Of a stretch of 64,000 nucleotides of DNA, positions 1 to 64,000 are shown one piece after another. The notes beneath the pieces were generated by a model that was given only the letters and a program-made list of their open reading frames with translations, did no database searches and had not been told where the DNA came from. The translations under genes were made by a program, and so were the position numbers. Source of the DNA: Amoebophrya sp. A120 (taxonomy: Eukaryota > Protista > Dinoflagellata); contig CAJINV010000012.1 in NCBI GenBank assembly GCA_905178155.1, positions 926,004-990,003 of the forward strand. The letters run 5' to 3'. Positions within the stretch are counted from its first letter, which is position 1; every line of letters begins with the position of its first letter.

Positions 1-1936
1 TAGATGCTGTCGCGAAACAAGTCTGGATTTCCACCTGCCTGCTCCGGTCGCAAATTCAGACTCACCAGCCGGTTGATGTCGCTAACCTGCATTCATCCGC
101 CCCTACTTGGAGAAACAAACACCAAATCAGTGTGGTCTAGCAGGTACTACATCGACCAGGCGCACCAGTCGAGGCAATGGCAATGCCAATAGATATGCAT
201 GTAACTATATCAATATTTAGCCTAGTATAGAAAAGTAAATAAGTTGCTCGCGATGAAATTATGCCTTTCTATTATTATTATCGAAGCCACAGGTGATGCC
301 GACCACTGTGCACAAACATCGCACGCACAAGGGGCCCATTGGATCTCAGTGCATGGTAGGATCTGTCACGGCAGGATCTCTCGCACCCGGAGTAGGTGCT
401 CTTTCGGTCCCTCTCTCCTATCCCTAGGAGTGCCCTCACGGCTCGGAGGCGCGTCGGACGTAGTGCCTCGCGAACACCAACACCTCCCCACGACTGCCGT
501 TGATTTTCGTCCGATTTGGAATTGCGCTGCGTAGCCACAGCAAGCATTTGCATGTCTGGGGGCGCTCAACTCGTGGGCGGTTGTGCGCCGCCAGTGTGTT
601 GCTGTGTGGCCGTTTCAGTGGTGCCACAGGGCTCGCCTGTCGTGGCGCGCTCTTCATATTACCGACCAACCGGGTGGCCGCGCACTATCAACGGTCGGCG
701 CTATAATTCTCGGTATGGGCTTGGCCGAGCTCGGATAAGGGGCGGCATCCGGGAGGGTGGGGTGGCCAGCCATCTGGGTGGCTGCGCTCCCCTAACGGTA
801 GCGCAGCTGCGCTCGTCGGCGGTGCCACTCGGCTTGCTGCCCGGTCGTGTCCCGCGGTCGCGCGAGGTGCAGCCGCGGCACCCGAGTGGCAGGACACAAT
901 CAGCACAGCGGCGGTGTGCCTTTTTGTTGCGAGCCTGCGAAGTAGCGCAAGCGCATGGGCCAGGGAGCTGCTTGCTGCTCTCCGCAGAACAACAAGGCCT
1001 GCGCGTATATATGGTCTTCTACTAGGTGACATCATGAGAGGCGTCGGCCCTCATTCACTGGGGCCACTCTTTCAACCTACCAGATCTACTAACCGCTTGC
1101 CCTGATAAGCATGCGGCCTGCTTCTCCCCACGTTACGACCGGGAGATCTCCTCAGGCGACGGCCTTCACAGGAGGTAAATTATGCCTTTCTAGACGAGCT
1201 TGCTCCAACTCATCCTCACAGCCTGAAAGCCTCGCTGGCGAGAACAACAACAAAAAGAGCTCGGCCTGGGGGCAGTCGGAGCATTATTTGCGTCAAGAAA
1301 GAGGTAAATCGCCCAACTACAAAATTTCGTTTGCAAGTTGTAATCTGCACAAAATTATAGCTCTGCGCTTGCCAACTTGTCAAACTTCAAGAATAGTAAA
1401 TGTGTCTACTGACACTACTACGTAGCAACCCTAAAATGACAACAGATCCTCGGACGCGGCACTAGAGATAGCTCCTGCTACGTACTGGCGCTACGAAGAT
1501 GAGGCTGTTGCGTCTTTATAGGCGTATGAAAGATAACTTGGCTGCCTTATTCCTTTTTCTTGAAGATTAAAGCTGTTGCTCTACCCAATCTATAGTCATG
1601 GCGTCAAAAGAACACGTGTAGCAAGGCAGATGTAGGTAAATCCTTTTTCCAGATCATGCACAATGTAGGTAAATAAAAGTAGATGTAAAGTAGTACGTGA
1701 GGAGGCTCCTTCAGTCTTCGGCGTAAGGCTTCATATACATATTGCTCCTGTAGCTTGGAATCTACTAGCAGAGTAGAGTCCTTGTTTATGTTCCTTTCCA
1801 GACAGTTCGGATTCTAAGCACCATGATCGGGTGCTGTGCGCTTCCGCTTTCTCTCATTTTTTCAATATCTTTCAGACGAGACGTGCCCGGCAATTTGATT
1901 TATGTGCCCGCGCTACCCATAATTGGCAGGCCAAAC

Positions 1937-2470
1937 TTATTGATTTCCCGACCAGCAGGCACGATGCCACTGCGCAAACGGCGTCCACACATTCCAGCAC
2001 CATGCCGGGACCTTGATCGCACCCGGTTCCATACCCGCGTCATCCCCTTCTTTGCGGCAGAACAGAAAGCGGCCGGGAAACGAGTAGTCCGGGTACGTCC
2101 ACACGTAGCATTGGTTCCCCTGACTATCAACTGCGCGCTCGCAGTCGCGCGCCTTTTTCGGGATCCCGCCGAAAAACGAGCCGCGGAAACCGAACGCAAA
2201 CGCCGAGGCGAGGTAGTGCCCTCGCGTGACCGTTTCATCAAACTCGCGGCAGTCGTTCACCTGCAAAGATTCAGACGTAGACGTGGGCACCGGCTTCGGC
2301 ATTGTACCATCATCGTCAACCTCTTGCTCCTTCTTCGTCTTGTGCACCAGGGTGGACACCATCACTCCCGTCACCCCCAGCGGGGAAATGAAACCGCCGG
2401 CATATTTTTCGCCGCCAAGAACCAGGAAGGTCGCGGCCATGGAGAGCATTTTGTTGGTCTTCATTGTCAA
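1937..2470 (-). CDS. Small Cys/Trp-rich, possibly secreted hypothetical protein (177 aa)
   Basis: Single ATG-initiated ORF with a weakly hydrophobic N-terminus (MLSMAATFLVLGG) and 6 Cys in the C-terminal part. No family recognised. Confidence 0.45.
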   Translation of the reverse strand: MTMKTNKMLSMAATFLVLGGEKYAGGFISPLGVTGVMVSTLVHKTKKEQEVDDDGTMPKPVPTSTSESLQVNDCREFDETVTRGHYLASAFAFGFRGSFFGGIPKKARDCERAVDSQGNQCYVWTYPDYSFPGRFLFCRKEGDDAGMEPGAIKVPAWCWNVWTPFAQWHRACWSGNQ

Positions 2471-3106
2471 GAAGCGCGTTTTTTTTTTTTAATTCGTGCT
2501 CGAATTTTTGATCTTGCGTAGGAGCGCGAGGAAGAGGTGGATTCTTCTCTACTACTACTACTACTACTACCAAATTTGAGTTATATTCTATCTATCGAAT
2601 CAGAATAGAAAAGCGGGCAACGCTGAACGCGGGGGTTCGTTAGGTTTCTCCTGTAGTTTTTCGCAGACACGATTGGTGTTCTTCTGCTTGCAAGTATGTT
2701 TCTCCAAGTAGAACTGCGCCGAGGCGACAAGCAGTAGCAACACTGTCGCTAGACGGGCACCAGCACGGCGAGACTCTACTACACGACGACCGAGAGTGGA
2801 CTGAGTATCAGATTACAGACAGTGCTGAGAGGCAGTTGTTAATTTTTACTAGTTTCGAAATTCATTAAACCCGACATAGCTGACACGCCAGACCGAAGTT
2901 TCCAAGTTGGGTCGAACTTCGAGCAGCAGCTGTTTCGGACAACAAATCAAGCTACTCGACAGGTTGTAGGAAGCGCGACTCCTGGGCGTATAACCGACTT
3001 GAGATGTTGAGGACCGAGTTATTCGGAGTTCGCTTCTTGTGATATGAGAGCACCACGTTCGTCGACCGATTCGGAGTCCGCTTCTCCTGATTCTATCCAT
3101 AAGCTT

Positions 3107-3212
3107 GATTCTAGTGCCTTGATTCTACTCATTATTCTGATTGATTCTACTATACCGATTCCACTTGTGGTCTGATTCCATTAGTCTGATTCCGTTTGCT
3201 AAGTCTGATTCC
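3107..3212. repeat. Cluster of short (T)GATTC(C/T) motifs
   Basis: About 7 copies of GATTC, mostly as tgattcta or ctgattcc, within ~105 bp of non-coding DNA. Confidence 0.45.
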
Positions 3213-3525
3213 CTCCCTTACCATTTTTTATGCCAGTCCTGTAGTGTATTTAACAGAAAGTGAATCAATCTAGTGGGTGCTAGTCTGGTGTCATATTAAT
3301 TTCAAAAGCAACATCCACGACGTCGACGCCGAACAGTGACTCGCGAGCAACACGATCTCTTCTGCAGCACCGGCAGCGCTACATACTTCTGACTACTCGT
3401 ATTTATTTGGCTGTGGAGATACTATACGTAAGGTTGGAATCGCAGCTGCGGAAGGTGGAGCTCTGCTTCATCCACAACTTCTCGACAGACGACCCATCAT
3501 GATCTTTATCATCTTCAAGCTCCTT

Positions 3526-6500
3526 CTACAAGAAATTCCGTGCGTGTACTTTTTGTGGCTTTGAACGAACTGCATTGTTCTTGATGCACGCCAGTAAGCT
3601 ATCTTGATCTTGCTCCTCTTCTCCGATTTCTTGATCTTGAACGCCATCATGCGTTCCACTACTTTCTCGCTCCAATCCTCGTGTTCGCCCACTTCTGCCT
3701 TCTTCCCTCACCCCAGCTCCCCCGTCCGCCACACGGCCAAAAGTGCTGGCCGTTCCCATCGTCATCCCAATCGCCGGTAAAATCATCCCGAGACCCATCC
3801 CACTCGTGGCTAATGGGTGGATGTTCTGGTACCGGTCGTGGGCGAGCAAGTCGCTCGCCGCGCAGTTCAAGTGCTCGTACGCCCTACTGCCGCCGGACTG
3901 CACGCGGGAGATCTGCGCCGCTTGCTCGATCAGCATATGGGACTCTCAAGCGTTACATTCTCAACTGTTACGTGATTTGTCATGCAAATTTACCACCAAG
4001 ATCGCCGCGATTAAGCTGCTTCGCATGGCAAATCTTCGAAAGGCTAAACAGCATCAAATCTGTGCCAAATCTGTAATGCATAAGGCGCAATCTTCCCCCT
4101 TTCGCTTATTTTACCGCTCTTGCATTACAAATTCATGTAACAGTTGAGAATGTAACACTTGCAAACGCCATACAGCATCCGGGTGTCGTGCACTTTCGCG
4201 TCCATGGTGGTCGCGTCGGAGATCAGAGACTGGAACCACGCTAAAATCGAGGACACCATGAAGGAAAGCCCCGAGGTCGCCTCCGCATTGATGTTGCAAA
4301 TCGCCCGGTTTACCAGCTGCACGGTGTCCACGTCGAGAGCGACTTTGGAGGAGGATTCCGCTTTTTTCAAGTGTTCTAGCGCGTGTTTTAGGTGGAATAT
4401 GGGAGTGTCAGGATTGAAATCAACAATAAAGTTGAAATAGTATGGCTTGGGCAAAACGTTTATTTCGAGAAAGTTCAAAAATTTTTGTATGCATATTCTG
4501 CATGTAGTTAGTGTACGCATTGATTATTAATAATGGAGGATTAACTTGCATGATTGGTTGATTAGCATGACAGAAATGATAGGATAACTAATCTGATATA
4601 GCTAGTTAACCATAAGCTATGTAGCATTGTGGATTCGTGTGGGAACGGTCGCCAAACTCGAGCGGACTCCTCCTCCTCCTCATCGCCAGTTCGGATAGCT
4701 GTTTCTGCGGTTTCTCCATCCCAAGCCACCAAATGAGAGGCAACTGAAGGCACGACGTGCATGAACAGAGCGACCTTGTGCGAATGTGAACGTCCATGCT
4801 GTGCCTGTGAGTAGAGTTTTGAAATAAGATGTTGCGTAGCATGTTCCTGATAGAACAGAATCAATCTAGAAAACATATTGAGAAACAGAAAGAACAAATG
4901 ACGTAAGCTCTAACGTGAGAAAGAGATGTTTTTTTTTCCAGAGAAAGCGCGAGGGCTCACCGATAATTTGTTGCTTTCCCGGGTACAATGCACGAAAGAA
5001 AGAGCGTAGTTGTGATCAGATATCTTCTTGTCATCTTTTCATCTTTCGTCTTTGTTTTTGCTGGTTCAAATGCGTCTTTCCAAAACACAACCGTAGGGCG
5101 AATGATTAAGACGACAACACAGACTAATAAACGAGTGCTACCACAAAATGCGGCTGGTAGCGACGGGTCTCTTATGGCTCGGAGGGCCTACCTCTCCAAT
5201 GACTCCGTGCACGACTGTCGACTTGGTTTCCCTGGGGACCACTGCGACGTGTTCGGTGAACAGCATGGTCGTTGCCGCGTCCGGTAACGGGAAAGACGAC
5301 CCCAATGGTTTCGAGGACCGGTTCCGTAACTCCCTCCGCAACCTGGACCAGGGCGCGTTGCAGATGCGGACTCGTTTGATGCAGGAGCGGTTGGAGATGC
5401 TCGAAGCCATCCAGAATGGCAGTGTCATTCTATGAAAAGCAAACCTCTCTCTGATCATCCTACGTGTAGTTCTTTTGTCATGCTGGGGATGTTGAGTTTG
5501 TGTCTTGCAAGAACATCAAAAGGGCATGACGAGAGAGGTTTTTCCATAGCATAACTCTTGAACGACTTGCCCAACGCCCCCCTCGAACGCGGCATTGGCA
5601 GTACTTCGAGATCTACTCCTTCGAATACATTCCTGCTTTTTGTTTGCTCTGTAGGATGTTACTTGAACTGCAGCATTGATCTATATTTGCATGACAAGTC
5701 TGTATGTGCATTCGATTCAGCACTGTGCGTGTCCCTCAGTGTTGCAGTTCTTATATACATCCCACAACGCAAACAAAAACAGGCTGGCACCAGATTGGGG
5801 TTTCTGAGTGGTGTCGTCTCCTCAGCTGCATCGGTGGAATTCGTCTGTCTGTCTTACAAGCCCGTATTGTGGATGTCTCCCAAATTGAGTGGTTGTTCGA
5901 ACAGTTGGGTCTGTCCTTTCAGTGGCGGGTATAATTCTAACGCTGGTTTTTTGTCATGCAGAAAGGACGTTTTGATCATGCGGATACAGTGCTTTCCATT
6001 CTACCCACACATACACATTTGCACCAGCAAGAGGCACAGTCTTTGCGTTGAGTACGGGCTTGTCAGTACTAATCCATACAAAAATGACAAACAGATTCCC
6101 CGCGTCGATCGCCACCGTTCTCTGCGTATTTGCGCCCAGTTCTTGATCAACGAGCGCTCCCGCCAGGAGTGGCCCCGCCTGATTCAGATGTTGCCCTCCA
6201 AGCAGCAGCTCGACCAGAAGAAGTTGATGTCCATGCTCCCGCAGATGTTCGGTCCGCAGCCCCTCGCCCTCGGAAACGGTGCCTCTTCCAGCAGTTCCTC
6301 CGCGATTCCGATGGGGTATGCGCCCGCCACTCCGCATTCGCCGACGATGAGCCAGGTATCGATGTTTTCATATGATGAGAGTGATGTTTTTTCGTGTGTG
6401 AGACGACGTAATCTTTCCAATATTCGAAAACAGCAAAACTTCGCGCCGCAGGACTACTCGACGCAGGTCCCCACTGGTTCCGGCTCGCACGCGCAGTCCA

Positions 6501-9500
6501 TGTGCGAGCAGTTCATCTTGAGCATGCAGTCGAACGGGAACACGCAACCCGTGACGCAGCCGAACATGAACGGCCCCATCATCGCTCCGCCGCCCCCGGC
6601 TCCCACTTACACGTCCTCATCGTCGCCCCCGCCGACGATCTTTGACACCATGCCCCCCCAGGTACCGCCGCCTGGTACGACATGGGAGGTCGACGACGAA
6701 GGTGACACTGACGTCTACCAGGCCTCTGCCATCGCGGGTCACGGATTGGGCGTGCCCACGACCACCACGTCCTCCACCACCGACTTTTTCTCCCAGTTCT
6801 CTTCGGTGCAGGTCGTGCGCATGGAGTACACCCCGGCGGCCATTGCCGCGGAGCAGGAGGATGCGACCGCGGAGGATTCCGCGCCGAGTGATCAGGTGCG
6901 AATAGATGTTTCTTTGTATGGCAGTCGGTTATCCGCGTTGGTATGCTTCTGTAATGCGAAAGCCATGCTTTACCACCGGCGCATGATCATGTTGCCCGTG
7001 AGCGCCGTTTTTGGTTGAGCTTAATCTTAATGAGCCTGTACATGTATTCGCACAGGAACAAGGACTCATGATCGAGGACCCGGACTACTACGCCGAATTC
7101 GCGGAGGAGGACATCGCGAAGGCCAAGAAGATCCGGCGGGTCGAGGATGAGATCGCGGCCAAGGCGCAAGCCAAGTCCAAATCGAAGGCGAAGCCCAAGG
7201 CCAAGCCGATCCCGCCGAAGAAGCAGGTGTTCGCACCGAAGAAGATGCCCCGCTAGATGTGAGGACCTGTTTTTACGTTTTGTAGAAGCAGTCGACTCAG
7301 ATAGTGACTCGCTTTTGGAAATTTACAACAACGATTTACAACACCAAGAACTTCACAGCTTTGAAATTGCTTTACTTTAGTGAAGAGGAAGCGCACTCAC
7401 GAAACACTACTACCATTGATTTATTAGTTGACGCGGCTGTGCGCAAGATTACTACTGTTTCGGTCTCACAGAACTTACACTGCCCTTCGGGGTTTTTGGC
7501 GATACAAAACACCGCCCATACTAAAAACAATTACGAACTTCGACTGAAGAATACAAATTTTATGCAAAATAAATGCTGTCTTCGATGTCTTTCTTCGTGT
7601 TTTATGTAGAGCGACTATCTCGGAGTACTGTTTGACGAGTTTACCTCTAATAGCATGCGCCGTAGTTCTTATTTGTCTTTCGACAGTAAGACACAGAGAT
7701 CTTCCGGCCTCTTAGTGCCAATTTCCATTGTCAGCGATACAACGACGAGTCACAGGCTAGCAAGCAATGGAAGAGAAAGCAACACTGCTGATGCTTTTGT
7801 CATAGTACATGAACATACATACATGGGACGAGTGTCATAGAAGTGCAAGCTGTTGACTATGTGCTCCCCCGAGTAAACTTGTAAGTGGACTAAGTGGACA
7901 GAAGCAATGGCAAAAATGAAAAAGCACTGACGTAGAACGAAAGTACCTTTGTGCTCATCTGCTGTTCTGCACGTGATTGAACTGAAAACACAAGTCTACG
8001 CGGAATCGGTGTGGTATTATGTCGCGTCGAAAAAGAAGCACTACTCCGCCCGCAACGTCGGTTTTGATTATTTGAAGCGCGGGTCTCTGGGTGGGTTGTC
8101 GGTTGAATGATTTCTATTTGATGTAGATGCGCGCGCACGAATAGAAGAAGTAGTTGATATCCAAGGGGCGAGTGAAGCGCAAACCTGAGTGACTCCGAAA
8201 TTCCACCTACAGGCTCGCTTCACCTCGTAAGAGAGCTTCACCGTAATAGGAAACTCATGTAAACACCGCACACAGAGAGAAGTTGTAGTAGAGACCGAAC
8301 AGGATGAATCTGAACGGCGACAAGGCCGTCGTGAGCGGCCTTTTGGACCGTAACCAGGTCCAGGAGCGCGTGGAGAACCAGAAGTCGAAGACGAAGCGGT
8401 GGGATCACGTAGATCTCGACGGAGTTACCGGTCTTCCGATTTTCTGTATTCGCGGACTCTACCCGAGCCAGGGTGGAGTTGGTGCTTACCAGCACTCGAT
8501 ACCGTTGCGTCTGCGGCAACACCACCTCGTAGCGGACGCAGAGACGTTCACGCCCAAGGCTACCGCGAAGATGGTGGTATAGTTTGAATATCGCGTCTTG
8601 GGTCGTTGTCATGCAGCTATTGCGATGAAGATCATGACGCTCTACTTCATGTTGTGACTGCAATGGTAACCCGTTCTCCAAAAACAGACACACCTCCTTT
8701 ACTACCGCAAGATGGGTATGCACAACGCCGAGTGGACTCAGCTTATTCACGGGTGCGATTTCCGCCACATCATCGCGAATCTTCAGCACGGGAACATGGA
8801 GGACAAAGTGGAGGAGCTGCAGAACTGGTCGAAAAGCAAGCTCTTCAAGTACCGCATGGCAAACCTGGTGGAGAACAAGAAAAAAGAGAAGGTAATACAC
8901 GGTGGAAGTGCTTCACTTAGTTGCTCTTGTAGCGACAGCACTATCATGCAGGAGTAGATCACTACTCCGTCCGATTTAAACACAGCGTGCATTTTACCAC
9001 AATGACATCTTCAATAAAAACAAACTTTTAATGCCAGAAACTCTTCTTGATCGAGCATGGCGAATTCTGCGTCGCGGAGCGTATGCGATTCCGGAAACGG
9101 ACTGGAGCGCATAAGGACATCACCGCATTTACGGGCTGTGATATGAAGCCGCACGGACGCGGCCGGTATTTCCTCCACGATTTCGCCGCCCAACAGAAAA
9201 CGAAATGCTGCGGCACATTCGTATTAATTTTGTTTCATGTGACCACGTGCTCTTCTCATGCAGGCCTGGTTCCTGATGTCATGTGTCGAGTCTTCTTCTC
9301 CAAAAAACTTTCTCAGGTGCAATACACCGACATTGCGGAAGTTGCACCGCTGGCGCACGACGACGCCATCCGCCAGAAAGCGCTTCCACTGCGGAGGTGC
9401 AACACGGACTTGACGAACCCCTCGATTGAGCACGACGCTTCCGCACTGTCGGCTTTGAGTTTTCTCATGCACCTGTGCGAACTTTACGGTCAGGATGCTA

Positions 9501-12500
9501 CTCAGAAGATGTACACTCCGGCCGATACGCACTGGACGGACGTGGCGCTGGATCACTGGGGCGACGGCGACCTACAGCGGAATAAAATCCACATCTTCCC
9601 CATCATGGCATGTGACCAGGGCAGCCCGGAGGTGCGGTGCGCGCAAATCATCTTCACCATGCTGCAAGGCCACTACACCTTCGGACCCGCGCATTTTAGT
9701 AGTAATAGGGTGAAGAACTGCTGTCCCGAGGCGCGGGTGATTGCTGCCATGATCCGCAAGATGGAGCGTGGTCCATTTGGGACCTGCGAAAATCAGGGGA
9801 AGCTGAAAGGCGCTCTCGCATTTGCGCAGCAAGAATCAGTGCATCTCAAGGAGGACGCGAAAAAGCGACCACACGCTGATCAGCTGGTCGATGCGATGGA
9901 CGCGGCGGATCTGGAAGAGGCGCTGAAGATGATCAGTATTTTTTGCTGCTGCTTTCCAATGATGATCCTTCTAGACCTGCTGCGGAATCTCGTTACTTTG
10001 TGTCTAGTTTTCATCCCCCTCGTCAGGTGCCCCGGTTTAGTCCGCAATAATCTCACCATACCATCGCGCTTCATCCCCCTGGTGATCCCCATCGAGATCC
10101 CCATCAAGATCCCAACTTTTTATGCCCCCCCCCGGGACCCCTCGCGATCCCCCTTGAGTTCTGAATAGAATTTCTTCAACGTGTGGCTTTTCTGCAGCAA
10201 GTCGTCATGTCAGAATGTGCTTAATTCTCAGCCCGGTCGTAATTCTCGTTTGTCGTTGAAGCGGCGTTTTTATTTCCAACATATGAACATCAGATGTCTC
10301 CGGCTTTCATGGGACCGAATGCCGGTGGCGCCGCTTGATGATCACGATTGTATGATATGGAAAAGCGCTTTCCTCGTGGTTCAAGCAAACGAAAATGTAA
10401 TGCGTCAACACTGCAAATTTTATCAAGTTTTGTCATGCGGGGAAAGATCTGTTTTTCCATTTCATAAAGGCTGATGATGTTGAGCAAGAAGCAGCGGGCT
10501 CCGATGAAGTACTTGACGAAGTTTTTGTCTGACACCGAATACCACGATCCGAAGAAAATCTCCAATGAGGAGAAAAAGCGCATCGCGGCTAGCCGCTCGG
10601 GAGTCGCCTCGTATCAACCGAAGGAGGGAGCTATCGATATTGACGATAAGGATGAGGACGCGGAGGACAAGGACTCCGGCTGCCCGGCACAGTACAAGGG
10701 AACCGCAAAACCACTGCACGACAAGTTGTCCAAGATGGAGTTGTGCAAGATGCGGTGCGGATACGACCTCTGCAAGCCCGCCTGGGACTACTTCAACTGG
10801 TTGCGGATGTTTCATCAAAACAGCGCGAAGAACGGCTTGCGGATTTCCGATCCGATCTTTCAGAACTTGTCCAAAATGTTCGTCGGGTGGAACTGCGATT
10901 TCTTCGACAAAGACCACTACTCTCCAGTCGAATTCAATACACTGCAGGCCGTGTACCGCAGCAGAACCTGGCGTGTCCAGTTCTACGAAACAATCAAAAC
11001 GCTCCGGAAGTCGAAGTTGCACCGTGAGCGTGGCTTCCCGGTGATCAACAGAATCATCCTCAAATGGTACGAGGAAAACATGGACTTGCAGTTCGGCGTC
11101 TGGGAGCAGATGGCCAACAAAAAAATGACCATCCAGCTCGCCGACATGGAGCGGGTTTTCGAAGCGGCTTCGTTTCCGATCTCGGCTTCCGCGAAAACGG
11201 CGATGCAGGCGTGGCACCAAAACAAGTGCAATCTGGTCGAGGATTTCGCTTTCGAAAGTAACGCCCCGAAGAGTGCGATGGAAGAGGATGCGGAACAGCA
11301 GTTCAAAATGACGCACTACATGAAAACGATGGCGGACCCGGGGGAGAACTGTATGTGGCGCCGACAGTGCCAGCGGGCGATTGCCATCCAGCACCACGGT
11401 CATTTTTTACCGCCGTTGCGGCTCAAGCAGGCCGGCACAATCAACGATCTACCAGCGGAGGACTACGCGAAGATCTTCTGCATCTCCCGCAACCTGCATG
11501 GCGGTAACGCCCCCGGAAACAATTGCAACGAGGTGCATGTCAACAACACCCGCCAGGAGAAGGCTACCCATGCTGGTACGGAGGATAAATTCCACACCAA
11601 GCGGCTCACCGAGATGCTCCTCCAGCTGGAAACGTTGTACAAAAACCGCAGGTCGCTGCAGTTTCCCGCTACGCAGATCATCCAGCCCATGTACAACAAG
11701 GACTTGGGAGTCAAGGGCGCCACGACGTTGGGCTACCGCGGCGGGGAGGTGGAGGCGATCATCGACGGGGGGATTTCTTCCCAACACGAGCGAAAAGCGC
11801 ACGAGCGGTGCTCCGTGACTTTCTGGCATTCCGCCGACATGGCGCAGAAACTGCAGGAAGAGGGTTGTTTAATCGTCCAGCACATGGTGACGCACAGGCA
11901 CGGCGCTGTTACGGGGCAACACCTCGGAAAGGCCGTCGGTTTTTACCTCATCATCTGCCCGCACACGGAGAAACTGAAGGCCTTCGCTCCGGATGAGTTG
12001 CACGAGTCCCGGTTTTTCTGCGCCGCGCCGTCGCAGCTGCGGTGGTTAGACGCGAAATTCTTGGCGCCGGACATGTGTGAGTGCCCGCTCTATTTCGAGA
12101 TTCCGATGGGACCATGGATCGAGCCAGTCGACATCGTTCTGGAGAAGTTCCTCGACCTCACCGTCGACGAACAGTACGCGCTGACGAAGGACACCGTCAA
12201 AGAATTCCCCAAGTTGTCGAAGTTTTACTGGTCGCGGATGCCGGAGACGGCGCGGAAGAAGGCGTATCGCTACGCCTACGAAGGCGGGTTTGCGCAGCGA
12301 CACATGGACGAGATCGAGAAGAGGTGCAAACCGAAACTGATCATATTCGGCAAGGACGGCGACGAGTTCCGGCGGGAGCAGCAGCAGAACAAGGTGGACG
12401 AGTTAGCCGAACAAGCTGCCAATGATAAGCGGGTGCACCAGGAACAGGTGAATAAGCGGGACTCGATGACACCAATGCAAAAATCACTACTATCTCATCT

Positions 12501-15500
12501 CGTTTTGTATTGCGCAAAATCACGCATGACAAAATGCATGACAAGAAAAGTTCTTCACTCAAAGCTCCGTGCTGTTTTTGCATGACAAATATGAAAATGC
12601 AAAACGAGAAGAGATGGTAGTCGTTTTTGATGTGATAGCCCGACGGCAAGACAAACAATCACACCCGGCTGCCGGCGCAGAAGGTCATCAAGTACTACGG
12701 CAAGGTCGAGGGAAAGACGAAATTGTTAGCGGAGGTCCGGCCAACGCGCTCGTCTGCCCACATGGACGACATTTTGCGGCTGCGGTGGCCGACGGATCAC
12801 GTCGTGAGATCCGCCATCAAGTACGCAACCGCGCCCAGCAAGCCCGACGCCATGGCGAACGCCGAGAGCCTGCTGTTGCCCAAAGTGTTGACGTCGTACG
12901 GCTTGCTGAGGTCGCAGGTAACAGTCGAAGTCGATAAGTGGGAGGAAGTGGACTATGACGTGTATGGTTTTGATGATTACGGATACCGAATCCGCGAACC
13001 GCCGGCAAGCAGCAGCTCCAAACCGACCGGGTTGAGCGACAACGTGAACAACCGGAACAAGCGGAATTCTTTGGGTGGTGATGCTGAGTTTCTGGATGAT
13101 GGTGATACTAAGAAGAAGCAGAGAAAAGGTTAGGTCGTCAGCATATGTCTACTTGATTCAGTATTGGTCTCCATGTTTCTTTACACAATTACTACAGTGA
13201 AAAACATATTTATACACGCGAGTAAGTACGATGAAACTATATCAGTGATCATGAAGAGACAGACCCAACAGCCACTACCTTTCCCTCCTTTTTCAGGAGG
13301 AATTTTCATCAGGATTCACGATAATACTCATTGCTGCACTCCAGCAATGGGAAAATTTAGAAATCGCCTATCTGTGAATAGGTTAACAAAATTCAAACTG
13401 CAGCTGTGCAGTTTATAAAAATTTGATTACACAAAAGATGAAAAGTATGGAAGTGCTGTCGAAGAACGACAGCAATGCAAATTATTAAAAAATACAATTG
13501 AAAAGATAGTGAAATAGTAAAGAAAAGAAGCACTATCAGACATTACCCGAAGGCGCGCCACATCTATCCGAAAAGTGCAAAACTTTTCGTGATGAAAAAT
13601 TAATTTTTGTATACCTTTCGATTTATTTTCCCACCGGTACTACTTGTAATAAGTCACACCATCAAAACTGCTCTCATTCTGACCGGGCCCTTGCTCTGGA
13701 GCTGGAGCTTGTGCTGTTAGTGTTGTCTATTTTCCGCTTTTTCGGTGCAGATTTTGCCAGTTCCGGGTCGGTTTGTTGTGTTGCTGTCGTTTGCGAAGTG
13801 TCGGCTGTGTCGGTTGTCGCGTTCAGGACCAATAGGATTTGGTCAGCAATCCGATCGGCAGGTACGAACCAACTCTCGAGCCACGTCCTGCGCGGCTTTT
13901 TAATCTCGGTCATCAGCGCCGGGTAGGCTGCCAAGGTAGTTGTCCCGAACTCCCTGTGGATGGATAGAAGTACTCGGTTGAAAACGAAACCCAATAGATG
14001 GTCGCGCTTGCACATGAATAAGCTGCACATTACTGCTACGCATCACAAGTTTCAACATTGTTGTAGTTTTTCTGTCATTTCTACTTCTGCTCTACTGTCC
14101 TGGCACGATGTAGAACCACGCCCACCCTAGAAGCACGCTATTTATACTTATCCGGTTCGTAGATAAATCCATGCTTCCGCAGCTCTTCCCACGGGATGAG
14201 TGCGCTGCTCTTCAAGGGCTTCCCGTAAAGGTGCCTCTCGTCGAAGGATCGCGCGTGCAACAGCAAGAAGTCCGCGTCATCAACGCGGTAACATTCTCCG
14301 TTGGCTCTGTGTTATGTGTTGTTGCTGTATTCAAAGCGAATAGCGAGGCCGGCTATGGGAGCGGTACACAATGGCGTCGGGCAGTTGAAAAAGTACAAAA
14401 ATGCCTTGTCATCTTGCAGCGCAAGGCGATCGGCTCTCCCTTCCGGTCTGTGCGCCACACCAAGTTCTTCTCCTGCACGCGATAGAGAGTTCCATCAGGA
14501 TCGCCTCTCTTGACGATGCACCGATCAAACCCGCCGTATTCTCGTTCGGGGGTAACGTACTGCAATCCACTACCGCGGAGCTGGTGCTCAAAGTAATCAC
14601 GAGAATCCGCCTCCCTCAAGGTAGCCGCACTGTAAACGTGCGCCCTTGGGTCAAAGGGAGCCAACAAATGCGGACGTGATTGGAGCAGGTTCTGGAGGTG
14701 TGCCACGAGGTTGGCTGGCGGTATGTTTTCGCTTGGGTCGTTCAGTGAGTAGCCGTCGTAATCCCGTTGTCTATGGACAATGTGAACGAAAACGTCGGCC
14801 GCGTCGTCGCTCGTGATACCAATAAGAGTGAAGTTGTGCCAGGCACTCTTGTGCCCGTTTAGTGCGAGTCTGATCTTTCGCTCCCAGGCGTCGGCTCTGG
14901 AACTGCCACCCTTGATCTGCACCGTGGCCCAGAGCTCCACCGTGTTCAAATTTTGCGTAAAAGTGTCGTCCTTATTTGCCACTAGGACGTCACTACTTAA
15001 CTCGTGGGTTCGTCGGACGATGAAATGCTGCTCCAATAAGCGAATAAATTCACTAACGCTTTTGTCCTCCGCGTTCTTTGGAATGCTGCCCATCAAACAG
15101 CTGCACGACGTTCAGATGCAAACAAAATCAACAACGTACAGCCTCAAGCGTGACCTAAATCAGAGTGAGAGAAAGTATGTGGCTCAGAGTAGTCCTCCGG
15201 GTGGGGTGTTTCTAAATCAGCCTACTATGATCACCAAATCTCAGGGCCCTGCGATGTTCATTCCCATCACGTAGTAAACGCCTACCCTTATTGGTATAGT
15301 ATCAGACCACTCCCTCTACGTTCTTGCGCATCACATTCATTGCAATACTAGACCGATGGGCCATTTCTGTGTTGTTGTTGACATTGATTCATCTGATAGG
15401 ACCGATCCAGTAGTGTCGCGTAGAGCTAGCATCAAAAACATGGCCTCCGTCGCCGATCTTCGACTTGTCTCGCCGCCGTTCCGACACGAATCCACAATGC

Positions 15501-16015
15501 TACATAGCTTATGGTTAACTAGCTAACTCAGATAAGACTATTATAGTTCAAGCATAATCAAGCTGCATGACCAATCAGTTTGGTAGCTAAACATGCACTG
15601 GAGTACTACCATAGAACATAATATGAAACATGCATACAAAAATTTTTGAACTTTCTCGAAATAAACGTTTTGCCCAAGCCATAAATAGTAACTTGTAATG
15701 CATAAAATCGCTACCAGCTGGAAGCCCACTTTCCCAGCGGTGCATGACAAATCTCGGCACCGCCTAAATCCAGTTTGTCATGCTGTTTAGGCACAGAAGG
15801 CGTCTTTTGTCGTGCTACTTTAGCAGCTCTATCGTAGACCCCAAACAGGGTGGCAGTAGGCCTCACTTGCCATCTCTGCAAGAGAGGCACTTCGTGCCTT
15901 ACAGTTTATGCATGAGAAATTATTTCAACTCTGTCGATTTCAATCCTGACCCTTCCATATGGGACTGGAGAAAAATCGTGTCCGGCTGTCCGCATTCCAC
16001 GACTTTCACCGGCAT
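3526..16015 (-). CDS. Hypothetical host protein (~226 aa) whose first intron contains the 11.2-kb transposon
   Basis: Exons 16015-15960, 4392-4173 and 3930-3526 total 681 nt and join in frame: MPVKVVECGQPDTIFLQSH|LKHALEHLKKAESS...HDTRML|IEQAAQISRVQ. The C-terminal frame is less certain. Confidence 0.7.
3936..4172. mobile_element. Introner, TIR family III (237 bp)
   Basis: TIRs tatgggactctcaagcgttacattctcaactgttac / gtaacagttgagaatgtaacacttgcaaacgccata. TSD CAGCA at 3931-3935 and 4173-4177. Removal restores the ORF. Confidence 0.92.
5148..7256 (+). CDS. Transposon accessory gene A: Pro/Ser-rich protein with a Lys-rich C-terminus, function unknown
   Basis: Coding-like exons at about 5148-5418, 6094-6355, 6434-6895 and 7056-7256, bounded by G(T/C)..AG sites (ccag|gtatc, aacag|caaaac, tcag|gtgcg, cacag|gaacaa). 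How exon 1 links to the rest is uncertain. Confidence 0.6.
8304..13133 (+). CDS. Candidate divergent DDE transposase, multi-exon, more than 1200 aa
   Basis: Phase-0 GT-AG introns 8577-8711 and 8892-9037 join the first ORFs. Further exons at about 9038-9930, 10470-12447 and 12639-13133; exons between 9930 and 10470 are unresolved. Motifs CNTDLT (D 9407), IMACDQGS (D 9614), FGPAH (H 9692) and NCNEVHVNNTR (E 11530) resemble the D...D..xxH...E layout of P/hAT-like transposases. The function is inferred. Confidence 0.6.
13674..15096 (-). CDS. Tandem PD-(D/E)XK-like nuclease with a C-terminal NLS-like motif (5' end may extend upstream)
   Basis: Two D...QxK motifs (SDVLVAN...VQIK; FDRCIV...RVQEK). 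GC-AG intron 14404-14307 and GT-AG intron 14147-13954 join in frame to CYRVDDADFLLLH...LIPWEELRKHG and EFGTTTLAAYP...PKKRKI. Confidence 0.62.
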
Positions 16016-16559
16016 AGTTGAAGATTTCGTGTGTAATTATTCTTGTCCAATCACGAGGAGTGAGGTTGTAATTCTGATTTCAAATTTCCTGTCGAGCAGG
16101 AGCTCCACCACGTTGAGCAAAAAGCTGAAGGCTGACTGAAGCTAAGTCACGATTTTGTGTAATCGGTCCTGCTGTCCAGAGCAACAGTAGCAGCGAAAAC
16201 GATTTCGATTTCGATCTGAACGACAACGATAAAAAGTGCGATGTCGATGAATTTCTCGACGACCAAAGCAAAATGCTTCTTGTACTTACAACTAGAAGAG
16301 GACAGGCGCGAAAAGTATGACGACGAACATCTTTCTACAGCACTCCAAATAACTCGGGCCCGTTTATTTTGCGACTGCGACAAGAAGAACATATTTCAGA
16401 TACAAATTTCAGTACAGGAACCACCTGATGCACAGCAAGATGGACCTGTTACCACGGTAGATGCGATGAAAGCGGTCGGGCTTCGCACCGCCCCAGCAGT
16501 AGACAATCTTGATCCCACTGGAAAACGCTCTCCATCAATTATCTGTCGCTTTATTTATC

Positions 16560-17812
16560 TTAATCTTTCGCGAATACCCATCTGGCGCTTCCAAACTCGA
16601 CAATCGTCTTTCCGGAAAACGTGTGTCCCTCCGCCGCGAGTTTCTTTTTCTGAAGTAGAGCTGCCGACATGGTGCCTTCGCCCCCTCCTCCTGCGTTCTC
16701 ATCCCCGCCGGCAGACTTTGCTTTGCTTGAGCTTGGCTTGTCCTTTGCCGCCTTGATGTCTTTGCTGGTTTTATTGTTTTTGTCATTGGACTTCCGAACC
16801 GATTTTTCTACCTTCATCTTCTTGTTCTCAGCGGACGAAGTTGCTATCGCCTTGCCCTTCACCTTCTCCGCCTCCCTGACCTTCTCATCCACCACCGCGC
16901 CGCCCTTCAATGAGATTCCGCCGCTGCTGTTCACACACCGCCACCAGGGCACGTCGTTCACATCGCAGTCCCGCATGTATGAAATGCAAAAGTGTCTGGG
17001 TCTGGAAGAGTGTGAACTTGTCATGCAGGTTTTCCATGACTCTTGAGGTCTGGAATGCGGCACCTAGCACGACAGAGTCTGCGACGTCTCTTTCATGCCT
17101 ATCCTGCATGAGAAACTCCCTCCCAACTTGGTCGAAAGTGGACAGCTACTTTTGGCACTCATGCAACACAGACTTTTGCATGGTTCGGATTTAGTATGAC
17201 AAGTTGCAATCTTCCAGACCCAGACATTTTTGCAATCCATAGCATGGCGAATCCGACGTGTCTCGCGTGGTTGGGGAGTTTGAGCGCGACGGCAACGTCC
17301 TTGTAGGTGGTAACTTTTCCAGCGGGGACTATGACTTGCTCAAGCGTTACAATCTCAAACGTTACAATAGAATCTGGAATTTGTGTTGCATGATGAGCAT
17401 GACAGACTCGCACAGCGCTCCACCTTTTGCAATACAAATTTCGCCAGATTGTAGTGGTTTTTGGGGCTCCGGAACTTGTCATGCGCAATCCTATGAGGGT
17501 TGGCTAGATCCTGCACTCTTGCATCACAGATTTCCATATTATATTGCAAACGTTTGAGATTGTAACACCTGAGCGGGTTATAGGGACCTGCTTCACTTTC
17601 TCGTACACGAGTTGAGGGAAGAGCTTCCTGGGAGGGGAGGAGCTTCTATTCTGCATCTTCCCGTTCTGCTGTTTATTTTGGTCGTGACGCTCTTGATTTA
17701 TTTTGGGAGTACTAGTGGTGGTGGTGGTTTTCCGCTTTTCAGTAGTGTTTTTCGAAGAAGACGAGGAGGAGCTGGGCGCTGAGGTCGAAATGGACGAGGA
17801 GAATATTGCCAT
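16560..17812 (-). CDS. Alkyltransferase-like (ATL/Atl1, MGMT family) DNA-damage-binding protein (~241 aa)
   Basis: Exons 17812-17583, 17324-17242 and 16972-16560 (726 nt) give VYEKVKQVPAGKVTTYKDVA...ARHVGFAM...DVPWWRCVNSSGGIS...KKLAAEG. Trp occupies the MGMT catalytic Cys position (PWxR), as in ATL proteins. Confidence 0.88.
16978..17241. mobile_element. Introner, TIR family I (264 bp)
   Basis: TIRs tatgaaatgcaaaagtgtctgggtctggaag / cttccagacccagacatttttgcaatccata. TSD GCATG. Removal restores HVGFAM|RDCD. Confidence 0.95.
17330..17582. mobile_element. Introner, TIR family II (253 bp)
   Basis: TIRs tatgacttgctcaagcgttacaatctcaaacg / cgtttgagattgtaacacctgagcgggttata. TSD GGGAC. Removal restores KQVP|AGKV. 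Confidence 0.95.
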
Positions 17813-18566
17813 AGTTGATTTCAATGCGGTTGCTTCGTTGCTTTCTTAATGGTCTGCGTGAGAAGAAAGAAAGATCATATTCTAGGAAGGCTCGACAAAG
17901 TACTAGCAGAGCAGTGAGGACACGACCAGTCGGGAATGAATCAACTAGGCAAGGTCGCGGTACTGCAACGAACCTTCTCGCAGTCGTTTGGTAAGTACAT
18001 TCCGCTCAAGACTGAAACTGCAGCTACGGTCTACAACTTCAAAGAGAACACATCAAAGCGAAACAACGTGAACTTCTTTCGCAGCAGCCAGCAGCCTGCT
18101 CATCAAGAAACACTAAAGATTGTGAGGATGTTGATGTTCATCATTTTACTACGTGTCGATAGCTTTGTCGCTGAAGTTTCGTCCAAATAAAGAACTTATT
18201 TGTCATTTGATTTTGCATCAGTCTGCAAAAATTCTGTTCGCTTGTGCTTGATCTTCCCGATGAAGATGTTGCTTTCATCAACTTGTTCGACGGAGATTAC
18301 CACCGAAGCGGATGCAGAAACAGCAGTATAATTTGCTGCTCGTCCGCGTCAGCATGCAGACGACGGCTCCTTGTTATTCCTTGCTTCAGCTTCCCCCAGC
18401 GATTCCCAGCGTCTCTCTGAGCAAAACACACGACCAGTCGCTCCTCGTCATACGCCGAGGTCGTCTGCTTTTTTTTGCAACCACCGAAAAGCAAGTGTGC
18501 AGGAACGTAATATACGAACTTTTTCGGGCTGCACGAAGATGTTCTTCTTCTGCTTCTTCAACACTC

Positions 18567-21306
18567 CTAGTTGTTCTCCCCCGCGCCCCATTCGCCGGTC
18601 CCCATGTTTTTCGTGGACCGCCCATCCACTACCGGGTTCTGGGCCTTCATGTAGTCGTTGTCGATCCCGACGTTCCTGATCGTGTGCTGTTTCGCCGCCG
18701 CGCGCGATTTCTTGATCGCGGCCTGAAACTCCTCAATCAGCGCTATGTCGCTGTCGCTGAACCCGAGCTTTTGCCGGTCGTAGAAAACTTCTTGGAAGTA
18801 CGGGTCGAGCAAAGGTCGCAACGCGAGTTTTTTCTCCCGTATGTTGAAGAGGGATTCGAGGATCATGGCAAACTCCCGACGGAGAAAAGCCTTCATGACC
18901 GCGTCGTTTGGCGGACGGTAGCGGTAATTTTCGTCCTCGTCGTTCTCTTGGTTCTCGTTGACTAAATTGTTCTCTGCTTGGGAATCGACAGAACTGGCAC
19001 CGGGACCGGGCTTGTTCTGCTGGGACCTGAGATTCGAGGTTTTTTGAGGGGGGAAATTGAGGATTTGGGAGAAAGGAGATACGCCTCATTGTTGAAGACC
19101 TCTTGCAGGAAAGCAGTCATCAAGCCGCTGGTGCAATAGAGGACAACAATGCAGCACAACCAGCACACTGTGGACCCTGATGAAGCAGGAAGATTCTCAC
19201 AAATTGAACAAAAAATCACGTACATAATTGAATAAATTGGAACGCAACTCTTTTCTTTGAAATCAGATTTCAAAAAAAAATCAAACTACCTATTGCCGTC
19301 CCCGGAGGACTTTGCGTCCAATTCCTGCTCCTGCGCGAACAACTGGTCGTGGTTGACTTTCCCCACTGCCGCGCCGAAAAAATCATCCTCGTCGGATTCC
19401 TCCTCGGAGTTGTCGCCTGCTCCTGCGGGGGAAGATGAAGCTGCAGCTGCTTGTTGGTGGGGCTCTTGATCTGCTGGTTCATCTGGTGCAGCTGCACCAG
19501 GCCCAAGACCTTCTTCCTCTATTCTTCTTCTTTTAGGGGAACTAGAATGATCTTTGTCAGGTATAATTCTAGCATTACCCCCACCGTAATTGCTGATCCC
19601 GCCGACGACAGACACAGCGTCCTCTCCCGCGACCGACATGTTGTCTTGATGTTCCGCCAGCATTTGTTCCTGCTGCAAAATCTCCGCGGAAATGTCGTGC
19701 ATCGCATTTTCGCCGTTTGTTGTTCCCGCTGCACGACCAGCTGCTCCAGTAGTGGAGGAGGAGGAAGAAGATCCGCCAGCGATGTTGCTCCCGAGATTGA
19801 TGTTCGACGCCGTGCCTCCATTCTCCCCAACATCGTCTATCTCCTCCTGCTTCACCACGCCTGTGGTCTCCGGCGCGACAAACGCGGGAAACACCGTGTC
19901 GGCGTTTTTCGGCAAACAAACGTTCCGCATTTCCTCGCTGTTGTTGAACTCCAAATCCGGTTGGATCACTTCGGCAACGAATTCCCGGACGAGTTTCATG
20001 CACCGTTCCATCTGGAAGCTGTCGTCCGACTGTTGAATCTTTAAATGGTTCAAGATCAACTGCCACAAGATTTTCACCAGGGGGAACTTCTCGACGAAGT
20101 CGATGTTCAGCTCCAGCATCTTTTCAAACACGATCTTCACATCGTTGAAGGATTCATAGTGCTGGCACGCGTGGCCGGTTTGGACCAAGCGCTGTATGGC
20201 TTCAAACGCGTAACACCGATTATCCCAATCCATCTGTTCCTCCACCCACCGTTTCAAAAACGGCATGGATTTCGTGAACCGCGGCCGCTGCTCGATGTGC
20301 TGCAAAACCCGCTTCAGCATGTCGATCGCGTCGATGGGTTTGTTCATGACCGTCGGAAGTTGCTTCTTGATCTTCTCCGCTTTCAGTTTCAAATACTGCC
20401 GCTTCATTTTCATGCGGATTAACTGCTCCTTCGTCAAGGGGCGGCCGTTTTGTCCGGGGAGCAGCGCAACTCCGTGCTTGTTGTACTGGTGTTTGGAAAA
20501 GTGTAACCTCCTCGCGTCCTGCTCCTGCTGCCGTATTCGCGCGATGTTCTGCGCGTGCTTCTTCATCTCCTTGGATTGGTGGTTGTAAAATCCGTCTAGC
20601 TCCCTTTCCTTCTATGACAGTACACAACTCCCCCTCCCCCTTGTTTGTCATGCAAAATACCCAATCCACCCCTTGCCTCTTGGCGCTGTTTGCATGAGAA
20701 GTTCTGGTAGCCCAAATAGCACTACACTCCAGTGCAGATTTGTCATGCAAAACCGGCATTCTTGCTGATGCTTGTATTGCCGCTCATGCTACACAAATGA
20801 GGGGGAGGGGGAGCTGTGCACTGTCATACCTTCCGCGACCGGCCCAGCAGCTGCTCGGCCGGCTTGTTGAAGCGACGCTGCACCTGCTCGAAAGCTTCGT
20901 TGAGCTGTAGTTGTTTTTTATAGGGTTTTGTTGGCGTTGTAGCAGCACTACAAGCAGATCACATTATTTCGTAGTCGTTCTGCAACTGCATCTGCTCATG
21001 GAATAAAACTTCATCTTTAAATAACGCGACTGCGAGGTCCTCGTCGCTGTGGCTGTGGTCCTACATGAAATATTAACACAGACTCAAATAGAAACCTGCC
21101 GTAAATAAACCAGCCAGCAAATACTATACCTTCGCAGCCTCGTACTTCTTCGCGTCTGCATCTTTTGTTTTCCCAGTCGCCTGCAATTTCGCGACTTCCT
21201 CTTTCAAAGCCTTCCATCTTTTTTTCACCCTTTGTCGCACGCGCTCCAGATCCGCCTTCGTCTTAATCTGGAATTCCTCGAAGCCAACCAGCTTGTAGCA
21301 ATCCAT
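18567..21306 (-). CDS. Multi-exon hypothetical protein with an N-terminal J-domain-like region lacking HPD
   Basis: MDCYKLVG...EAAK, then a GT-AG intron, then LNEAFEQVQRRF...RSRK, then an introner, then ERELDGF joined to ORF 19286-20566, then an intron and a last exon ending at 18567. The J-domain resemblance is weak. Confidence 0.65.
20613..20828. mobile_element. Introner, singleton TIR family (216 bp)
   Basis: TIRs tatgacagtacacaactccccctccccct / agggggagggggagctgtgcactgtcata. TSD CCTTC. Removal restores RSRK|ERELD. Confidence 0.92.
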
Positions 21307-22145
21307 TTTTGAGATTTATTTTTGGTCTTCTGGTCGTGTCTTCAAGAGTGCTCGTTGATGATGGTTTTTCGATACTAGTACCAACAAAATTGCGGAGCGT
21401 AGGCTTAGGAGCCGTAGTTGCCGTTCATCAATTCAAGCGTGCATTTCCATTTTTGATACCAAACTCCTATTGTCACCATCAAGGTGGTCAACATGAACAT
21501 ACTATTTCTAGGACGAAATATATGGGAACAGGTTGGATTGTAGGTACGCTTGGGGTAATACGTTGAAGGGGATGAGGCATCAATCTATCTTCAAGTTTGG
21601 AAAAAACGGCGCAAGGGGATGAAGAACATATCATCTGTGTTGGGTTGGGAGTTGGTCCTGTTTCATTGTTTGAGTCTTTTCTTCACAAAATCTTCTGCAA
21701 CATTTGCATTTGAGAACGACTACTTTCTGTTTCTGTTTTTCCTGTTGCATGCGAAGGCGCAACTTATCGTTATCGGAGACGAAGCCAGAACTTACTTATT
21801 TGTTTCTTGATCCTCGATTCTACTTCAGAATCGCATGATGAAATTTTGTGATCCGTCCTTCTGATTTCATTTTCAATTATTCCGTTTTGTTTCTTCCTAG
21901 TTTCTGTTTTCACCGTCAAACATTCCGACATCCCAGGATCTGCACGAGGAACACACAGATATAGTATCGCGGACTCCTCGAAGATGAGCTACCGTTCTTG
22001 CTCAGCACCACAACTTCCGCCCGAGGACGCCAAGAACGAATGTCTTCACGTGTTGTAGTTGCGCTGCGCATTTTTGCTTTATTCTGTCAAATGAGTTCTT
22101 ACGAAAACTTCCAAATCATTTTCAAGTAGAATCTGATCGGCAACA

Positions 22146-24065
22146 TCAGGCAAACGTGGTAATCAAATTTTTCCCGTATTCAACCATCACCCTGTCCATG
22201 TTTTTTCGCATGTTTGCCACTTGAGTTATCAAATGCAAAAATGTCTGGGTCTGGAAACTTGTGATGCTGGGTGGCGTATCATGAGGAGGCCACAAGTGCT
22301 CGCTCAGCATGACAAGTTTCTGAGCTTCTAGGTGTTGCCTATTCTGCATGACAAACTGCGTTTCTACATGACAGAAAAATGGCGCTCTTGGGTAACGTAC
22401 ATGACAGATTTGAGAGTCATGCCAGAGTAGCATGACAAACATGCACTGTTCCAGACCCAGACATTTTTACACTTGATATGAATCAGATTTTGATGATTCC
22501 TCATGTTTGACAACGAAGTGGTGTTGGTCAAGCCAGTGTAAGCAGATGACAAAGCATCAGCAGACAGAAAGCCGCCAGAACTCATTGTCGTATAATTCCC
22601 ACTGGCGTTCCGCATCACAATCTTTGACACCGTCTCCGCCGGATTTGCCGTCTTCACCCAGTACCCGTGCAATGTGTTCCGTTCGAAAAACGGAAAAAAG
22701 TCGAGTTTCAGAGGCTGCCAGACTTCATTGGACGATGAGAATTGGTTGTTGTCATCGAGCGTGGGGGAATCGGATTCGGACATGGAGGAACTGGACGCGG
22801 AGCTGAGAGCCCGTAAATGCCCGCCCGTCGTGTAATCGATAACGTGCCCGTATTTCGTCATTGTAGTGGAGGAGGAAGAGCCGGTACCTGTTATTTTCAG
22901 TGGGTAAAACTTATACGTCGACAAGTTCAACAAAAAACGTACAACTACCTAGCCATCAAGTGAATGTGGACCTTGAAATATTCACATGACAATCAAATGC
23001 TTGTGCCTGATGAAACTCCGCATCCGCAGTGGAAAGGAACATTGAATGCGTCAGCTATCTATCTCTTTGTAAACACATCTATATACCGTGGTCCATCTCC
23101 CCGGTAATGCTTTTCCTAACCGGCGGCAAGCTGACGCTGAGCAGTGCCCGCAAGCAAGCCAACGCACACGTTTCCGACAATAACCCCGGGCCGTAGGCGG
23201 AAGCACTAGAAGACGACATTGAATCGCTACTCGCCGCATGATTGTAGTGAATGACGCAGACCTTCAGCGTGAAGTGCCAATAGCACTTTTTCTCCTCGAC
23301 TGTGATCGTGTTTTTGTTCAAAATCTCTTTCGACTGAAACAGTTTGCGCAGCTGGTCGCACAGGGTCAGATTCCCGAAATCCTGCGGTCGGTAGTTTTGA
23401 GGTTGATGTTGGTGAGCAGCGGTGGAAGAGGAAGACGCTGCCACACCTGGTCCTCGTCCCATGGGACTACATCCATGATCCTCCTGTTCCTGCAACAATA
23501 ATTTCGCGACCTGTTCCGGGCTTCCTCTAACCGTCTGCTGCGGTGCTCCTGTGCCTGTTGTCTCGATTTTCCGCCTCTTCTGCACGTGCTCGGCGATCAC
23601 TTGCTCTGGTGTTTTATTGACGCCCACAGACGCGTCAGACGTGCCTGATGTGTTTCCTGCGTGCTCCATGGCGAACGATCTTGTCCCGCCGTCAGTCATA
23701 TTTGCTGCTCTTCGTTTACTCTCTTCATATTCCGCGCTTCCCATCTTTTGGAATCTTCTGCTCCGAAACGGGTCCTCTGAGCTGTACTTTGGGAGTTCGT
23801 CGACGTAAATCTCCAAGTCCCGGGGAAAATCTTCCACCAAATTCCCCTCGACAATACATGCGACCTGCGTGTTATGGTACCACACGAGGGCGGACCCGAG
23901 GCTCTGGCTGTGGAAACCCACTTGCACCGTCGGGGACAGGATCTCCGTGCTGTCGGTCAGGGAGTTATCATTTTCGTCGTTTCCATGTTTATCTATTTCT
24001 CCGGGTGGGCTCTGGATGTTGATGACAGCATCCCCATTCTCCTCGAAGTCCACCTCCATGGTCAT
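22146..24065 (-). CDS. Hypothetical multi-exon protein
   Basis: ORF 23079-24107, a probable GT-AG intron (about 22950-23120), an exon of about 22948-22479, introner 22227-22478, and a last exon ending at TGA 22146. The junction NLIQ|VANMRK is in frame. Confidence 0.6.
22227..22478. mobile_element. Introner, TIR family I (252 bp)
   Basis: TIRs tatcaaatgcaaaaatgtctgggtctggaa / ttccagacccagacatttttacacttgata. TSD TGAGT/TGAAT (4 of 5 match). Confidence 0.9.
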
Positions 24066-25042
24066 TTTTCTTGTAGTACTAGTTTGTTGTTGTAAAAAAC
24101 TATACAACTTGATAGTACTAGGTAGCGGGAGGAGGTCGATCTAAATGCATCAAATCAGCGCATGAAAAGAAAAAGATGCTTCTGCTGGGTCCTTGCGAGC
24201 AGATCAAAAAGATGAGACTATTAAAAAGAGGATCGTCTACAAGTCGCACGGTGATCACTGTTTGTTTCACGAAATGTTCACAAATCAAAATATGTTAATA
24301 TGGGCTCTGTCTTAATCTTCTCCCAGATCCTTCATTCGGGCACGTACTAGTCCTACAGTTGTTGATCGCATTTACAATTTTCATTTTCGGTGAAAGCCAG
24401 AACATTCTAGTAATGGTGTCTCATAGTTTTCAGAACCAAATTTGCCGATCCTGCTTGCATTTGACCTTTCAGATCTTCATCTTCTCGTGCCTGCATGAAG
24501 TTCTTCGCATATTCGTACTATTTCGTTGATCATTCATCGTGCGGCTGGCAATAAAGGCAACTAAGTTGTACACTATCAATAGGACCGACAGGTACCACTG
24601 TGGTGTCTAACACTATGGCAGAACAACAGGCCTCCAGGCGCGAGTGCAAAAATTATCCATTTTCGTACGAGGAACACATGTTCACCGCAATATCCAGCAG
24701 TAGAGTTAGCGTCATGCACGTGGTCGCAGAGCAATTACAATAAATGCTAGTATCTTACACGAGAAGAAGATCGAGAAGTAGAAAAGTATTCATCGCAGTT
24801 ATTTCAGGCTCTGTCTAGCAAGCCAGGCGTCCGCACGAAGTTCCGAATTCTATTGAAACCACATGATGAACTCCTGCAACATCCTACATGGCTAGAAATA
24901 GTAGAGAACTGTAAATTTAATGTAAATATCGCCCAACAAGAACTCAATTTCAATTAATTTTGCACACGTTGTAGTTGTACATGCAGTTGTACTTCTACTT
25001 CATTCCTCTTCCAGGATAATAGGAATCGGAATATCGCTATGG

Positions 25043-28000
25043 CTATCGAAACGCCCCACCACTGCCATTCCCTCCACCTCCGACTCCACGACGTCCGAAA
25101 TCTGTTCGCCTTACCACGCGCTCAAAATTATTTAAGTTAAAATACATCCGACGCGGGTGCCAGGAATTTGTGTTGCTATGGTAGGGATTGTTGTGTACAA
25201 CTGAGTTGCTAGTTCTATTGTGGTCTATCTGAGATGAGGAACTATTGTTCGGCGGTCCAGGACCACTTATGTTATACCCACCTGCCCCCGTGCTATCTTC
25301 TATCTTCATCTTCTTACTCAGGTAATATTCCTCCGCGTGCCTGTATCCGTACTGTCTTCTCAACAGCGACAAACAGCAGCCGCACAGCAGTCTTTTCACC
25401 ACGAAGTTCAGTAGGAGTTTCCGGATGAGCAATTGGTACAAGGTCAGAACCAAAGGTTGGAAGAAGCTTTCCCAAAAGGGGATGACTGTCGTGAAAACTT
25501 TTTCCAAAAAGTTTTTCTTCCGCCACCTTTTTGCACTCGCCGCCGCGCTGATCTTCCGCGACAACCCCGTTCCGCTTCCGTGCTGAAAGATCAAGCCAAC
25601 GTCCTCCTCGTCGTCGTCCGTTTGGTTCAAAACAAAGTTTTCGATCATATCAATTGTAAAAGTGTCTGGGTCTGGAATGTTGCCAAGTTTATCATGCATA
25701 TTTTGCATGACCCAGGATGTCTGTAATGCACGGCCTAGCATCACAGATTTTTAGAGGGCTTCCTGATGCCTACTCCGCATGCCAAATGCCCTCCCCGCGT
25801 AGCACAAACTAGACTCCTCTTGCTGGTCATGCAATACGGATTTTTTTAGAATCCAAACGCAGCATCACAAGTTCCAACTTTCCAGACCCAGACATTTTTG
25901 CAATCCATAGATCACAACTTTCAACACTTCTTGCAGAATTTCCTCCACCCCCAGCCAGTACCAAATGCGGCTGAAGCAGGATTTCTTCCGGTTTTTGTAC
26001 TATGACCTGCTCAAACGTTACAATCCCAAGCGTTACAATAGAATTTGGAAATCTGTGATGCAAGAAGTGCATGATCTAGCCAAGTTTCATAGGATTACGC
26101 ATGACAAGTTCCGGAGTCCCAAACCGCACTACAGTCTGCCAGTGCCAGTATTTGTGCTGCATAAAGTGGAATGGTCTGCGAGTCTGTCATGCTCATTATG
26201 CGAGACAAGTCCCAGATTCTATTGTAACGTTTGATATTGTAACGTTTGAGCAGGTCATATGTACGCCAGGTGTTTCCTGTGCTCGAAGTTGTTCTGGAAG
26301 TTATCTTCCGGAAACCTCGGCTTTTGTACTAGATTCTGGTCCACCCGGCTGATTTCCTTAAATTTCGCGTGAAACAGCACCGCCGGGACCTTGAACGTAC
26401 CGTCGGGGAAGCACCACTTCTTGAACTGTTTCTTTTTGAACTCCAGCTCCTTCGCGCGGAGTTCGATTTCCTTCTTCAGTGAAGTGCGGCGCTCCGATAT
26501 CCACAGTAAATTTCCCGTACACGTACACATGCGGTCTCTGCATGAAAGAACTTGGCTTCCATCCTAGTCTAGCATGACAAGTTTTCGGCTTTAAATTGGT
26601 GAAATTTGTGATGCATCTTGTACATGTACGGAAAATTTGTATTGCGTATCCGACTCCAGCATGACGGAAACGTAATTGATCGTGCGGAGTTCCTCTTGCT
26701 TCAGATTCAACTCCGACTGCAGCTGTGTCAATTCCTGCACCGTGATAAACCGATTCTCGATCTGGTCGCTGCCGATCATGGTGTTTGCTGATGTCGTTCT
26801 TGATGTGCTATCAGAAGTTGTACTCGCCGGTCCTAAAAGTTGTGATCCGCCCTTAATATTTTGCTGCTGCTGCTGTTTCAGCGATTGCTCCTCTTGTTCC
26901 GCGGCTGTCAGCTGCACCGTTTTCACGGCCGGGCACACGTAGCTGCACACTTCCGTGATCGTTTTCCCGCTGTACTGATCGACCGCTATCAAATGCAAAA
27001 ATGTCTGGGTCTGGGAGGTTGCCGGGTTTGTCATGCATATTTTGCATGACCAATCGCGCCTGTAGTGCATGACTTAGCATCACAGATTTTTGGAAGGCTT
27101 TCTGATGCCTATTCCGCATGACAAATGTCCTCTCCGCGTAGCACAATCCGGGCTCCTCTTGTTGGTCCTGCAATACAGATTTTTTTAGAGTCCAAAGACA
27201 GCATGACAAGTTTGGATCCTTCCAGACCCAGACATATTTGCAATGCATAACCGCTAGAACCGAACAGTTGATCAGAAACAGCTCCCGCAGTCCGAGGTTC
27301 TTTTCGTGCAGGGGAGAGGCTTCGTTGATGATGTGCTTGATCGTCAGAATGCCGCCGTTCGGGCTGTGCACCGTGAGCATCGTATGGAAGTGTCAGGTTT
27401 GAAATCGTCAAAGTTGAAATAGTTTGTCATGCATAAAGCGGAGACCAGTTGGAAGACCAATTTCCAAGCGGCGCATGACAAATTTTCTGAGCACCGAAAT
27501 CCAATCTGTCATGCTGTTTGGGCACAGAAGAGTGCTTTTGTCATGCTCCTTTAGCAGCTCTATCCCAAACCCTAAATAGGCTCGAAATCTGCCTCACTTG
27601 CAATCCCTGCAAGACAGTCTTTTCGTGCTTTGCATTTTATGCATCACAGATTCTTTCAACTTTGTCGATTTCAATCCTGACACATCCATACATCGGGAGA
27701 AGTTGGTATTGCGCCGGGTGGTATCAAATGCAAAAGTGTCTGGGTCTGGAATAGTGGAACTTGTGATGCGTGTCTTGCATTCCTGGAAAATCTGTGTTGC
27801 ATGAGCAGCAAAAGAGGAGCTTGCTTTGTCATGCAAAAACGCAATTTGTAATGCGTGGTAGGCATCAGCAGGCCTCTCTAAAACTTGTCATGCCTGGCTG
27901 CCATTAATACAAGCGCTTCAATCATGCTCAATTCAGCATCACAGATTTCCAGACCCAGACATATTTGCAGTGCATAGGTGGTCCTGTAAAAGTTGGTCGA

Positions 28001-31000
28001 TCTCGGTGTTGGATGGTTTATTGCCTGTCGTGTCTAGTACCTGCTCGCCACCGCTATTTGTAGGCTTTGTACTAGATGAGGAGCCACTGCTGCTCAAACT
28101 GGTGCTGTTCGACAAAACTTGTGCCTGCAACTCGTACATCAGCCCCGACCGCGTGACCAACTGCAGCACGATCTTCGGCTGCACCAAAATCACGTTCTCC
28201 CGGATCACCATCAAGCGCAACACAAGCTCGGGGTACTCCAGCCAGTCGCTGTCGGGGTAGTAGAATTTTTCATCTGGAACAGGATCGGCTCCTCCGGGAG
28301 GTGGTGGTGGTTGTAATCCTGCAGCCGAGAATGGAACACTTGTGTTCCCTGCTCCTCTCGGCGAAGTTGTACTTCTATCTGCAGGCGCCGCTAAGAGTCC
28401 TCCCCCTGGCCCCATGCGCGGGCTGAGCAGTTGCTGCAGCTGGGGAACGCCTTTTGTTTGCATGGCCGGTCGTGCCCCCGCAATTGTAGAAGTTTGCGCT
28501 CCTGTACTAGCTGCAGGAGGTGCTCGCTCCGCCGTTGGGAACGCCGGGGGTGCGACGGCAAGAACCACTGCATTTCCTTTGGCTGGAGGTAGTTGGAGCA
28601 GGTGTTTTTCTTTTTTATTCATTTTACTGGCACCAGCTGCAGATGTTGATGATGATCGGAAAGCGGAAGCATCTTCGTCGCCCGCTGGTGGCACCATTTG
28701 CGCCTTGTGCTCGCCTTCGTTATACAACACCAGCTGTGGTCCACCTTTTGAAGGAGACGAAGAGGTGGTTATTGAGGTTTTCGACTTCTTCACCTTAGCC
28801 GGCCCTCCGCCCGCCAAACTTTTCGTCGTGTTGTTTGGAACATCCGCAGCTCTGTTTTCCACTACTATCTTTGCAGATTTCTTGCTAGAAGTACCGCCAC
28901 TCGCCGGAGAACTTGTAGTTGCCACAGCAGGAGCGGTCAAGATATTACCGTCTTGGTCTGGAGAAACACTTCTGCTGGTTTTCTTCGAAGATGCTCCACC
29001 TGGATTCCTTATCGCCGCAGAGGTACTAGGGCCTCCTGCTACTAGGGACGAGCTGCTATTTCGTAGTTGCGATGAATCTGCTCTATTCGAAGAAGTCACC
29101 CTCCTGTCACTGCTGCTCGCAGTCGCGCCGGAGGTTCTATTCTTGCTACCGACAGTCTTATCGTCGTTCGCTGCAGCAGCTCCCGAAGCCGGCAGCGAAG
29201 AAGCTGATCGGCTTCTTTTCGATTTCAACGCTTTTGTTTCTGCTCCTGTGCTGTTGGACGTGGTTGGTCCAGCAGGTTCTACTTTTAGACTGGAGGCTCT
29301 ACCAGCATTGCCTATGGTGTTACCCGCAACGGAGGCCGAGCCGGGGGCGTGGGCAGCACTGCCCTCAGGATGCGGAGCAGCTTCCTTATACTCCAAATCG
29401 CTCCTTGCAGGGGATGTGGAGACAAACTTGTCCTCTACTTCCGAAGACAGCGCCCTCGCCTTCGCTGGCGCTGCGCCTGCAGGTCCTCGCGGCATGTCAG
29501 GATTTTTATCGCCACCTGCACCAGCCCCCACCAACGGCAATTTCGTGCCGTTTGTGTCTTTCTCCTCATCTTCATTCCCACCCGGTAGATGAAGTGTTAA
29601 ACTCGTCCCATTCTGTAGCGGCCCCCCGGATGCTGGCGAGCCACTGCTGCTGCTGCTCTCCTGACCAGGAACTACACCGCCTGCCCCACCACTCGTCCCA
29701 CCCGCCGCGTTGCTATTTGCTTTCGCTGACAACAGCATGCGGTTAAGAAACGCCAGGGCGCTGCTCGTCACAATAATTGGCTCGGGCTCGTTTACCGGCA
29801 TCAAAATGCGGTTTTTGATTTTCCCTTTCGGCCCCTTCAAAGGTTTGATATTCACATTCTGCTGGCTTGAATGATCTTGATTGCCGCTTGCTGGTGGAGA
29901 AGCTTTCATACTCGAAGACGCTAGTAGAGATCCTGGCCGGGGACTTCTATTTGCAGTTGTTAAGGACGAGCCACCAGCGTTTTTACTGTTGGATCGGATC
30001 CGCACCATCTCTGTCACACTCTTGCTGGTGGTCGTGTTAATATTCGCGACTACATTTGGCGTTGGTCCTGGAGGTTGTACTGAGTTGTCAAATATCGTCG
30101 GTTTCAGCACTCCGTCAGACACGCAGCAGGCGTGGGAGAAGCATATGGGGTTCTCAAACGTTACATCCTCAGCTGTTACATGAAATTTGTAATGCAAGAA
30201 TGGCAAAAAGTGAAAGGGAAAACGTTGTGCCTTTTGCATTACAGGTTTGGAGCAGATTGTAATGCTATCTAGCGCGTCGGGAAGTTGTCATGCGGAGAAG
30301 GCTTGATCGCGGTAAAAGTGATAGTGTTTTTGCATGACAAATCATGTAACAGTTGAGAATGTAACATTTTGAGAACGCCATAAAGCAAAGTTGCTGACTC
30401 GGCTGCAGAAACCTCGCGACGATAACGCCGGTGAGCAGCAAGAGAAAGATAATCTGCAGATAGTGCTGTAGGGACAAAACGGTGAGCATGACGAAGGTAA
30501 GGAAGTTGTCCCGGCCTCGCTCCCCATCGGGGTGAATCAATTCGTCCGCTTCGGTGGTCTGGAAGAAGCTCAGACTGTTGGTGGCCTTCAAGCTCAGCAT
30601 GAAGAAGTGCCGGAAGGTCCGCTCGCTCGGGGGGGAAGGAGACGACCACAGGGGGGATGTGGAAGTAGATGTTGTGCCCGCGGTGGTCAAGGACGTGGTC
30701 GTGGAGGACGCGTGGTCAGCAGGATCACCATCTCGTCCCGCCCTGAGCGCCAGAACATCTTCCAACAGGTCGTACATAAGCCAGTAGAGCAAGCAGGACA
30801 AGCCATAATTGACCACCGCAAACACGGTGACAAACCCGATTTCAAAAGCCAACACGTAGGTAATCAGTTGCTTCATCGAGATGCGGTTGACACAAAAGTC
30901 CCAAAGGAAATCCCCGACGGCCTTCGTGGACGTCGACAAGGGTCCGGCCAGCATCTGCCCCCGCCCGGCACCACCGCCCTGATGGAACAGCCCGCCGTCG

Positions 31001-31704
31001 GCCGCGGAAGTAAAGGCTTCGGTGTCGCCCTCCCTGAAAAAGAAGTCGTCCATAAAGTAGCGCCACAGGTCGTTCCCCGGTCGATTCACGTAGCGCGCGA
31101 TGCCGCCCTTGGTGCCGAAATGGTTCTGCGTCTGGCGGAACTCGTTGCGCCGCGTGATCAGCTCGTGCCCGTTGTAGTACACATCGCCCAGCGGGTCGGC
31201 CACGATGCTTTCTCCGTAGAAGTTTTTCCGCAAAAGCGCTGCCGCGGAGGAGGGAGAACTGGACGCCGCGCCGCCCAGCTCCAAGTCGCCAAATTCTTCC
31301 GAGTACACCTCCTTGATAAATTATCCAAGAAAAAAACTGTGTTAGTGTAACTTTGGTTTCTTTGGTTGACAGCATCACAAATTTGGTCTACATGACAGAG
31401 AAAGCCTGTCATGCGCGGCTTGTAAGGGAAAACACTACACGTGATAGGAGGACTCCATGGTTGTCTGGCATGACAGGTGTAACTCTGATGCATGTTCTGC
31501 ATTACAGAGTTACACTTACACAGGTTTTTTCTTGGATATAAATTTGTGCTTCTCGCTGGCGAACTTCTGGATGGCCTTGACGCGGGCGATGGTGAGCCCC
31601 TGCCGGAAGATGCTCGTGGCGGGAATTTTGCGGTTCTGCTTCTGCTCCTCATCCGTGTTGATTTGCGGATCATGCTCCTCGGTGATGCTATTCAGGCTTA
31701 GCAT
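25043..31704 (-). CDS. Inward-rectifier K+ channel (Kir/IRK)-like protein, ~1555 aa, 9 exons
   Basis: Exons 31704-31539, 31316-30383, 30138-27977, 27716-27691, 27377-27250, 26981-26649, 26492-26260, 25995-25910 and 25642-25043 total 4668 nt, in frame. Two TM segments plus Kir-like motifs GVIVARFLQP..LCFSHACCV, PELVLRLMVIRENVILV, IKHIINEASPL, AVDQYSGKT and LFHAKFKEI. Confidence 0.8.
25648..25909. mobile_element. Introner, family I (262 bp)
   Basis: Family I TIRs, TSD GATCA, in-frame junction VVI|ENF. Confidence 0.93.
26001..26259. mobile_element. Introner, family II (259 bp)
   Basis: TIRs tatgacctgctcaaacgttacaat / attgtaacgtttgagcaggtcata. TSD TGTAC. Junction LAY|KNRK. Confidence 0.95.
26498..26648. 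mobile_element. Short introner (151 bp)
   Basis: IRs tatccacagtaaatttcccgtacacgtaca / tgtacatgtacggaaaatttgtattgcgta. TSD TCCGA. Junction MLES|ERRT. Confidence 0.88.
26987..27249. mobile_element. Introner, family I (263 bp)
   Basis: Family I TIRs, TSD ACCGC, junction VLAV|DQY. The interior is closely similar to 25648-25909. Confidence 0.95.
27383..27690. mobile_element. Introner, family IV (308 bp)
   Basis: TIRs tatggaagtgtcaggtttgaaatcgtcaaagttgaaa / tttcaactttgtcgatttcaatcctgacacatccata. TSD CATCG. Confidence 0.95.
27722..27976. mobile_element. Introner, family I (255 bp)
   Basis: Family I TIRs, TSD GGTGG. It leaves a ~26-nt micro-exon (DH|PAQYQLLPM|LTV) next to element 27383-27690. Confidence 0.93.
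30144..30382. mobile_element. Introner, family III (239 bp)
   Basis: TIRs tatggggttctcaaacgttacatcctcagctgttacatga / tcatgtaacagttgagaatgtaacattttgagaacgccata. TSD AAGCA. Junction QLCF|SHAC. Confidence 0.95.
31322..31538. mobile_element. Introner, singleton family (217 bp)
   Basis: TIRs tatccaagaaaaaaactgtgttagtgtaact / agttacacttacacaggttttttcttggata. TSD TAAAT. Junction HKF|IKEV. Confidence 0.93.
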
Positions 31705-32708
31705 TTTTTTTGTTTTTTGTTTGCGAACAAAAATTTATCAATGCGTCGAAGTTGTAGTCCGGGTCGCCACGTCGATGAAACACAAACAGTGGTGTTAAAC
31801 TTACAACGATAATATATTCAAGTGCGAAAAATGTATAATTTACGCCCCGTAGCTGACAGCGTCGCGCAAGTAGAAGTTGTCATGAACTTTCTAAGTGAAA
31901 TCGTGTTGAGGTTCTCACTAGAAATCCGGGGGCCGACGGCGCCATCGGAGGCTTTTGTTCTTAAGCAACAAAGTCATGTTGACTGCCGGAGATTGTAGTT
32001 CGGGCGGTTAAATGCTGTGCTAAATTCTAATTTCTGAAATAATCTTATTCTTAGATGGATATAGAGGAAGCTGCATGGGGAATATTCTAGGTGCATGGCA
32101 AATACATCTTAAGTATTCCATTCCGTTTCGCGGGGGAGGAGGGGACTAACTAATAATTTTTATCACCGGAAGGCCACACGGATGTCATACTTGCTGAGTC
32201 GACGGATGAGCGACGGTCTCTGCAAATACGTTGTTCATGTGGTGGTGCTCCTGGCCCCCTGCTGTAATGATTTTTTTGAAATTGAATTTCAAAAAACGCA
32301 ACTTGTTCATGAAAGAAAAAACAGGACAATGTCAAACAGTTTCTTCTACTGGAAAATAAATCTTATACGAAAACGTCAACGGGGGGCTCGATGTGGTGTA
32401 AAACGAAGCGCTACCAGCGAGAGCGACGTCGTACGATCACTATTAGTATTCATCCGCCTCTGTCCGCCGATTGGTGAATCGGGCTTCACGTCGGTGTGAA
32501 CGCTGAGACTAGTTACGCAAACGACCGAGAGATGGACGAAGACCACGACCTGCGGTAGGAAAGAAGTACGTCAAGAAGTAGAGCTGCTAGCCGGAGGCAA
32601 CAGAACGACGAGAGTCTTTAAACCGACCGAAATCTGCTGCTGCACGAGCAGCGAACCGAATGCTCGCGCAAGTTTATTTCATTGAACGGCTCGCTGTCGC
32701 TGTACGAA

Positions 32709-32796
32709 GACCGAATGTTTACTGTTACGGGTTTGGACGAGCACGAGGACCGAAGGTTTACTGTTACGGGTTTGGACGTGGACCGAATGTTTACTG
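32709..32796. repeat. Short tandem repeat, about 2.5 copies of a 33-39 bp unit
   Basis: gaccgaa(t/g)gtttactgttacgggtttggacg occurs twice in full, followed by a partial third copy. Confidence 0.7.
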
Positions 32797-33883
32797 GAGG
32801 TTACCAGATGAGGACGAGACTGTACGCACGACCGACTTGGACTGGATCTACTTATTATCGCACGACTGATGAAGAGAAAGAGCCTTGGCGCCAGCTGTTG
32901 TCTGTCTAATTTTTGGTGTACGAAATATTCACAGTATTTCGTGTCTTGATGATGATAGTACACATCCGGTCATCGAGTTTTGACTTTGTACTGCATTTTC
33001 TTTGACGACGAATCCGGAAAAGCCGATCATGGAGAATATGACCAACAAACCCTGAACAACTACGTCGATGGAAAATGCAACCAAGTGTTTGGATGCGGAG
33101 TGGGAACGGACGATCCTTCCTTGTGGCTGAACCACCAGCAAAGTTGCGTCGCGCTACATCCGCCCCTCTTCTTGCTTCTTCTTCTAAGTACCAGAAGCAG
33201 AATCTTTATTCTTCACTGTGAAACAAAACTCTTTCTCTCAATCTTCATGGCAACTCGAACTCTGGTTTTTATATATGACCTTCACGCCTGCCTCGCGCTG
33301 CGGCACTCCTTGTTGTGATCGGTCCTTACTTGGTGCCTCATCAACTCACAATCAAAATTATCTGCACTCTTCAGAAAAAGGTCGATAAAAAAGGGGAGAA
33401 AAACGATACGTATCTCAAGCTGAGTCGGTGGCTGTGCACTGAAATAAGTTTGTTTGGAAAGCAATCAATGCGAACTGGAAAATAGAAAAGAAAAAATGAT
33501 GTTAGGCAATCGAATGTAAACTTGTAAATTAAAAAAAAATATACATGCCTATCAGGAAAGTACAGTCTCAGTCGGTTGAGCTTGTATGCCCTGCTCGTGC
33601 TTTTGCTTCATGTTGACTTAGACTGTACTATCTCAGAGCCCCACCGGCCCTGCAGTGCGTTGTCCGAGGTCAGTTTTCCTCTGGAGTGTGCCCTTCCTTC
33701 AACAGCAGCGCTTTCAGTGAGTCGTTTGATAAAGATGATCACTACGGAGCGGTAATTTTCCATGCCTTCATCTACAGCTGATTGGGAAGTTGTAGAAAAG
33801 CGCTGCAGTAAATTTGCACATAACGTTATTGAAATAGACCACAGCTGCTCGTATTGTTATTTTCAAGGTCGTGGGCGAATTAA

Positions 33884-36800
33884 TTAGCAGCACTTGGAGT
33901 CCGTGTGTTTTTGTGGCTGCCTTTGTTGAGCCGAGGCGCTGGGCAGATTTTTTTGACGCGCAGCGGTGGCCGGATCAACAACAGATGCCGACTGCAGCTG
34001 CGACTGACTACTAGTACCCGCGCCGGCGCCAACTGCTCCACCCGGTCTTAACGCCGCGGGCGCTGCCCCTCCTGGTCCCAGCGTTCTGGCCGCGGGCGCG
34101 GCTGTACCTCCTGCCCCCCCTGCCCCGCCCGGTGTTGCGACCGCGCGCGTCGTTGCAGCTGCCGCTACTGGTGTTGTTCTTGTTGGTAAACCGCCCGAGC
34201 TGACTTTACCGGCCTCTCCGGGCACCTGTGGTGAAGCGACTGTCCGTGTCGGTGTCCTCCCTGTTTCATCGCCTCCTGCTAAGGGTGCTCCTACCGGGTG
34301 TGCTGCTCGGGGTGCGATTTCTGAAGATGCCGCAGGCGCAGCAGCGGCTACTGACACTGTAGGATGAACTGGTGACGCCTTAGGAGGGGGTGATGGACCC
34401 CCCAGACCACGCAGGTCGGGTACCGTGCGGCGATTACGTTCTGGCGCCGGCGGCACCCGACGACTGCTTGCTTGTTCTGGTTGCCGTACCGCCCCACTGG
34501 CGAGTTGTGCCCCGGTATGGGCAGCTTCGCCACCTTCAGGAGCGGTTTTTGTGGTGCTGCCACCCGCCTCGTGTTGCAGTGGATTTGGTTGCGGTTCTTC
34601 TTTGGCAGCATCGTTCATGCTGACTTTGCTTAAAAATTCCCTGAGTTGCTGATTGCAGAGCTGGAGCTTGTCAAGGTCTTTCTCCGTATTTCCGTTATTC
34701 GCTTCCGCTTTGAACTGCTCTAAAGCAGCACGTGCCAGCTGCGACATCTTCTTTCGACGCGGCCTCGGCTCCTCTTGATTCTCCTTGTTTGGCGTGCTGG
34801 ACCCGCCTGTATACAAAGGAAAACCCCTACCACTATCGGAGCGGTTCAACTGATAGCTAGACTAACAGTCGGAGGACGACACCCTTACTTCACTTTACAA
34901 CAATCTTCAATGCGAGGAGAGCGTAGATATTTGCAAAAATGAACTTTACCTGAGTGGATGCGAAAGTCGACGTGGAAGTCCGTACATACATTTAGAAATG
35001 AACTACCGAGACCGTTTCAGCAGTGGGGGTTTCCGTTTTCATAGTCTGTGATGTCCTCGGTCTTGAAAACTTGGGTAATCCCTTGGAACATCACGTCCAC
35101 TGATATATCTACTTTTTCGTACATCTCGGCTGGAAGCCCCAGGTCCGCATGTAGTCTCTTGAGCGTCTCTTCATCATCATGATCCCTGATCAGACGTTCA
35201 ATTACACCCTCGACCACAGCAAACAGCGCAAGCACTTGCGGACCGGGGGCAGACAACGGCACCGGGCATGTTGCTGGTGGTTTTCCTGTTTCTACTTGTC
35301 CGGATATTTTGCAATTGTGATCGGGACTTAGCCAGTTACCGAGGACTTCATTCACAAAAGGCCGTCCGATGTCGTCATTCTGGAGGGTCGAAGTGATAGA
35401 ACTGTGATTGTTATCAAGATTCCGCTTGTTTTGACCTTGATGGCCGCCTTCAACCTCGACCTTGATGGCTTCCACGATCTGCCGACCCACGCCAATGAAA
35501 AGGAGACTAAAATTTTCATGTTCTTGCTTCAACAATTCGCTTTGGAGCTGCGACATCAACGTTTCCGGCGACAGTCCTCGATTGATCGCGTCATCGTGGA
35601 CCACGCTTGCCCAGAGAAAAATCCGCTCCGTGTCCTTTTGCCGGAGAAAGGTGAACAACTCGGGGAAATAGCCCTGGAGAGTATTTTCAGCAGTTGACAT
35701 GCAGCATACAACCCGCTGCATTTGCCGATTCAGTTCCCTAAGTTTCATGTTCGCGAGGATCTCGATGGACCCCTGATAATCTTTGAACTTCTGCTGCCCT
35801 TCTGGAGTTGTACTATCTTCCGACCCATATTGCTCGAGAAGTCTAGCGAGGACATACTTATCCATGGGGCTATGATTGCGTTTCTTGCTGCTGCTGTGCT
35901 GCGACGCGTGCTTGCTATGCTGTAGAAAGGCTTGCTCTTGCAGCGGATTGCCATCGTGTGCGTTGTAGTACTCGTGGTCTTGTCTTTGCTTGCGGTCTAG
36001 ACCTTCCGCTTCTCGGAGGGCACTTCTGCTTTCATCCCTTGTTCCCCCCGACTGCTCCTCGGCCGGCGCAAATGTTTTCATTGGACCAGACGACCTTGCA
36101 CCGGGCGCCGAGGACGCTTGTTCCGTTTCTCCTGGAAATCCATTTATGCAATGCAAAACTATGTATCGTAATCGTATCTATTTGATATTATAAGCAAATT
36201 TTCGGCAGAACAAAAAGAAAATAAAAATCGCATAATGCTGCATTTTATTTTGCCATCATACTCATAGGAACAAGTAGCTTGTCCATGCAATCTTCATGCT
36301 GCTGCAACTACAAGTACGAGTACGACACTAACACAACTTTTACACAGGATACTATTTTCCTCGCGCTGAAACAACATGTCGTGCCCTATACAATCATGAC
36401 CGTCCGCGCAATCCAGACTCGACACTGCATCCACCCCGACAGGGTTGGCTGATGCGGCTACGGCGGCTGCGGTATTTGTCGTCGCCGACTCGAACCCCGT
36501 GCGGAGATGAAGTAGGTGTAGGTGTTGAGATAAATTCATTATCAAGTGCAAACATGTAGTCTGGGTCTGCGCGAAAGTTCTGACTATATGCTAGCTGCGT
36601 CTCCGTGAGAAGCGGTGGACGTCATCAATACAATATTACCCAGCGAGGGACGCGAAACTTTGACCTTATTTGGAAGAAGGGCTGTATACAGCGAGCAGCT
36701 CGCATGAGAGATGGCATATATAAATGACAAACGGCGTTGTCATCGGGAGGTGCTCACTCGCTCCATGCATCGCAGATTCTCGCTTCCCTCGAAAAATAGT

Positions 36801-37666
36801 AATTGCGCAACACAGGTTCACTCGCATTCTTTGTTCAGATCCAGACACATTTGCACTGAATATGACACACAGTTTCGCTGAAGCCACCACCGAACCTTAT
36901 TTCCTGTTCGACACCACCGTTGCAAAACCCCAAGCGGAACAGAACACCACGACCGCCTCCTAGCAGAAGAAATGCGAGCGAGCAGAGAATGACGACAGTG
37001 GCAACCACGAGTAACAAACGCGACACGCCGATGATCTGGGAGAAGGTGAAGGAGTGGTGCTTTGCTACAATTCGACTTTTGGTCGTGGCACTGCTGCTCG
37101 ATTTTCCTTGTTCTCTGTTCGTCATTTCCACCCTTTTCTCCAGGAAATTGCGACTGCGCAATGGTGCGCCTCGCTGCGGCTTCGATTGGCGTGAAGGTGA
37201 GGCCCGGTTCGCTCGGAAACAAGGGAAAAATCGTCGAGGGCAGCACGATGCATAGAGGGAGGTGGGTGGTTTGTCATCATCTACTGCTGCACGTGGACGT
37301 GCAGGATCCTCGAGTGATCTGGAAGGAGATCTTGTTTCAGCTGTGCTGGCACCGAGACTCTGGTCTGCTTCGTCCGGTGTCGTAGAAGTAGTTCTTGTGT
37401 TTAAATTCATTAACTCGGGCCGGTCTACGTCTACTTCATCTTTCTCCGACAAGAACTCCGCGGTGGACAGGCGAGAGTTGTAGTACAACCCTGTGAGTAG
37501 TGGTGCTGTTATTTCGGCTTCGCTGTCTTCATTTTGCGCTCTTTGCAGCTCCCACAGCCGCTCGTCATCTGCAGTTTCGTCGTCCTTTACAACGAACACT
37601 TCCAGTAGGGCAACCTCGTCCCTGTGATGCAATCTCGTCTCCGTCTCGTGCATTTCGTCAGTGGCC
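33884..37666 (-). CDS. Tandem family gene, copy 1: TM segment, conserved globular domain, Ala/Pro/Gly-rich tail ending DSKCC; start not resolved
   Basis: ORFs 36835-37653, 36294-36551, 35017-36156 and 33884-34849. The first three join through degenerate introners 36540-36862 and 36145-36351; the last junction is unresolved. Motifs QQAFLQHSKH-like, FLRQKDTERIFLWASVVHD and CPVPLSAPGPQVLALF are shared with the paralogs. Confidence 0.65.
36145..36351. mobile_element. Degenerate introner (207 bp)
   Basis: TA ends, TSD CCATT/CTATT, in-frame junction EEN|GFPG. The TIR match is weak. Confidence 0.55.
36540..36862. mobile_element. Degenerate introner, family I (323 bp)
   Basis: tatcaagtgcaaacatgtagtctgggtctg / cagatccagacacatttgcactgaata. 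The TSD has decayed, but removing the element plus 5 bp gives VCH|LSQH, matching uninterrupted SHLAQH in copy 3. Confidence 0.7.
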
Positions 37667-40619
37667 TATGCATTGCAAACATCGTCGATCCATCTGGGCG
37701 TGGAATAATCGAATCCGCCCGGAACTCGTGTTTTGTGTAAGGCATGGCTCCTGCAGAGTCATATCATCTAGCGAAGACGCACATAATTCCGCAGTACTGA
37801 AATAAGTAAGCCGTGGATATATCAAGACTATGTTGCAGGGGAGATCCACCCTTCTTTTCCCGAAAGTGGAATGACAATGAGTAAGTAACCGAGAATGAGA
37901 GCGGGACGAAAACTTGTCATGTTGGGGTGCGTTTTTTTTTTTTGCCGTCACTTCATCAACTACATGACTTTCGTGCTTATCCTTGTTCCACGAGTCAGGA
38001 TGTAAGAAACTTTCCTAACCCAGAGGAGTCAACATTTTGACACGATTTTCAATTGGTACAACTTCTTTTGTCATCGTCATCTCGGAGGTCGGAATGGAGA
38101 ATGTTGTAGAGGAGCTGCTACGTCTTGCACAACTCCGACTGCCTTTCAGTGCTGCTCCTCATCTGCGGTTCTCCTTCTACTTTTCGTCTATCACATCGAC
38201 GACGCTGACGAGTTGTTCTTTAAGCGTAGTACATTTTGTACCGCTGAGTCAGGTGCCTTCGTACTGTAGTTTCTTCTTGTGCATCTTAAAACTAAGTGGA
38301 TGAGCAACTTAGTAGTGATTGTAATAGTAAATTGGGGAAAACATTTGCTCGCGCACGTGCTGAGATTAAAAAGAAATATATACGCGAAAAAAGAATTTGA
38401 TTATGGGGAAAAAATCCTTGGGAACTGCAACTGCTGGGCTCGCAAACAAAAACGCCACGAAAGCAGCGATCATATCAGTGCGCTTCCGGCAGAAAAAGCA
38501 AAAGTTGTCGATTGCAAGATACGAGAACCTCACAAAACGACCACGGACAATATTACGGCGTCACCAAGGAGGCGGTAGAACGAAAATAGCGAAGAACCGA
38601 CACTAGCAAGAGACGCTTCCGTTCTTGTTCCGGCCAACCGAGGATTCTTGACATACTCATGATGTTCTCGACGCAAGACAAAAGTACTTAAGCCTATCGA
38701 TGAGTCCAAGTTTTTACCAAATCGATGAAACGACAGCACACAGAAGTTTACACAGATGTTTCTTGTTTGTACGGTACCGATTTCGCAATGCGAAATTACA
38801 ACAGTAGACCACGACATGCAATGTTGACGCTGGGGAAGAAATGCACGATTCGAAAAGTGCTACATCAGGAGAACGAGCACCGATCAGGTCTAGTGATGTT
38901 CTTTGAGGATGACGACCGACGACCGACGACCGAATGGGCACTGCAGGGCTAGCAAAAACACGGAAGCAACGACATTTTTACGTCGTGTCGGCGGAAAACG
39001 ACCTTAAAGTCGTTCTTGACAACAGTGTACAGAAGGTGACGACGAAAGTGTAAAGCGAAAGTGAAACAACCAGAACCACGAATATCACAGCGGCGTCGTC
39101 AACCTTCTGAAGACGCAAGTACGCAAGCAGGAGCGAACCGACACTAGCAATAGATGCTTTTTCTCATCTCAACCGACTCCTAAATCCATCCTCTTGACGC
39201 GGCAAGAACGACCTCACACGACGAAGCAAATAACCGAATATATTCAAGCCTGTTCGTGTTCTACAGATGTGAAAGAAACGACAACGAGGGCAAGCTTATG
39301 CGAGCTGAGTTTAACTTTTGCGAGATGAAGTTATGCACACAAACCGAGCAGGGGATGAAAGCGAGTAGTACCGATGTCGTTGTAGGTCAAAAGACAATAC
39401 AACAGCTACACCGACACGATCGATGGATGAAAATAAAACCAAGAGGCGGGTGGTAGATGCGGAGTGGGAACTGGCATACGACCCTTCCTTGTGGGTAAAC
39501 CACCTGAAAAGTTGCATCCGCTCTTCTTCTTATTCTACACCTTATTTACTCTATACTGTGAAACAAAACTCTTTTTCTCAATCTTCATGGCAACTCTGGT
39601 TTTTATGTATGAACCTCGCGTCTGCCTCGAGCTGAGGCACTCCTTGTTGTGATCGGTCCTTATTTGTTGTTGCCTCATCAAGAACTCGATAATTAAAATT
39701 ATCTGCATTCGAATGATTCTTCAGAAAAAAACAGGTCGATAAAAAAGCAAAAAAAAGGTGCATCTACATATGTCAAGCTTAACAAGAAATCGATGTTTGT
39801 ACACAACTCAAAGTTTATTTGAAAAAGAGGAAAAAAAGGATGATGTTATGAAATTGAAAACGAATGTAAACTTGTTTAAAAAAAAAAATACATATATAAT
39901 CAGATAAGTATAGCCTCAGTTGGTTGAGTTTGCATGCCCTGCTTTTGCTTCTTGCAATGACTTAGACTAACTATCTCAGAGCCCCCCCGGCCCTGTTGCC
40001 GGTTGCCTGACATCGAGCATCCCGACATCTTGCGATTGCTGAAAAGGAAGCAAGCTCCCACGAATATTAAGTGCACTGCTTTGTAAAATTCAGATGAGAA
40101 GTGGAAGCTTCGCACTGTAGCAAGCAACCTGTCATTTCTCCTTGTGATTGCATAGAGCATTCTGAGCCTCCAGATTGCTTCTTGTGGCCGCGAAACGTTT
40201 AACAAGAACTGATACGGAATAAATTAACAAGTAGCCAACGCATGGTGGGGGCCTACTCTGCCCTATTTGCACTTGATCGTGGCTGGTTACGCGGCACAAA
40301 GCTGCAAAGCATAGCACTTATGAAAAATGATTGATGGATAAGTAATAGGTGGTTTATTTCGGCGCTCTTAATATGATTCTTCGTTTTCTCGCGCTGCTTT
40401 GTCCGAGGTCAATCTTCCTCTGGAGTGTGCTCTTCGTTCAACAGCAGCGCTTTCGAAAAGTCGTTTGATTAAGATGATCACTATGGAGCGGCGATTCTCC
40501 CTGTCATCTACAGCTGATTAGGAAGTTGTAGAAAAGTGTTGTAGTACATTTTGTACGTTCCGTTATTGAAGTAGACCACAGCTTCTCGTATTTTCAAGGA
40601 AGGTGGACAAATTAATTTA

Positions 40620-43600
40620 TTAGCAGCACTTGGAGTCCGTTTGTTTTTGAGCCCCCGTCGAGGTGCGGGACACATTATTTTGAGGCGCAGCGGGTGCCGG
40701 ATTAACAGATGCCGATTGCGATGGACGAATGCCCGCAGCAACGCCCCCTGCTCCCGGAGTTGCGGCTGCGGGCGTCGGCCGCGCACCTTCGCCCCCAGGT
40801 CGCGACGCTGAAGCGGCTGCCCCCGCACCACCCCCACCTACCAATCCGGCTTCCGGCATTAGCGCGGCCGACCCGCCTCCTGTGCTGCGCTGCGCTCCAT
40901 GTAGTTGATCCGGGGGCCCCCGGGGCGTGGTGCCTCGTGGACCGCCTGCTGGTTTTGCCCCGTCATTGTCTGGTGGCGCCGGACGATCGGCCGCGGCTGC
41001 AGATGGGGACGCACGGTTGGCTGCCGGTGGTGCGCCGGGTAGTCGTAGTGGTTTCTCAACTACATCACGTCGCCCGACGTCGCGAGGAAGCGCTGGCGCA
41101 GGCGTCTGCGGCGGAACTGGAAGCGATTGCTGTCCAGCGTCCTGCTCCTTTACCCCGACGCTGACCAGAAAATCATGAATTTGCTCCTGGCAGAGCTGTG
41201 CCTTCGTCATCTTCTTGCGTCCTATCTCCTCCGCGAAGTCCGTCTCGAACTGTACCAGAGCGGCATGCGTCAGCTGCGACATGTGTTCTTTCCGCTTTCC
41301 CCGAGCTCCTGGCGGAGTCGTTTCCAAGCTGGCGCTGTGATCTGTGTCCTTGGTCCAGCGCCATGTGTCATAGACCTTTGTAATGTAGGCAATCATAATG
41401 TCGTCGGTTACGTCATCTTTAAACCCCATGGCCTTGCGTAGTTCGGCGAGGTCTCCCGCCATGAGGAGCCGCGCAAGCACTAGCTCGACCAAACGCAAAA
41501 GCTATCATAATCAAAACGATTTCCGCCCGCAGACAGACTCATGCACAACAATGCACACACCTTCTGCAGCTGCAAAACTGTGACTGTCAATGGATGGTAG
41601 TGACGAAGCTGAAAGTAAAGTCTCATGCCTAACAAAGCAGGTTTCTCACTTCTTTTGGCCTGCTTGGCTAAAGTGAATCAGCAACGCTATCTATCTGGTG
41701 AACTGCCCTGCGCACTAGAGAGGGGCTTCGTCGCTGCAGGGCTCCTAACTGAAGCTGAAGATGAGTGACTATCCGTGCCACTGTGCACTATACAAGGTCG
41801 CTTATCATCATAACTACGCAGAGCAGTTTAAATTTTATTTTTACGGTAACGGACTGCGGAAGCTGATGTTTTAAGTTTGATACAAGAGCCATCACTTGCG
41901 GACCAGGCGGCGTCAAATGCTCCGGGCATGATTCTCGATTGGTTTTGCAATTTTTATCGGGGCTCACCCAGTCGCCAAGCACATCAGCAACAAACATCTG
42001 CCCGTTGGGGTCGTTCTTCAAAAACGAGGTGACGACATCTTCCTGTTCGCCTGCGGATGACGTTTGTACTACCGCCGAAGCGATACCGTCGGCCACCCGC
42101 TCGAAGAGGTCATGCTTCTCCTTCTCGCCGTCCTTCGCCAGTGCTATCTCGATGTTGAAGTTCTTCTGCTCCTGCAACTGTTGTGGCGTGGCGCTATCAT
42201 GGACAACGCCGGCCCACAAATAAATCCGCTCGGTACCCTCCTGCCGGAGGAAGGCAAACACGGCCGGAAAAAACTCTTCGAGTGTACGGCCTTTCGCGTT
42301 TTCGTCCACCAGGTCCGGGTTTAGCGCCGCAAGCTCCATGCTTGCGAAAATCTCGACGGGCTCCTTGAACGTCTTGAATGCCCGCTGGCGTCCCTGGTCG
42401 TCCTTCAGCGCTTTTTGCTTCAGATGGGCTTGCGTCCGACTTTCGACGAGCCCCTCTGTCAAAGCATGCTCCACCATTTCCGCGCCAAAGTATACCCCAA
42501 CAAGCGCAGCAGCCTCCTGTGCATTTTCTCGAATTTGTGCCGCCCGGTCTACCGCCCCTCCTACCCTTTCAGCTAGGTGTGTCGTCCCGCCGCCGATATC
42601 GATGTCGCTACTAGGACCAAGAAGATAGACATCGTGAAGTACTTCAGCCGCGCTGCGTAATGCGTCGGAGCCGGCCCCGGCGTCTCCCACGACACCCTCT
42701 GCAGACGGACCAAGAACATGATGGCCGCCAATATCTCCAACAACTCCCCGTACGGCATCCCCCCCTCCTCCGCCTCCAAGATCTCCACCAAATACACCTG
42801 CTCCGTCAACTCCGCCATCCGCGCCTGGTACGGCCGCCGCGGCGACAACGGACCCTCCGCCAAGATCCCCGCCTGCAAGGGCCGCGACGCCATCGGCACC
42901 TCCTCTAACATCCCCGCCTGCAAGGGCCGCGACGCCATCGGCACCTCCTCTAACATCCCCGCCTGCAAGGGCCGCGACGCCATCGGCACCTCCGCCACCC
43001 ATGTCTGGGACGCTCGGGGTGTGGCCGGCAGAAAGTGGGCAGTCTACACCCTTAAGGTCTACGTCTGGACCTGGACATGTTGATATGGAGGGAAGAAATA
43101 GAGGAACTCCACTCGTCCCCCCTCACGATCCCCTTTTCGCTATAGTTCGCTCGCTGTCGCTGGCTGTCGGCCACATGTGCCTGCGAGGGTCACACGCGCA
43201 GGCAAAGAAGTGCCTAAGCCGCGCAACAAAAAACAAGGCGGCGGTGGAGCGCTTCTCGACTTCACGGTCAGATGAGATCAAGACTGGCCGCGCCGGACTA
43301 GAAGGCGTATTTGGATAATTTGGACGCGAAAAACAGAAAATAAAAAGCGCTGAGACGAATCAAACACGCCAAGCGCCGACGTGACCCACGTCGGCACTTG
43401 GCCTGTACCCAAGGTGGGCGCCATCACCATGACAGACATGACACGGAGGGAATGTGCGCCCAGCCGTTTCTTTGCTTCGGCGCCATGGGGTCGAATATGA
43501 AACATTCCTCATAATTACTTCGTCTTCCATATTTATTTCCCCCCCACCACCACACCCTCCGAACTCCTTGTCTAAGAAGCTGGAACATCATCATAATCAA

Positions 43601-46346
43601 AGACGCCCCGAGAGCCCAATCCACCAGGCACCAGCGCAATCGATATATCAAAAACCTGCAAACTATTTTCAATTTGGGATTCGCCTGGACTTGACGTACC
43701 ACACCTTGGTCGGCTACTGCTTAATGCAGATCAAGATCTCCATTTCAGGCGCTTCCACTCCATCAATGAAGTCCTTTCGTGTATGGGGTTCTTCAGGGGG
43801 TGCTTTTACATTATGTTATTTGAGCAAACGAAGATTGGGCCGTCGTCGTGGTCTATCACATCAGAAAAATGAGTCAAGTCAAAAAAGAAAATCGGTTGTC
43901 GTCTTGCCATGCGTGGCAGCGATGGATCCAGCAAGACCTAGACGCCATCCCCATCGAGCACGACTGTTTTGAATTAAGCTGACGGTGACAAGATAAATAC
44001 GCATTTACTCTTATGTTTTCCATGTGTCCAAATTTCTATTTCTTGGCCAACAGAATAAACTACAACTAACATGTCGGCGCACAAAAAATGACATAAACGA
44101 GGCGTCACCTACATACACTCACGTGCACGCCCATACACTTTGCCATGACGACATACAAAATTATGCTGACTTGACTCAAATTATGGTTTTTCCGATAACA
44201 GTGCGCCGCGTTGCAGTTCCTGGAAGTCTTGGTTCTGGTGCAGGGGCTCGCTGTCCGGGTCCTATCACGGAAAAACAAATCTACGTACTCTAGTAGCATT
44301 CCACACAGTGCAAGCGGGGGGGCCACGACATCAATCTTTGTCCCCGCCCATCTACTTCGCGTGTGAACGTTATGAACGTTCAAAATAATCTAAAGAGCAA
44401 CATCGTAATTCATTAGGTGCTTTTATTGTCCTGGTTTCTAGAAGGCTGGGGGTGGGGCTTCAACATAAAAAAGGAAACTACCTCGGGAAGATCCCGGGTT
44501 ACTTGTTTCATTTTTGTGCTGGCAGTTGGTTCTACACGAACGACGCTGGCAGCCATGCAGTGCACCATGATCGATCAAAAAGAGAGCTTCTATGGGTTGT
44601 TCCCCAGCTGCACAAGAAGAAGAACTGCAAAGGGACAGGGAGTGCTGAAACAATAAATAAATTTATTTTCCGGGATAGATCCTCCATTTCCGTGAGTACG
44701 TCCGAATTCTGCTCTTCTTCGTTTTCCTCCTTCGGGTCCTCCATTACGCGCAAAGAGCCATCGATCTGTGGCTGTGCCGTGCCGTAGAAGTCTACTTTCT
44801 TGCCCTGTTCTTGCACCCGCACATCTCGTCTTAACTGCGGGTAACGGTATTGGAGGAGGTGAGTATCATGTTTGCTGTGCTGTAGAGACGCATGTTTGCT
44901 GTGCTGTAGAAAGGCTTGCTGCGGATTGTCAATTTGCGCGCGCTTGTTGTACTCCTCGTGCTTCACACGATGATCTGCCGCTCCCGCTGCTCCTCGGACA
45001 CTGCGTTCGTAATCCCTGCTTCCCACCGACTTTTCCTCGGCCGATATCCACTGCAAATAATATGTCTGGGTTTTCACTGGAAAGTTGTAAAGATGCTAAA
45101 GAAGTTTGTGCATGATTGACATTGACAAAATGACAGGATTACGCAGCAACGCATGACAGATCTTCAAACCGTCCGAAGGCTAAGGTACGTAAACAATAAC
45201 ACGCACGAGAACTTGCGTTTTATTTAAGTAGATGAAAAAGAAACAGCACTATGACTATTCCGCAAGACGCATTACCAAGATCGGGAGTGTAATAGAGGGT
45301 GGGTTCAGCATGATTGCACAAATCTTGCATTCATGCATCTTTCGGACCAGACATATTTGCAACGGATAGCAGGCGCACGTGCACTAATTCGGCCAGATGA
45401 ACTTTCGCCGGGCCGCGTTGAGGACGCCTGCTGTGGTTCTATGCATTGCAAATACTAATGTCTGGGTCTTGCGAGTTCTTGTGCTGCTCATGCTCTCATC
45501 ACAGAGTAGCCATTTTTACCACCCACGGCATCACAGCATCAATAAAAGTAATATAAATATTGTAAGTGTTTCGGTTTCCTGCTCACGCATTCGAGATAAG
45601 ATTCAACAGTCATGTGAGACAACAAGCATGACAAACTTACACTTTTGTTCCAGATGACCCAGACATATTTTATTTGCAATGCGTAATACCCTGTAGTTCC
45701 ACGCAATCCTGCGGACCGGCGCAAAATCCCAACAAGTAGGACACTACGCCACCGCCCCCTGGCAGAAAAAATGTGAGTGAGCACAAAATCACGACAGCTG
45801 TTGTAACCACGAGTAACAAACACGACGCGCCGCTCTGGGAGCCGCAGGAGAACCGGTGCTTTGCTACAACTCTCCGACTTTTAGTGGTGCAGCTGCTGCT
45901 CGATGAATAGAGGGCACCTCCACCAGCGGGTGGTTTGTCATCAGCTTCTGGACGTGGGCGTGCAGGATCCTCGCATAATCTTGAAGGAGATCTTGTTTCA
46001 GCTGCTCTGGCGCCGAGACAACTCTGGTCTGCTTCATCCGGTGCTGTCGTAGAAGTAGAAGTGGTAGCTGAGTTCAAATTTATCAGCTCAGAGTGGTCCT
46101 CTGATGTTCCATCTTTCTCCGACAACAACTTCGGGATGGGCAGGCGAGAGTTGTAGTATCCTGTGAGTAGTGGGGTCGTGATTTGTTCCTCGGCTTCGCT
46201 GTCATCATTTTGCGCTCTTTCCAGCTCCCACAGCTCTTCTTCATCTGCAGCTTCATCGTCGTCGTTTACAACAAAAACCTCCAGTAGGGCAAGCTTGTCT
46301 TCCCTGTGGTGCCAACTCGTCTCCGTCTCGTGCTCTTCGTCAGTGG
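40620..46346 (-). CDS. Tandem family gene, copy 2 (ends DSKCC); exon structure partly resolved
   Basis: ORF pieces 45670-46128+, 44532-45077, 41788-43002 and 40620-41498 carry the family motifs FLRQEGTERIYLWAGVVHD, CPEHLTPPGPQVMAL and SQLTHAALVQF. Confidence 0.6.
42864..42992 (-). repeat. Coding 45-bp tandem repeat, about 3 copies (GGADGVAALAGGDVR)
   Basis: atccccgcctgcaagggccgcgacgccatcggcacctcctctaac is repeated. Confidence 0.85.
45045..45368. mobile_element. Degenerate introner, family I
   Basis: tatccactgcaaataatatgtctggg / ccagacatatttgcaacggata. TSD GCCGA/GCAGG (partial). Confidence 0.7.
45440..45685. mobile_element. Degenerate introner, family I, at the same gene position as 52468-52747
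   Basis: Family I TIRs. Its interior and right flank are homologous to 52468-52747. Confidence 0.7.
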
Positions 46347-48372
46347 CCTATGCATTGCAAACATCGAACGATTCATCTGGGCTTGGAACATCAATTGCCC
46401 CGGAACTCGTGTTTTATCTATGTAAGGCATGATGGCTCCTGCACAGTCATGTCATCTAGCTACGACGCACATTCCGCAGCACTTAAATAAGTACTTAAGC
46501 TGTGGATTATGTATCACTATCATCAAGACTATCTTGCAGCCAGGGGACGAGATCCACCCTTTTATTCCCGCAAGTGGAATGAGTAAGTAACCGAGAATGA
46601 CGAGAGCGGGACGAAAACTTATCATGTTGGGGTGCGTTTTTTTTTTTGCCGTCACTTCAACATCAGTTTCACTTTCGTGCTTATCCTTGTTCCACGAGTC
46701 AGGATGTAAGAAACTTTCCTAACCCAGAGGAATCAACATTTTGACATGATTTCCAATTGGTACAACTTCTTTTGTCATCGTCATCTCGGAGGTCGGAGTG
46801 AATGTTGTAGAGCTGCTACTTCTTGCACTGCCTTTCAATCTTGCTCCTCTGCGGTTCTCATTCTTTTCGTCTATCACGTCGTGCCGCCAGGACTACTACC
46901 ACCTCTTGGTGCAGCTGCGGATGGGGATGATGTTACGCACAAACAACACTCGACGTCGTCCTTTTTGCCTACCCGCTTCTGTAGGCTGGTCTTTCATCCA
47001 TGAGAGGAAGTAGAAGGTGACGTCCACTTCCACTCGTCCTGGTCCTGAGAAGATTAATTATAGACAGCACTTCTATTCATGAGTGCGCACGCTTGTCGAA
47101 ATGAAAATGCTCATCAGTTACTACATGATGTAGGTCGACGAGTAAACCTAAACTCAGCATTTAGATGCTGTGCATTAACATGGGCTACCCTTATTAGAAT
47201 CGAAAACGTTCCGTCGCATCACATAATTACTGGCTCTGCTTTTTCTTGAAAGATGTTGGTGTGAGTTTCAGTACTAAGGTACATTTGAATTTAGAAATTC
47301 GCACCTCGCGAGGCAGAGATGTTCCCTCGCCTTGTTTATGTTTGTTTCTTCATCGGACCTTCTTGACAAAAAAAAACAACGTACTTATTTGGGAAAAACA
47401 TGCGTATCATTCAAATAACAAACGCTAAGCAAAGAAAAAATCTTTTCGGGGGAAAGAAGTCAATGGGCACTGCTGGGCTAGCAAAAACACGGAAGCGACG
47501 ACATTTTTACGTCGTGCCGGCGGAACATGAGCTTAAAGTCGTTCTTGACACCAGTGAAAAGAAGGTGACGACGAAAGTGTAAGTGAAAGTGAAACAACCA
47601 GAACCACGAATAGTACAGCAGCATCGTCAACCTTCTGACGCAAGTACGAAAGCAGGTGCGAACCGACACTAGCAATAGATGCTTTTTCTCATCTCAACCG
47701 ATTCCCAAATCCGCCCTCTTGACGCGGCAAGAACGACCTCACACGACGAGGCAAATAACCGAATATATTCAAGCCTCTTCTTGTTCTACAGATGTAACGG
47801 ACACGAGGGCAAGCTTGTGCGAGCTGAGTTTAACTTTTGCGAGAAGTTACGCACACAAACCGGAGCAGAGGAAAGCCAGTAGTACCGATGTCGTCGTAGG
47901 ATATACAACAGCTACACCGACAAGATCGGTGGATGAAAATACGACCAAGAGGCGGGTGGTAGATGCGGAGTCGGAACTGACGACGCTTACCACCAGCAAA
48001 GTTGCATCCGCTGCTCTGCTTCTTCTTCTACAATCTTATTGAGTCTTCACTGTGAAACAAAACTCTTTTTCTCAATCTTCATGGCAACTCTGGTTTTCGT
48101 TTTTATGTATGAACCTCACGTCTGCCTCTCGCTGAGGCACTCCTTGTTGTGATCGATCCTTACTTGTTGTTGCCTCATCAACTCGATAATATATCTGCAC
48201 TCGAATACTTCTTCAGAAAAAAACAGGTCGATAAAAAGGGAAAAAAAAAGGTACATATGTCAAGCTTAATAAGTACACTCAAAGTTTATTTAGAAAGCAA
48301 TCAATGCGAACTGAAAAAGGGGGAAAAATGGATGATGTTATGAAAACGATTGTAAACTTGTAAAAAAAAGAA

Positions 48373-48552
48373 TGACGTGCGCGCTTCTCAAGGTCAGCGG
48401 TAAAAGCCTCCCACATACTGTAGTGCAATTCCAGAAGGTAAGTGCTTCTGCAGAAGTGGTTAGACCACTTCTGCACCCCCAGTGACGTTTCACCGCCCGT
48501 TTTAGCAGTGCCCGGCCACCAGGGGGGAGTTTGCCCGGCCACCAGGGGGGAG
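48373..48552. mobile_element. 180-bp insertion with a 15-bp TSD (retroposon/SINE-like)
   Basis: Flanked by ttgtaaaaaaaagaa at 48358-48372 and 48553-48567. Absent at the paralogous sites near 33522 and 39872. It ends in two copies of gcccggccaccaggggggagtt. Confidence 0.7.
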
Positions 48553-49235
48553 TTGTAAAAAAAAGAAATATACATAATCAGATAGGTATAGCCTAAGTCG
48601 GTTGAGTTTGCATGCCCTGCTTTTGCTTCTTGCAATGACTTAGACTAACTATTGCAAAGTTACGATGTGAAGTGGAAGTTTCGCACTGTAGCAAGCAACC
48701 TGTCAAGAATTTCCTTGTGATTGCATAGAGCATTCTGAGCCTCCAGATTGCTTCGTGTGGACGCGAAAGGTTTAAGAACTGATACTACTACTACTACTTA
48801 AGAACTGATACGGAATAAATAAACAAGTAGCCAACGCATGGTGAGAGCCTTCTCTGCCCTGTTTGCACTTGATCGTGGCTGGTTACGCGGCACAAAGCTG
48901 CAAAGCGTAGCAAATATGAAAAATGATTGATGGATAAGTAAATTGGAGGTTTATTTCGGCGCGAGTATGATTTTTCGTTTTATTCTCGCGCTGCTTTGTC
49001 CGAGGTCAATTTTCCTCTGGAGTGTGCTCTTCCTTCAACAGCAGCGCTTTCGAAAAGTCGTTTGAGTAAGATGATCACTATGGAGCGGTGATTTTCCATG
49101 TCATCTACAGCTGGTTCGGAAGAAAAGTGCTTCTACTGAATTCGGTAGTAAGTTCGTACACGACGGTATCGAAGCAGATCACAGCTCCCCATATTATATT
49201 ATATATATATTTATATAAGTATATAGGACACTGTA

Positions 49236-52200
49236 TTAGCAGCAATTGGACTTCGGCTGCTTTTGTGGCTGCCCCTGAGCCGAGGTGCGGGACACATTAC
49301 TTTGAGGCGCAGCGGGCGCCGGATTAACAGATGCCGACTGCAGCTGTGATGGACTTCTAGTGCCCGCAGCGACGCGCCCTGCTCCCGTAGTTCCGGCCAC
49401 GACCGCTGCCGGTGCTGCACCTGGCCCCCCAGGTCGCGACGCTTGTAAAGATGCAACGCCGAGGGTTGGTGACCGAGCGGCGGAAGTGGTTGCTTGTGAC
49501 AGAGCGGGAGCGGCAGGTGGTGACCGAGCGGCGGAAGTAGATGCTTGTGACACAGCGGGAGCGGCAGGTGGTGACCGAGCGGCGGAAGTGGTTGCTTGTG
49601 ACAGAGCGGGAGCGGCAGGTGGTGACCGAGCGGCGGAAGGGGCTAGTACTGGTGATCGAGCGGGAGTGGCAGGTGGTGGCGGAGTCAGTCGAGACGGTGG
49701 CTATCCTGTGTAAAAACGTACCCGCCACATCGTCAAGATGGGCATTTTGCTACACACATCAGTAACTTCCATTGGCCGTTGCACATGACAGTTTTGAACT
49801 TACTAGTAGTGTTGCCGTGTGTAGGTGGTGTAGCCGCATCTCAGACATTGATCATCATGTCGATCTTCATGCCTGGACTCAAATAGCATGACGCGAATTT
49901 TTTTTGTCATTTTCCCAAAACCAAAACATAATAAGAACATTTAGAAATAAACACCTCTCAACATGGGGCTCCTGCGCATGAGAGACAATCTGGGGTAGCG
50001 GAGGTGGGTACGTTTTCACACAGGATAGCGTGTCCACGCTGACTATGCGCAGGAAATTTTGGACCTGCTTCTCGCAGAGATCGCTTGCACTCACATTGTG
50101 TTCTTTTTCTTTTTGTACTTCGATCTTGAACTGCTTTAAAGCCGCGTACGTCAGCTGCGACACCTTCCTTGGACTTGTCGCCCCCGGCCCTCCAAACACA
50201 TCCACGCCTGGTTTGTTCCCTCGTTTGTCTTTTGTCCACATGAGCGGCTGAAGGACGTAATGGTGAAGTAACAGAAACATCCTTGCCTGTACTTTCGCAT
50301 CTTCCGGCGACACCTGCGGAGCACTGCCCAGTCCCACCTGGTGCAGAGTCTGCCTGCCCACCTCGATGAGGCCTTTGGTTTGCCCCTTCAAGAGTTTTGC
50401 AAATACGGCCTTGACCACACGAAGAAGCGCAAGCACTTGCGGGCCCGGTGGCGGCAAGTGAACCGGGCACGAAGAAGTAGAAGCAGCGCCGTTGTTGCAG
50501 TTACTACCGCCGGGGCCCACCCAGTCGCCCAGAACTTCGGCGACAAACCTCTGCCCAGTTCTGTGCTTTTGAAGCACGGCGGTGAGAAAATCTGCTTTCT
50601 TGCCAACGTCTTGAGGCCGCGTTGCGTGTTCTTGGACTTGTCTCGTGATCTCTTCTTCTACCTCGCGAAAGATTTGGCCCACACCTTCTGGGTCCTTCTT
50701 CAACCCGCTTCCGATGGTGCTGTGCTCCTTTTCCTCCTCCAGTTGCGCGTCGCTGGCGCCATCACGGACCACGCTTGCCCAGACAAAAATCCTCTCGGTA
50801 TCCTCCTGCAGGAGGAAGGAGAACGCTTCCGGGAACAGGCTTTGCAGGTTGGGACCTTCATTTTGTTCGCCCATTCGCACCTCCAGGTCGTTCCCACGAC
50901 CACGCCCGAGCGTGATGCTTCCGATGCCTTCGACGGCCTCTCGGTACTTCCCAAATTGCGCGACCATGCTGCGGTCATCCCTCGCGGCTGTCGTCCCCAA
51001 CCCGTCGTGAAGAAGCGGATGAACTTGAGATGCAACAGCGGCTCCCACGCCCACGCCCACCACACCCAAGCCGGCCACTATCGCCAACTGTTCGGCCTGA
51101 TCTCTTACCTGCCGTGCCCGTTCCACCTGTTCGCCTACATCACCAGGAAGATGCACTGGGGGAGAGGGTCCCATCATATCAGGGAGCAGGCGGTCTGCGC
51201 CCGATAAATTTGAGATCCCCTGCATCGTCCAGATATCGGTGGCGCCATCTCCTCCCGCAGTCCCAGCACTTGGACCGCCGTCAGCTGGTAAAAACGAGTC
51301 ACCGAAACCATGTGCATGTTCATGTAAGCCAGCATCCCCAATACTCGAACCAAATCCTTGTACCATGTCGGAAAGTCCATGAGCAGCACCCTCGGCACCC
51401 GCCTCGACAGCCGCTGCAGCAATCTGGACACCCGCCTCGGCCGCAGCTCCGCCAGCCTCCAAGAATACCCCAACGAACTGGAAGGGGAGAACAATAATGA
51501 CCTCAAAGAAACGTAATTTTTGCTTTTGCATAACTGAGCTTTGAGCAACCGCCGGAGGCTGGTGAACTTCTGCCGCTGCGCCAAGTCCGCGTTGCAGGTC
51601 CCGAGAGTCACCTTGGTTTTGGTGTAAAAGCTCACTTCTACTAGTTCTATCGGGATGATCCTCCAATTCGACAAGACCGCTCGCGCCCTGGTGCTGGCGC
51701 TCTCGACTAATTTCGCCAAATTTGTGCGGCGGGCCGCCCTCCACTTCATCCAGAAACTCGTCGTCTTGCCTTTTATTTTTTGTTGATCGCGACGCGGGAC
51801 CAGGAGCAAGACCAAGACCCACATGTGTTCGAGCATCATGATATGCTCCATGCCGCAGAACGGCGGGGCGTCCCATCCTCGGCTTACGAGGGTGTTTCCT
51901 GTGCTGTAGAAACGCTTGCTGCGGGTCGCTTTCATCTTGCGCACGACCGTAGTCGTACTTGTACATCACGTCACCTTGTGCTCGCCACGCTCTGCTTGCA
52001 ATTGTTGGTGACGACATGTTGTCTATGCATTGCAAATATGTCAGGGTCTGGAAGGATGGAGCTTGTCATGCGAAATCTCGATTGTGACAGAAAAAGTTGT
52101 GTTGCATGATTTGCAGGTGCAAAAGAGGCAAAGGCATCAAGCAGGTCTCGCAAAATCTGTGAAGGCGCTTCTGTGCGCATTCCAGACCATGTTTGTGGTG

Positions 52201-53572
52201 GTGGTCCACCTCGAGGCGCATGACAAATCTTGCGATCCCCCAGACCCAGACATATTTGCATTTGATATTGTCGTGCCCCGCACAATCATGGCCGTCCGCG
52301 CAAGCACTCGTCGACGCCGCACGATCCACCCCGTCAGCTCCTGGCGTGGCTACAGCGACTGCGTTGTTTGTCGTCGCCAGTTCGAGCCCCGTGCTATCGT
52401 GTAGTTGAAACAGGTGTTGCGCCAAATGAGACATAGTATCGCTGAAGCCGCCACCGCACCACACTTCTATCCACTGCAAACACATGTCTGGCTCTGGAAA
52501 CTTTAATTTGTCATGCTAGTTTGTGAATCAATGGTGAACGTACTGGTACAGTATTTTTGTTTAGCTTTCCGCACTGCAAGTGCAAACCAAGCGCAAGCTG
52601 CATTCTTGCATTACAGGCACGAGGCTTCTTTAATAATTGTATAGTGTTTCCTGCTCACGCATTGCAGATTCAACAGTCACGTGAGACAACAAGCATGAGA
52701 AACTTACACTTTTCTTCCGGACCCAGACATATAATTTGCAATGCGTAATATCCTGTTCCACGCAATCCTGCTGACCGGCGCAACATCCCACCAAGTAGGA
52801 CACCACGCCAGCGCCCCCTAGCAGAACAAATGCGAGCGAGCAGAGAATCGCGACAGCTGTTGTAACCACGAGTAACAAACAGGTCGACACCCCCCTCCAG
52901 GAGCAGGAGCAAGACCGATGCTTTGCTAGTACTAGTCGACTTTTGATCGTGCTGCTGGTGCTGCGCGTTAGTCGAAGGTGATTTCCTCCTCGTTCGCTGT
53001 GCGTCGATTCCTTTTGCTCCGGGATGAAATTACCACTGCGCAATGCGCTTCGCTGCGGGTTCGATTGGCGTGATGGTGGTGAGGTCCGGTTTGCTTGGAA
53101 ACAAGAGAAAAATCGTCGAAGGCAACACGACGAATAGAGGGAACTAGAAGCGGGTGGTTTGTCATCATCTGCTGCACGTGCACGTGCAGGATCCTCGCAT
53201 AACCTTGAAGGAGATCTTGTTTCAGCTGTGCAGGCACCGAGACTCTGGTCTGCTTCATCCGGTGCTGTCGTAGAACTAGAAGTGGTAGTTGAGTTCAAAT
53301 TTATCACCTCAGGGTGGTCCTCTGATGTAGATGTTCCATCTTTCTCCGACAACAACTTCGGGGTGGACAGGCGAGAGTTGTAGTACCCTGTGAGTAGTGG
53401 CGTCGTGCTTTCGGTTTCGCTGTCTTCATTTTGCGCTCTTTGCAGCTCCCCGATCAGCTCTTCTTCATCTACAGCTTCATCGTCGTCCTTTACAACGAAA
53501 ACCTCCAGTAGGGTAAGCTTGTCTTCCCTGTGGTGCCAGCTCGTCTCCGTCTCGTGCTCTTCGTCAGTGGCC
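49236..53572 (-). CDS. Tandem family gene, copy 3 (ends KSNCC); best resolved copy, start unresolved
   Basis: Exons of about 53572-52748, 52462-52268, 52018-50028 and 49696-49236 join in frame after removing three introners. Family motifs are present. Confidence 0.72.
49468..49639 (-). repeat. Coding 51-bp tandem repeat, about 3.4 copies (SAARSPPAAPALSQATT)
   Basis: ggtgaccgagcggcggaagtggttgcttgtgacagagcgggagcggcaggt is repeated. Confidence 0.85.
49702..50027. mobile_element. Introner (326 bp) with decayed TSD
   Basis: TIRs tatcctgtgtaaaaacgtaccc / gggtacgttttcacacaggata. Removing the element plus 5 bp gives VDT|PSRLTPP in frame. Confidence 0.8.
52024..52267. mobile_element. Introner, family I (244 bp)
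   Basis: Family I TIRs, TSD TTGTC, junction GHD|NMSS. Confidence 0.92.
52468..52747. mobile_element. Degenerate introner, family I (280 bp)
   Basis: tatccactgcaaacacatgtctgg / ccagacatataatttgcaatgcgta. TSD ACTTC/ATATC. In-frame junction VEQ|EVWCGGG. Confidence 0.75.
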
Positions 53573-56131
53573 TATGCATTGCAAACATCGTCGATTCATC
53601 TGGGCGTGTAATAATCCGTCCGGAACTCGTGTTCTGTGTAAGGCATGGCTCCTGCGGAGTCATGTCATCTTCTAGCGAAGACGCACATAATTCCGCAGTA
53701 CTGCAATAGGTAAGCCGTGGATATATCAAGACTATGTTGATGCAGGGGAGATCCACCCTTCTTTTCCCGGAAGTGGAATGACAATGAGTAAGTAACCGAG
53801 AATCATGAGAGCGGGACGAAAACTTGTCATGATTTTGGGGCGCGTTTCTTTTTGCCGTCACTTCATCAACATGACTTTCGTGCTTATCCTTGTTCCACGA
53901 GTCAGGATGTAAGAAACTTTCCTAACCCAGAGGAATCAACATTGACATGATTTCCAATTGGTACAACTTCTTTTGTCATCGTCATCTCGGAGGTCGGAAT
54001 GGAGAATGTTGTAGAGCTGCTACGTCTTGCACAACTCCGACTGCCTTTCTTCAATATCAATGCTGCTCCTCATCTGCGGTTCTCCTTCTTTTCGTCTATC
54101 ACATCGACGACGCTGACGAGTTGTTCTTTCAGGGTGGTACATTTTGCACCTCTGAGTGCAGTCGTGCCCTCATACAGTAATTTCTTCTTGTGCATCTTAA
54201 AACAAAGTAGTGGATGAGCAACTTAGTAGTGATTGTGATAGTAAATTGGGGAAAACATTTGCTCGTGCACGTGGGTGCTGAGATAAAAAAAATATATGCG
54301 CGAAAAAAGAATTTTCTTATGGGGAAAAAATCCTTGGGAACTGCAACTGCTGGGCTCGCAAACAAAAGCAGCGATCATACATATCAGTGCGATTCCGGCA
54401 GAAAAAGAAAAAGTTGTCGATTGCAAGATACGAGAGCCTCACAAAACGACCACGGACAATATTACGGCGTCACCAAAGAGGCGGTAGAACGAAAATAGCG
54501 AAGAACCGACACTAGCAAGAGATGCTTCCGCTCTTGTTCCGGCCAACCGATTCTTGACATACTCAGGATGTTCTCGACGCAAGACAAAAGTAAAACCTCA
54601 AACGACGGAGTAAATAACCGAGAAGGAGAAGACAGCGCATTCGTAATGTTCTTCTTCGACGGAGATGAAATATACGAGAAGAGGCTTCTCCTGTAAGCGG
54701 TTTTTACGATCAAAATACAAATTTCACGAGCATCACACACACCACCCGCACGGGGAGGAAGCATTAAGTAGTACCGATGTGGCCCCTGTGGGTCAAAACA
54801 CACTACAATACAACCGACAGAAAAAAATACAGGTGTATGCATTCATCCCAGGGGAAACGATTGGAGCGCCACGCCTGTCTGTGAATAAAATACCAAGCAA
54901 GTTACGTCGCGCTCCGTCCGTTCTACCTAAATTTTAACTCTTCAACGAGAAACGAATGTCTTTAATATCTCAATCTTCTTTATGGAAACTTGGGTGTCTA
55001 CATATGAACCTCACGCACGCCTCGCGAGTTGTGGTCGCTCCTTATTTAGTGTTGCGTCCTAATTTAATGTGAAAGTAAAGTCAACTCATCAACATCTTCG
55101 TGAATTCTAAAAATCGAAGTTTGGCATGAAGATCTGTAGCTAGCAAGAAGAACTGTCAAAGTATTTTAATAAAAACAAATGAATTGGGTCTGCGCTTTTT
55201 CAAGCGTCAATACGAATAAAAAAAAAAACCAAACGAGAGCAGAGCCCCACTAACAGCTTGGAAAGAAATCGATGCGAGGCCAAAAAAAAAGCGGTAATTA
55301 TATTTATTAGAAAAGATCAGAAACCAAAAATAGGAAAAAAAAGGGGGGAGCAGCGCTCGTGCCTGCTGTAGTACACTTGTAATTGTATTATTTCGTGAGC
55401 AGCAAGACTAAATATAGAACTGCTTGAAATTTTGCACGACAAGAGCATCGGACGAAAAAAAGAAAAAGAAAAAACAGAAAGCACACATGAGAGGGATAGC
55501 CTTACTCCTCTGCGGCTCTCGAGCTTAAGCGCCCTACTCTTGCTATCTTCATACTAGAATTGGCTCATAGTCCCGCTGGCCTCGTTTCTGGGAGCAGCAT
55601 ATCGAGCATGTCGCCCCCTACCTTGCGGTTGCGATTGCCAAAAGCAAAAGCGGAGCTTCACTACAAAGTCTAGCACCCTGAGTCCCCAGATGGATTTGTT
55701 TTTGTGTGTAGCTGTTGATGTTCATGTTGTAGAGGTAAATAAAAACTAAGAAAAAATCCGACGCATGATAGTATGATAGCAGCGTTCCCCAATCTATCGA
55801 GCGCGGTCGTGGCCGGTTGCTCGGCAAAAGGAAAACAAAGCTTTCCTAGTGATATGAAAGTTGTAGATGGTTCATTTCGAGCGATCCCATGCAATTGGTA
55901 AGCTTTGCGGTGAATTCTTTGTCTCACGCCAGGTGTGCGCGCGCCTTCAAAAAGTATTTTGGTAATCAAGATTAAGTAGCGCGGCTGTGGAAGAGGCGGA
56001 CTTCCATGCGCCGCGTGGTTCTTATTTTGAGGAGCAGGAAGTGAAGCGCTTGCCCTATCCTCCGCTTTTTCCGTATTTCTTTTAAAGTATCAAGCAAACT
56101 ACTCGGACGGCCGGCTCGGCATGTGAGTAAA

Positions 56132-59100
56132 TTAGCAGCACTTGCTGTTCTTCGCTTGTTCTGGTGGCTGTTTCCCGGTTGACGCCGTAGGCTGGGTCGC
56201 ATGTTGGGCCGCAATTACGGGTCTCGACTGCAGATGCTGTGGGGCGTCTGGCCCCACTCTACCGGCCGGCCCTCCTCCCGCTGCTCCTGATGTCGCGGCA
56301 GCTGACCGCACACCACTTGCCACGGCCCCTGGCCCTGGCCTTAGAGCAGCTGGCTCTGGCCCCGGGCCCAAAGGGTTTGCGGCTGCCCTTACGGCCGTGC
56401 TGCTGTTTGCTGCGGCGCCGGTCGTCACAACTGATGGCTGCCCGCTGCCACCTGCTGCAGCGGTGGCTCGGTGCGAGGGCTGAGAAGAATTTGGTTTTTG
56501 TTCCTCGGCCGCAAGTGCCGGCCCCGACCCATGCTGCGCAGCGTCTGCCCCTGCTTCAAGAGCCCCTTGCGGGTCCCGGCTCCCGGATGCTGACGCCATG
56601 GCGCCGGCCTGTTCCTTTTTGTCCTGCTCTTGCAGAACAACACCGCCCCCAACCCCGACCTGCCGCAGAAATTCTTGGACCTGCGCATTCAGCAGGGTCT
56701 CAAGTTCCGGAGCACGACCACCCGCGTCCGCTTCCTTAGAGCTTGGACACCCATTAGAATTCACAATGGTTATTTTACGGAGATTTTACATCGTCAACTA
56801 TCAGCGCCTCCCTTTCCAACCATCCTGCTCATGCCTTGACTAATGACCGCGACAAGCTACCTGCGTTGCTAATCTTTTGGGGCCTGCACGCGGAAACTAG
56901 ACAGGAAATCACGCACACCATCGGGCTAGAGTTGAAAACGCCCGATATTGTCGGTTTTTCTGTCGCCCGATACCATCGCGATTACGCTGTTACAGAAGGG
57001 CGAAAATGGGGCTGACTGCGCGTTTGGTTATTTTACGGGTTATTTTACAAGACTGCGGCTGGTTATTTTACGAACGAACACCCGCGCACAAATCTAATCA
57101 TGGCGGCACAATCCACATTTTTATAAAATAACCGGCGCGCAAAAAAGCAGCTTTTCATAAAATAACCAAGCAAATTTTCCGCAAAAATCTATGAAGCCGG
57201 AAAGTCAGTTCGTCGTGTCCGTTGTGGGCGAAGGCAGAGACTCTCGTCTCTGCCTTCGGACACAAGAAGGACCCACACTGCTAGCAGGGAAGACGCAACT
57301 AAGAAGGGGACACCAGAAGGGATCACAAGAAGAACCCGCATTGCAATCAAAATTCTGAGCCCGAAAGCTGGTTCGTAATTTTTCCCCGCAACGCCGGCGA
57401 AATTCTAGCAACAATGTCAAATCTCCGCAAAATAACCTACCTAATTTCTAACGGCCATCCAAGCTGTAACCGCTTCCTCCTGGGCTTCCCTCTTGAACTG
57501 CGCGAACGCGGCACGCATTAGCGGTGACCGCTCCCGGCCGCCTTTCTATCGTGAGAAAAAACTGCGCCTGTAGTCTCAGCTCGGTGAGTGTGAACAGAAG
57601 TTCGGCAACCACGCTCGACATGCAAGCAGGTTTCGTCCATCACGCTCGACATGCAAAAAAGCTGCCTCAGCCAGGCTTTCTCGGCGTGTTCCCCTTGCTG
57701 CTGACGGAAGAACAGAGATAATTCGACTTCTAATGCCAGGTGATTCACGCGCCTGCGTAGTTGGTGTCCAAATAAAGGCATGAGACCCAGGCAGTTTCTC
57801 TCTGAAATACGTCCGGCTCGCGCCCGTCATTGCCCTTGACGCAATGCGATTTCTGATAAATCATTGCACGCCCATACACGGCGCCTATTGCGCCGTCGGG
57901 CATCCGCGCATCTACCAGGTTTTGAAAAACTGCGTCGCGGTCCTCCTCCTGCAGCTTTTTAAGCACTTCCTGCGTTAATCTAAAAAGTGCAACCGCTTGC
58001 GGGCGCGGCGGCGGCAAATGTTGAACCGGACAGGCTCCGCTATCCTTGTCCCTGCAATTGGCGCCTGGGCCCAGCCAGTCGCCCAAGACTTCGGCAACAA
58101 ACTTTCTTCCAACCGGGTCGACTGCGAGAAAGGAGGCGATGGAACTTCTTGGGCCTTCGGCTTGACGAACATCGCTGGCCGACGTGGCTCCTGTTCGAAC
58201 AACCTCCGCCGCGATACCGTCAGCCACAGCACTGAAGAGGTCGCGCTTGTCCTTCGGGGTGAATGCTTCTTCGTATCACATTGCAAATACCAAAGCCCGC
58301 CTCAATTCTCAGAGACTGCAGCACTACTGCTAGTAACTTGCGCCAGTCAGCTTTCTCTGCAGTAAGCAAAGAGAGCCGCTTGCAGGCGGCTTCCTGCAAA
58401 GTGCGCTAGTACGCAACTCAGTCCGGTAGGTTCTCACTTTCTATGTGCAAAACATGGCTGCTTTGTGACAGCACAGTGATAAAAAAAACATGCGCGACAA
58501 GAAGTCTCCGTTTGAATTTTTTGGGCGCTTTTTGTTTTTCATGCCGATATCTCCGGATTTGTGAAGGCCTCAATCTCCGCGGCTTGCTTCTCGTCCGCAC
58601 TTGCCTAGCAATCATCTAGAAAAGCACGCCCACGGCCGCGGCGTGACTACATATATATAATTCGAAATACCACATCACTTCCCATGCGTGTTGTTGTATG
58701 TGCAGTGGAGGCACAAATTCCAACTTTCGGCAATAGACGAACGCCCTGAGAAAAAATGCAACACGAGGTTCGCAAGGATTTGCCGCGGTTGTGAACATAC
58801 AAGAAAGTAAGATGCCTCTCCGCAGGACGAACCAGAACCACGATCAAAAACAAATTGGCATTTAGTGTGAGTGCGCTTTTCTGTGGAATAGTGGATCGCA
58901 GCAGCCCAGAGAAAGATCCGCTCGGTACCTTCCTCCCGGAGGAAGGCGAAATAATTCGGAAAGACCTCATCCGATCTCTTGCGACCCAAAGCGGGACTCA
59001 AACTCGTCACGTCTCCTGGCAACATGTCTGCGAGCGACAGCTCCGCAAGGATCTCAATGACGTCGCGGATATTTGTCTGGGCGGCCAATCTTGGATTGTC

Positions 59101-62100
59101 CATTCCCTTCTCTAGATTGGCGGCCGCCTCGCCCATGAAGGCGGGTATTTGTACACGAAGATCTTGTGGTGTGGCACTGGCGGCATCACCCGCAGCCTCA
59201 AGCTGAGCAGGGCTGCTCGTCTCCGTCTGCGTCTCGTCTTTTCGCTTGCTAGTAGAGCTGTGCGAAGGTGACACCGGCAAAGGTCCATCATCTCCTCCAC
59301 CTCGTTCTTGTAGCACGGGTTCATCGTGTGCGACTTCGTTGTCTCTTGGATTTAGGCAATGTGGGAAGCCCTTTTTCCACATGTCGCGAATTTGCACAGA
59401 CAAGCCCACGAACATCGCGGCAATGCAGCAAGACGTCACAACGGTCGCAACTTCGATCCCAGTCAAGAATCATAGCGAAAAATGCCCCAAGGCGATCCCG
59501 AGTTGTGCAACGAAGATTCAATTGTTCCCGTAGCCGTGCCCGTTCTCGTATCCGACACAACAACACAGTACAAAAATAATTTACGAGTAACTCATCCTCT
59601 TCAGGAGGGCAAAACTTCGTCACGGAAAAAAAATCATATCAAGCGCACCAGCCTGGATGTTGTCTAGCAGTGGTAGCGCCGCGGTCGCGCTTGCATGTCG
59701 TGGCACTACATTCGTATAGAGGATCCATATATACAAGGTATTTCCCTCGCCTGAGGTCGGGCTGAGAGCATCCACGGCAGCAGCCGCGCCACCGACGTGA
59801 GGCAACAGCGGAAGCACTGCCATCGAGCGTTGAGTAGAACTCCAACTTTTTTTGTGTCACAACTACAAGACTATGGCCACCATTTTCTTGCCTTCCACTC
59901 ATCTTCGAGTATCAGTGTACTTGGTACTATGATGACATCACAATGCGGACGAAGCTGTAGCTTCACTTCCTTCTAGTTCTTGCATACTACGAATTGAAAT
60001 CGTGGTCATAACATTTCTTCTTGAGCCTGCTATAGGTCATCACCTTGAGACATGTTTCCATGTGGTACGGTTTTGGTCTGTACGATTTTGGTCTTTGTAG
60101 CAACATGGAGAAGCGAGGACCCCGACTGTGTCGTGTTGAACTTCCTGCGTTGCGCGAGCTCCTGGAAGTCTTGGTGTTGGTGTAGGGCTTCATTATCCTG
60201 ATATGGAAAGAAAGATGCTCCTCACCACCGTCTTCACTCACTATGCTTATTCAGCAGGTTTTGCATGAGAAGTTCTTCCTTCGGATCGGGGCTTTTAGTT
60301 TAATCTTGTATATTAATATTGTATTGTAATTGCACAAACAAATAAAGGGCGCTCGCCTGTGAAATAATTCGACGCTGTTGTCTTGCAGGATTGCCGGTAA
60401 ATGACCGTGGCGAAGTTGTCTTGTTTTATACCGGATCCGGCATTTCCACTAGCGCGTTATTACTCTCCCCTGACGCAACCATGGCAACGTCTTCGGCATT
60501 TATGGAAGTTTAAGTGTCGAAATCAACAAAATGAAAATATTCGCGCGTCATGATGCGGAAAACCCATGCAAGCAGTTGGTGTGCCGTTTCTGAGCGGCGC
60601 ACGAAAAGTTTTTGCGGCACGTGACAGCAGTTTGTCGAGCTAGTTGGCGCAAAAGCAACAACACAGGGCGCGCTCTATTTAGCAGCCACGTTCTCGCCAC
60701 TGTGAAGCTTAATACACGCGGCCAGCTCATAAATTTGTCTGCTATCCAACACAAGCATTCTACTGTAATATGTAGCATTTCATGCATCACAAAGCATTTT
60801 GATTTTCGCTTTGTCGCTTTCCGAGTCGACGCTCTCATATCGTGACGATCCTCGTCCGCGGTAGTAACGGTATCCGGCTGCCGCAGCACTGGCGGCAGGT
60901 CACGGTCATCCTTGGTGTGCCAATCTTCAACACGATAATTGTCGCGGTTTTTATTCTGCGGTCGGTAAAATCCTTCTTGCTTTTTTGATGTTTCCCTGGT
61001 CTCACTGTCGCTTTTTTGATGTTCCATCAACGTCTCCCGGTAGTACGGGGCAGCTGCCAGTTGTGGCGGAGCTTCTGTTCTTGCGGCGGTCGGCAACTGT
61101 TGTGTATGTCGGGCGACGACGTTCTTGGCCCCCCCTGGCGGCCGCGCACATGCTGGAGTACCTTGTCCTTCTATGAGAGTGTCAGGCCTGAAATCGACAA
61201 AGTTGAAATAACTTGCAATGCATAAAATCGATATCAGTTGGAAGCCCAATTTTCAAGCGCTGCATGACAAATTTCGGCCACGTCTAAATCCAGTTTGTCA
61301 TGATGTCATGTTTTGGGACAGAAGGCGTCTTTTGTCATGCTACTTCAGCAGCTCTACCGCAGACCCCAAACAGGCTGACAGTCGGCCTCACTTGCTGCCC
61401 CTGCAAGAGAGGCACTTCATGCCTTGCAATTTATGCATGAGAAACCATTTCAACTTTAGCGATTTCAGTCCTGACGCTTCCATACCTTCTCCACAAGTCG
61501 TAGAAGATCTGGCGTCGAGAGTCTTTTCCGGCTTCATCTCGTACTCGTTTGCTGTAGTGCCGGGACTAGAAGTTGAGTTCTTCGCGGAGACTGAAGTTGT
61601 AGACGGCATGTTGACCACCACGACAGGGCCAACCGGTGGCGCCGAGACAACGTCAGGAGTTCCGAACCAGAAGTCCTCCGCACGGAAAGAACCAAAAATG
61701 GAAGAAAGCACGCTTGATCCAGGACCCGCGTGGTTGACGAGACGCCCAACGTACATCACGAGCAAAAAAATCCCAGCAAGCAACAAGGACAGCATGAAGA
61801 AGGACAAAGAACTGTAGTGCGGGCTGGTCAGCGGCCCACACCGCTGCTTTGTCGGTCCTCCGACGTCACTCCTTCCCGCACAAAAACCCCTTCTGCGCAC
61901 TTTATTCCGCTTTTGTGACCGCGAAGCTGACACTGGGAGGTTTGCTGGAGAAGGAGAAAAAACAAAAAGTCCGGGACACCGCGAAAAAAAAGTGGGCGAT
62001 TCAGATTCTTGTTCACCATCTTTATCATCATCAACTGCAGCCCGCCCAAAATGATTCTCGTAACTTGAACTTCTCTTGTTTGTGCTGACGCCAAGACAAC

Positions 62101-64000: not shown

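Follow-up and report, generated by a model that had tools for sequence, protein, structure and literature searches.

The 64,000-nucleotide stretch of Amoebophrya sp. A120 DNA that was analysed (the window) contains an intact transposon with terminal inverted repeats (TIRs), which spans 4441..15683 (11,243 bp), ends in TAT…ATA and has the geometry of introners. On balance, the reading that is favoured here is that gene B of this element likely encodes a hAT-like transposase and that the gene B family, via several paralogues, also moves the short TAT…ATA introners. A role of the present copy as the driver of the major introner families is less likely and appears rather doubtful.

The ends of the element comprise two parts, because a second inverted block lies at an equal offset from each end. 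The outer part is a perfect 54-bp TIR, located at 4441..4494 (+ strand), where it starts with TAT, and at 15630..15683 (− strand). The subterminal blocks at 4588..4657 (+ strand) and 15467..15536 (− strand) pair with each other at 89%. The element starts with TAT followed by nine bases and AAAA, and its end letters are TATGG..CCATA. Direct comparison of the flanks reveals identical 5-bp target site duplications (TSDs), AATAG, at 4436..4440 and 15684..15688; shifted ends that would give an 8-bp TSD are not compatible with the sequence and were ruled out. The element thus combines a perfect 54-bp TIR with a perfect flanking 5-bp TSD, the hallmark of a Class II TIR transposon. An earlier sequence-only reading had described this repeat, the duplication and the TAT...ATA termini, and all three were recovered at the same positions. 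The lack of any mismatch in the TIR and TSD implies that the element jumped recently.

The element is nested within a short introner, which was overlooked earlier. This host introner (4398..15959; TSD TGGAA/TGGGA) is 314 bp long without the insertion and belongs to the family of the introners at 27383-27690 and 61172-61484. When the element and one TSD are removed, the rebuilt introner aligns end to end with both family members and carries two 3-base extras, one of which is located at the insertion site. The likely host gene (3526..16015, − strand) has about 226 open codons after removal of this introner and the neighbouring one with one TSD each, and no Pfam match was obtained for the two exons queried. 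Since the landing site is a pre-existing intron, this copy of the element would be likely to persist.

The contigs of data set X1 are consistent with this arrangement. The TIR forms one 54-bp contig with a depth of 84.4, approximately twice that of its neighbours, and the element interior forms one 10,903-bp contig with a flank-like depth of 42, which indicates a single copy in the X1 contigs. At 80% likeness, 7 of 264,029 X1 contigs fall on the element end (some contigs were filtered out), and all of them derive from the present copy. The search for further TIR copies with other TSDs that had been proposed earlier therefore returned none among the X1 contigs, in which only the flanks of the present copy occur; an exact 20-nt TIR pattern was also absent from the metagenome contigs. 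Both junctions are crossed by X1 contigs (4132-4470 and 15654-15783), each with 30 letters inside the element, a single letter below the threshold of the tool. Because the window may itself derive from X1, these contigs agree with the assembly and are not independent proof, and the same reservation applies to the check for mis-assembly at 4440 and 15684 that had been suggested, in which both junctions were found to be bridged. An assembly artefact could draw on this possible identity of source and on the short reach of the junction contigs into the element, but it would have to produce contigs that span both junctions and a full introner family member upon removal of the element and one TSD, and it is considered extremely improbable.

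Three spliced genes had been attributed to the element. The middle gene, gene B, proved solid, and the two others are present as open splice models only. Gene A (5148..7256, + strand; predicted exons 5148-5423, 6095-6355, 6434-6895 and 7056-7256) is predicted to encode 399 aa with a low-complexity Lys-rich end. Gene C (13674..15093, − strand) is predicted to comprise a 246-codon first ORF and a 3´ exon, with a PKKRK-type basic stretch at the end; splice modelling yielded 725 open models, the best of approximately 380 aa. Pfam and PHROG searches with either gene and PDB sequence searches with gene C gave no match.

Gene B (8304..13133, + strand) is described by a stop-free model of seven predicted exons (8304-8576, 8688-8891, 9038-9212, 9264-9935, 10294-10336, 10470-12447 and 12639-13133), which encodes 1,279 aa and scores 403 bits against the family HMM. 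Four of the predicted introns are GT-AG, one is GC-AG and one is GA-AG. The exons are collinear with the family; the two exons at the 5´ end are alignable to the family N-terminus, and the HMM matches, in order, four ORFs of the window; one of them is a 43-bp micro-exon, whose match is weak when taken alone (E 0.28). A phmmer search with the 663-residue main exon against 1.84 billion representatives gave 13 matches, 12 of which were kept, with 18–23% identity. P0002, a repetitive plant protein with a match spread over 20 short stretches, was considered spurious and discarded. The 12 relatives comprise eight from Amoebophrya AT5.2, one from A25 and three without a label, and every named one is from Amoebophrya. 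A ninth AT5.2 locus came from a profile search (the alignment query gave two matches, one of them new), and cluster look-ups provided full-length transcript-derived members (P0014/P0015 and P0017). The gene B family is thus multi-copy, divergent and lineage-restricted, with named members in Amoebophrya only, and its scattered paralogues at 20-50% form a pattern that resembles a transposase family.

General domain searches did not detect this family. Pfam searches identified no transposase family in 11 window ORFs, in the 12 relatives or in 11 additional pieces, and neither a BED finger nor the hAT dimerisation domain was found in the window ORFs or the 12 relatives. PHROG searches with 10 proteins gave no match, two ESM Atlas queries gave no usable match, word-based protein searches with two single gene B exons gave nothing, and PDB sequence searches gave nothing significant. 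No related locus was confirmed in viral, metagenome or prokaryote contigs. The raw RNA runs X4-X6 contained 13 partial reads, none of which fell on the element or on the flanking exons, and are uninformative on expression, and nothing from X3 and X7 matched; two relatives of gene B derive from a transcriptome.

The conserved residues of the family point to a hAT-like enzyme. The key residues of Hermes are D180, D248, H268, R318-W319 and E572 (PMC6027215, PMC5225508). In an alignment of the gene B model with 13 relatives, from which P0011, P0012, P0014 and P0018 were omitted because longer members of their clusters made them redundant, the residues D, D, H, RW and E occur in the Hermes order. 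D207 (9179..9181, + strand), the predicted first catalytic Asp, is conserved in 8/8 rows that have a residue in this column; D335 (DQGSxE; 9614..9616, + strand), the predicted second catalytic Asp, is conserved in 9/9 and follows a strand in the model of a relative. H361 (9692..9694, + strand; 8/8) is likely the xxH histidine that corresponds to Hermes H268, and R452-W453 (10323..10328, + strand), located on the micro-exon, is likely the hAT RW pair, with W in 10/11 rows. E731 (ExxF; 11293..11295, + strand) is conserved in all 14 rows, as are D661, E668 and E727, and it is the predicted catalytic Glu among these four acidic columns; the P-x6-E-x-x-F sequence around it resembles the hAT catalytic-Glu motif. 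GNNCNE was ruled out as the site of the catalytic Glu because it is not conserved. With this putative Glu, the five residues that characterize hAT transposases (D, D, R, W, E) are present in order. Compared with Hermes, the gene B product exhibits certain discrepancies. The D-D and H-W spacings are 128 and 92 rather than 68 and 51, and H361, which sits 26 residues past D335, has no Cys/Asp at −3 as in the hAT CxxH motif. D207, D335 and E731 would form an RNase H-like active site, presumably with a long helical insertion in which, as in Hermes, H361 and R452-W453 are located.

A single-sequence model of 9038-9931 had a pLDDT of 32 and was discarded. The model used was built of the relative P0014, not of gene B itself, on a 16-row alignment (pLDDT 72, pTM 0.67), and residues 1-60, which hold the first Asp, have a pLDDT below 50. 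In a structural search with this model, Hermes (8edg_A) ranked second of 48,161, with an rmsd of 5.3 over 314 aligned residues and a Z of 5.9, a range that the search tool labels as a common arrangement; the next longest alignment among the rows listed covers 168 residues. Residues 1..567 of the model span residues 171..607 of the Hermes chain. The register was read from the range ends only: without gaps, the range start would place D10 of the model opposite Hermes D180, and the ranges extend 38 and 35 residues beyond the Glu of the model and of Hermes, respectively. The match carries weight because of the alignment length and because it agrees with a hAT-like reading of the motifs that was noted before the search. 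Hermes is the only transposase in the best 50 of the 48,161 rows; P, Transib, RAG and IS256 structures are not among these 50, an absence that excludes nothing. Residues 700-816 of the model resemble KOW/SH3 barrels (Z about 5, 5.4 at best). Foldseek searches of PDB and BFVD gave nothing at E ≤ 0.001, and VIA on Foldseek's top 1000 gave a best Z of 4.5, with no transposase among the rows listed. The fold check that had been recommended for the gene B protein, performed here on its relative, therefore yielded a Hermes match in one search and none in Foldseek.

The gene B product is thus probably a hAT-like transposase, and likely a deeply divergent one that may or may not belong to hAT proper. 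The element resembles Hermes and hAT5 in the order of the key residues, the predicted long helical insertion, the TA ends and, for hAT5, the 5-bp TSD. The protein differs in its length of 1,279 aa, an extra C-terminal half, the longer spacings and the lack of Cys/Asp before the His, and the element differs in its size of 11 kb, two further genes and a 54-bp TIR with a second block. The TSD had been used earlier to exclude hAT, an argument that does not hold, since hAT5, hAT6 and hAT7 produce 5-, 6- and 7-bp TSDs, respectively (PMC12730594). The 5-bp TSD has the length of that of hAT5, which is placed among animal Blackjack-like hATs in the same source, and not the canonical 8 bp. The end letters TATGG agree with the hAT TIR consensus (T/C)A(A/G)NG at positions 1, 2 and 5 and fail at position 3.

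Gene B could alternatively represent a separate, unclassified superfamily within the wider xxH/insertion-domain clade (hAT, MULE, P, Kolobok, Transib) that is not hAT. The lack of a profile match, the D-D and H-W spacings, the T at the third TIR base and the additional C-terminal half with its KOW/SH3-like part are consistent with this alternative, but the RW pair shortly past the His and the position of Hermes as the sole transposase in the best 50 rows speak against it, and it is judged unlikely. The Hermes-order residues and the structural match also make a deeply divergent hAT-like lineage more likely than the unclassified lineage that the sequence-only reading had suggested, and the element likely represents a new lineage of this kind.

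A further alternative is that the element is non-autonomous, with captured host genes between its TIRs, and that gene B encodes a host protein or a domesticated transposase. Its single copy in the X1 contigs and the ordinary introns in its genes would fit such cargo. In contrast, the recent jump implied by the perfect TIR and TSD, the intact predicted catalytic residues and the multi-copy, divergent, lineage-restricted family argue against this alternative, and captured cargo is very unlikely.

The short elements of the window share the geometry of the transposon. A strict scan identified 16 TAT…ATA elements, 216-415 bp in length, of which 13 have a perfect 5-bp TSD and three a 4/5 TSD; a looser scan identified 21, and the 5-bp TSD is again perfect in 13. 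In five shuffled windows, the looser scan gave 2-9 matches each and no perfect TSD. When 16 inverted repeat pairs were picked irrespective of TSD, 12 were flanked by a 5-bp TSD and not one by a TSD of 6-11 bp. The 13 elements with a perfect TSD all have TAT…ATA ends and carry 12 distinct TSD sequences. Excision of a short element together with one TSD restores the reading frame, as illustrated by the introner at 16978..17241, which splits an MGMT domain (PF01035; profile positions 13-41 before and 49-80 after). The open-frame test alone did not favour 5 bp over other offsets for most elements, since frames stayed open at these offsets too. The geometry and intron behaviour attributed earlier to roughly 25 short elements are therefore borne out, with the number reduced to approximately 17, including the host introner.

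The resemblance between the ends of the transposon and those of the introners is limited to the tip. The right end of the introner at 30144..30382 is closest, with 15/20 positions identical at 30382 to the element end, which exceeds the maximum of 13 (mean 7.2) among 1,181 other TAT-starting 20-mers; six more of the 34 introner ends agree at 12/20. Past the outer 20 bp or so, alignments with 17 short elements were within the shuffle range for 13 and slightly above it for four. The end resemblance claimed previously thus stands for the outer 20 bp and not beyond. Neither the window nor the X1 contigs yielded a short element bearing the TIR of the transposon. Of the features expected of an autonomous partner, the shared termini and TSD length are present, and homology over the whole TIR with a non-autonomous family is absent, with 15/20 at the tip as the best value and no cognate contig. 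The proposal that this element family supplies the introner enzyme accordingly retains a recent, intact TIR transposon with introner geometry and a likely DDE transposase, and loses the support of extended TIR likeness and a cognate short element. Many types of introner ends were probably served by several paralogous transposases, which makes the present copy a representative of a supplier family and not the sole driver.

An integrase-type core has DD(35)E spacing, whereas gene B has no conserved Glu about 35 residues past D335, its conserved acidic columns lying at +5, +73 and beyond +320. This comparison is relevant to the alternative in which the hAT-like transposon mobilises no element other than itself, paralogues that are now absent or another enzyme, such as an IS3EU/GingerRoot-like integrase-type enzyme, move the introners, and the common geometry is ancestral or convergent. 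The IS3EU/GingerRoot termini TAYGG..CCRTA fit TATGG..CCATA exactly (PMC12730594), and one published introner family of Amoebophrya combines TIRs with integrase-like ORFs (PMC12130899). Strain AT5.2, which has the gene B family at nine loci, is described with canonical introns, and no introners are reported for it (PMC12005148). The lack of a short element with the TIR in the X1 contigs points in the same direction. On the other hand, IS3EU/GingerRoot has 6-bp TSDs (PMC10045372, PMC12730594), whereas the perfect introner TSDs are 5 bp in 13/13 cases, as is that of the element, and one introner end is 15/20 identical to the element end. IS481EU has TNT..AYA ends that fit the element, and its TSDs of about 4/15/25 bp differ (PMC10045372, PMC12730594). 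A transposon that moves only itself is therefore a less likely, though serious, alternative to a gene B family that also moves the introners.

Amoebophrya introners have inverted repeats of TAT, about 7 variable bases and at least 3 A, with direct repeats of 3-5 nt (PMC7789003); the TAT start, the direct repeats and a size of about 240 nt in Farhat et al. 2021 are similar to those of the short elements here. In that paper, two putative transposases are given for one strain and none for the other, and general transposase-mediated mobilisation was rejected because almost no transposases were found (PMC7789003); in contrast, the window contains an intact gene-carrying element with introner-like ends. 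Gozashti et al. 2025 describe introners as mostly non-autonomous TIR DNA transposons, which agrees with the present results, and the coding TIR family reported there differs in being integrase-like (family 38; PMC12130899). Some Symbiodinium introner families were classed as hAT from hAT5-like termini, and none of the Amoebophrya families is finally classed as hAT in the first 60 of the 63 'hAT' entries of the 2025 catalogue (PMC12130899). No description of an Amoebophrya hAT DNA transposon was found in the literature searched, with Roy et al. 2023 and Repbase outside the scope.

In the favoured scheme, the transposase would bind both the TIR and the subterminal block, cleave at TAT and insert the ends at target positions that lie 5 bp from each other; hAT excision forms a hairpin on the flanking DNA. 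The short elements would act as MITE-like clients, with recognition via the outer 20 bp or so, and an introner would become an intron when the element and one TSD are spliced out, which would restore the frame.

It is conceivable, though put forward tentatively, that an undescribed, Amoebophrya-restricted, giant hAT-related lineage with a 1,300-aa transposase, TAT ends, a 5-bp TSD and two accessory genes constitutes its own group and is the source of the enzyme for tens of thousands of non-canonical introner introns. Such a lineage would have been overlooked because it matches no transposase profile. Introner mobility is an open question, and for Amoebophrya a transposase-driven spread had been argued against (PMC7789003). 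In the window, an intact candidate enzyme occurs together with the ends of its own element and with short substrates that match, so that the mechanism of mass intron gain becomes testable by plasmid excision and insertion assays. A driver role of the element family for introners is plausible, and a candidate transposase lineage that is invisible to Pfam and PHROG would be worth seeking in other introner-rich protists.

The 11,243-bp transposon (4441-15683) is embedded in a short introner (4398-15959; 314 bp without the insertion). Compared with two members of its family (27383-27690 and 61172-61484), this host introner (here its stretches 4398-4440 and 15684-15700) carries two 3-base extras, and the transposon is inserted at the exact position of one of them. 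These extras are possibly excision footprints or, alternatively, a subfamily variant.

Several other elements were observed in the window. Two introners interrupt the MGMT-like DNA-repair gene (PF01035; 16560-17670) within about 90 coding bases. The 734-bp element at 56736-57469 has inverted arms of 59 nt with 76% identity and TTA-type ends, which differ from those of the TAT families; no TSD was found beside it. Toward the right end of the window (62253-63450), there are additional partial introner-like ends without a clear partner or TSD, with which positions 3936-4172 and 30144-30382 were grouped. The partial ends near the right end may explain the larger element count of the sequence-only reading (roughly 25, compared with about 17 confirmed). 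The window also contains large duplicated blocks (33092-40809 and 44873-54592), which probably represent a tandem duplication of one multi-exon gene.

The TGTCATGC/GCATGACA motif recurs in the short introners of the window on both strands and is also present in five of the six introns of the predicted transposase gene (8304-13133), at varying distances from the 3´ end. The motif is possibly a splicing signal. The last transposase intron contains a small inverted repeat (12488-12619); depth in contigs of sequencing run X1 climbs to 118 in the bin of this repeat, so further copies exist elsewhere. Two full-length members of the transposase family (P0014/P0015 and P0017) derive from an Amoebophrya transcriptome, and the family is therefore expressed in a relative.

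Follow-up and report, generated by a model that had tools for sequence, protein, structure and literature searches.

Structure of the locus

The window, a 64,000-nt stretch of Amoebophrya sp. A120 DNA that was analysed as a whole, contains a threefold nest at positions 4398-15959. A transposon of about 11 kb lies within a small introner, which in turn lies within a host gene. This arrangement, put forward in an earlier note on the same DNA, is borne out by target site duplications (TSDs), terminal inverted repeats (TIRs) and a rebuilt 314-bp introner that matches an intact element at 61172-61484. The inner transposon (4441-15683, 11,243 bp) has TATGG..CCATA ends and imperfect TIRs of about 200 bp, with the first 25 nt identical (25/25) and arms that agree at 98% over 57 nt and at 89% over 70 nt. 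It is flanked by AATAG at both 4436-4440 and 15684-15688 (right copy, plus strand), which constitutes a 5-bp target duplication.

The insertion splits the outer introner into a left part of 43 bp (4398-4440), which contains the first of these AATAG copies, and a right part of 271 bp (15689-15959). Excision of 4441-15683 plus one AATAG in silico restores 314 bp. The rebuilt element is identical to the intact sister at 61172-61484 (313 bp, TSD CCTTC) in 268 of 319 alignment columns, and to a second sister at 27383-27690 (308 bp, TSD CATCG) at 249 of 314 aligned positions. With two sisters in the window, the outer introner belongs to a repeated family. Its own target duplication is imperfect, as the left copy TGGAA (4393-4397, plus strand) agrees at 4/5 with TGGGA at 15960-15964. 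Repeats at 33-60 kb were also considered as copies of the element and were rejected, because they form a tandem array of host-like genes.

Seven of the 15 listed sequence runs were examined (X1, X3-X6, X9 and X13). DNA run X1 shows the nested allele only, with unbranched contigs through 4132-4470 and 15921-17004. At near identity the inner element is a single copy in this run (unitig 4611-15513, depth 23.8, compared with 26-28 for the flanks), and the summed contig depth over the arm of the outer introner is very high. A joint 4426->15690 in X1 was evaluated as an empty site and discarded, since it reflects paralogous introner copies (side 21, with other letters between).

Host gene and probable removal of an 11,567-nt intron

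The host gene lies on the minus strand and has three exons. Exon 1 (15960-16130) is covered by contigs of X4, X5 and X6; its ATG is at 16015, preceded by an in-frame stop 9 codons upstream, and the 5' UTR reaches at least 16130. Within this exon, 15960-15964 is the copy of the outer introner's 5-bp duplication that the transcript keeps. Exon 2 (4173-4392) and exon 3 (3400-3930, stop codon at 3526-3528) are likewise covered by RNA-like contigs. A Pfam search with the 227-aa protein gave no family at a meaningful E-value, and a host exon used as query against metagenome contigs found no relative. Run X9 covers exon 3 alone, and X13, a raw-read run labelled as the same species, yielded 10 partial reads, in introners only.

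The first intron (4393-15959) comprises the outer introner, the inner transposon and one target copy, 11,567 nt in total. The second (3931-4172) is made up of an ordinary TAT-ended introner of 237 bp and a single copy of CAGCA; the 242 nt are skipped by a joint 3930->4173 in X3, X4 and X6, which serves as an internal control for the splicing pattern. The minus-strand joint of 15960 to 4392, to which the earlier note had pointed as an RNA check, is present in contigs of all four RNA-like runs examined (X3, X4, X5 and X6), and in each of them the exon parts agree with the window at every position. The joint is carried by an 869-nt contig at depth 11.7 in X4, is bridged with sides of 154 letters in X5, 171 in X6 and 27 in X3, and in X6 a single 927-nt contig at depth 22.8 spans both host introns. 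The run type "RNA" is an automatic guess, and assembled contigs give no abundance.

These four runs come from one study and two samples, X4, X5 and X6 being a single sample. All runs that bridge the joint with at least 31 letters a side belong to this sample, and no nest was seen in it. X3, whose sample does show the nest, bridges the joint by the 27 letters given above. Its contig 4366-4538 runs from the host exon side into the inner element, so the sample of X3 carries the nest. We consider it highly probable that the host mRNA is spliced from the nested allele.

The transcript contigs omit the whole 11,567-nt segment, which supports the earlier claim of a non-GT-AG intron of about 11.6 kb, and joining the exons gives an intact host gene with a frame of 227 codons. 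The proposed in-frame join of MPVKVVECGQPDTIFLQSH to LKHALEH holds when 11,567 nt are removed, but not for removal of 4398-15959 alone (11,562 nt), which is out of frame. The frame is restored because the element is removed together with one copy of the imperfect duplication TGGAA/TGGGA. Owing to the mismatch between the two copies, only four registers are possible for the cut, which can slide by 0-3 nt, and the diagnostic base of the 5' copy is kept. The corresponding intron ends are TA..CA, AT..CC, CA..TC or CC..TT, and GT/GC-AG is absent from all four. An inner-first intermediate (4440->15689) was not among the three joints listed, a form that assembled contigs could miss. With the host gene intact and the segment missing from transcript contigs, a TAT-ended intron is very likely removed here at about 40 times its usual length.

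Genes of the inner element

The inner element carries three genes. Gene A (6097-7256, plus strand) was delineated in its 3' part, of about 308 aa, which is proline-rich with a basic tail. Gene C (14138-15093, minus strand, the strand of the host gene) is predicted to have two exons and to encode about 285 aa with two D..Q.K motifs, recognised by eye. The pattern of PD-(D/E)XK nucleases is D..(E/Q)xK, and gene C may encode a protein of this kind. Pfam and sequence searches with gene C gave no match; in the ESM Atlas its features scored 0.92, and DUF4365 was found on 20-39% of cluster members.

Gene B (8304-13133, plus strand) is predicted to have seven exons and to encode a hAT-like DDE transposase of 1,275 aa without internal stop. 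Its six predicted introns are of the GT/GC-AG type, and RNA cover is almost absent. The putative catalytic motifs are D207, D335, H361, R452-W453 and E727, their roles being assigned from motif order and secondary structure; the predicted HGT..RW motif is located in a 56-nt exon. In Hermes the catalytic residues are D180, D248 and E572. The earlier note had passed over this probable DDE transposase as well as the introner-type ends of the inner element.

A protein family supports the gene model. One exon of gene B as query retrieved 12 family proteins (E 1e-18 to 2e-5) among 13 matches; P0002, a repeat protein, was left out of the family. A word-based homology search contributed one protein to the family alignment, and found none for exon 6. 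The family profile, applied to 1,632 window segments, recovers three gene B exons (E 5e-72, 2e-36 and 8e-17). With motif patterns composed after the alignment was seen, the complete ordered set of five motifs is present in 6/15 proteins and the E in 15/15; most misses are N-terminally short protein models. Ten relatives were looked up, of which eight have Amoebophrya labels and two are without label. Strain AT5 supplies seven of the ten, and 99.98% of its introns are reported to be canonical (PMC7789003), so introners are not a requirement for the presence of the family.

Structure comparison was made with the AlphaFold model of a relative, P0014 (pLDDT 71; below 50 for residues 1-57, which include D1), and the hAT-like reading had been recorded beforehand. 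Hermes ranks first among 48,161 chains, with 307 aligned residues, an rmsd of 5.2 and a Z score of 7.2, which lies within the background of 7-8 stated for the tool; ISCth4 is at rank 20. The alignment pairs residues 2-570 of the model with Hermes 168-609, and a second comparison gave Z 6.6 for the Hermes match. Foldseek against the PDB returned nothing at E<=0.001, Pfam and PDB sequence searches with gene B were without match, the ESM Atlas contained no usable match, and a single-sequence fold reached a pLDDT of 34. A Transib/RAG reading based on CGYD and NEVHVNNTR motifs was dropped, as these are not conserved in the relatives. We consider it very probable that gene B encodes a DDE transposase.

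Ends shared with the small introners

Thirteen elements of the window combine TAT[GC] ends with a 20-nt TIR that has no more than 6 mismatches and with an exact 5-bp duplication; each of 20 shuffled windows has 0, which speaks against chance. Among 18 tabulated TAT-ended elements, the 5-bp duplication is exact in 14, matches at 4/5 in three and at 2/5 in one, while an exact 6- or 8-bp duplication occurs in 0/18; introners with an imperfect duplication include 22227-22478 and 44263-44677. In both its TAT ends and its 5-bp duplication, the inner element agrees with the small introners of the window. The outer element has a TAT-starting inverted repeat and a 5-nt border direct repeat at 4/5, and its removal is non-GT-AG; an internal transposase gene is absent from the rebuilt 314 bp, and the nest holds a probable one (gene B). 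No internal sequence common to the inner element and any small introner was found. Beyond TATG, the best match of the inner TIR to an introner family is 13/21 (p 0.0006 before correction for 34 comparisons). Independent contig L001 contains both a gene B family member (E 1.6e-60) and TAT-ended elements.

A model for insertion and removal

Our main reading, to which we give a probability of about 0.6, is that a TIR element with a predicted hAT-like transposase gene sits in an introner, that the nested segment is absent from transcript contigs, and that the short introners probably have an autonomous relative in this element. The outer introner entered coding sequence and made a 5-bp duplication, and the inner element inserted 43 bp inside it, again with a 5-bp duplication. 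The gene B protein, with RNase H-type D, D, H, RW and E residues and a helical insertion, would cut and paste TAT-ended elements and would generate the 5-bp duplications. The nuclease-like product of gene C might, more speculatively, help end cleavage. If the gene B family cuts and pastes TAT ends, the short introners would be MITE-like passengers dispersed by its members. On balance we slightly favour the view that the family mobilises TAT introners. Since published work contains no transposase for these introners, the inner element is also a candidate for their autonomous partner, a role we regard as somewhat more plausible than not.

On the RNA side, pairing is predicted over 38 bp between the outer ends and over 58 bp between the inner ends, and the predicted pairing of the arms extends beyond 160 bp. 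The inverted ends would pair in the pre-mRNA, with the 38-bp outer stem stacked on the 58-bp inner stem, and the stacked stems would present the junction whatever intervenes, either in one step or with the inner element removed first. The contigs show that the mRNA retains one target copy and that the frame is restored. The earlier suggestion that end pairing defines the intron at any length is compatible with the predicted stems, but a two-step, inside-out route yields the same mRNA; we incline only slightly towards end pairing as what defines the giant intron. The inner element may be spliceable by itself, given ends and a target duplication of the introner type. The single case here does not establish that introners act as safe landing sites, as had also been proposed. 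The inner element has introner ends itself, and introners fill about 9% of the window, so that a hit on one needs no targeting.

Alternative explanations

The inner element may be a passenger only. Another enzyme, for example one from the integrase-like, Ginger-like elements suggested by Gozashti et al., would then move the introners, the likeness of the ends would be due to ancestry or chance, and the insertion would be tolerated. The lack of internal homology to small introners, a TIR likeness that is mainly in the first 4-5 nt, and the occurrence of the gene B family in a strain with canonical introns all agree with this, as does the filing of family 38, with its 5-bp TSD and TA/TA termini, as Ginger (PMC12130899). 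The text of the same paper, however, denies family 38 Ginger homology, termini and TSDs, and leaves 56/58 A120 families without a superfamily (PMC12130899). The same termini and 5-bp duplication in 14/18 elements, and the renewed association of a family member with TAT-ended elements on L001, also argue against a mere passenger, which we consider rather unlikely.

Three further explanations concern the transcripts. The spliced contigs might come from an allele or subclone without the inner element or the nest, the nested allele being poorly spliced or dead. Spliced and unspliced branches in X3 are of equal depth (6.9 and 6.8), the nest junction is unseen in sample S3, and RNA and DNA runs bear different study codes. 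We nevertheless judge this improbable, as X1 is unbranched at both junctions, the exon pieces match the window without mismatch in four runs, and the unspliced contig of X3 ends 98 nt into the element with the interior uncovered, unlike a retained intron. Trans-splicing would need no 11.6-kb pre-mRNA: an RNA ending in the right TIR arms would pair with one starting inside the left inner TIR. The long predicted pairing of the arms would permit it, gene C on the host strand could end host transcription, and the X3 contig 4366-4538 has its start within the inner TIR, past which cover ceases. This contig occurs in one run of four and a pre-mRNA explains it equally well, and contigs cannot reveal RNA starts or ends, which leaves trans-splicing quite improbable. 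A reverse transcriptase could also have switched template at the foot of the long hairpin, from one 5-nt direct repeat to the other, producing a "falsitron". Direct repeats with a strong stem are a known setting for falsitrons. Such artefacts are reported to appear in cDNA but not in direct RNA (PMC8240250). Here, the intron interior is almost without RNA cover while exons are at depth 7-23, so unspliced transcripts do not predominate; in addition, the 227-codon frame is restored by the junction, and the adjacent 242-nt introner is skipped identically. An artefact of this kind is highly improbable.

Significance

Amoebophrya introners pose two open questions, namely by what they are mobilised and how splicing proceeds when GT-AG and a recognisable U1 are both lacking. 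For the former, the locus offers a specific candidate enzyme, apparently intact, in an element whose ends match. For the latter, it is a natural splicing experiment, in which an intron of about 40 times the usual length is very likely removed with precision while 43 bp is all that remains in place from the original left arm. New here are the introner-type ends and TSD of the inner element, and its 1,275-aa gene model, which is free of interruptions and belongs to an Amoebophrya protein family that had no annotation. A bolder proposal, which we hold only tentatively, is that gene B represents a new Amoebophrya-specific DDE lineage (hAT-like core, TAT ends, 5-bp TSDs and a PD-(D/E)XK partner) and is the missing driver of tens of thousands of TAT introners, whose ends are spliced at any length, possibly as an inside-out transposon twintron. 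In this proposal, the non-canonical splicing of the host would recognise the ends at any length, so that even an 11-kb multi-gene transposon would be spliced out.

Comparison with known systems

Farhat et al. (2021) analysed only introns of 40-1000 nt and described elements without transposase genes, with none in A120, an absence taken to rule out general transposase-mediated mobilisation (PMC7789003). The present intron resembles A120-type introners in its TAT inverted ends, short border direct repeat, non-GT-AG splicing and family members of about 240-310 nt (PMC7789003), but differs in its length of 11,567 nt and in containing a probable transposase gene. According to Gozashti et al. (2025), 56/58 A120 introner families have no superfamily, and autonomous introners occur in other species (PMC12130899), so the concept is already known. 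Family 38 was filed as Ginger with a "5-bp TSD, TA/TA termini" (PMC12130899 supplement file 8), whereas the paper text finds it without Ginger homology, termini and TSDs (PMC12130899). The present locus shares this TSD, these termini and the state of a TIR DNA element serving as an intron; family 38 is about 810 bp, with Copia/Gypsy-like fragments, a tentative Ginger assignment and no full transposase (PMC12130899). The table of Gozashti et al. has family alignment coordinates up to 24 kb, which suggests that long members might have been encountered there but not remarked on. In the mostly open-access literature searched, no autonomous Amoebophrya introner transposon or TAT intron of more than 10 kb was described.

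Among transposase superfamilies, hAT proteins carry D, D, H, RW and E in this sequence together with an insertion domain (PMC4763223), and gene B shares both; Hermes is the first-ranked fold match of its relative P0014, at a Z score in the background range. hAT elements move by cut-and-paste with a hairpin on the flanking DNA. The 5-bp TSD does not fit the usual 8 bp of hAT but fits hAT5, which has 5-bp TSDs and is placed among animal hATs (PMC12730594). Typical hAT elements have TIRs of 5-27 bp and a length under 4 kb (PMC3517528), whereas the inner element has TIRs of at least 57 bp, 11.2 kb and extra genes including a nuclease-like one. Gene B further departs from hAT in its 1,275 aa with extra C-terminal domains, in that Pfam and PDB searches detected neither sequence similarity nor a BED finger, and in the CxxH motif, where the His is present with no Cys or Asp three residues ahead. 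IS3EU elements have TAYGG..CCRTA termini, TIRs of more than 30 bp and 6-bp TSDs (PMC12730594). The inner element is similar in its TATGG..CCATA ends, 57-bp TIR and oppositely oriented second gene, but its TSD is exactly 5 bp, with only 2/6 matching at six. The IS3EU core is of the IS3/integrase type, which the D2-E spacing of about 390 aa in gene B and the Hermes match of its relative do not appear to fit. Transib elements have 5-bp TSDs and CAC termini; the TSD agrees with that of the inner element and its TAT termini differ.

As an intron nested in an intron, the locus resembles twintrons and stwintrons (PMC9024468, PMC12403724). In a twintron, excision of the inner intron comes first and restores the outer one. 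Stwintrons are nested GT-AG introns in which a splice signal is split, whereas both layers here are TIR elements. The nonconventional introns of euglenids are similar in being TIR-paired, non-canonical and up to several thousand nt long (PMC11282704).

Structure of the nested locus

Within the minus-strand host gene, the 11,243-bp inner element (4441-15683) starts with TATGG, ends with CCATA, and is flanked on both sides by AATAG. Deleting it together with one AATAG had been claimed to restore an introner of about 314 bp. Exactly 314 bp were obtained, and the rebuilt outer element aligns to its sisters at 61172-61484 (268/319 columns) and 27383-27690 (249/314). Its own 5-bp duplication is imperfect (TGGAA/TGGGA). 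The in-frame join of the host exons also holds, but 11,567 nt have to be taken out to restore the frame, 5 nt more than the 11,562 nt first proposed. The nest is real and transcript-supported. A transposon within an intron is ordinary; non-canonical removal of 11,567 nt, together with a candidate autonomous transposase, is out of the ordinary.

The window holds 13 elements that combine TAT[GC] ends with an exact 5-bp duplication, versus none in each of 20 shuffles. In a list of TAT-ended elements extended by hand, 14 of 18 have exact 5-bp duplications, three match at four of five positions and one at two of five; none of the 18 has an exact 6- or 8-bp duplication. These elements agree with the A120-type introners described by Farhat et al. 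(PMC7789003), which have inverted repeats starting with TAT, direct repeats of 3-5 nt, and form non-canonical introns with a mean length of 240 nt; together with the labels of gene B's relatives (below), this points to an Amoebophrya-type genome. With the insert subtracted, the window has 52,752 bp, of which introners take up 4,637 (8.8%), and a single case does not support the idea that they act as safe landing sites.

Several other features were observed. The 9-mer GCATGACAA/TTGTCATGC occurs 37 times window-wide. Twelve of 16 small introners contain it, the inner element has eight copies, and some copies lie close to predicted 3' splice sites; L001, an independent contig, shows it too. It is possibly a shared splicing or binding signal. 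Short internal inverted repeats of the inner element at 12478-12629, which lies in one of gene B's predicted GT-AG introns, and at 5632-5783 are possibly decayed introners. Duplicated 7-8.7-kb units form a tandem array at 33000-60000 (blocks 72-84% identical), which codes for low-complexity host-like proteins and has no relation to the inner element.

Transcript and DNA evidence

Seven of 15 sequencing runs were compared with the window. The proposed check, RNA joining 15960 to 4392, gave the joint in all four RNA-like runs of one study, P2 (two samples; "RNA" being the tool's guess), with 11,567 nt skipped and no mismatches to the window in the exon pieces. The joint is crossed by an 869-nt contig in X4 (depth 11.7), with a side of 154 in X5, and with a side of 171 in X6, where a single 927-nt contig (depth 22.8) spans both introns. 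In X3 the side is 27; these letters plus three ambiguous ones would make up the 30 letters of overlap that a branch in the graph should give. The neighbouring 242-nt introner is likewise skipped in X3, X4, and X6, and the interior of the inner element has almost no cover in the RNA-like runs. The three well-bridged runs come from one sample, in which the nest itself was not seen. The X3 sample carries the nest, because an X3 contig (4366-4538) links exon 2 to the inner element by way of the 43-bp arm. We put the probability that the nested allele is spliced at roughly 0.85.

The unspliced X3 contig ends 98 nt within the inner terminal inverted repeat (TIR), with no cover past that point, and may represent either pre-mRNA or an RNA initiated within the end of the transposon. 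The upstream neighbour at 16450-17900 (-), which weakly matches an alkyltransferase-like DNA-binding domain (PF01035, E 0.035), is interrupted by two introners, both skipped in X4 contigs.

In the DNA run X1, unbranched contigs cover both borders (4132-4470 and 15921-17004) and a single 10,903-nt contig passes through the interior at depth 23.8, near that of the flanks. X1 therefore shows the nested allele alone, with no second copy close to identity, as read from contigs, which drop rare variants.

Recognition of the giant intron

Only four splice registers reproduce the contig, because the outer duplication is imperfect; the intron ends are TA..CA, AT..CC, CA..TC, and CC..TT, GT/GC-AG being in none of them. 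Registers moved by 4 or 5 nt, or by 1 nt the opposite way, do not reproduce it. The most frequent 5' dinucleotides of the large A120 family 2 (GT, CT, AT, TT; Gozashti et al. table, PMC12130899) would favour the register beginning one base ahead of TAT. Imperfect duplications are also found at 22227-22478, 44263-44677, and 49702-50027, the first two of which could fix the splice register as the nest locus does.

Removal might occur in one step at the outer ends, or inside-out, whereby the inner element and one AATAG would leave first and an ordinary introner would be rebuilt. The latter is conceivable because the inner element has the outer end signature and its removal rebuilds the introner. 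Both routes yield the same mRNA; the inner-removed intermediate is not among the three joints listed, which come from assembled contigs and are not decisive. The earlier note proposed that end pairing defines the intron at any length. Length independence is supported, since over 11 kb of TAT-ended sequence leaves by either route; pairing as the cause is a prediction. In the predicted co-fold, the arms 15960-15921 and 4397-4439 form 38 pairs, followed directly by 58 pairs of the inner TIRs, plus a 53-pair helix, so that the outer terminal stem would be left intact and lengthened by the insertion.

Genes of the inner element

Pfam gave no match in 14 ORFs. A full scan by HMMER, with gene B's longest exon as query (gene B, 8304..13133 +), gave 13 matches, 12 of them to one family at 15-18% identity, with no Pfam family or functional names; P0002, a repeat protein, was dropped. 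Eight of 10 relatives looked up are labelled Amoebophrya. A 16-member profile finds three gene B exons (E 5e-72, 2e-36, and 8e-17), and the sole conserved block absent from these, HGT..RW, was found in a 56-nt exon (10294-10349). The resulting model has seven exons, six GT/GC-AG introns with predicted junctions, and 1,275 aa with no internal stop. Its conserved residues (D207, D335, H361, R452-W453, E727) follow the order described for hAT transposases in PMC4763223 (a DDE triad interrupted by an insertion domain, the CxxH His, and Hermes Trp319), and the D335-H361 spacing is 26 in 7/7 proteins matching both patterns. X6 contigs match short gene B stretches at 11616 and 8870 and then diverge; in the former, what follows starts with TATGAC, a hint that a paralogue bearing an introner is expressed.

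The hAT-like reading was set down ahead of folding. An AlphaFold model of the relative P0014 (16 alignment rows, pLDDT 71) found nothing with Foldseek. An exhaustive VIA search over 48,161 chains put Hermes at the top (Z 7.2, rmsd 5.2, 307 aligned; model residues 2-570 vs Hermes 168-609) and ISCth4 in twentieth place. A second look with the same model, hence not independent, again placed Hermes first (Z 6.6, next 4.6). The fold alone is no proof, because Z below 8 is common background per the tool's warning and residues 1-57 are poorly predicted. Taking prediction, span, and context (TIRs and target duplication) together, gene B is very probably a DDE transposase. Outside the Hermes match, the C-terminal part of the family holds beta domains (residues 700-810 and 928-1019 of model m75d07d10d356), with KOW/SH3-like matches at a Z of about 5 and another small domain.

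Gene C (14138..15093 -) shares its strand with the host gene and contains two D..Q.K motifs; in the ESM Atlas clusters closest to it (score 0.92), 20-39% of members carry DUF4365. Gene C is a putative PD-(D/E)XK nuclease, a lead that Pfam did not confirm. Gene A (6097..7256 +) received no assignment.

Whether the gene B family, not necessarily this copy, mobilises the introners is finely balanced, and we lean slightly towards it. The inner element and the introners have identical terminal trinucleotides and duplication lengths, and L001 again pairs TAT elements with a member of the family (E 1.6e-60 and 3e-32). There, a 1,409-bp TAT-ended element (424-1832) lies in a coding region with an exact CAAGA duplication, its removal with 5 nt restoring the frame, and a 134-bp one (5330-5463) interrupts the transposase-like relative. 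Against this role, the inner element has no internal similarity to the small introners, its best TIR match past TATG is 13/21, gene B is barely covered by RNA, and 7/10 looked-up relatives belong to a strain with canonical introns (PMC7789003). The L001 element at 424-1832 itself contains several inverted-repeat elements, which suggests that nesting is common.

Comparison with published systems

The literature searched, which excludes Repbase and subscription journals, holds no description of the gene B family or of a TAT intron of such length, and a term search of bioRxiv 2020.10.14.339549 gave no matches. According to Farhat et al. (PMC7789003), only introns of 40-1000 nt were analysed and transposases were found in A25 only, whereby the authors ruled out general transposase-mediated mobilisation. 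In supplement file 8 of Gozashti et al. (PMC12130899), 56 of all 58 A120 families are without a superfamily and family 38 is noted as "5-bp TSD, TA/TA termini"; the same paper reports autonomous introners in other species. Target duplications measure 5 bp in hAT5 and 6 bp in IS3EU, whose ends are TAYGG..CCRTA (PMC12730594); a typical hAT duplicates 8 bp, has short TIRs, and stays below 4 kb in length (PMC3517528). The inner element behaves like a hAT, yet several features of hAT membership fail, and it is therefore filed neither as hAT nor as IS3EU.

Follow-up and report, generated by a model that had tools for sequence, protein, structure and literature searches.

A predicted hAT-like transposase in an 11.2-kb element removed from RNA within an intron, and its likely role in spreading short introners in Amoebophrya sp. 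A120

According to its genome paper, the marine parasite Amoebophrya has more than 60% non-canonical introns in two genomes, with 29,850 repeated introners in strain A120 (Farhat et al. 2021, PMC7789003). The introners described there average 240 bp, start with TAT, have an A-run near positions 11-14, are flanked by a direct repeat of 3-5 nt and are removed from RNA as non-canonical introns. In that account introners carry no transposase and none was found in A120, which was held to rule out a general transposase-driven spread. In a later survey with 58 A120 families, 54 of the 56 considered here have no superfamily assigned (PMC12130899 supplement). Two kinds of described transposon come close to the locus reported here. 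As described in PMC4763223 and PMC5225508, Hermes, a hAT element, excises via hairpins on flanking DNA, with roles for His268 and Trp319; IS3EU and GingerRoot elements are reported to have TAYGG..CCRTA or TA..TA ends, repeats longer than 30 bp and sometimes extra genes (PMC10045372, PMC12730594).

The stretch of A120 DNA that we analysed (the window, 64,000 nt) contains an 11.2-kb coding element with introner ends and a target-site duplication (Table 1), and one of its genes very likely encodes a transposase. We think it likely that this hAT-like DDE enzyme, carried in an element that is removed with an intron, moves that element and, in trans, the short TAT..ATA introners sharing its ends, and so spreads the short odd introns of this parasite. 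A broader proposition has somewhat better than even standing with us: that an undescribed, superfamily-level hAT-like lineage lacking C/DxxH drives tens of thousands of non-canonical Amoebophrya introns, with the 11-kb element as its intact master copy, hidden in an intron and spliced out scar-free. A coding element of this kind, with an enzyme invisible to Pfam, would explain why it was overlooked.

Table 1. Coordinates of the element, its genes and the surrounding host intron in the window
Feature	Positions	Strand	Basis or content
Host-gene exon, left of intron	4173..4392	.	RNA contig; minus strand favoured by frame test
Host introner	4398..15959	.	314 bp once large element subtracted
Target-site duplication, left copy	4436..4440	+	5 bp, AATAG
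Element with TATGG..CCATA ends, 11,243 bp	4441..15683	.	inverted-repeat and duplication analysis
Terminal inverted repeat, left	4441..4657	+	outer 54 bp perfect, middle diverged, inner block
Passenger gene(s), one or two	5106..7256	+	unknown function, low complexity; no Pfam match
Transposase exon 1	8304..8576	+	GT-AG model, open frame, GC3 0.73
Transposase exon 2	8688..8891	+	gene model, GC3 0.79
Transposase exon 3	9038..9220	+	HDF motif; its Asp (codon 9179) predicted as first catalytic residue
Transposase exon 4	9317..9935	+	predicted second catalytic Asp 9614 (DQGS), xxH His 9692
Transposase micro-exon 5	10294..10349	+	HGT..RW, R 10323, W 10326
Worn TAT..ATA introner-like element = intron 5/6	10351..10466	.	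arms 17/25, duplication lost
Transposase exon 6	10467..12447	+	helical insertion domain, predicted catalytic Glu 11293, predicted SH3/KOW-like barrel
Transposase exon 7	12639..13133	+	conserved C-terminal domain, basic tail
Passenger gene, probably three exons	13674..15093	-	unknown function; no Pfam match
Terminal inverted repeat, right	15467..15683	-
Target-site duplication, right copy	15684..15688	+	5 bp, AATAG
Host-gene exon, right of intron	15960..16181	.	RNA contig

Both copies of the AATAG duplication are exact. The terminal repeats match perfectly over 54 bp and imperfectly over ~210 bp overall, the inner block of the left repeat (4588-4657) matching at 89%, and a TGTATGC box lies at position 46 of the left arm. 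The interior (4611-15513) is reproduced by a single DNA contig with 0 differences, and no second DNA contig matches it at 80% or above, leaving one apparent copy.

The element is nested 43 bp into the left arm of a short introner that has ends of the same type and its own duplication, TGGAA/TGGGA, at 4393-4397 and 15960-15964. With the large element subtracted, this host introner is identical to an uninterrupted paralog (61172-61484) in 269 of 319 columns, and other copies of its family in the DNA run are continuous across the insertion site. An RNA contig (X3 record 2), with 0 other letters, lacks two introns, at the joints 3930->4173 and 4392->15960. At each of the two an element is lost scar-free, together with one copy of its duplication. 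The second joint is an exact loss of all 11,567 bases, so that the large element disappears as part of the host introner, without canonical splice sites. Because another contig (X4 record 10, 4366-4538) crosses the left junction of the element, the insertion was present in that sample. An intron with non-canonical ends can thus hold 11 kb and still be exactly removed. The sequence-only reading of this window, which had proposed a transposase gene here, took in neither the surrounding element nor how it is nested and tied to introners.

The gene is modelled in seven exons with an open frame of 1,262-1,268 aa, which can be aligned over its whole length to 13 divergent homologs; exon boundaries, including the joint at intron 5/6, are predicted from frame, GT-AG sites and homology. 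The product of exon 1 aligns to the N-termini of homologs P0015, P0016 and P0003, and start and stop agree with those read previously. A profile of 14 homologs matches the ORFs 9032-10165, 10468-12582 and 12639-13130 in order (E 3.6e-23, 2.7e-72 and 1.9e-16), which makes them one gene; the micro-exon (10294-10349) matches it weakly (E 0.59), and its 3' end falls at 10345-10350 according to the model. The frame across intron 5/6 is restored either by dropping 10351..10466 plus 5 nt, which leaves a spacer 1-2 residues longer than in homologs, or by a GT-AG joint to 10489, which leaves it ~4 residues shorter. Exon 6 carries the predicted helical insertion domain, D 11083, E 11104 and the likely catalytic Glu 11293 (alternative 11281); the predicted barrel comes next. 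A reading ADDVEQ..FV-stop at 10470 was ruled out by GC3 and homology. Three raw RNA runs gave 1-10 partial reads, in short repeats only, and the RNA contigs of X3-X5 include none over the gene, neither of which says anything on its expression.

The homolog search returned 12 real homologs (E 9e-19 to 2e-5) among 13 matches; P0002, a repeat protein matched over 41 residues only, was removed. Every homolog with a named organism is from Amoebophrya: nine divergent loci in strain AT5.2 and one in another strain, plus transcript-derived members. Such a spread of divergent loci is typical of a transposon family. In a quick tree, from which we take no conclusion, the window protein sits on a long branch. 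Conservation was counted over 13 rows, which exclude P0012 and, because they duplicate or are pieces of sequences already included, P0011, P0014 and P0018; each count covers the alignment rows with a letter at that column. D9179 is conserved in 7/7 homologs, D9614 in 8/8 rows and H9692 in 7/7; the RW at 10323-10328 is kept as R in 11/11 and W in 9/10, E11293 and E11281 are present in 13/13 each, and D 11083 and E 11104 are invariant. The predicted catalytic Glu, most likely 11293, comes 400 aa after the second Asp. Three residues before the His stands G in the window protein and P, A or G in 7/7 homologs.

These counts both support and correct the sequence-only reading, which had proposed a divergent transposase of the P/hAT group, its D-D-H-E residues interrupted by an insertion domain and placed at 9407, 9614, 9692 and 11530. 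All four codons sit as stated, in the contexts quoted. D9614 and H9692 proved invariant among homologs, as predicted; D9407 (kept in 2/8) and E11530 (1/12) did not, the conserved first Asp being D9179, in an exon outside that reading, and the conserved Glu candidates being those at 11293 and 11281. Its remark that Gly replaces C/D before xxH was correct, with C or D in 0/7 homologs having the His. The general assignment is upheld by conservation, fold, inverted repeats and duplication, with two residues misplaced; the nearest fold is that of Hermes, a hAT transposase, and P/THAP9 is not among the matches listed.

Sequence databases yielded little. Above the Pfam cut-off nothing matched in 12 homologs and 7 ORFs of the window, nor in another 8 proteins and 16 ORFs; its THAP domain had no match, and neither did its hAT and BED domains across the window ORFs and 15 homologs, although divergence may mask them. 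ESM Atlas returned no usable match for exon 4 or exon 6, and a PDB sequence search returned chance rows only, none with the family profile. A word-index search found no match for exon 4 and 2 proteins for the family profile. No related locus occurred in the metagenome or viral contigs searched, and our literature searches found no published report of this transposase family.

Folds were computed for the homologs P0013 and P0014, each ~19-20% identical to the window protein. Hermes ranked first among 48,161 chains against one AlphaFold model (Z 6.7, rmsd 5.0, 347 residues aligned), with model residues 52-656 on Hermes 144-605; a second comparison placed five Hermes entries on top at Z 5.9-7.0, values below the 8 under which, per the tool, a match may reflect a common arrangement. 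The same model span also aligns to Tn5 (Z 4.4, 192) and ISCth4 (Z 4.1, 215), and HIV integrase reaches a Z of only 2.4. In the second homolog model, in which the first strand is not resolved, Hermes came at rank 8 (Z 5.2, 309 aligned). Foldseek gave no significant match, with Hermes at E 0.46-0.62 in one run and unlisted in another, and the fold matches listed include no P, RAG or Transib structure. The order in the model is strand-Asp, strand-Asp, helical stretch, helix-Glu. Taking E572 to be the catalytic Glu of Hermes, we mapped it by end offset to Glu 11293 in model 1 and 4 residues off in model 2. Judging from motif order, the R/W of the micro-exon is likely the counterpart of Hermes W319. 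The predicted core is RNase H-like, with a helical insertion domain interrupting it, and Hermes is its nearest match.

The resemblance to hAT elements thus lies in the predicted core and insertion domain (Hermes, PDB 8edg, 8sjd, 4d1q, 2bw3), in the succession D, D, His, RW, E and in a cut-and-paste anatomy. In contrast to the usual hAT duplication of 8 bp, those of the window measure 5 bp, with none at 6-8, which fits only the exception, hAT5, for which 5-bp duplications are reported (PMC12730594). The window protein has ~500 extra C-terminal residues, including the predicted barrel, and the element carries passenger genes, is spliced from RNA and far exceeds the inverted repeats of 5-27 bp and length below 4 kb given for hAT elements (PMC3517528). 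Lacking C/DxxH, the protein is filed as a new hAT-like lineage and not as hAT, and it may add a new lineage to the DDE transposases. P element/THAP9, MULE, Kolobok and Dada, the C/DxxH group as set out in PMC10045372, likewise carry an insertion domain and a His that follows the second Asp and precedes the Glu, but the window protein lacks C or D before the His and its element makes a 5-bp duplication. With IS3EU the element shares its TATGG..CCATA ends and inverted repeats longer than 30 bp. IS3EU elements are described with 6-bp duplications and an integrase-like core, unlike the 5-bp duplication, the widely spaced second Asp and Glu and the predicted Hermes-like fold found here.

The published A120 introners are short, repeated and non-coding, unlike the large element, and family 38 shares its 5-bp duplication (PMC12130899). 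Short introners of the window are ~216-314 bp long. Among 17 TAT..ATA elements, chosen by TAT ends and a 5-bp repeat, the 5-bp duplication is exact in 14, and in none is a repeat exact at 6-8 bp. Two features that were not selection criteria recur: 30/32 arms have A at position 13, and 21/32 have the box, at 33-45. The 11.2-kb element likewise has A13, with its box at 46. Of 40 arm pairs, 15 have a 5-bp repeat matching at 4/5 positions or better, against 0-2 in each of five shuffles. Outside the terminal pattern, the large-element arm and the best short arm agree in only ~17/25 letters, so our comparison within the window found no direct deletion derivative.

From the shared ends and duplication we infer that the transposase is the likely mover of the short introners. 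We propose that it would bind the TAT..AA end and a TGT(N)ATGC box ~41-46 bp inward, excise the element, a step that in Hermes goes through hairpins on flanking DNA, and reinsert it with a 5-nt stagger. It would act in trans on short TAT..ATA introners having the same ends, and family members that have diverged and differ in their inner repeats would explain why introners form many families. The candidate enzyme, residues and DNA ends are now named for direct tests of intron creation.

An unlikely alternative is that a real transposase moves its own large element only, that another enzyme, for instance an IS3EU/Ginger-like integrase, moves the short introners, and that the shared ends are convergent or imposed by splicing. 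The reported IS3EU ends, TAYGG..CCRTA (PMC12730594), would suit this, as would an A120 introner family with 5-bp duplication and TA/TA ends that is labelled Ginger (PMC12130899 supplement) and the limited arm identity of large and short elements. Homologs are also abundant in AT5.2, whose introns are predicted to be 99.98% canonical (PMC7789003), non-canonical ones being unreported there in that account; the transposase family can therefore exist without reported introners. However, the enzyme sets the duplication length, which is 5 bp in large and short elements alike and usually 6 in IS3EU; A13 and a box near 41-46 are common to both classes; and the scanned ORFs of the large element contain no integrase domain.

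We consider very unlikely a Pack-type origin, in which the 11-kb piece would be a non-autonomous introner that picked up genes of the host, among them a domesticated gene derived from a transposase. Its single apparent copy, the two or three additional genes inside and the six introns of the transposase gene speak for such an origin. Against it, the nine divergent paralogs of one related strain keep the residues wherever covered, and preservation of the outer and inner repeat blocks while the middle diverged fits a binding-site constraint on the element ends. We give scarcely any weight to the reading that the protein is no transposase, in which case the Hermes match would reflect a widespread arrangement of helices and the acids would be conserved for another kind of enzyme. 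The Z of 5.2-7.0, the non-significant Foldseek result and the lack of Pfam, PDB-sequence or Atlas matches would allow it, but in both wide searches no other match comes near the length of the Hermes one (309-347 residues), a single span is matched by three unrelated DDE transposases, the motif order D-D-H-RW-E is that of Hermes, and the gene lies within an element having inverted ends and a duplication.

Beside the transposase gene, an Rfam scan of 4300-16000 gave no match. The first exon of the minus-strand passenger had no homolog among proteins of 134-429 aa, and its product ends in a basic PKKRK tail. An introner-like stretch lies at 5431-5553, inside the other passenger region.

The gene at 8304-13133 encodes a real and probably intact transposase, a new hAT-like lineage that is linked by its element to the introners of Amoebophrya, short repeated TAT..ATA elements acting as non-canonical introns. 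In its manner of working the enzyme would resemble hAT transposases, but the hAT C/DxxH signature is absent, the duplication flanking the large element that carries the gene (4441-15683) is 5 bp rather than the usual 8 bp, and this element exceeds the hAT size limits in the available text of PMC3517528. For these reasons we keep it out of hAT. The ends also resemble those of IS3EU, from which the large element differs in enzyme type and duplication length (6 bp in IS3EU). In the portions available, Farhat et al. detected no A120 transposase (PMC7789003), a 2024 review names no enzyme (PMC11282704), and a 2025 survey leaves the superfamily Unknown for 54 of the 56 A120 families considered here, from a total of 58, the others being one Ginger and one Mutator (PMC12130899). 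Literature searches turned up no published report of this family; Roy et al. 2023 and Repbase, which lay outside that scope, could alter this outcome.

When 1.84 billion representatives were scanned in full with HMMER, 13 matches came back, 12 of them real, and further homologs came from clusters of these matches (three) and a profile search (one). All homologs with an organism name are from Amoebophrya, including nine divergent loci in strain AT5.2 and one in A25, and two homolog clusters hold transcript-derived members. The homolog profile matches three ORFs of the window collinearly, and a micro-exon as well; identity between the window protein and its homologs is 16-21%. A seven-exon model with GT-AG introns is open over 1,262 aa; if the fifth intron is instead a worn TAT..ATA element (10351-10466) plus 5 nt, the protein has 1,268 aa, and both models stand, as the RNA gives no choice between them.

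The sequence-only reading had proposed a D-D-H-E layout with D9407, D9614, H9692 and E11530. All four codons are present, spread over two separate ORFs between which splicing was then unshown. Across the homolog rows that cover them, D9614 (8/8) and H9692 (7/7) are invariant, but D9407 is kept in only 2/8 rows and E11530 in 1/12, which removes both as catalytic residues. Also invariant are D9179 (7/7), R10323 (11/11) and D11083, E11104, E11281 and E11293 (13/13 each), while W10326 is kept in 9/10. With the motifs, the element and the predicted homolog fold together, the window protein is almost certainly a divergent DDE transposase.

Structures were predicted for the homologs P0013 and P0014 in place of the spliced window protein. 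In the P0013 model (mean pLDDT 69.5, below 50 around the first Asp), one strand ends at the first Asp and another at the second, the His opens a long helical stretch, and both Glu lie on a later helix. Foldseek gave this model no significant match, its highest probabilities being Hermes, a hAT transposase; a second look with VIA placed five Hermes entries on top (Z 5.9-7.0, about 345 residues), and in a wide search over 48,161 chains Hermes took first place (Z 6.7, rmsd 5.0, 347 residues aligned), Tn5 and ISCth4 matching on the same span. In the P0014 model the first strand is unresolved, Hermes is absent from the Foldseek results, and VIA ranks it eighth (Z 5.2), although its alignment of 309 residues is again longer than any other. 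Because every Z is below 8, the fold alone is suggestive; taken with the motifs and element, the predicted fold makes the transposase reading convincing. End-offset mapping places Hermes E572 onto the E11293 position in the P0013 model and four residues beyond it in the P0014 model; on these models E11281 is a possible alternative. The C-terminal region of the P0014 model resembles SH3/KOW barrels (VIA, Z up to 5.7) and may bind DNA.

The large element (11,243 bp, AATAG on either side) has a terminal inverted repeat whose outer 54 bp are perfect, whose middle has diverged and whose inner block matches at 89%. Its insertion splits the left arm of a short introner spanning 4398-15959; with the large element and one AATAG taken away, this host introner measures 314 bp and is identical to the copy at 61172-61484 at 269/319 positions. 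In a DNA run, the interior assembles as a single 10,903-bp contig with 0 differences and almost no other sequence at least 80% alike, at a depth of 23.8 against 26-27 for host contigs. This pattern fits a single copy, although depth is not copy number and the run is possibly the window's own source. In a second sample, RNA by our guess, one contig carries the joints 4392->15960 and 3930->4173 with no other letters. Each takes out an element plus one duplication copy, and the host frame stays open. The large element's left junction is spanned in a sister run of this sample, so the insertion is present there. Low-depth contigs from the presumed RNA runs cover only the long intron's left end (4366-4954), a pattern compatible with still unspliced precursor RNA close to the 3' end of the host gene.

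The window is rich in 216-314 bp elements with TAT starts, ATA ends and flanking 5-bp direct repeats, belonging to several families and matching the introners described for A120 in the available text of PMC7789003. A repeat of at least 4/5 letters flanks 15/40 arm pairs, against 0-2 in five shuffles. Given these elements and the Amoebophrya origin of the named homologs, the window is probably Amoebophrya-type.

Introners and other features of the window
Positions	Feature	Detail
3936-4172	short introner, 5-bp duplication	removed in RNA (guessed)
16978-17241	short introner, 5-bp duplication	
17330-17582	short introner, 5-bp duplication	
20613-20828	short introner, 5-bp duplication	
22227-22478	short introner, 5-bp duplication	
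25648-25909	short introner, 5-bp duplication	
26001-26259	short introner, 5-bp duplication	
26987-27249	short introner, 5-bp duplication	
27383-27690	short introner, 5-bp duplication	
27722-27976	short introner, 5-bp duplication	
30144-30382	short introner, 5-bp duplication	
31322-31538	short introner, 5-bp duplication	
34810-35043	short introner, 5-bp duplication	
52024-52267	short introner, 5-bp duplication	
61172-61484	short introner, 5-bp duplication	
49702-50027	TAT..ATA element	arms 23/25; ends without 5-bp duplication
5431-5553	worn introner-like inverted repeat	in large element's own genes
10351-10466	worn introner-like inverted repeat	in large element's own genes
about 12486-12620	worn introner-like inverted repeat	in large element's own genes; by eye only
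10073-10113	12-bp tandem repeat	intron 4 of transposase gene

We propose a cut-and-paste transposase, very probably the mover of the large element, that would excise and reinsert this element and act in trans on short introners; both this scheme as a whole and the family's role in driving the short introners we consider likely. The chemistry, modelled on Hermes, would form hairpins on flanking DNA and need His and Trp, as Hermes does (His268 and Trp319, in the available parts of PMC4763223 and PMC5225508). The cell would tolerate insertions by taking out the element and one duplication copy, as at the two introns. Among 17 elements picked by TAT ends and a 5-bp repeat, the duplication is exactly 5 bp in 14 and 6-8 bp in none. 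Outside those selection criteria, 30/32 arms have an A at position 13, and 21/32 carry a TGT(N)ATGC box at 33-45; the large element has the A13 and the box at 46. Against its enzyme moving short introners counts the limited arm identity, with about 17 matches over the first 25 letters for the best short arm. TA..TA ends are also used by IS3EU/Ginger-type enzymes, according to the accessible text of PMC12730594, PMC10045372 and PMC12130899, and this counts against assigning the introners to a hAT-like enzyme. The family is, moreover, abundant in AT5.2 despite introns predicted there as 99.98% canonical (PMC7789003, available text), which likewise counts against the introner-moving reading.

The motif TGTCATGC occurs 45 times in the window, within introners and just upstream of several canonical acceptors (5952 and 9254 among them), and may act as a signal for splicing or for binding. 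Elsewhere, 33200-59500 holds a 7-9 kb gene block in three to four diverged tandem copies, with ORFs nearly all on the minus strand.

Follow-up and report, generated by a model that had tools for sequence, protein, structure and literature searches.

We identified a tandem nuclease gene in Amoebophrya sp. A120 that is very probably a regular member of a three-gene transposon family composed of ORF-A, a predicted DDE transposase and the predicted nuclease. From structural modelling, its product is predicted to carry two DNA-cutting domains, the second of which is related to a bacterial homing endonuclease. We give slightly less than an even chance to the reading that this regular family gene encodes an enzyme that cuts the donor site vacated by excision, sister-chromatid repair then restoring the element. 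The window analyzed is a stretch of 64,000 nucleotides (contig CAJINV010000012.1, positions 926,004 to 990,003), in which the nuclease gene sits inside an element of 11.2 kb that has TATGG..CCATA termini and is flanked by a 5-bp target duplication. The element is delimited by the following features.

4441..4648, plus strand: left terminal inverted repeat, starting TATGG
15476..15683, minus strand: right terminal inverted repeat, finishing CCATA
4436..4440, no strand: left AATAG copy of the 5-bp target duplication
15684..15688, no strand: right AATAG copy of the 5-bp target duplication
4398..15959, no strand: host MITE carrying the insertion (MITE parts 4398-4440 and 15684-15959)

The inverted repeats agree at 76% over 217 nt, and at 98% over the outer 57 nt. 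The flanks fit a 7-bp AAATAGT duplication equally well, with the ends then one base further inward. Uninterrupted relatives of the host MITE were found within the window at 27383-27690 and 61172-61484, and many related contigs of run X1 join across the element. Pfam scanning of 11 element reading frames found no AAA+ ATPase/NTPase family, no methylase was detected in the element by Pfam, and no Rfam family, including any intron family, was found in 4398-15959. The three genes are arranged as follows.

13674..15093, minus strand: tandem PD-(D/E)XK nuclease gene, stop at 13674, 3 exons, 375 aa, by homolog-profile splice scoring
15093-14405, 14306-14148 and 13953-13674, minus strand: nuclease exons
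14307..14404, minus strand: nuclease intron 1, GC-AG, 98 nt, by homolog-profile splice scoring
13954..14147, minus strand: nuclease intron 2, GT-AG, 194 nt, by homolog-profile splice scoring
13728..13745, minus strand: PKKRKI basic motif, NLS-like, from the sequence
8304..13133, plus strand: predicted DDE transposase gene, ~1,275 aa, open-frame model with six GT/GC-AG introns
8577-8687, 8892-9037, 9213-9263, 9936-10293, 10350-10494 and 12448-12638, plus strand: transposase introns, with alternatives for some donors
5148..7256, plus strand: ORF-A, conserved third gene, in reading-frame pieces, its middle part of low complexity and its tail rich in K/A

The initial annotation had placed the minus-strand nuclease gene at 13674..15096. 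We confirmed it at that place and corrected its start to ATG 15093, the same MG..P opening being found in relatives. To define the splicing, 12 in-frame models were scored against a profile built from 15 homologs. The results showed that the top model (375 aa) reached 290 bits and the runner-up 282 bits. Exons 2 and 3 each matched the homolog profile separately (E 7e-17 and 3e-8), and at intron 1 the relatives stop or run into the intron at the identical codon. The described convergence with the transposase gene was also recovered, the plus-strand transposase stop lying 540 bp from the nuclease gene, as were both D...QxK motifs (D35/Q59/K61 and D190/Q207/K209) and the Y..DDADFL segment. The NLS-like PKKRKI tail exists in the window protein (aa 353-358) but is absent from several relatives (e.g. 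P0003, P0006, P0023 and P0024). The phmmer search returned 21 matches, one of which (P0021) was dropped as an unrelated repeat protein, giving 20 nuclease homologs with 26-37% identity. A word-based homolog search with exon 1 gave no match, one with the nuclease alignment returned only three proteins, all already known, and a metagenome scan for the nuclease found none. We found no earlier report on this transposon family by place, sequence or words. RNA contigs of runs X7 and X8 showed spliced host genes of the window and no contig on the nuclease bins, non-coverage here being no evidence; raw RNA runs X4-X6 had 0 reads on 4300-15800, and in the low-depth run X3 the host flanks were partly covered, with 14 of the 16 element bins lacking any cover.

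The domain and site positions of the nuclease are listed below.

14656..15093, minus strand: domain 1, ~aa 1-146, generic PD-(D/E)XK, DUF4365-like, from VIA on the P0003 model, ESM Atlas and conservation
15069, 14991, 14919 and 14913, minus strand: domain 1 site residues E9, D35, Q59 and K61, respectively
13797..14631, minus strand: domain 2, ~aa 155-335, I-Ssp6803I-like, containing both introns, from comparison of the P0003 model
14613, 14526, 14475 and 14469, minus strand: domain 2 site residues E161, D190, Q207 and K209, respectively

The fold evidence comes from an AlphaFold model of the relative P0003 (33% identity with the window protein; 18-row alignment), which had a pLDDT of 85.7, against 35 for window exon 1 folded alone without an alignment. 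Both halves of this model matched PD-(D/E)XK structures, pointing to a restriction-enzyme core fold, so that the proposed nuclease fold is present in the model. In the VIA comparison, domain 1 (model residues 1-146) matched restriction-enzyme nuclease domains at Z 5-5.6, and lambda exonuclease matched domain 1 only (Z 4.7). The ESM Atlas placed window features at 0.92 to clusters with 20-39% DUF4365. Domain 2 (P0003 residues 158-334) gave its best result among the matches listed with I-Ssp6803I (2ost_A; Z 14.1, rmsd 2.7, 140/148 aligned), which Foldseek also matched (E 7.6e-6), and the structure-specific Hjc matched it at Z 8.3. The E..D..QxK catalytic residues are present at both window sites and conserved: in 24 homolog rows, which include four near-duplicate pairs and in which most misses are gaps, E9 was found in 19, D35 in 20, Q59 in 23, K61 in 24, E161 in 23 and Q207 in 20, and the second-site D and K were likewise seen in the alignments of relatives. 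Sequence searches gave no PDDEXK_5, DUF4365 or YqaJ match by Pfam in the window exons and 18 homologs and no real match in the PDB, and hhalign gave no sign that the two halves are paralogous (probability 0.35%). Foldseek also matched uncharacterized giant-virus proteins (A0A076FH51, A0A1V0SIJ8 and A0A3G5A8P9) at 13-14% identity over ~350 columns, thus covering both nuclease domains.

To determine whether the nuclease homologs are ordinary host genes, as the initial annotation had asked, we examined their neighbors in Amoebophrya AT5.2 within the proteome part ~g1-g11350, by gene number, the count covering ten of 19 AT5.2 nuclease loci. The results showed that 10 of 10 homologs lie no more than two gene numbers away from a transposase carrying the motifs of the window protein (recognized by eye) and none stands alone, against a chance adjacency of ~0.005 per locus. 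ORF-A lies beyond the transposase at nine of the ten loci, in the same order as in the window element. In the reverse test, seven of nine transposases found blind to their neighbors adjoin a nuclease; for the other two (g6679 and g11208), and for one fragment (g1648), no neighboring nuclease is annotated, and ORF-A is also beside both nuclease-less transposases. By eye, each nuclease subtype goes with its own transposase subtype, at 5/5, 2/2 and 3/3 loci. Fourteen AT5.2 nuclease paralogs that were compared share only 22-56% mutual identity, and 19 nuclease gene numbers are spaced at least 160 apart, suggesting that the pairing is old and dispersed. By eye, the window ORF-A pieces, which have no Pfam match, have motifs in common with g8526, g6838, g9330, g2356 and g10094.

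The putative transposase residues are D207, D335, H361, R452-W453 and E823, with 488 residues from D335 to E823. Searches of Pfam, the PDB by sequence, the Atlas and homologs yielded nothing for this protein, the homolog search with the transposase core being weak evidence; PHROGs gave nothing better than E 0.1-0.3, and four metagenome matches of 11-14 residues (L001-L004) were rejected as chance. By motif only, with no profile match, the protein looks hAT-like. RW and ExxF are hAT signatures, and the likeness comprises the long D-D-E spacing, the His after the second Asp (by eye conserved in AT5.2 relatives), the RW motif and ExxF at the putative Glu. On the other side stand the missing hAT Pfam match and the three genes of the element. 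Mutator/MULE target duplications are ~9 bp, against 5 or 7 bp here, and no MULE Pfam match was found; the MULE reading was dropped, the chosen Glu not being conserved in g2354 and the duplication being 5 bp. IS3EU/GingerRoot transposases have a compact, integrase-type core with ~35 residues from the second Asp to Glu, unlike the spacing found here, and no conserved Glu was seen by eye near +35 in the relatives. Their TAYGG..CCRTA termini (PMC12730594, PMC10045372) are matched by TATGG..CCATA, but their duplication is 6 bp. The hAT signature described in PMC10045372 has C/DxxH between the second Asp and Glu, whereas the His here, 26 residues after D335, is in GxxH with no Cys/Asp three residues before it. 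The 5-bp duplication is as in hAT5, and those of hAT5, hAT6 and hAT7 are within 5-8 bp (PMC12730594).

How the nuclease would serve the element is a more tentative matter, and its particular job may be donor-site cutting that drives copy-back repair, a proposal to which we lean without giving it even odds. The hAT-like transposase would first excise the element, leaving flanks that are hairpin-sealed or crudely rejoined, in the manner of Hermes, Transib and Muta1. According to PMC5499845, hAT, Transib and MULE elements leave flanking hairpins unopened by the transposase, and hAT/MULE-type transposases excise unaided. Both strands at the vacated site would then be cut by the nuclease, whose single chain holds two intact active sites. 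Since insertion sites differ, guidance would come from the transposase complex or from the hairpin or scar structure, not from a fixed flanking sequence. Finally, homologous repair would put the donor copy back, so that cut-and-paste yields a net increase in copies. This would be the job shown for bacterial TnpB/IscB, performed here by a protein-guided enzyme.

Several observations bear against copy-back. The 12 perfect MITE duplications comprise 11 different 5-mers, so a protein would meet no constant sequence at a vacated site, and recognition of a 23-bp sequence is normal for the I-Ssp-type fold (PMC3384342). Among the AT5.2 proteins are a ligase-4-like protein and two of the DRMBL (SNM1/Artemis) family, so hairpins may already be handled by host enzymes. 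Hairpin formation is proposed from the motif likeness of the transposase, for which no profile matched. Separately, a look through two-thirds of the AT5.2 annotation table found no Ku70/Ku80 terms.

A different and unlikely reading is that the nuclease is a sequence-specific homing or targeting enzyme. Its two fused domains would together recognize a single long, asymmetric site, located in the ends of the element itself or in a target that recurs in the genome (for instance the ends of other TAT..ATA elements), and cleavage there would direct insertion or recombination. Homing was one of three roles offered by the initial annotation. It agrees with the closest fold among the matches listed, that of a sequence-specific homing endonuclease, with the conserved basic residues of domain 2, with the position of this insertion, 43 bp in from the end of a high-copy MITE, and with the precedent of KolobokP (PMC9587614), but a single insertion site is known, MITE target duplications vary and the AT5.2 copies lie between unrelated host genes. 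Another offered role, a TnsA-like obligate partner in which the transposase cuts the transferred strand only and the nuclease the other strand at each end, is less probable still. In Tn7, the gene of the PD-(D/E)XK protein TnsA adjoins that of a DDE transposase, and the element includes an AAA+ ATPase regulator. Such a partner is in keeping with the almost strict linkage between nuclease and transposase, with the co-segregation of their subtypes and with a transposase too divergent to classify. The comparison nevertheless found little support: no TnsA is among the 50 VIA or Foldseek matches listed, a second nuclease domain replaces the TnsA C-terminal domain, no TnsC-like ATPase was detected, two of nine transposases have no annotated nuclease neighbor, and the transposase retains the RW motif and the His after the second Asp, features of hairpin-forming transposases. 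Equally improbable, in our estimate, is an addiction or competition module, in which the nuclease would be toxic to the host, rival elements or viruses, ORF-A would neutralize it and loss of the element would be punished. The conserved third gene traveling with the pair and the full-length structural matches in giant viruses (AaV, Klosneuvirus and Hyperionvirus; E 3e-12 to 3e-10) speak for it; against it, no methylase was detected, and the place of ORF-A beside both nuclease-less transposases fits a transposition helper equally. A passively captured host gene or neutral cargo, the last offered role, has the single-copy interior of the element in its favor (at least 80% likeness, run X1 read contigs; hence no sister copy was seen in this genome), but is largely refuted and very improbable because every AT5.2 homolog counted lies beside a transposase, and the active sites are conserved across the divergent paralogs.

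Nuclease-bearing DDE transposons are known (KolobokE, ISL2EU and KolobokP), but we found no description of the present combination in the literature. Kolobok targets TTAA, and neither this nor the AT target of ISL2EU is seen here, the target being AATAG, with varied 5-mers in the MITEs. ISL2EU starts with GG (PMC4482050), against TATGG here. KolobokE and ISL2EU resemble the present element in having a PD-(D/E)XK partner, but that partner is single and of the lambda-exonuclease/YqaJ type (PMC9587614, PMC4482050); lambda exonuclease matched the P0003 model at Z 4.7, on domain 1 only, against Z 14.1 for I-Ssp6803I. The cargo is thus less unusual than first thought, although a tandem homing-type partner is a different kind. 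KolobokP, a eukaryotic DDE transposon of the C/DxxH group, likewise has a second gene of homing-endonuclease origin, but this is a His-Me finger nuclease, with long terminal direct repeats and in animals (PMC9587614), compared with a tandem PD-(D/E)XK enzyme, simple inverted repeats and three genes in a dinoflagellate relative. I-Ssp6803I (PDB 2OST) shares its fold and a D..QxK-type site with domain 2, but is a single-domain cyanobacterial homotetramer with a 23-bp site (PMC3384342), whereas the present enzyme is a two-domain single chain whose gene has spliceosomal introns and lies in a eukaryotic DDE transposon, not in a self-splicing intron or intein. The TnpB/IscB nuclease fold is RuvC-type. 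In IS200/IS605, TnpB/IscB cut donor joints and raise retention, the likeness being the proposed donor-site cutting, but they are RNA-guided and accompany a different transposase (10.1101/2023.03.14.532601), and the present element lacks any Rfam family.

The small TAT..ATA elements (MITEs) of the window share the ends and 5-bp duplication of the three-gene element, which makes this transposon family a candidate mobilizer of Amoebophrya introners. Among 27 MITE candidates, 12 have a 5-bp duplication and none a 6-bp one, and some window MITEs are skipped in RNA contigs, as introns. Farhat et al. (PMC7789003) detected no putative transposase in A120 and just two in A25, and took this as excluding a general transposase-driven spread of introners. 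The role of the accessory nuclease in ISL2EU is a question left open in PMC4482050, and the present family offers a small, intact-looking two-protein system for probing such nucleases. To the accessory nucleases of eukaryotic cut-and-paste transposons it adds a type for which we found no description, and a compact single-chain homing-type enzyme with two predicted active sites is interesting in itself. A profile-invisible transposase with MITE-like TAT..ATA ends makes the question of introner spread directly testable. Tentatively, these elements may represent a new, possibly superfamily-level eukaryotic DDE group (TAT..ATA, 5-bp duplication, three genes) that needs or exploits its own single-chain double PD-(D/E)XK endonuclease shared with giant viruses, and may be the missing autonomous drivers of the introner invasion of Amoebophrya.

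We found that the nuclease gene and a convergent plus-strand gene are both enclosed by the inverted repeats of the 11.2-kb element, confirming the arrangement proposed in the initial annotation:

4441-4648, left inverted repeat, begins TATGG
15476-15683, right inverted repeat, ends CCATA
8304-13133, plus strand, predicted transposase gene, gaps all joinable in frame by GT/GC-AG introns
14404-14307, minus strand, nuclease intron 1, GC-AG, best-scoring splice model
14147-13954, minus strand, nuclease intron 2, GT-AG, best-scoring splice model

The ATG of the nuclease frame is at 15093, and the N-terminal residues are those of its relatives. A profile of 15 homologs served to score 12 in-frame splice models, and the best one (375 aa, 290 bits; runner-up 282) kept the frame across both introns, as had been claimed. 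Exons 2 and 3 each matched the homolog profile alone, and several relatives stop or derail at the intron-1 codon.

Using phmmer, we searched nuclease exon 1 against 1.84 billion representatives and obtained 21 matches, 20 of which were true relatives (26-37% identity); P0021, an unrelated repeat protein, was discarded. Fourteen relative clusters were named Amoebophrya AT5.2, one Amoebophrya A25 and one by a transcriptome name only, four were nameless, and none of the 20 named another organism; together with the non-canonical introns, these names point to Amoebophrya as the host genus. Transcriptome contigs were the source of three relatives. Of the three, P0003 and P0024 read through the intron-1 junction, which shows that relatives are both transcribed and spliced. 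The P0003 and P0024 contigs (5,900 and 6,421 nt) approximate the summed length of a convergent transposase and nuclease. P0015 (CAD7970936.1) is an A25 gene model in which a front part resembling a membrane transporter is joined to a nuclease fragment, and it is probably chimeric.

The AlphaFold model of P0003 (pLDDT 85.7, 18-row alignment) supported the predicted restriction-type fold: residues 158-334 matched the homing endonuclease I-Ssp6803I (Z 14.1, rmsd 2.7, 140/148 residues), followed among the matches listed by MepB (Z 10.6) and Hjc (Z 8.3), and residues 1-146 matched restriction-enzyme nuclease domains (Z 5-5.6). Foldseek with this model was concordant, and three giant-virus proteins matched over full length; the ESM Atlas placed exon 1 near DUF4365 clusters. 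Both E..D..QxK sites, noticed initially as two D...QxK motifs, are kept among homologs (24 rows, including four near-duplicate pairs). The two halves line up at these motifs but align without significance, which marks the protein as an old fusion or duplication.

To analyze gene neighbourhoods, we used data file S4 of PMC6482013, which lists AT5.2 proteins in gene-number order, and compared the first 400 residues per protein from g1 to near g11350. Neighbours were compared by eye through short motifs (10 of 40 DQGS and 10 of 29 DQAS places inspected), and adjacency means gene-number order. At least 10 nuclease homologs were found, five from the homolog search and at least five by motif; g10092 was first noticed beside a transposase match and later recovered by motif as well.

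AT5.2 nuclease homologs and their large partner proteins carrying motifs of the window's plus-strand gene
Homolog search:
g2353, partner g2354+g2355
g6840, partner g6839
g8368, partner g8367
g8528, partner g8527
g9332, partner g9331
Motif:
g2693, partner g2692
g3742, partner g3743
g6668, partner g6667
g9708, partner g9710+g9711, one small model intervening
g10092, partner g10093

All 10 adjoin such a transposase-like protein (chance about 0.005 per locus) and are thus not ordinary host genes. Conversely, a nuclease adjoins seven of nine transposases found by a neighbour-blind motif; none was seen beside the fragment g1648, or beside g6679 and g11208 within the first 400 residues of their long flanking models, where fusions like P0015 could hide one. 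At both split-transposase loci the nuclease lies on the C-terminal side, as in the window. Past about g11350, an unannotated 1.8-4.4 kb model adjoins the nuclease at 7/9 loci (annotation table; seven checked). An ORF-A-like protein was seen on the far side of the transposase at nine of the 10 nuclease loci. ORF-A (5148-7256), the third gene, is conserved and has a K/A-rich tail. Of the 12 full-size transposase loci seen in AT5.2, 11 have it alongside, both nuclease-less ones included.

The window transposase model has about 1,275 aa, with putative D207, D335, H361, R452-W453 and E823; AT5.2 relatives in single models have 1,058-1,656 aa. It had no match in Pfam, PHROG, PDB by sequence, the ESM Atlas or the homolog search. 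RW and ExxF are hAT transposase signatures, and by such signatures the pattern tentatively fits hAT best. It also fits the C/DxxH group as outlined in PMC10045372, and 5-bp target duplications are described for hAT5 (PMC12730594). The element's ends match the TAYGG..CCRTA of IS3EU, whereas its duplication length and Asp-Glu spacing differ.

The fixed linkage to the transposase, the old divergence of 14 AT5.2 paralogs (22-56% identity) and the two conserved active sites point to selection favouring cleavage that benefits the element. Transposases from this broad group are described as leaving flanking hairpins without opening them (PMC5499845), and donor-site cutting by TnpB/IscB as biasing repair towards copy-back (10.1101/2023.03.14.532601). 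In the favoured reading, transposase excision would leave hairpin flanks, and the nuclease would act on the vacated donor site, biasing repair towards copying the element back. Against this, AT5.2 encodes DRMBL proteins, and insertion sites vary in sequence, which would leave structure or the transposase as the basis of recognition. Rival readings rank below donor-site cutting. A sequence-specific homing or targeting enzyme is unlikely, although the predicted second domain shares the fold of I-Ssp6803I, itself a homing endonuclease. Somewhat less probable still are a second-strand cutter like TnsA, the PD-(D/E)XK partner in Tn7, and, to the same degree, an addiction module with ORF-A. Passive cargo is very improbable given the transposase linkage of all 10 homologs examined and the conserved active sites.

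Eukaryotic DDE elements with an accessory nuclease are already known, the nuclease being of lambda-exonuclease type in KolobokE and ISL2EU (PMC9587614, PMC4482050) and of His-Me homing type in KolobokP (PMC9587614). Among the papers listed by full-text searches of largely open-access literature, we found no account of this family or of a tandem I-Ssp6803I-like partner.

The element is flanked by the target duplication AATAG and interrupts a high-copy MITE. In the DNA read-contig run X1 its interior formed one 10.9-kb contig at single-copy depth, and no sister copy of at least 80% likeness was present. When the host MITE, element and one duplication (4398-15959) were removed, a minus-strand frame ran through the junction uninterrupted for 133 codons, a slight hint that a host exon may contain the 11.5-kb composite, which would then have to be spliced out as a single intron. 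Elsewhere, a multi-gene block of 7-8.7 kb with no obvious annotation recurs in tandem across 33000-59500, in three to four diverged copies at spacings of 6.3-8.7 kb, and 49467-49639 holds at least three copies of a 51-nt tandem repeat.

Among the window's 27 short inverted-repeat candidates with TAT..ATA ends, 12 had a perfect 5-bp duplication (random expectation 0.0012; cross-pairing 2/702):

16978-17241
17330-17582
20613-20828
25648-25909
26001-26259
26987-27249
27383-27690
27722-27976
30144-30382
31322-31538
52024-52267
61172-61484

These 216-313-nt MITEs, all bounded by TAT..ATA, belong to several distinct families. Contigs of the spliced runs X7 and X8 skipped 16973-17582 and 20608-21129, and both gaps start at the duplication of a MITE. 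Skipped gaps contain at least three of the MITEs, and in one case the boundaries are non-canonical. Most of transposase intron 5 is taken up by a 116-nt inverted-repeat element with TAT..ATA ends and no duplication (10351-10466), suggesting that an introner, a mobile intron-forming element, may have hit the autonomous element's own transposase gene. Amoebophrya introners are described as having inverted repeats and 3-5-nt direct repeats, with almost no transposases reported there (Farhat et al., PMC7789003); the introner table of PMC12130899, with 118 Amoebophrya rows, may bear on how they are mobilized. The ends and duplication length of the 11.2-kb element are those of the MITEs, which makes this element family a candidate mobilizer of Amoebophrya introners.
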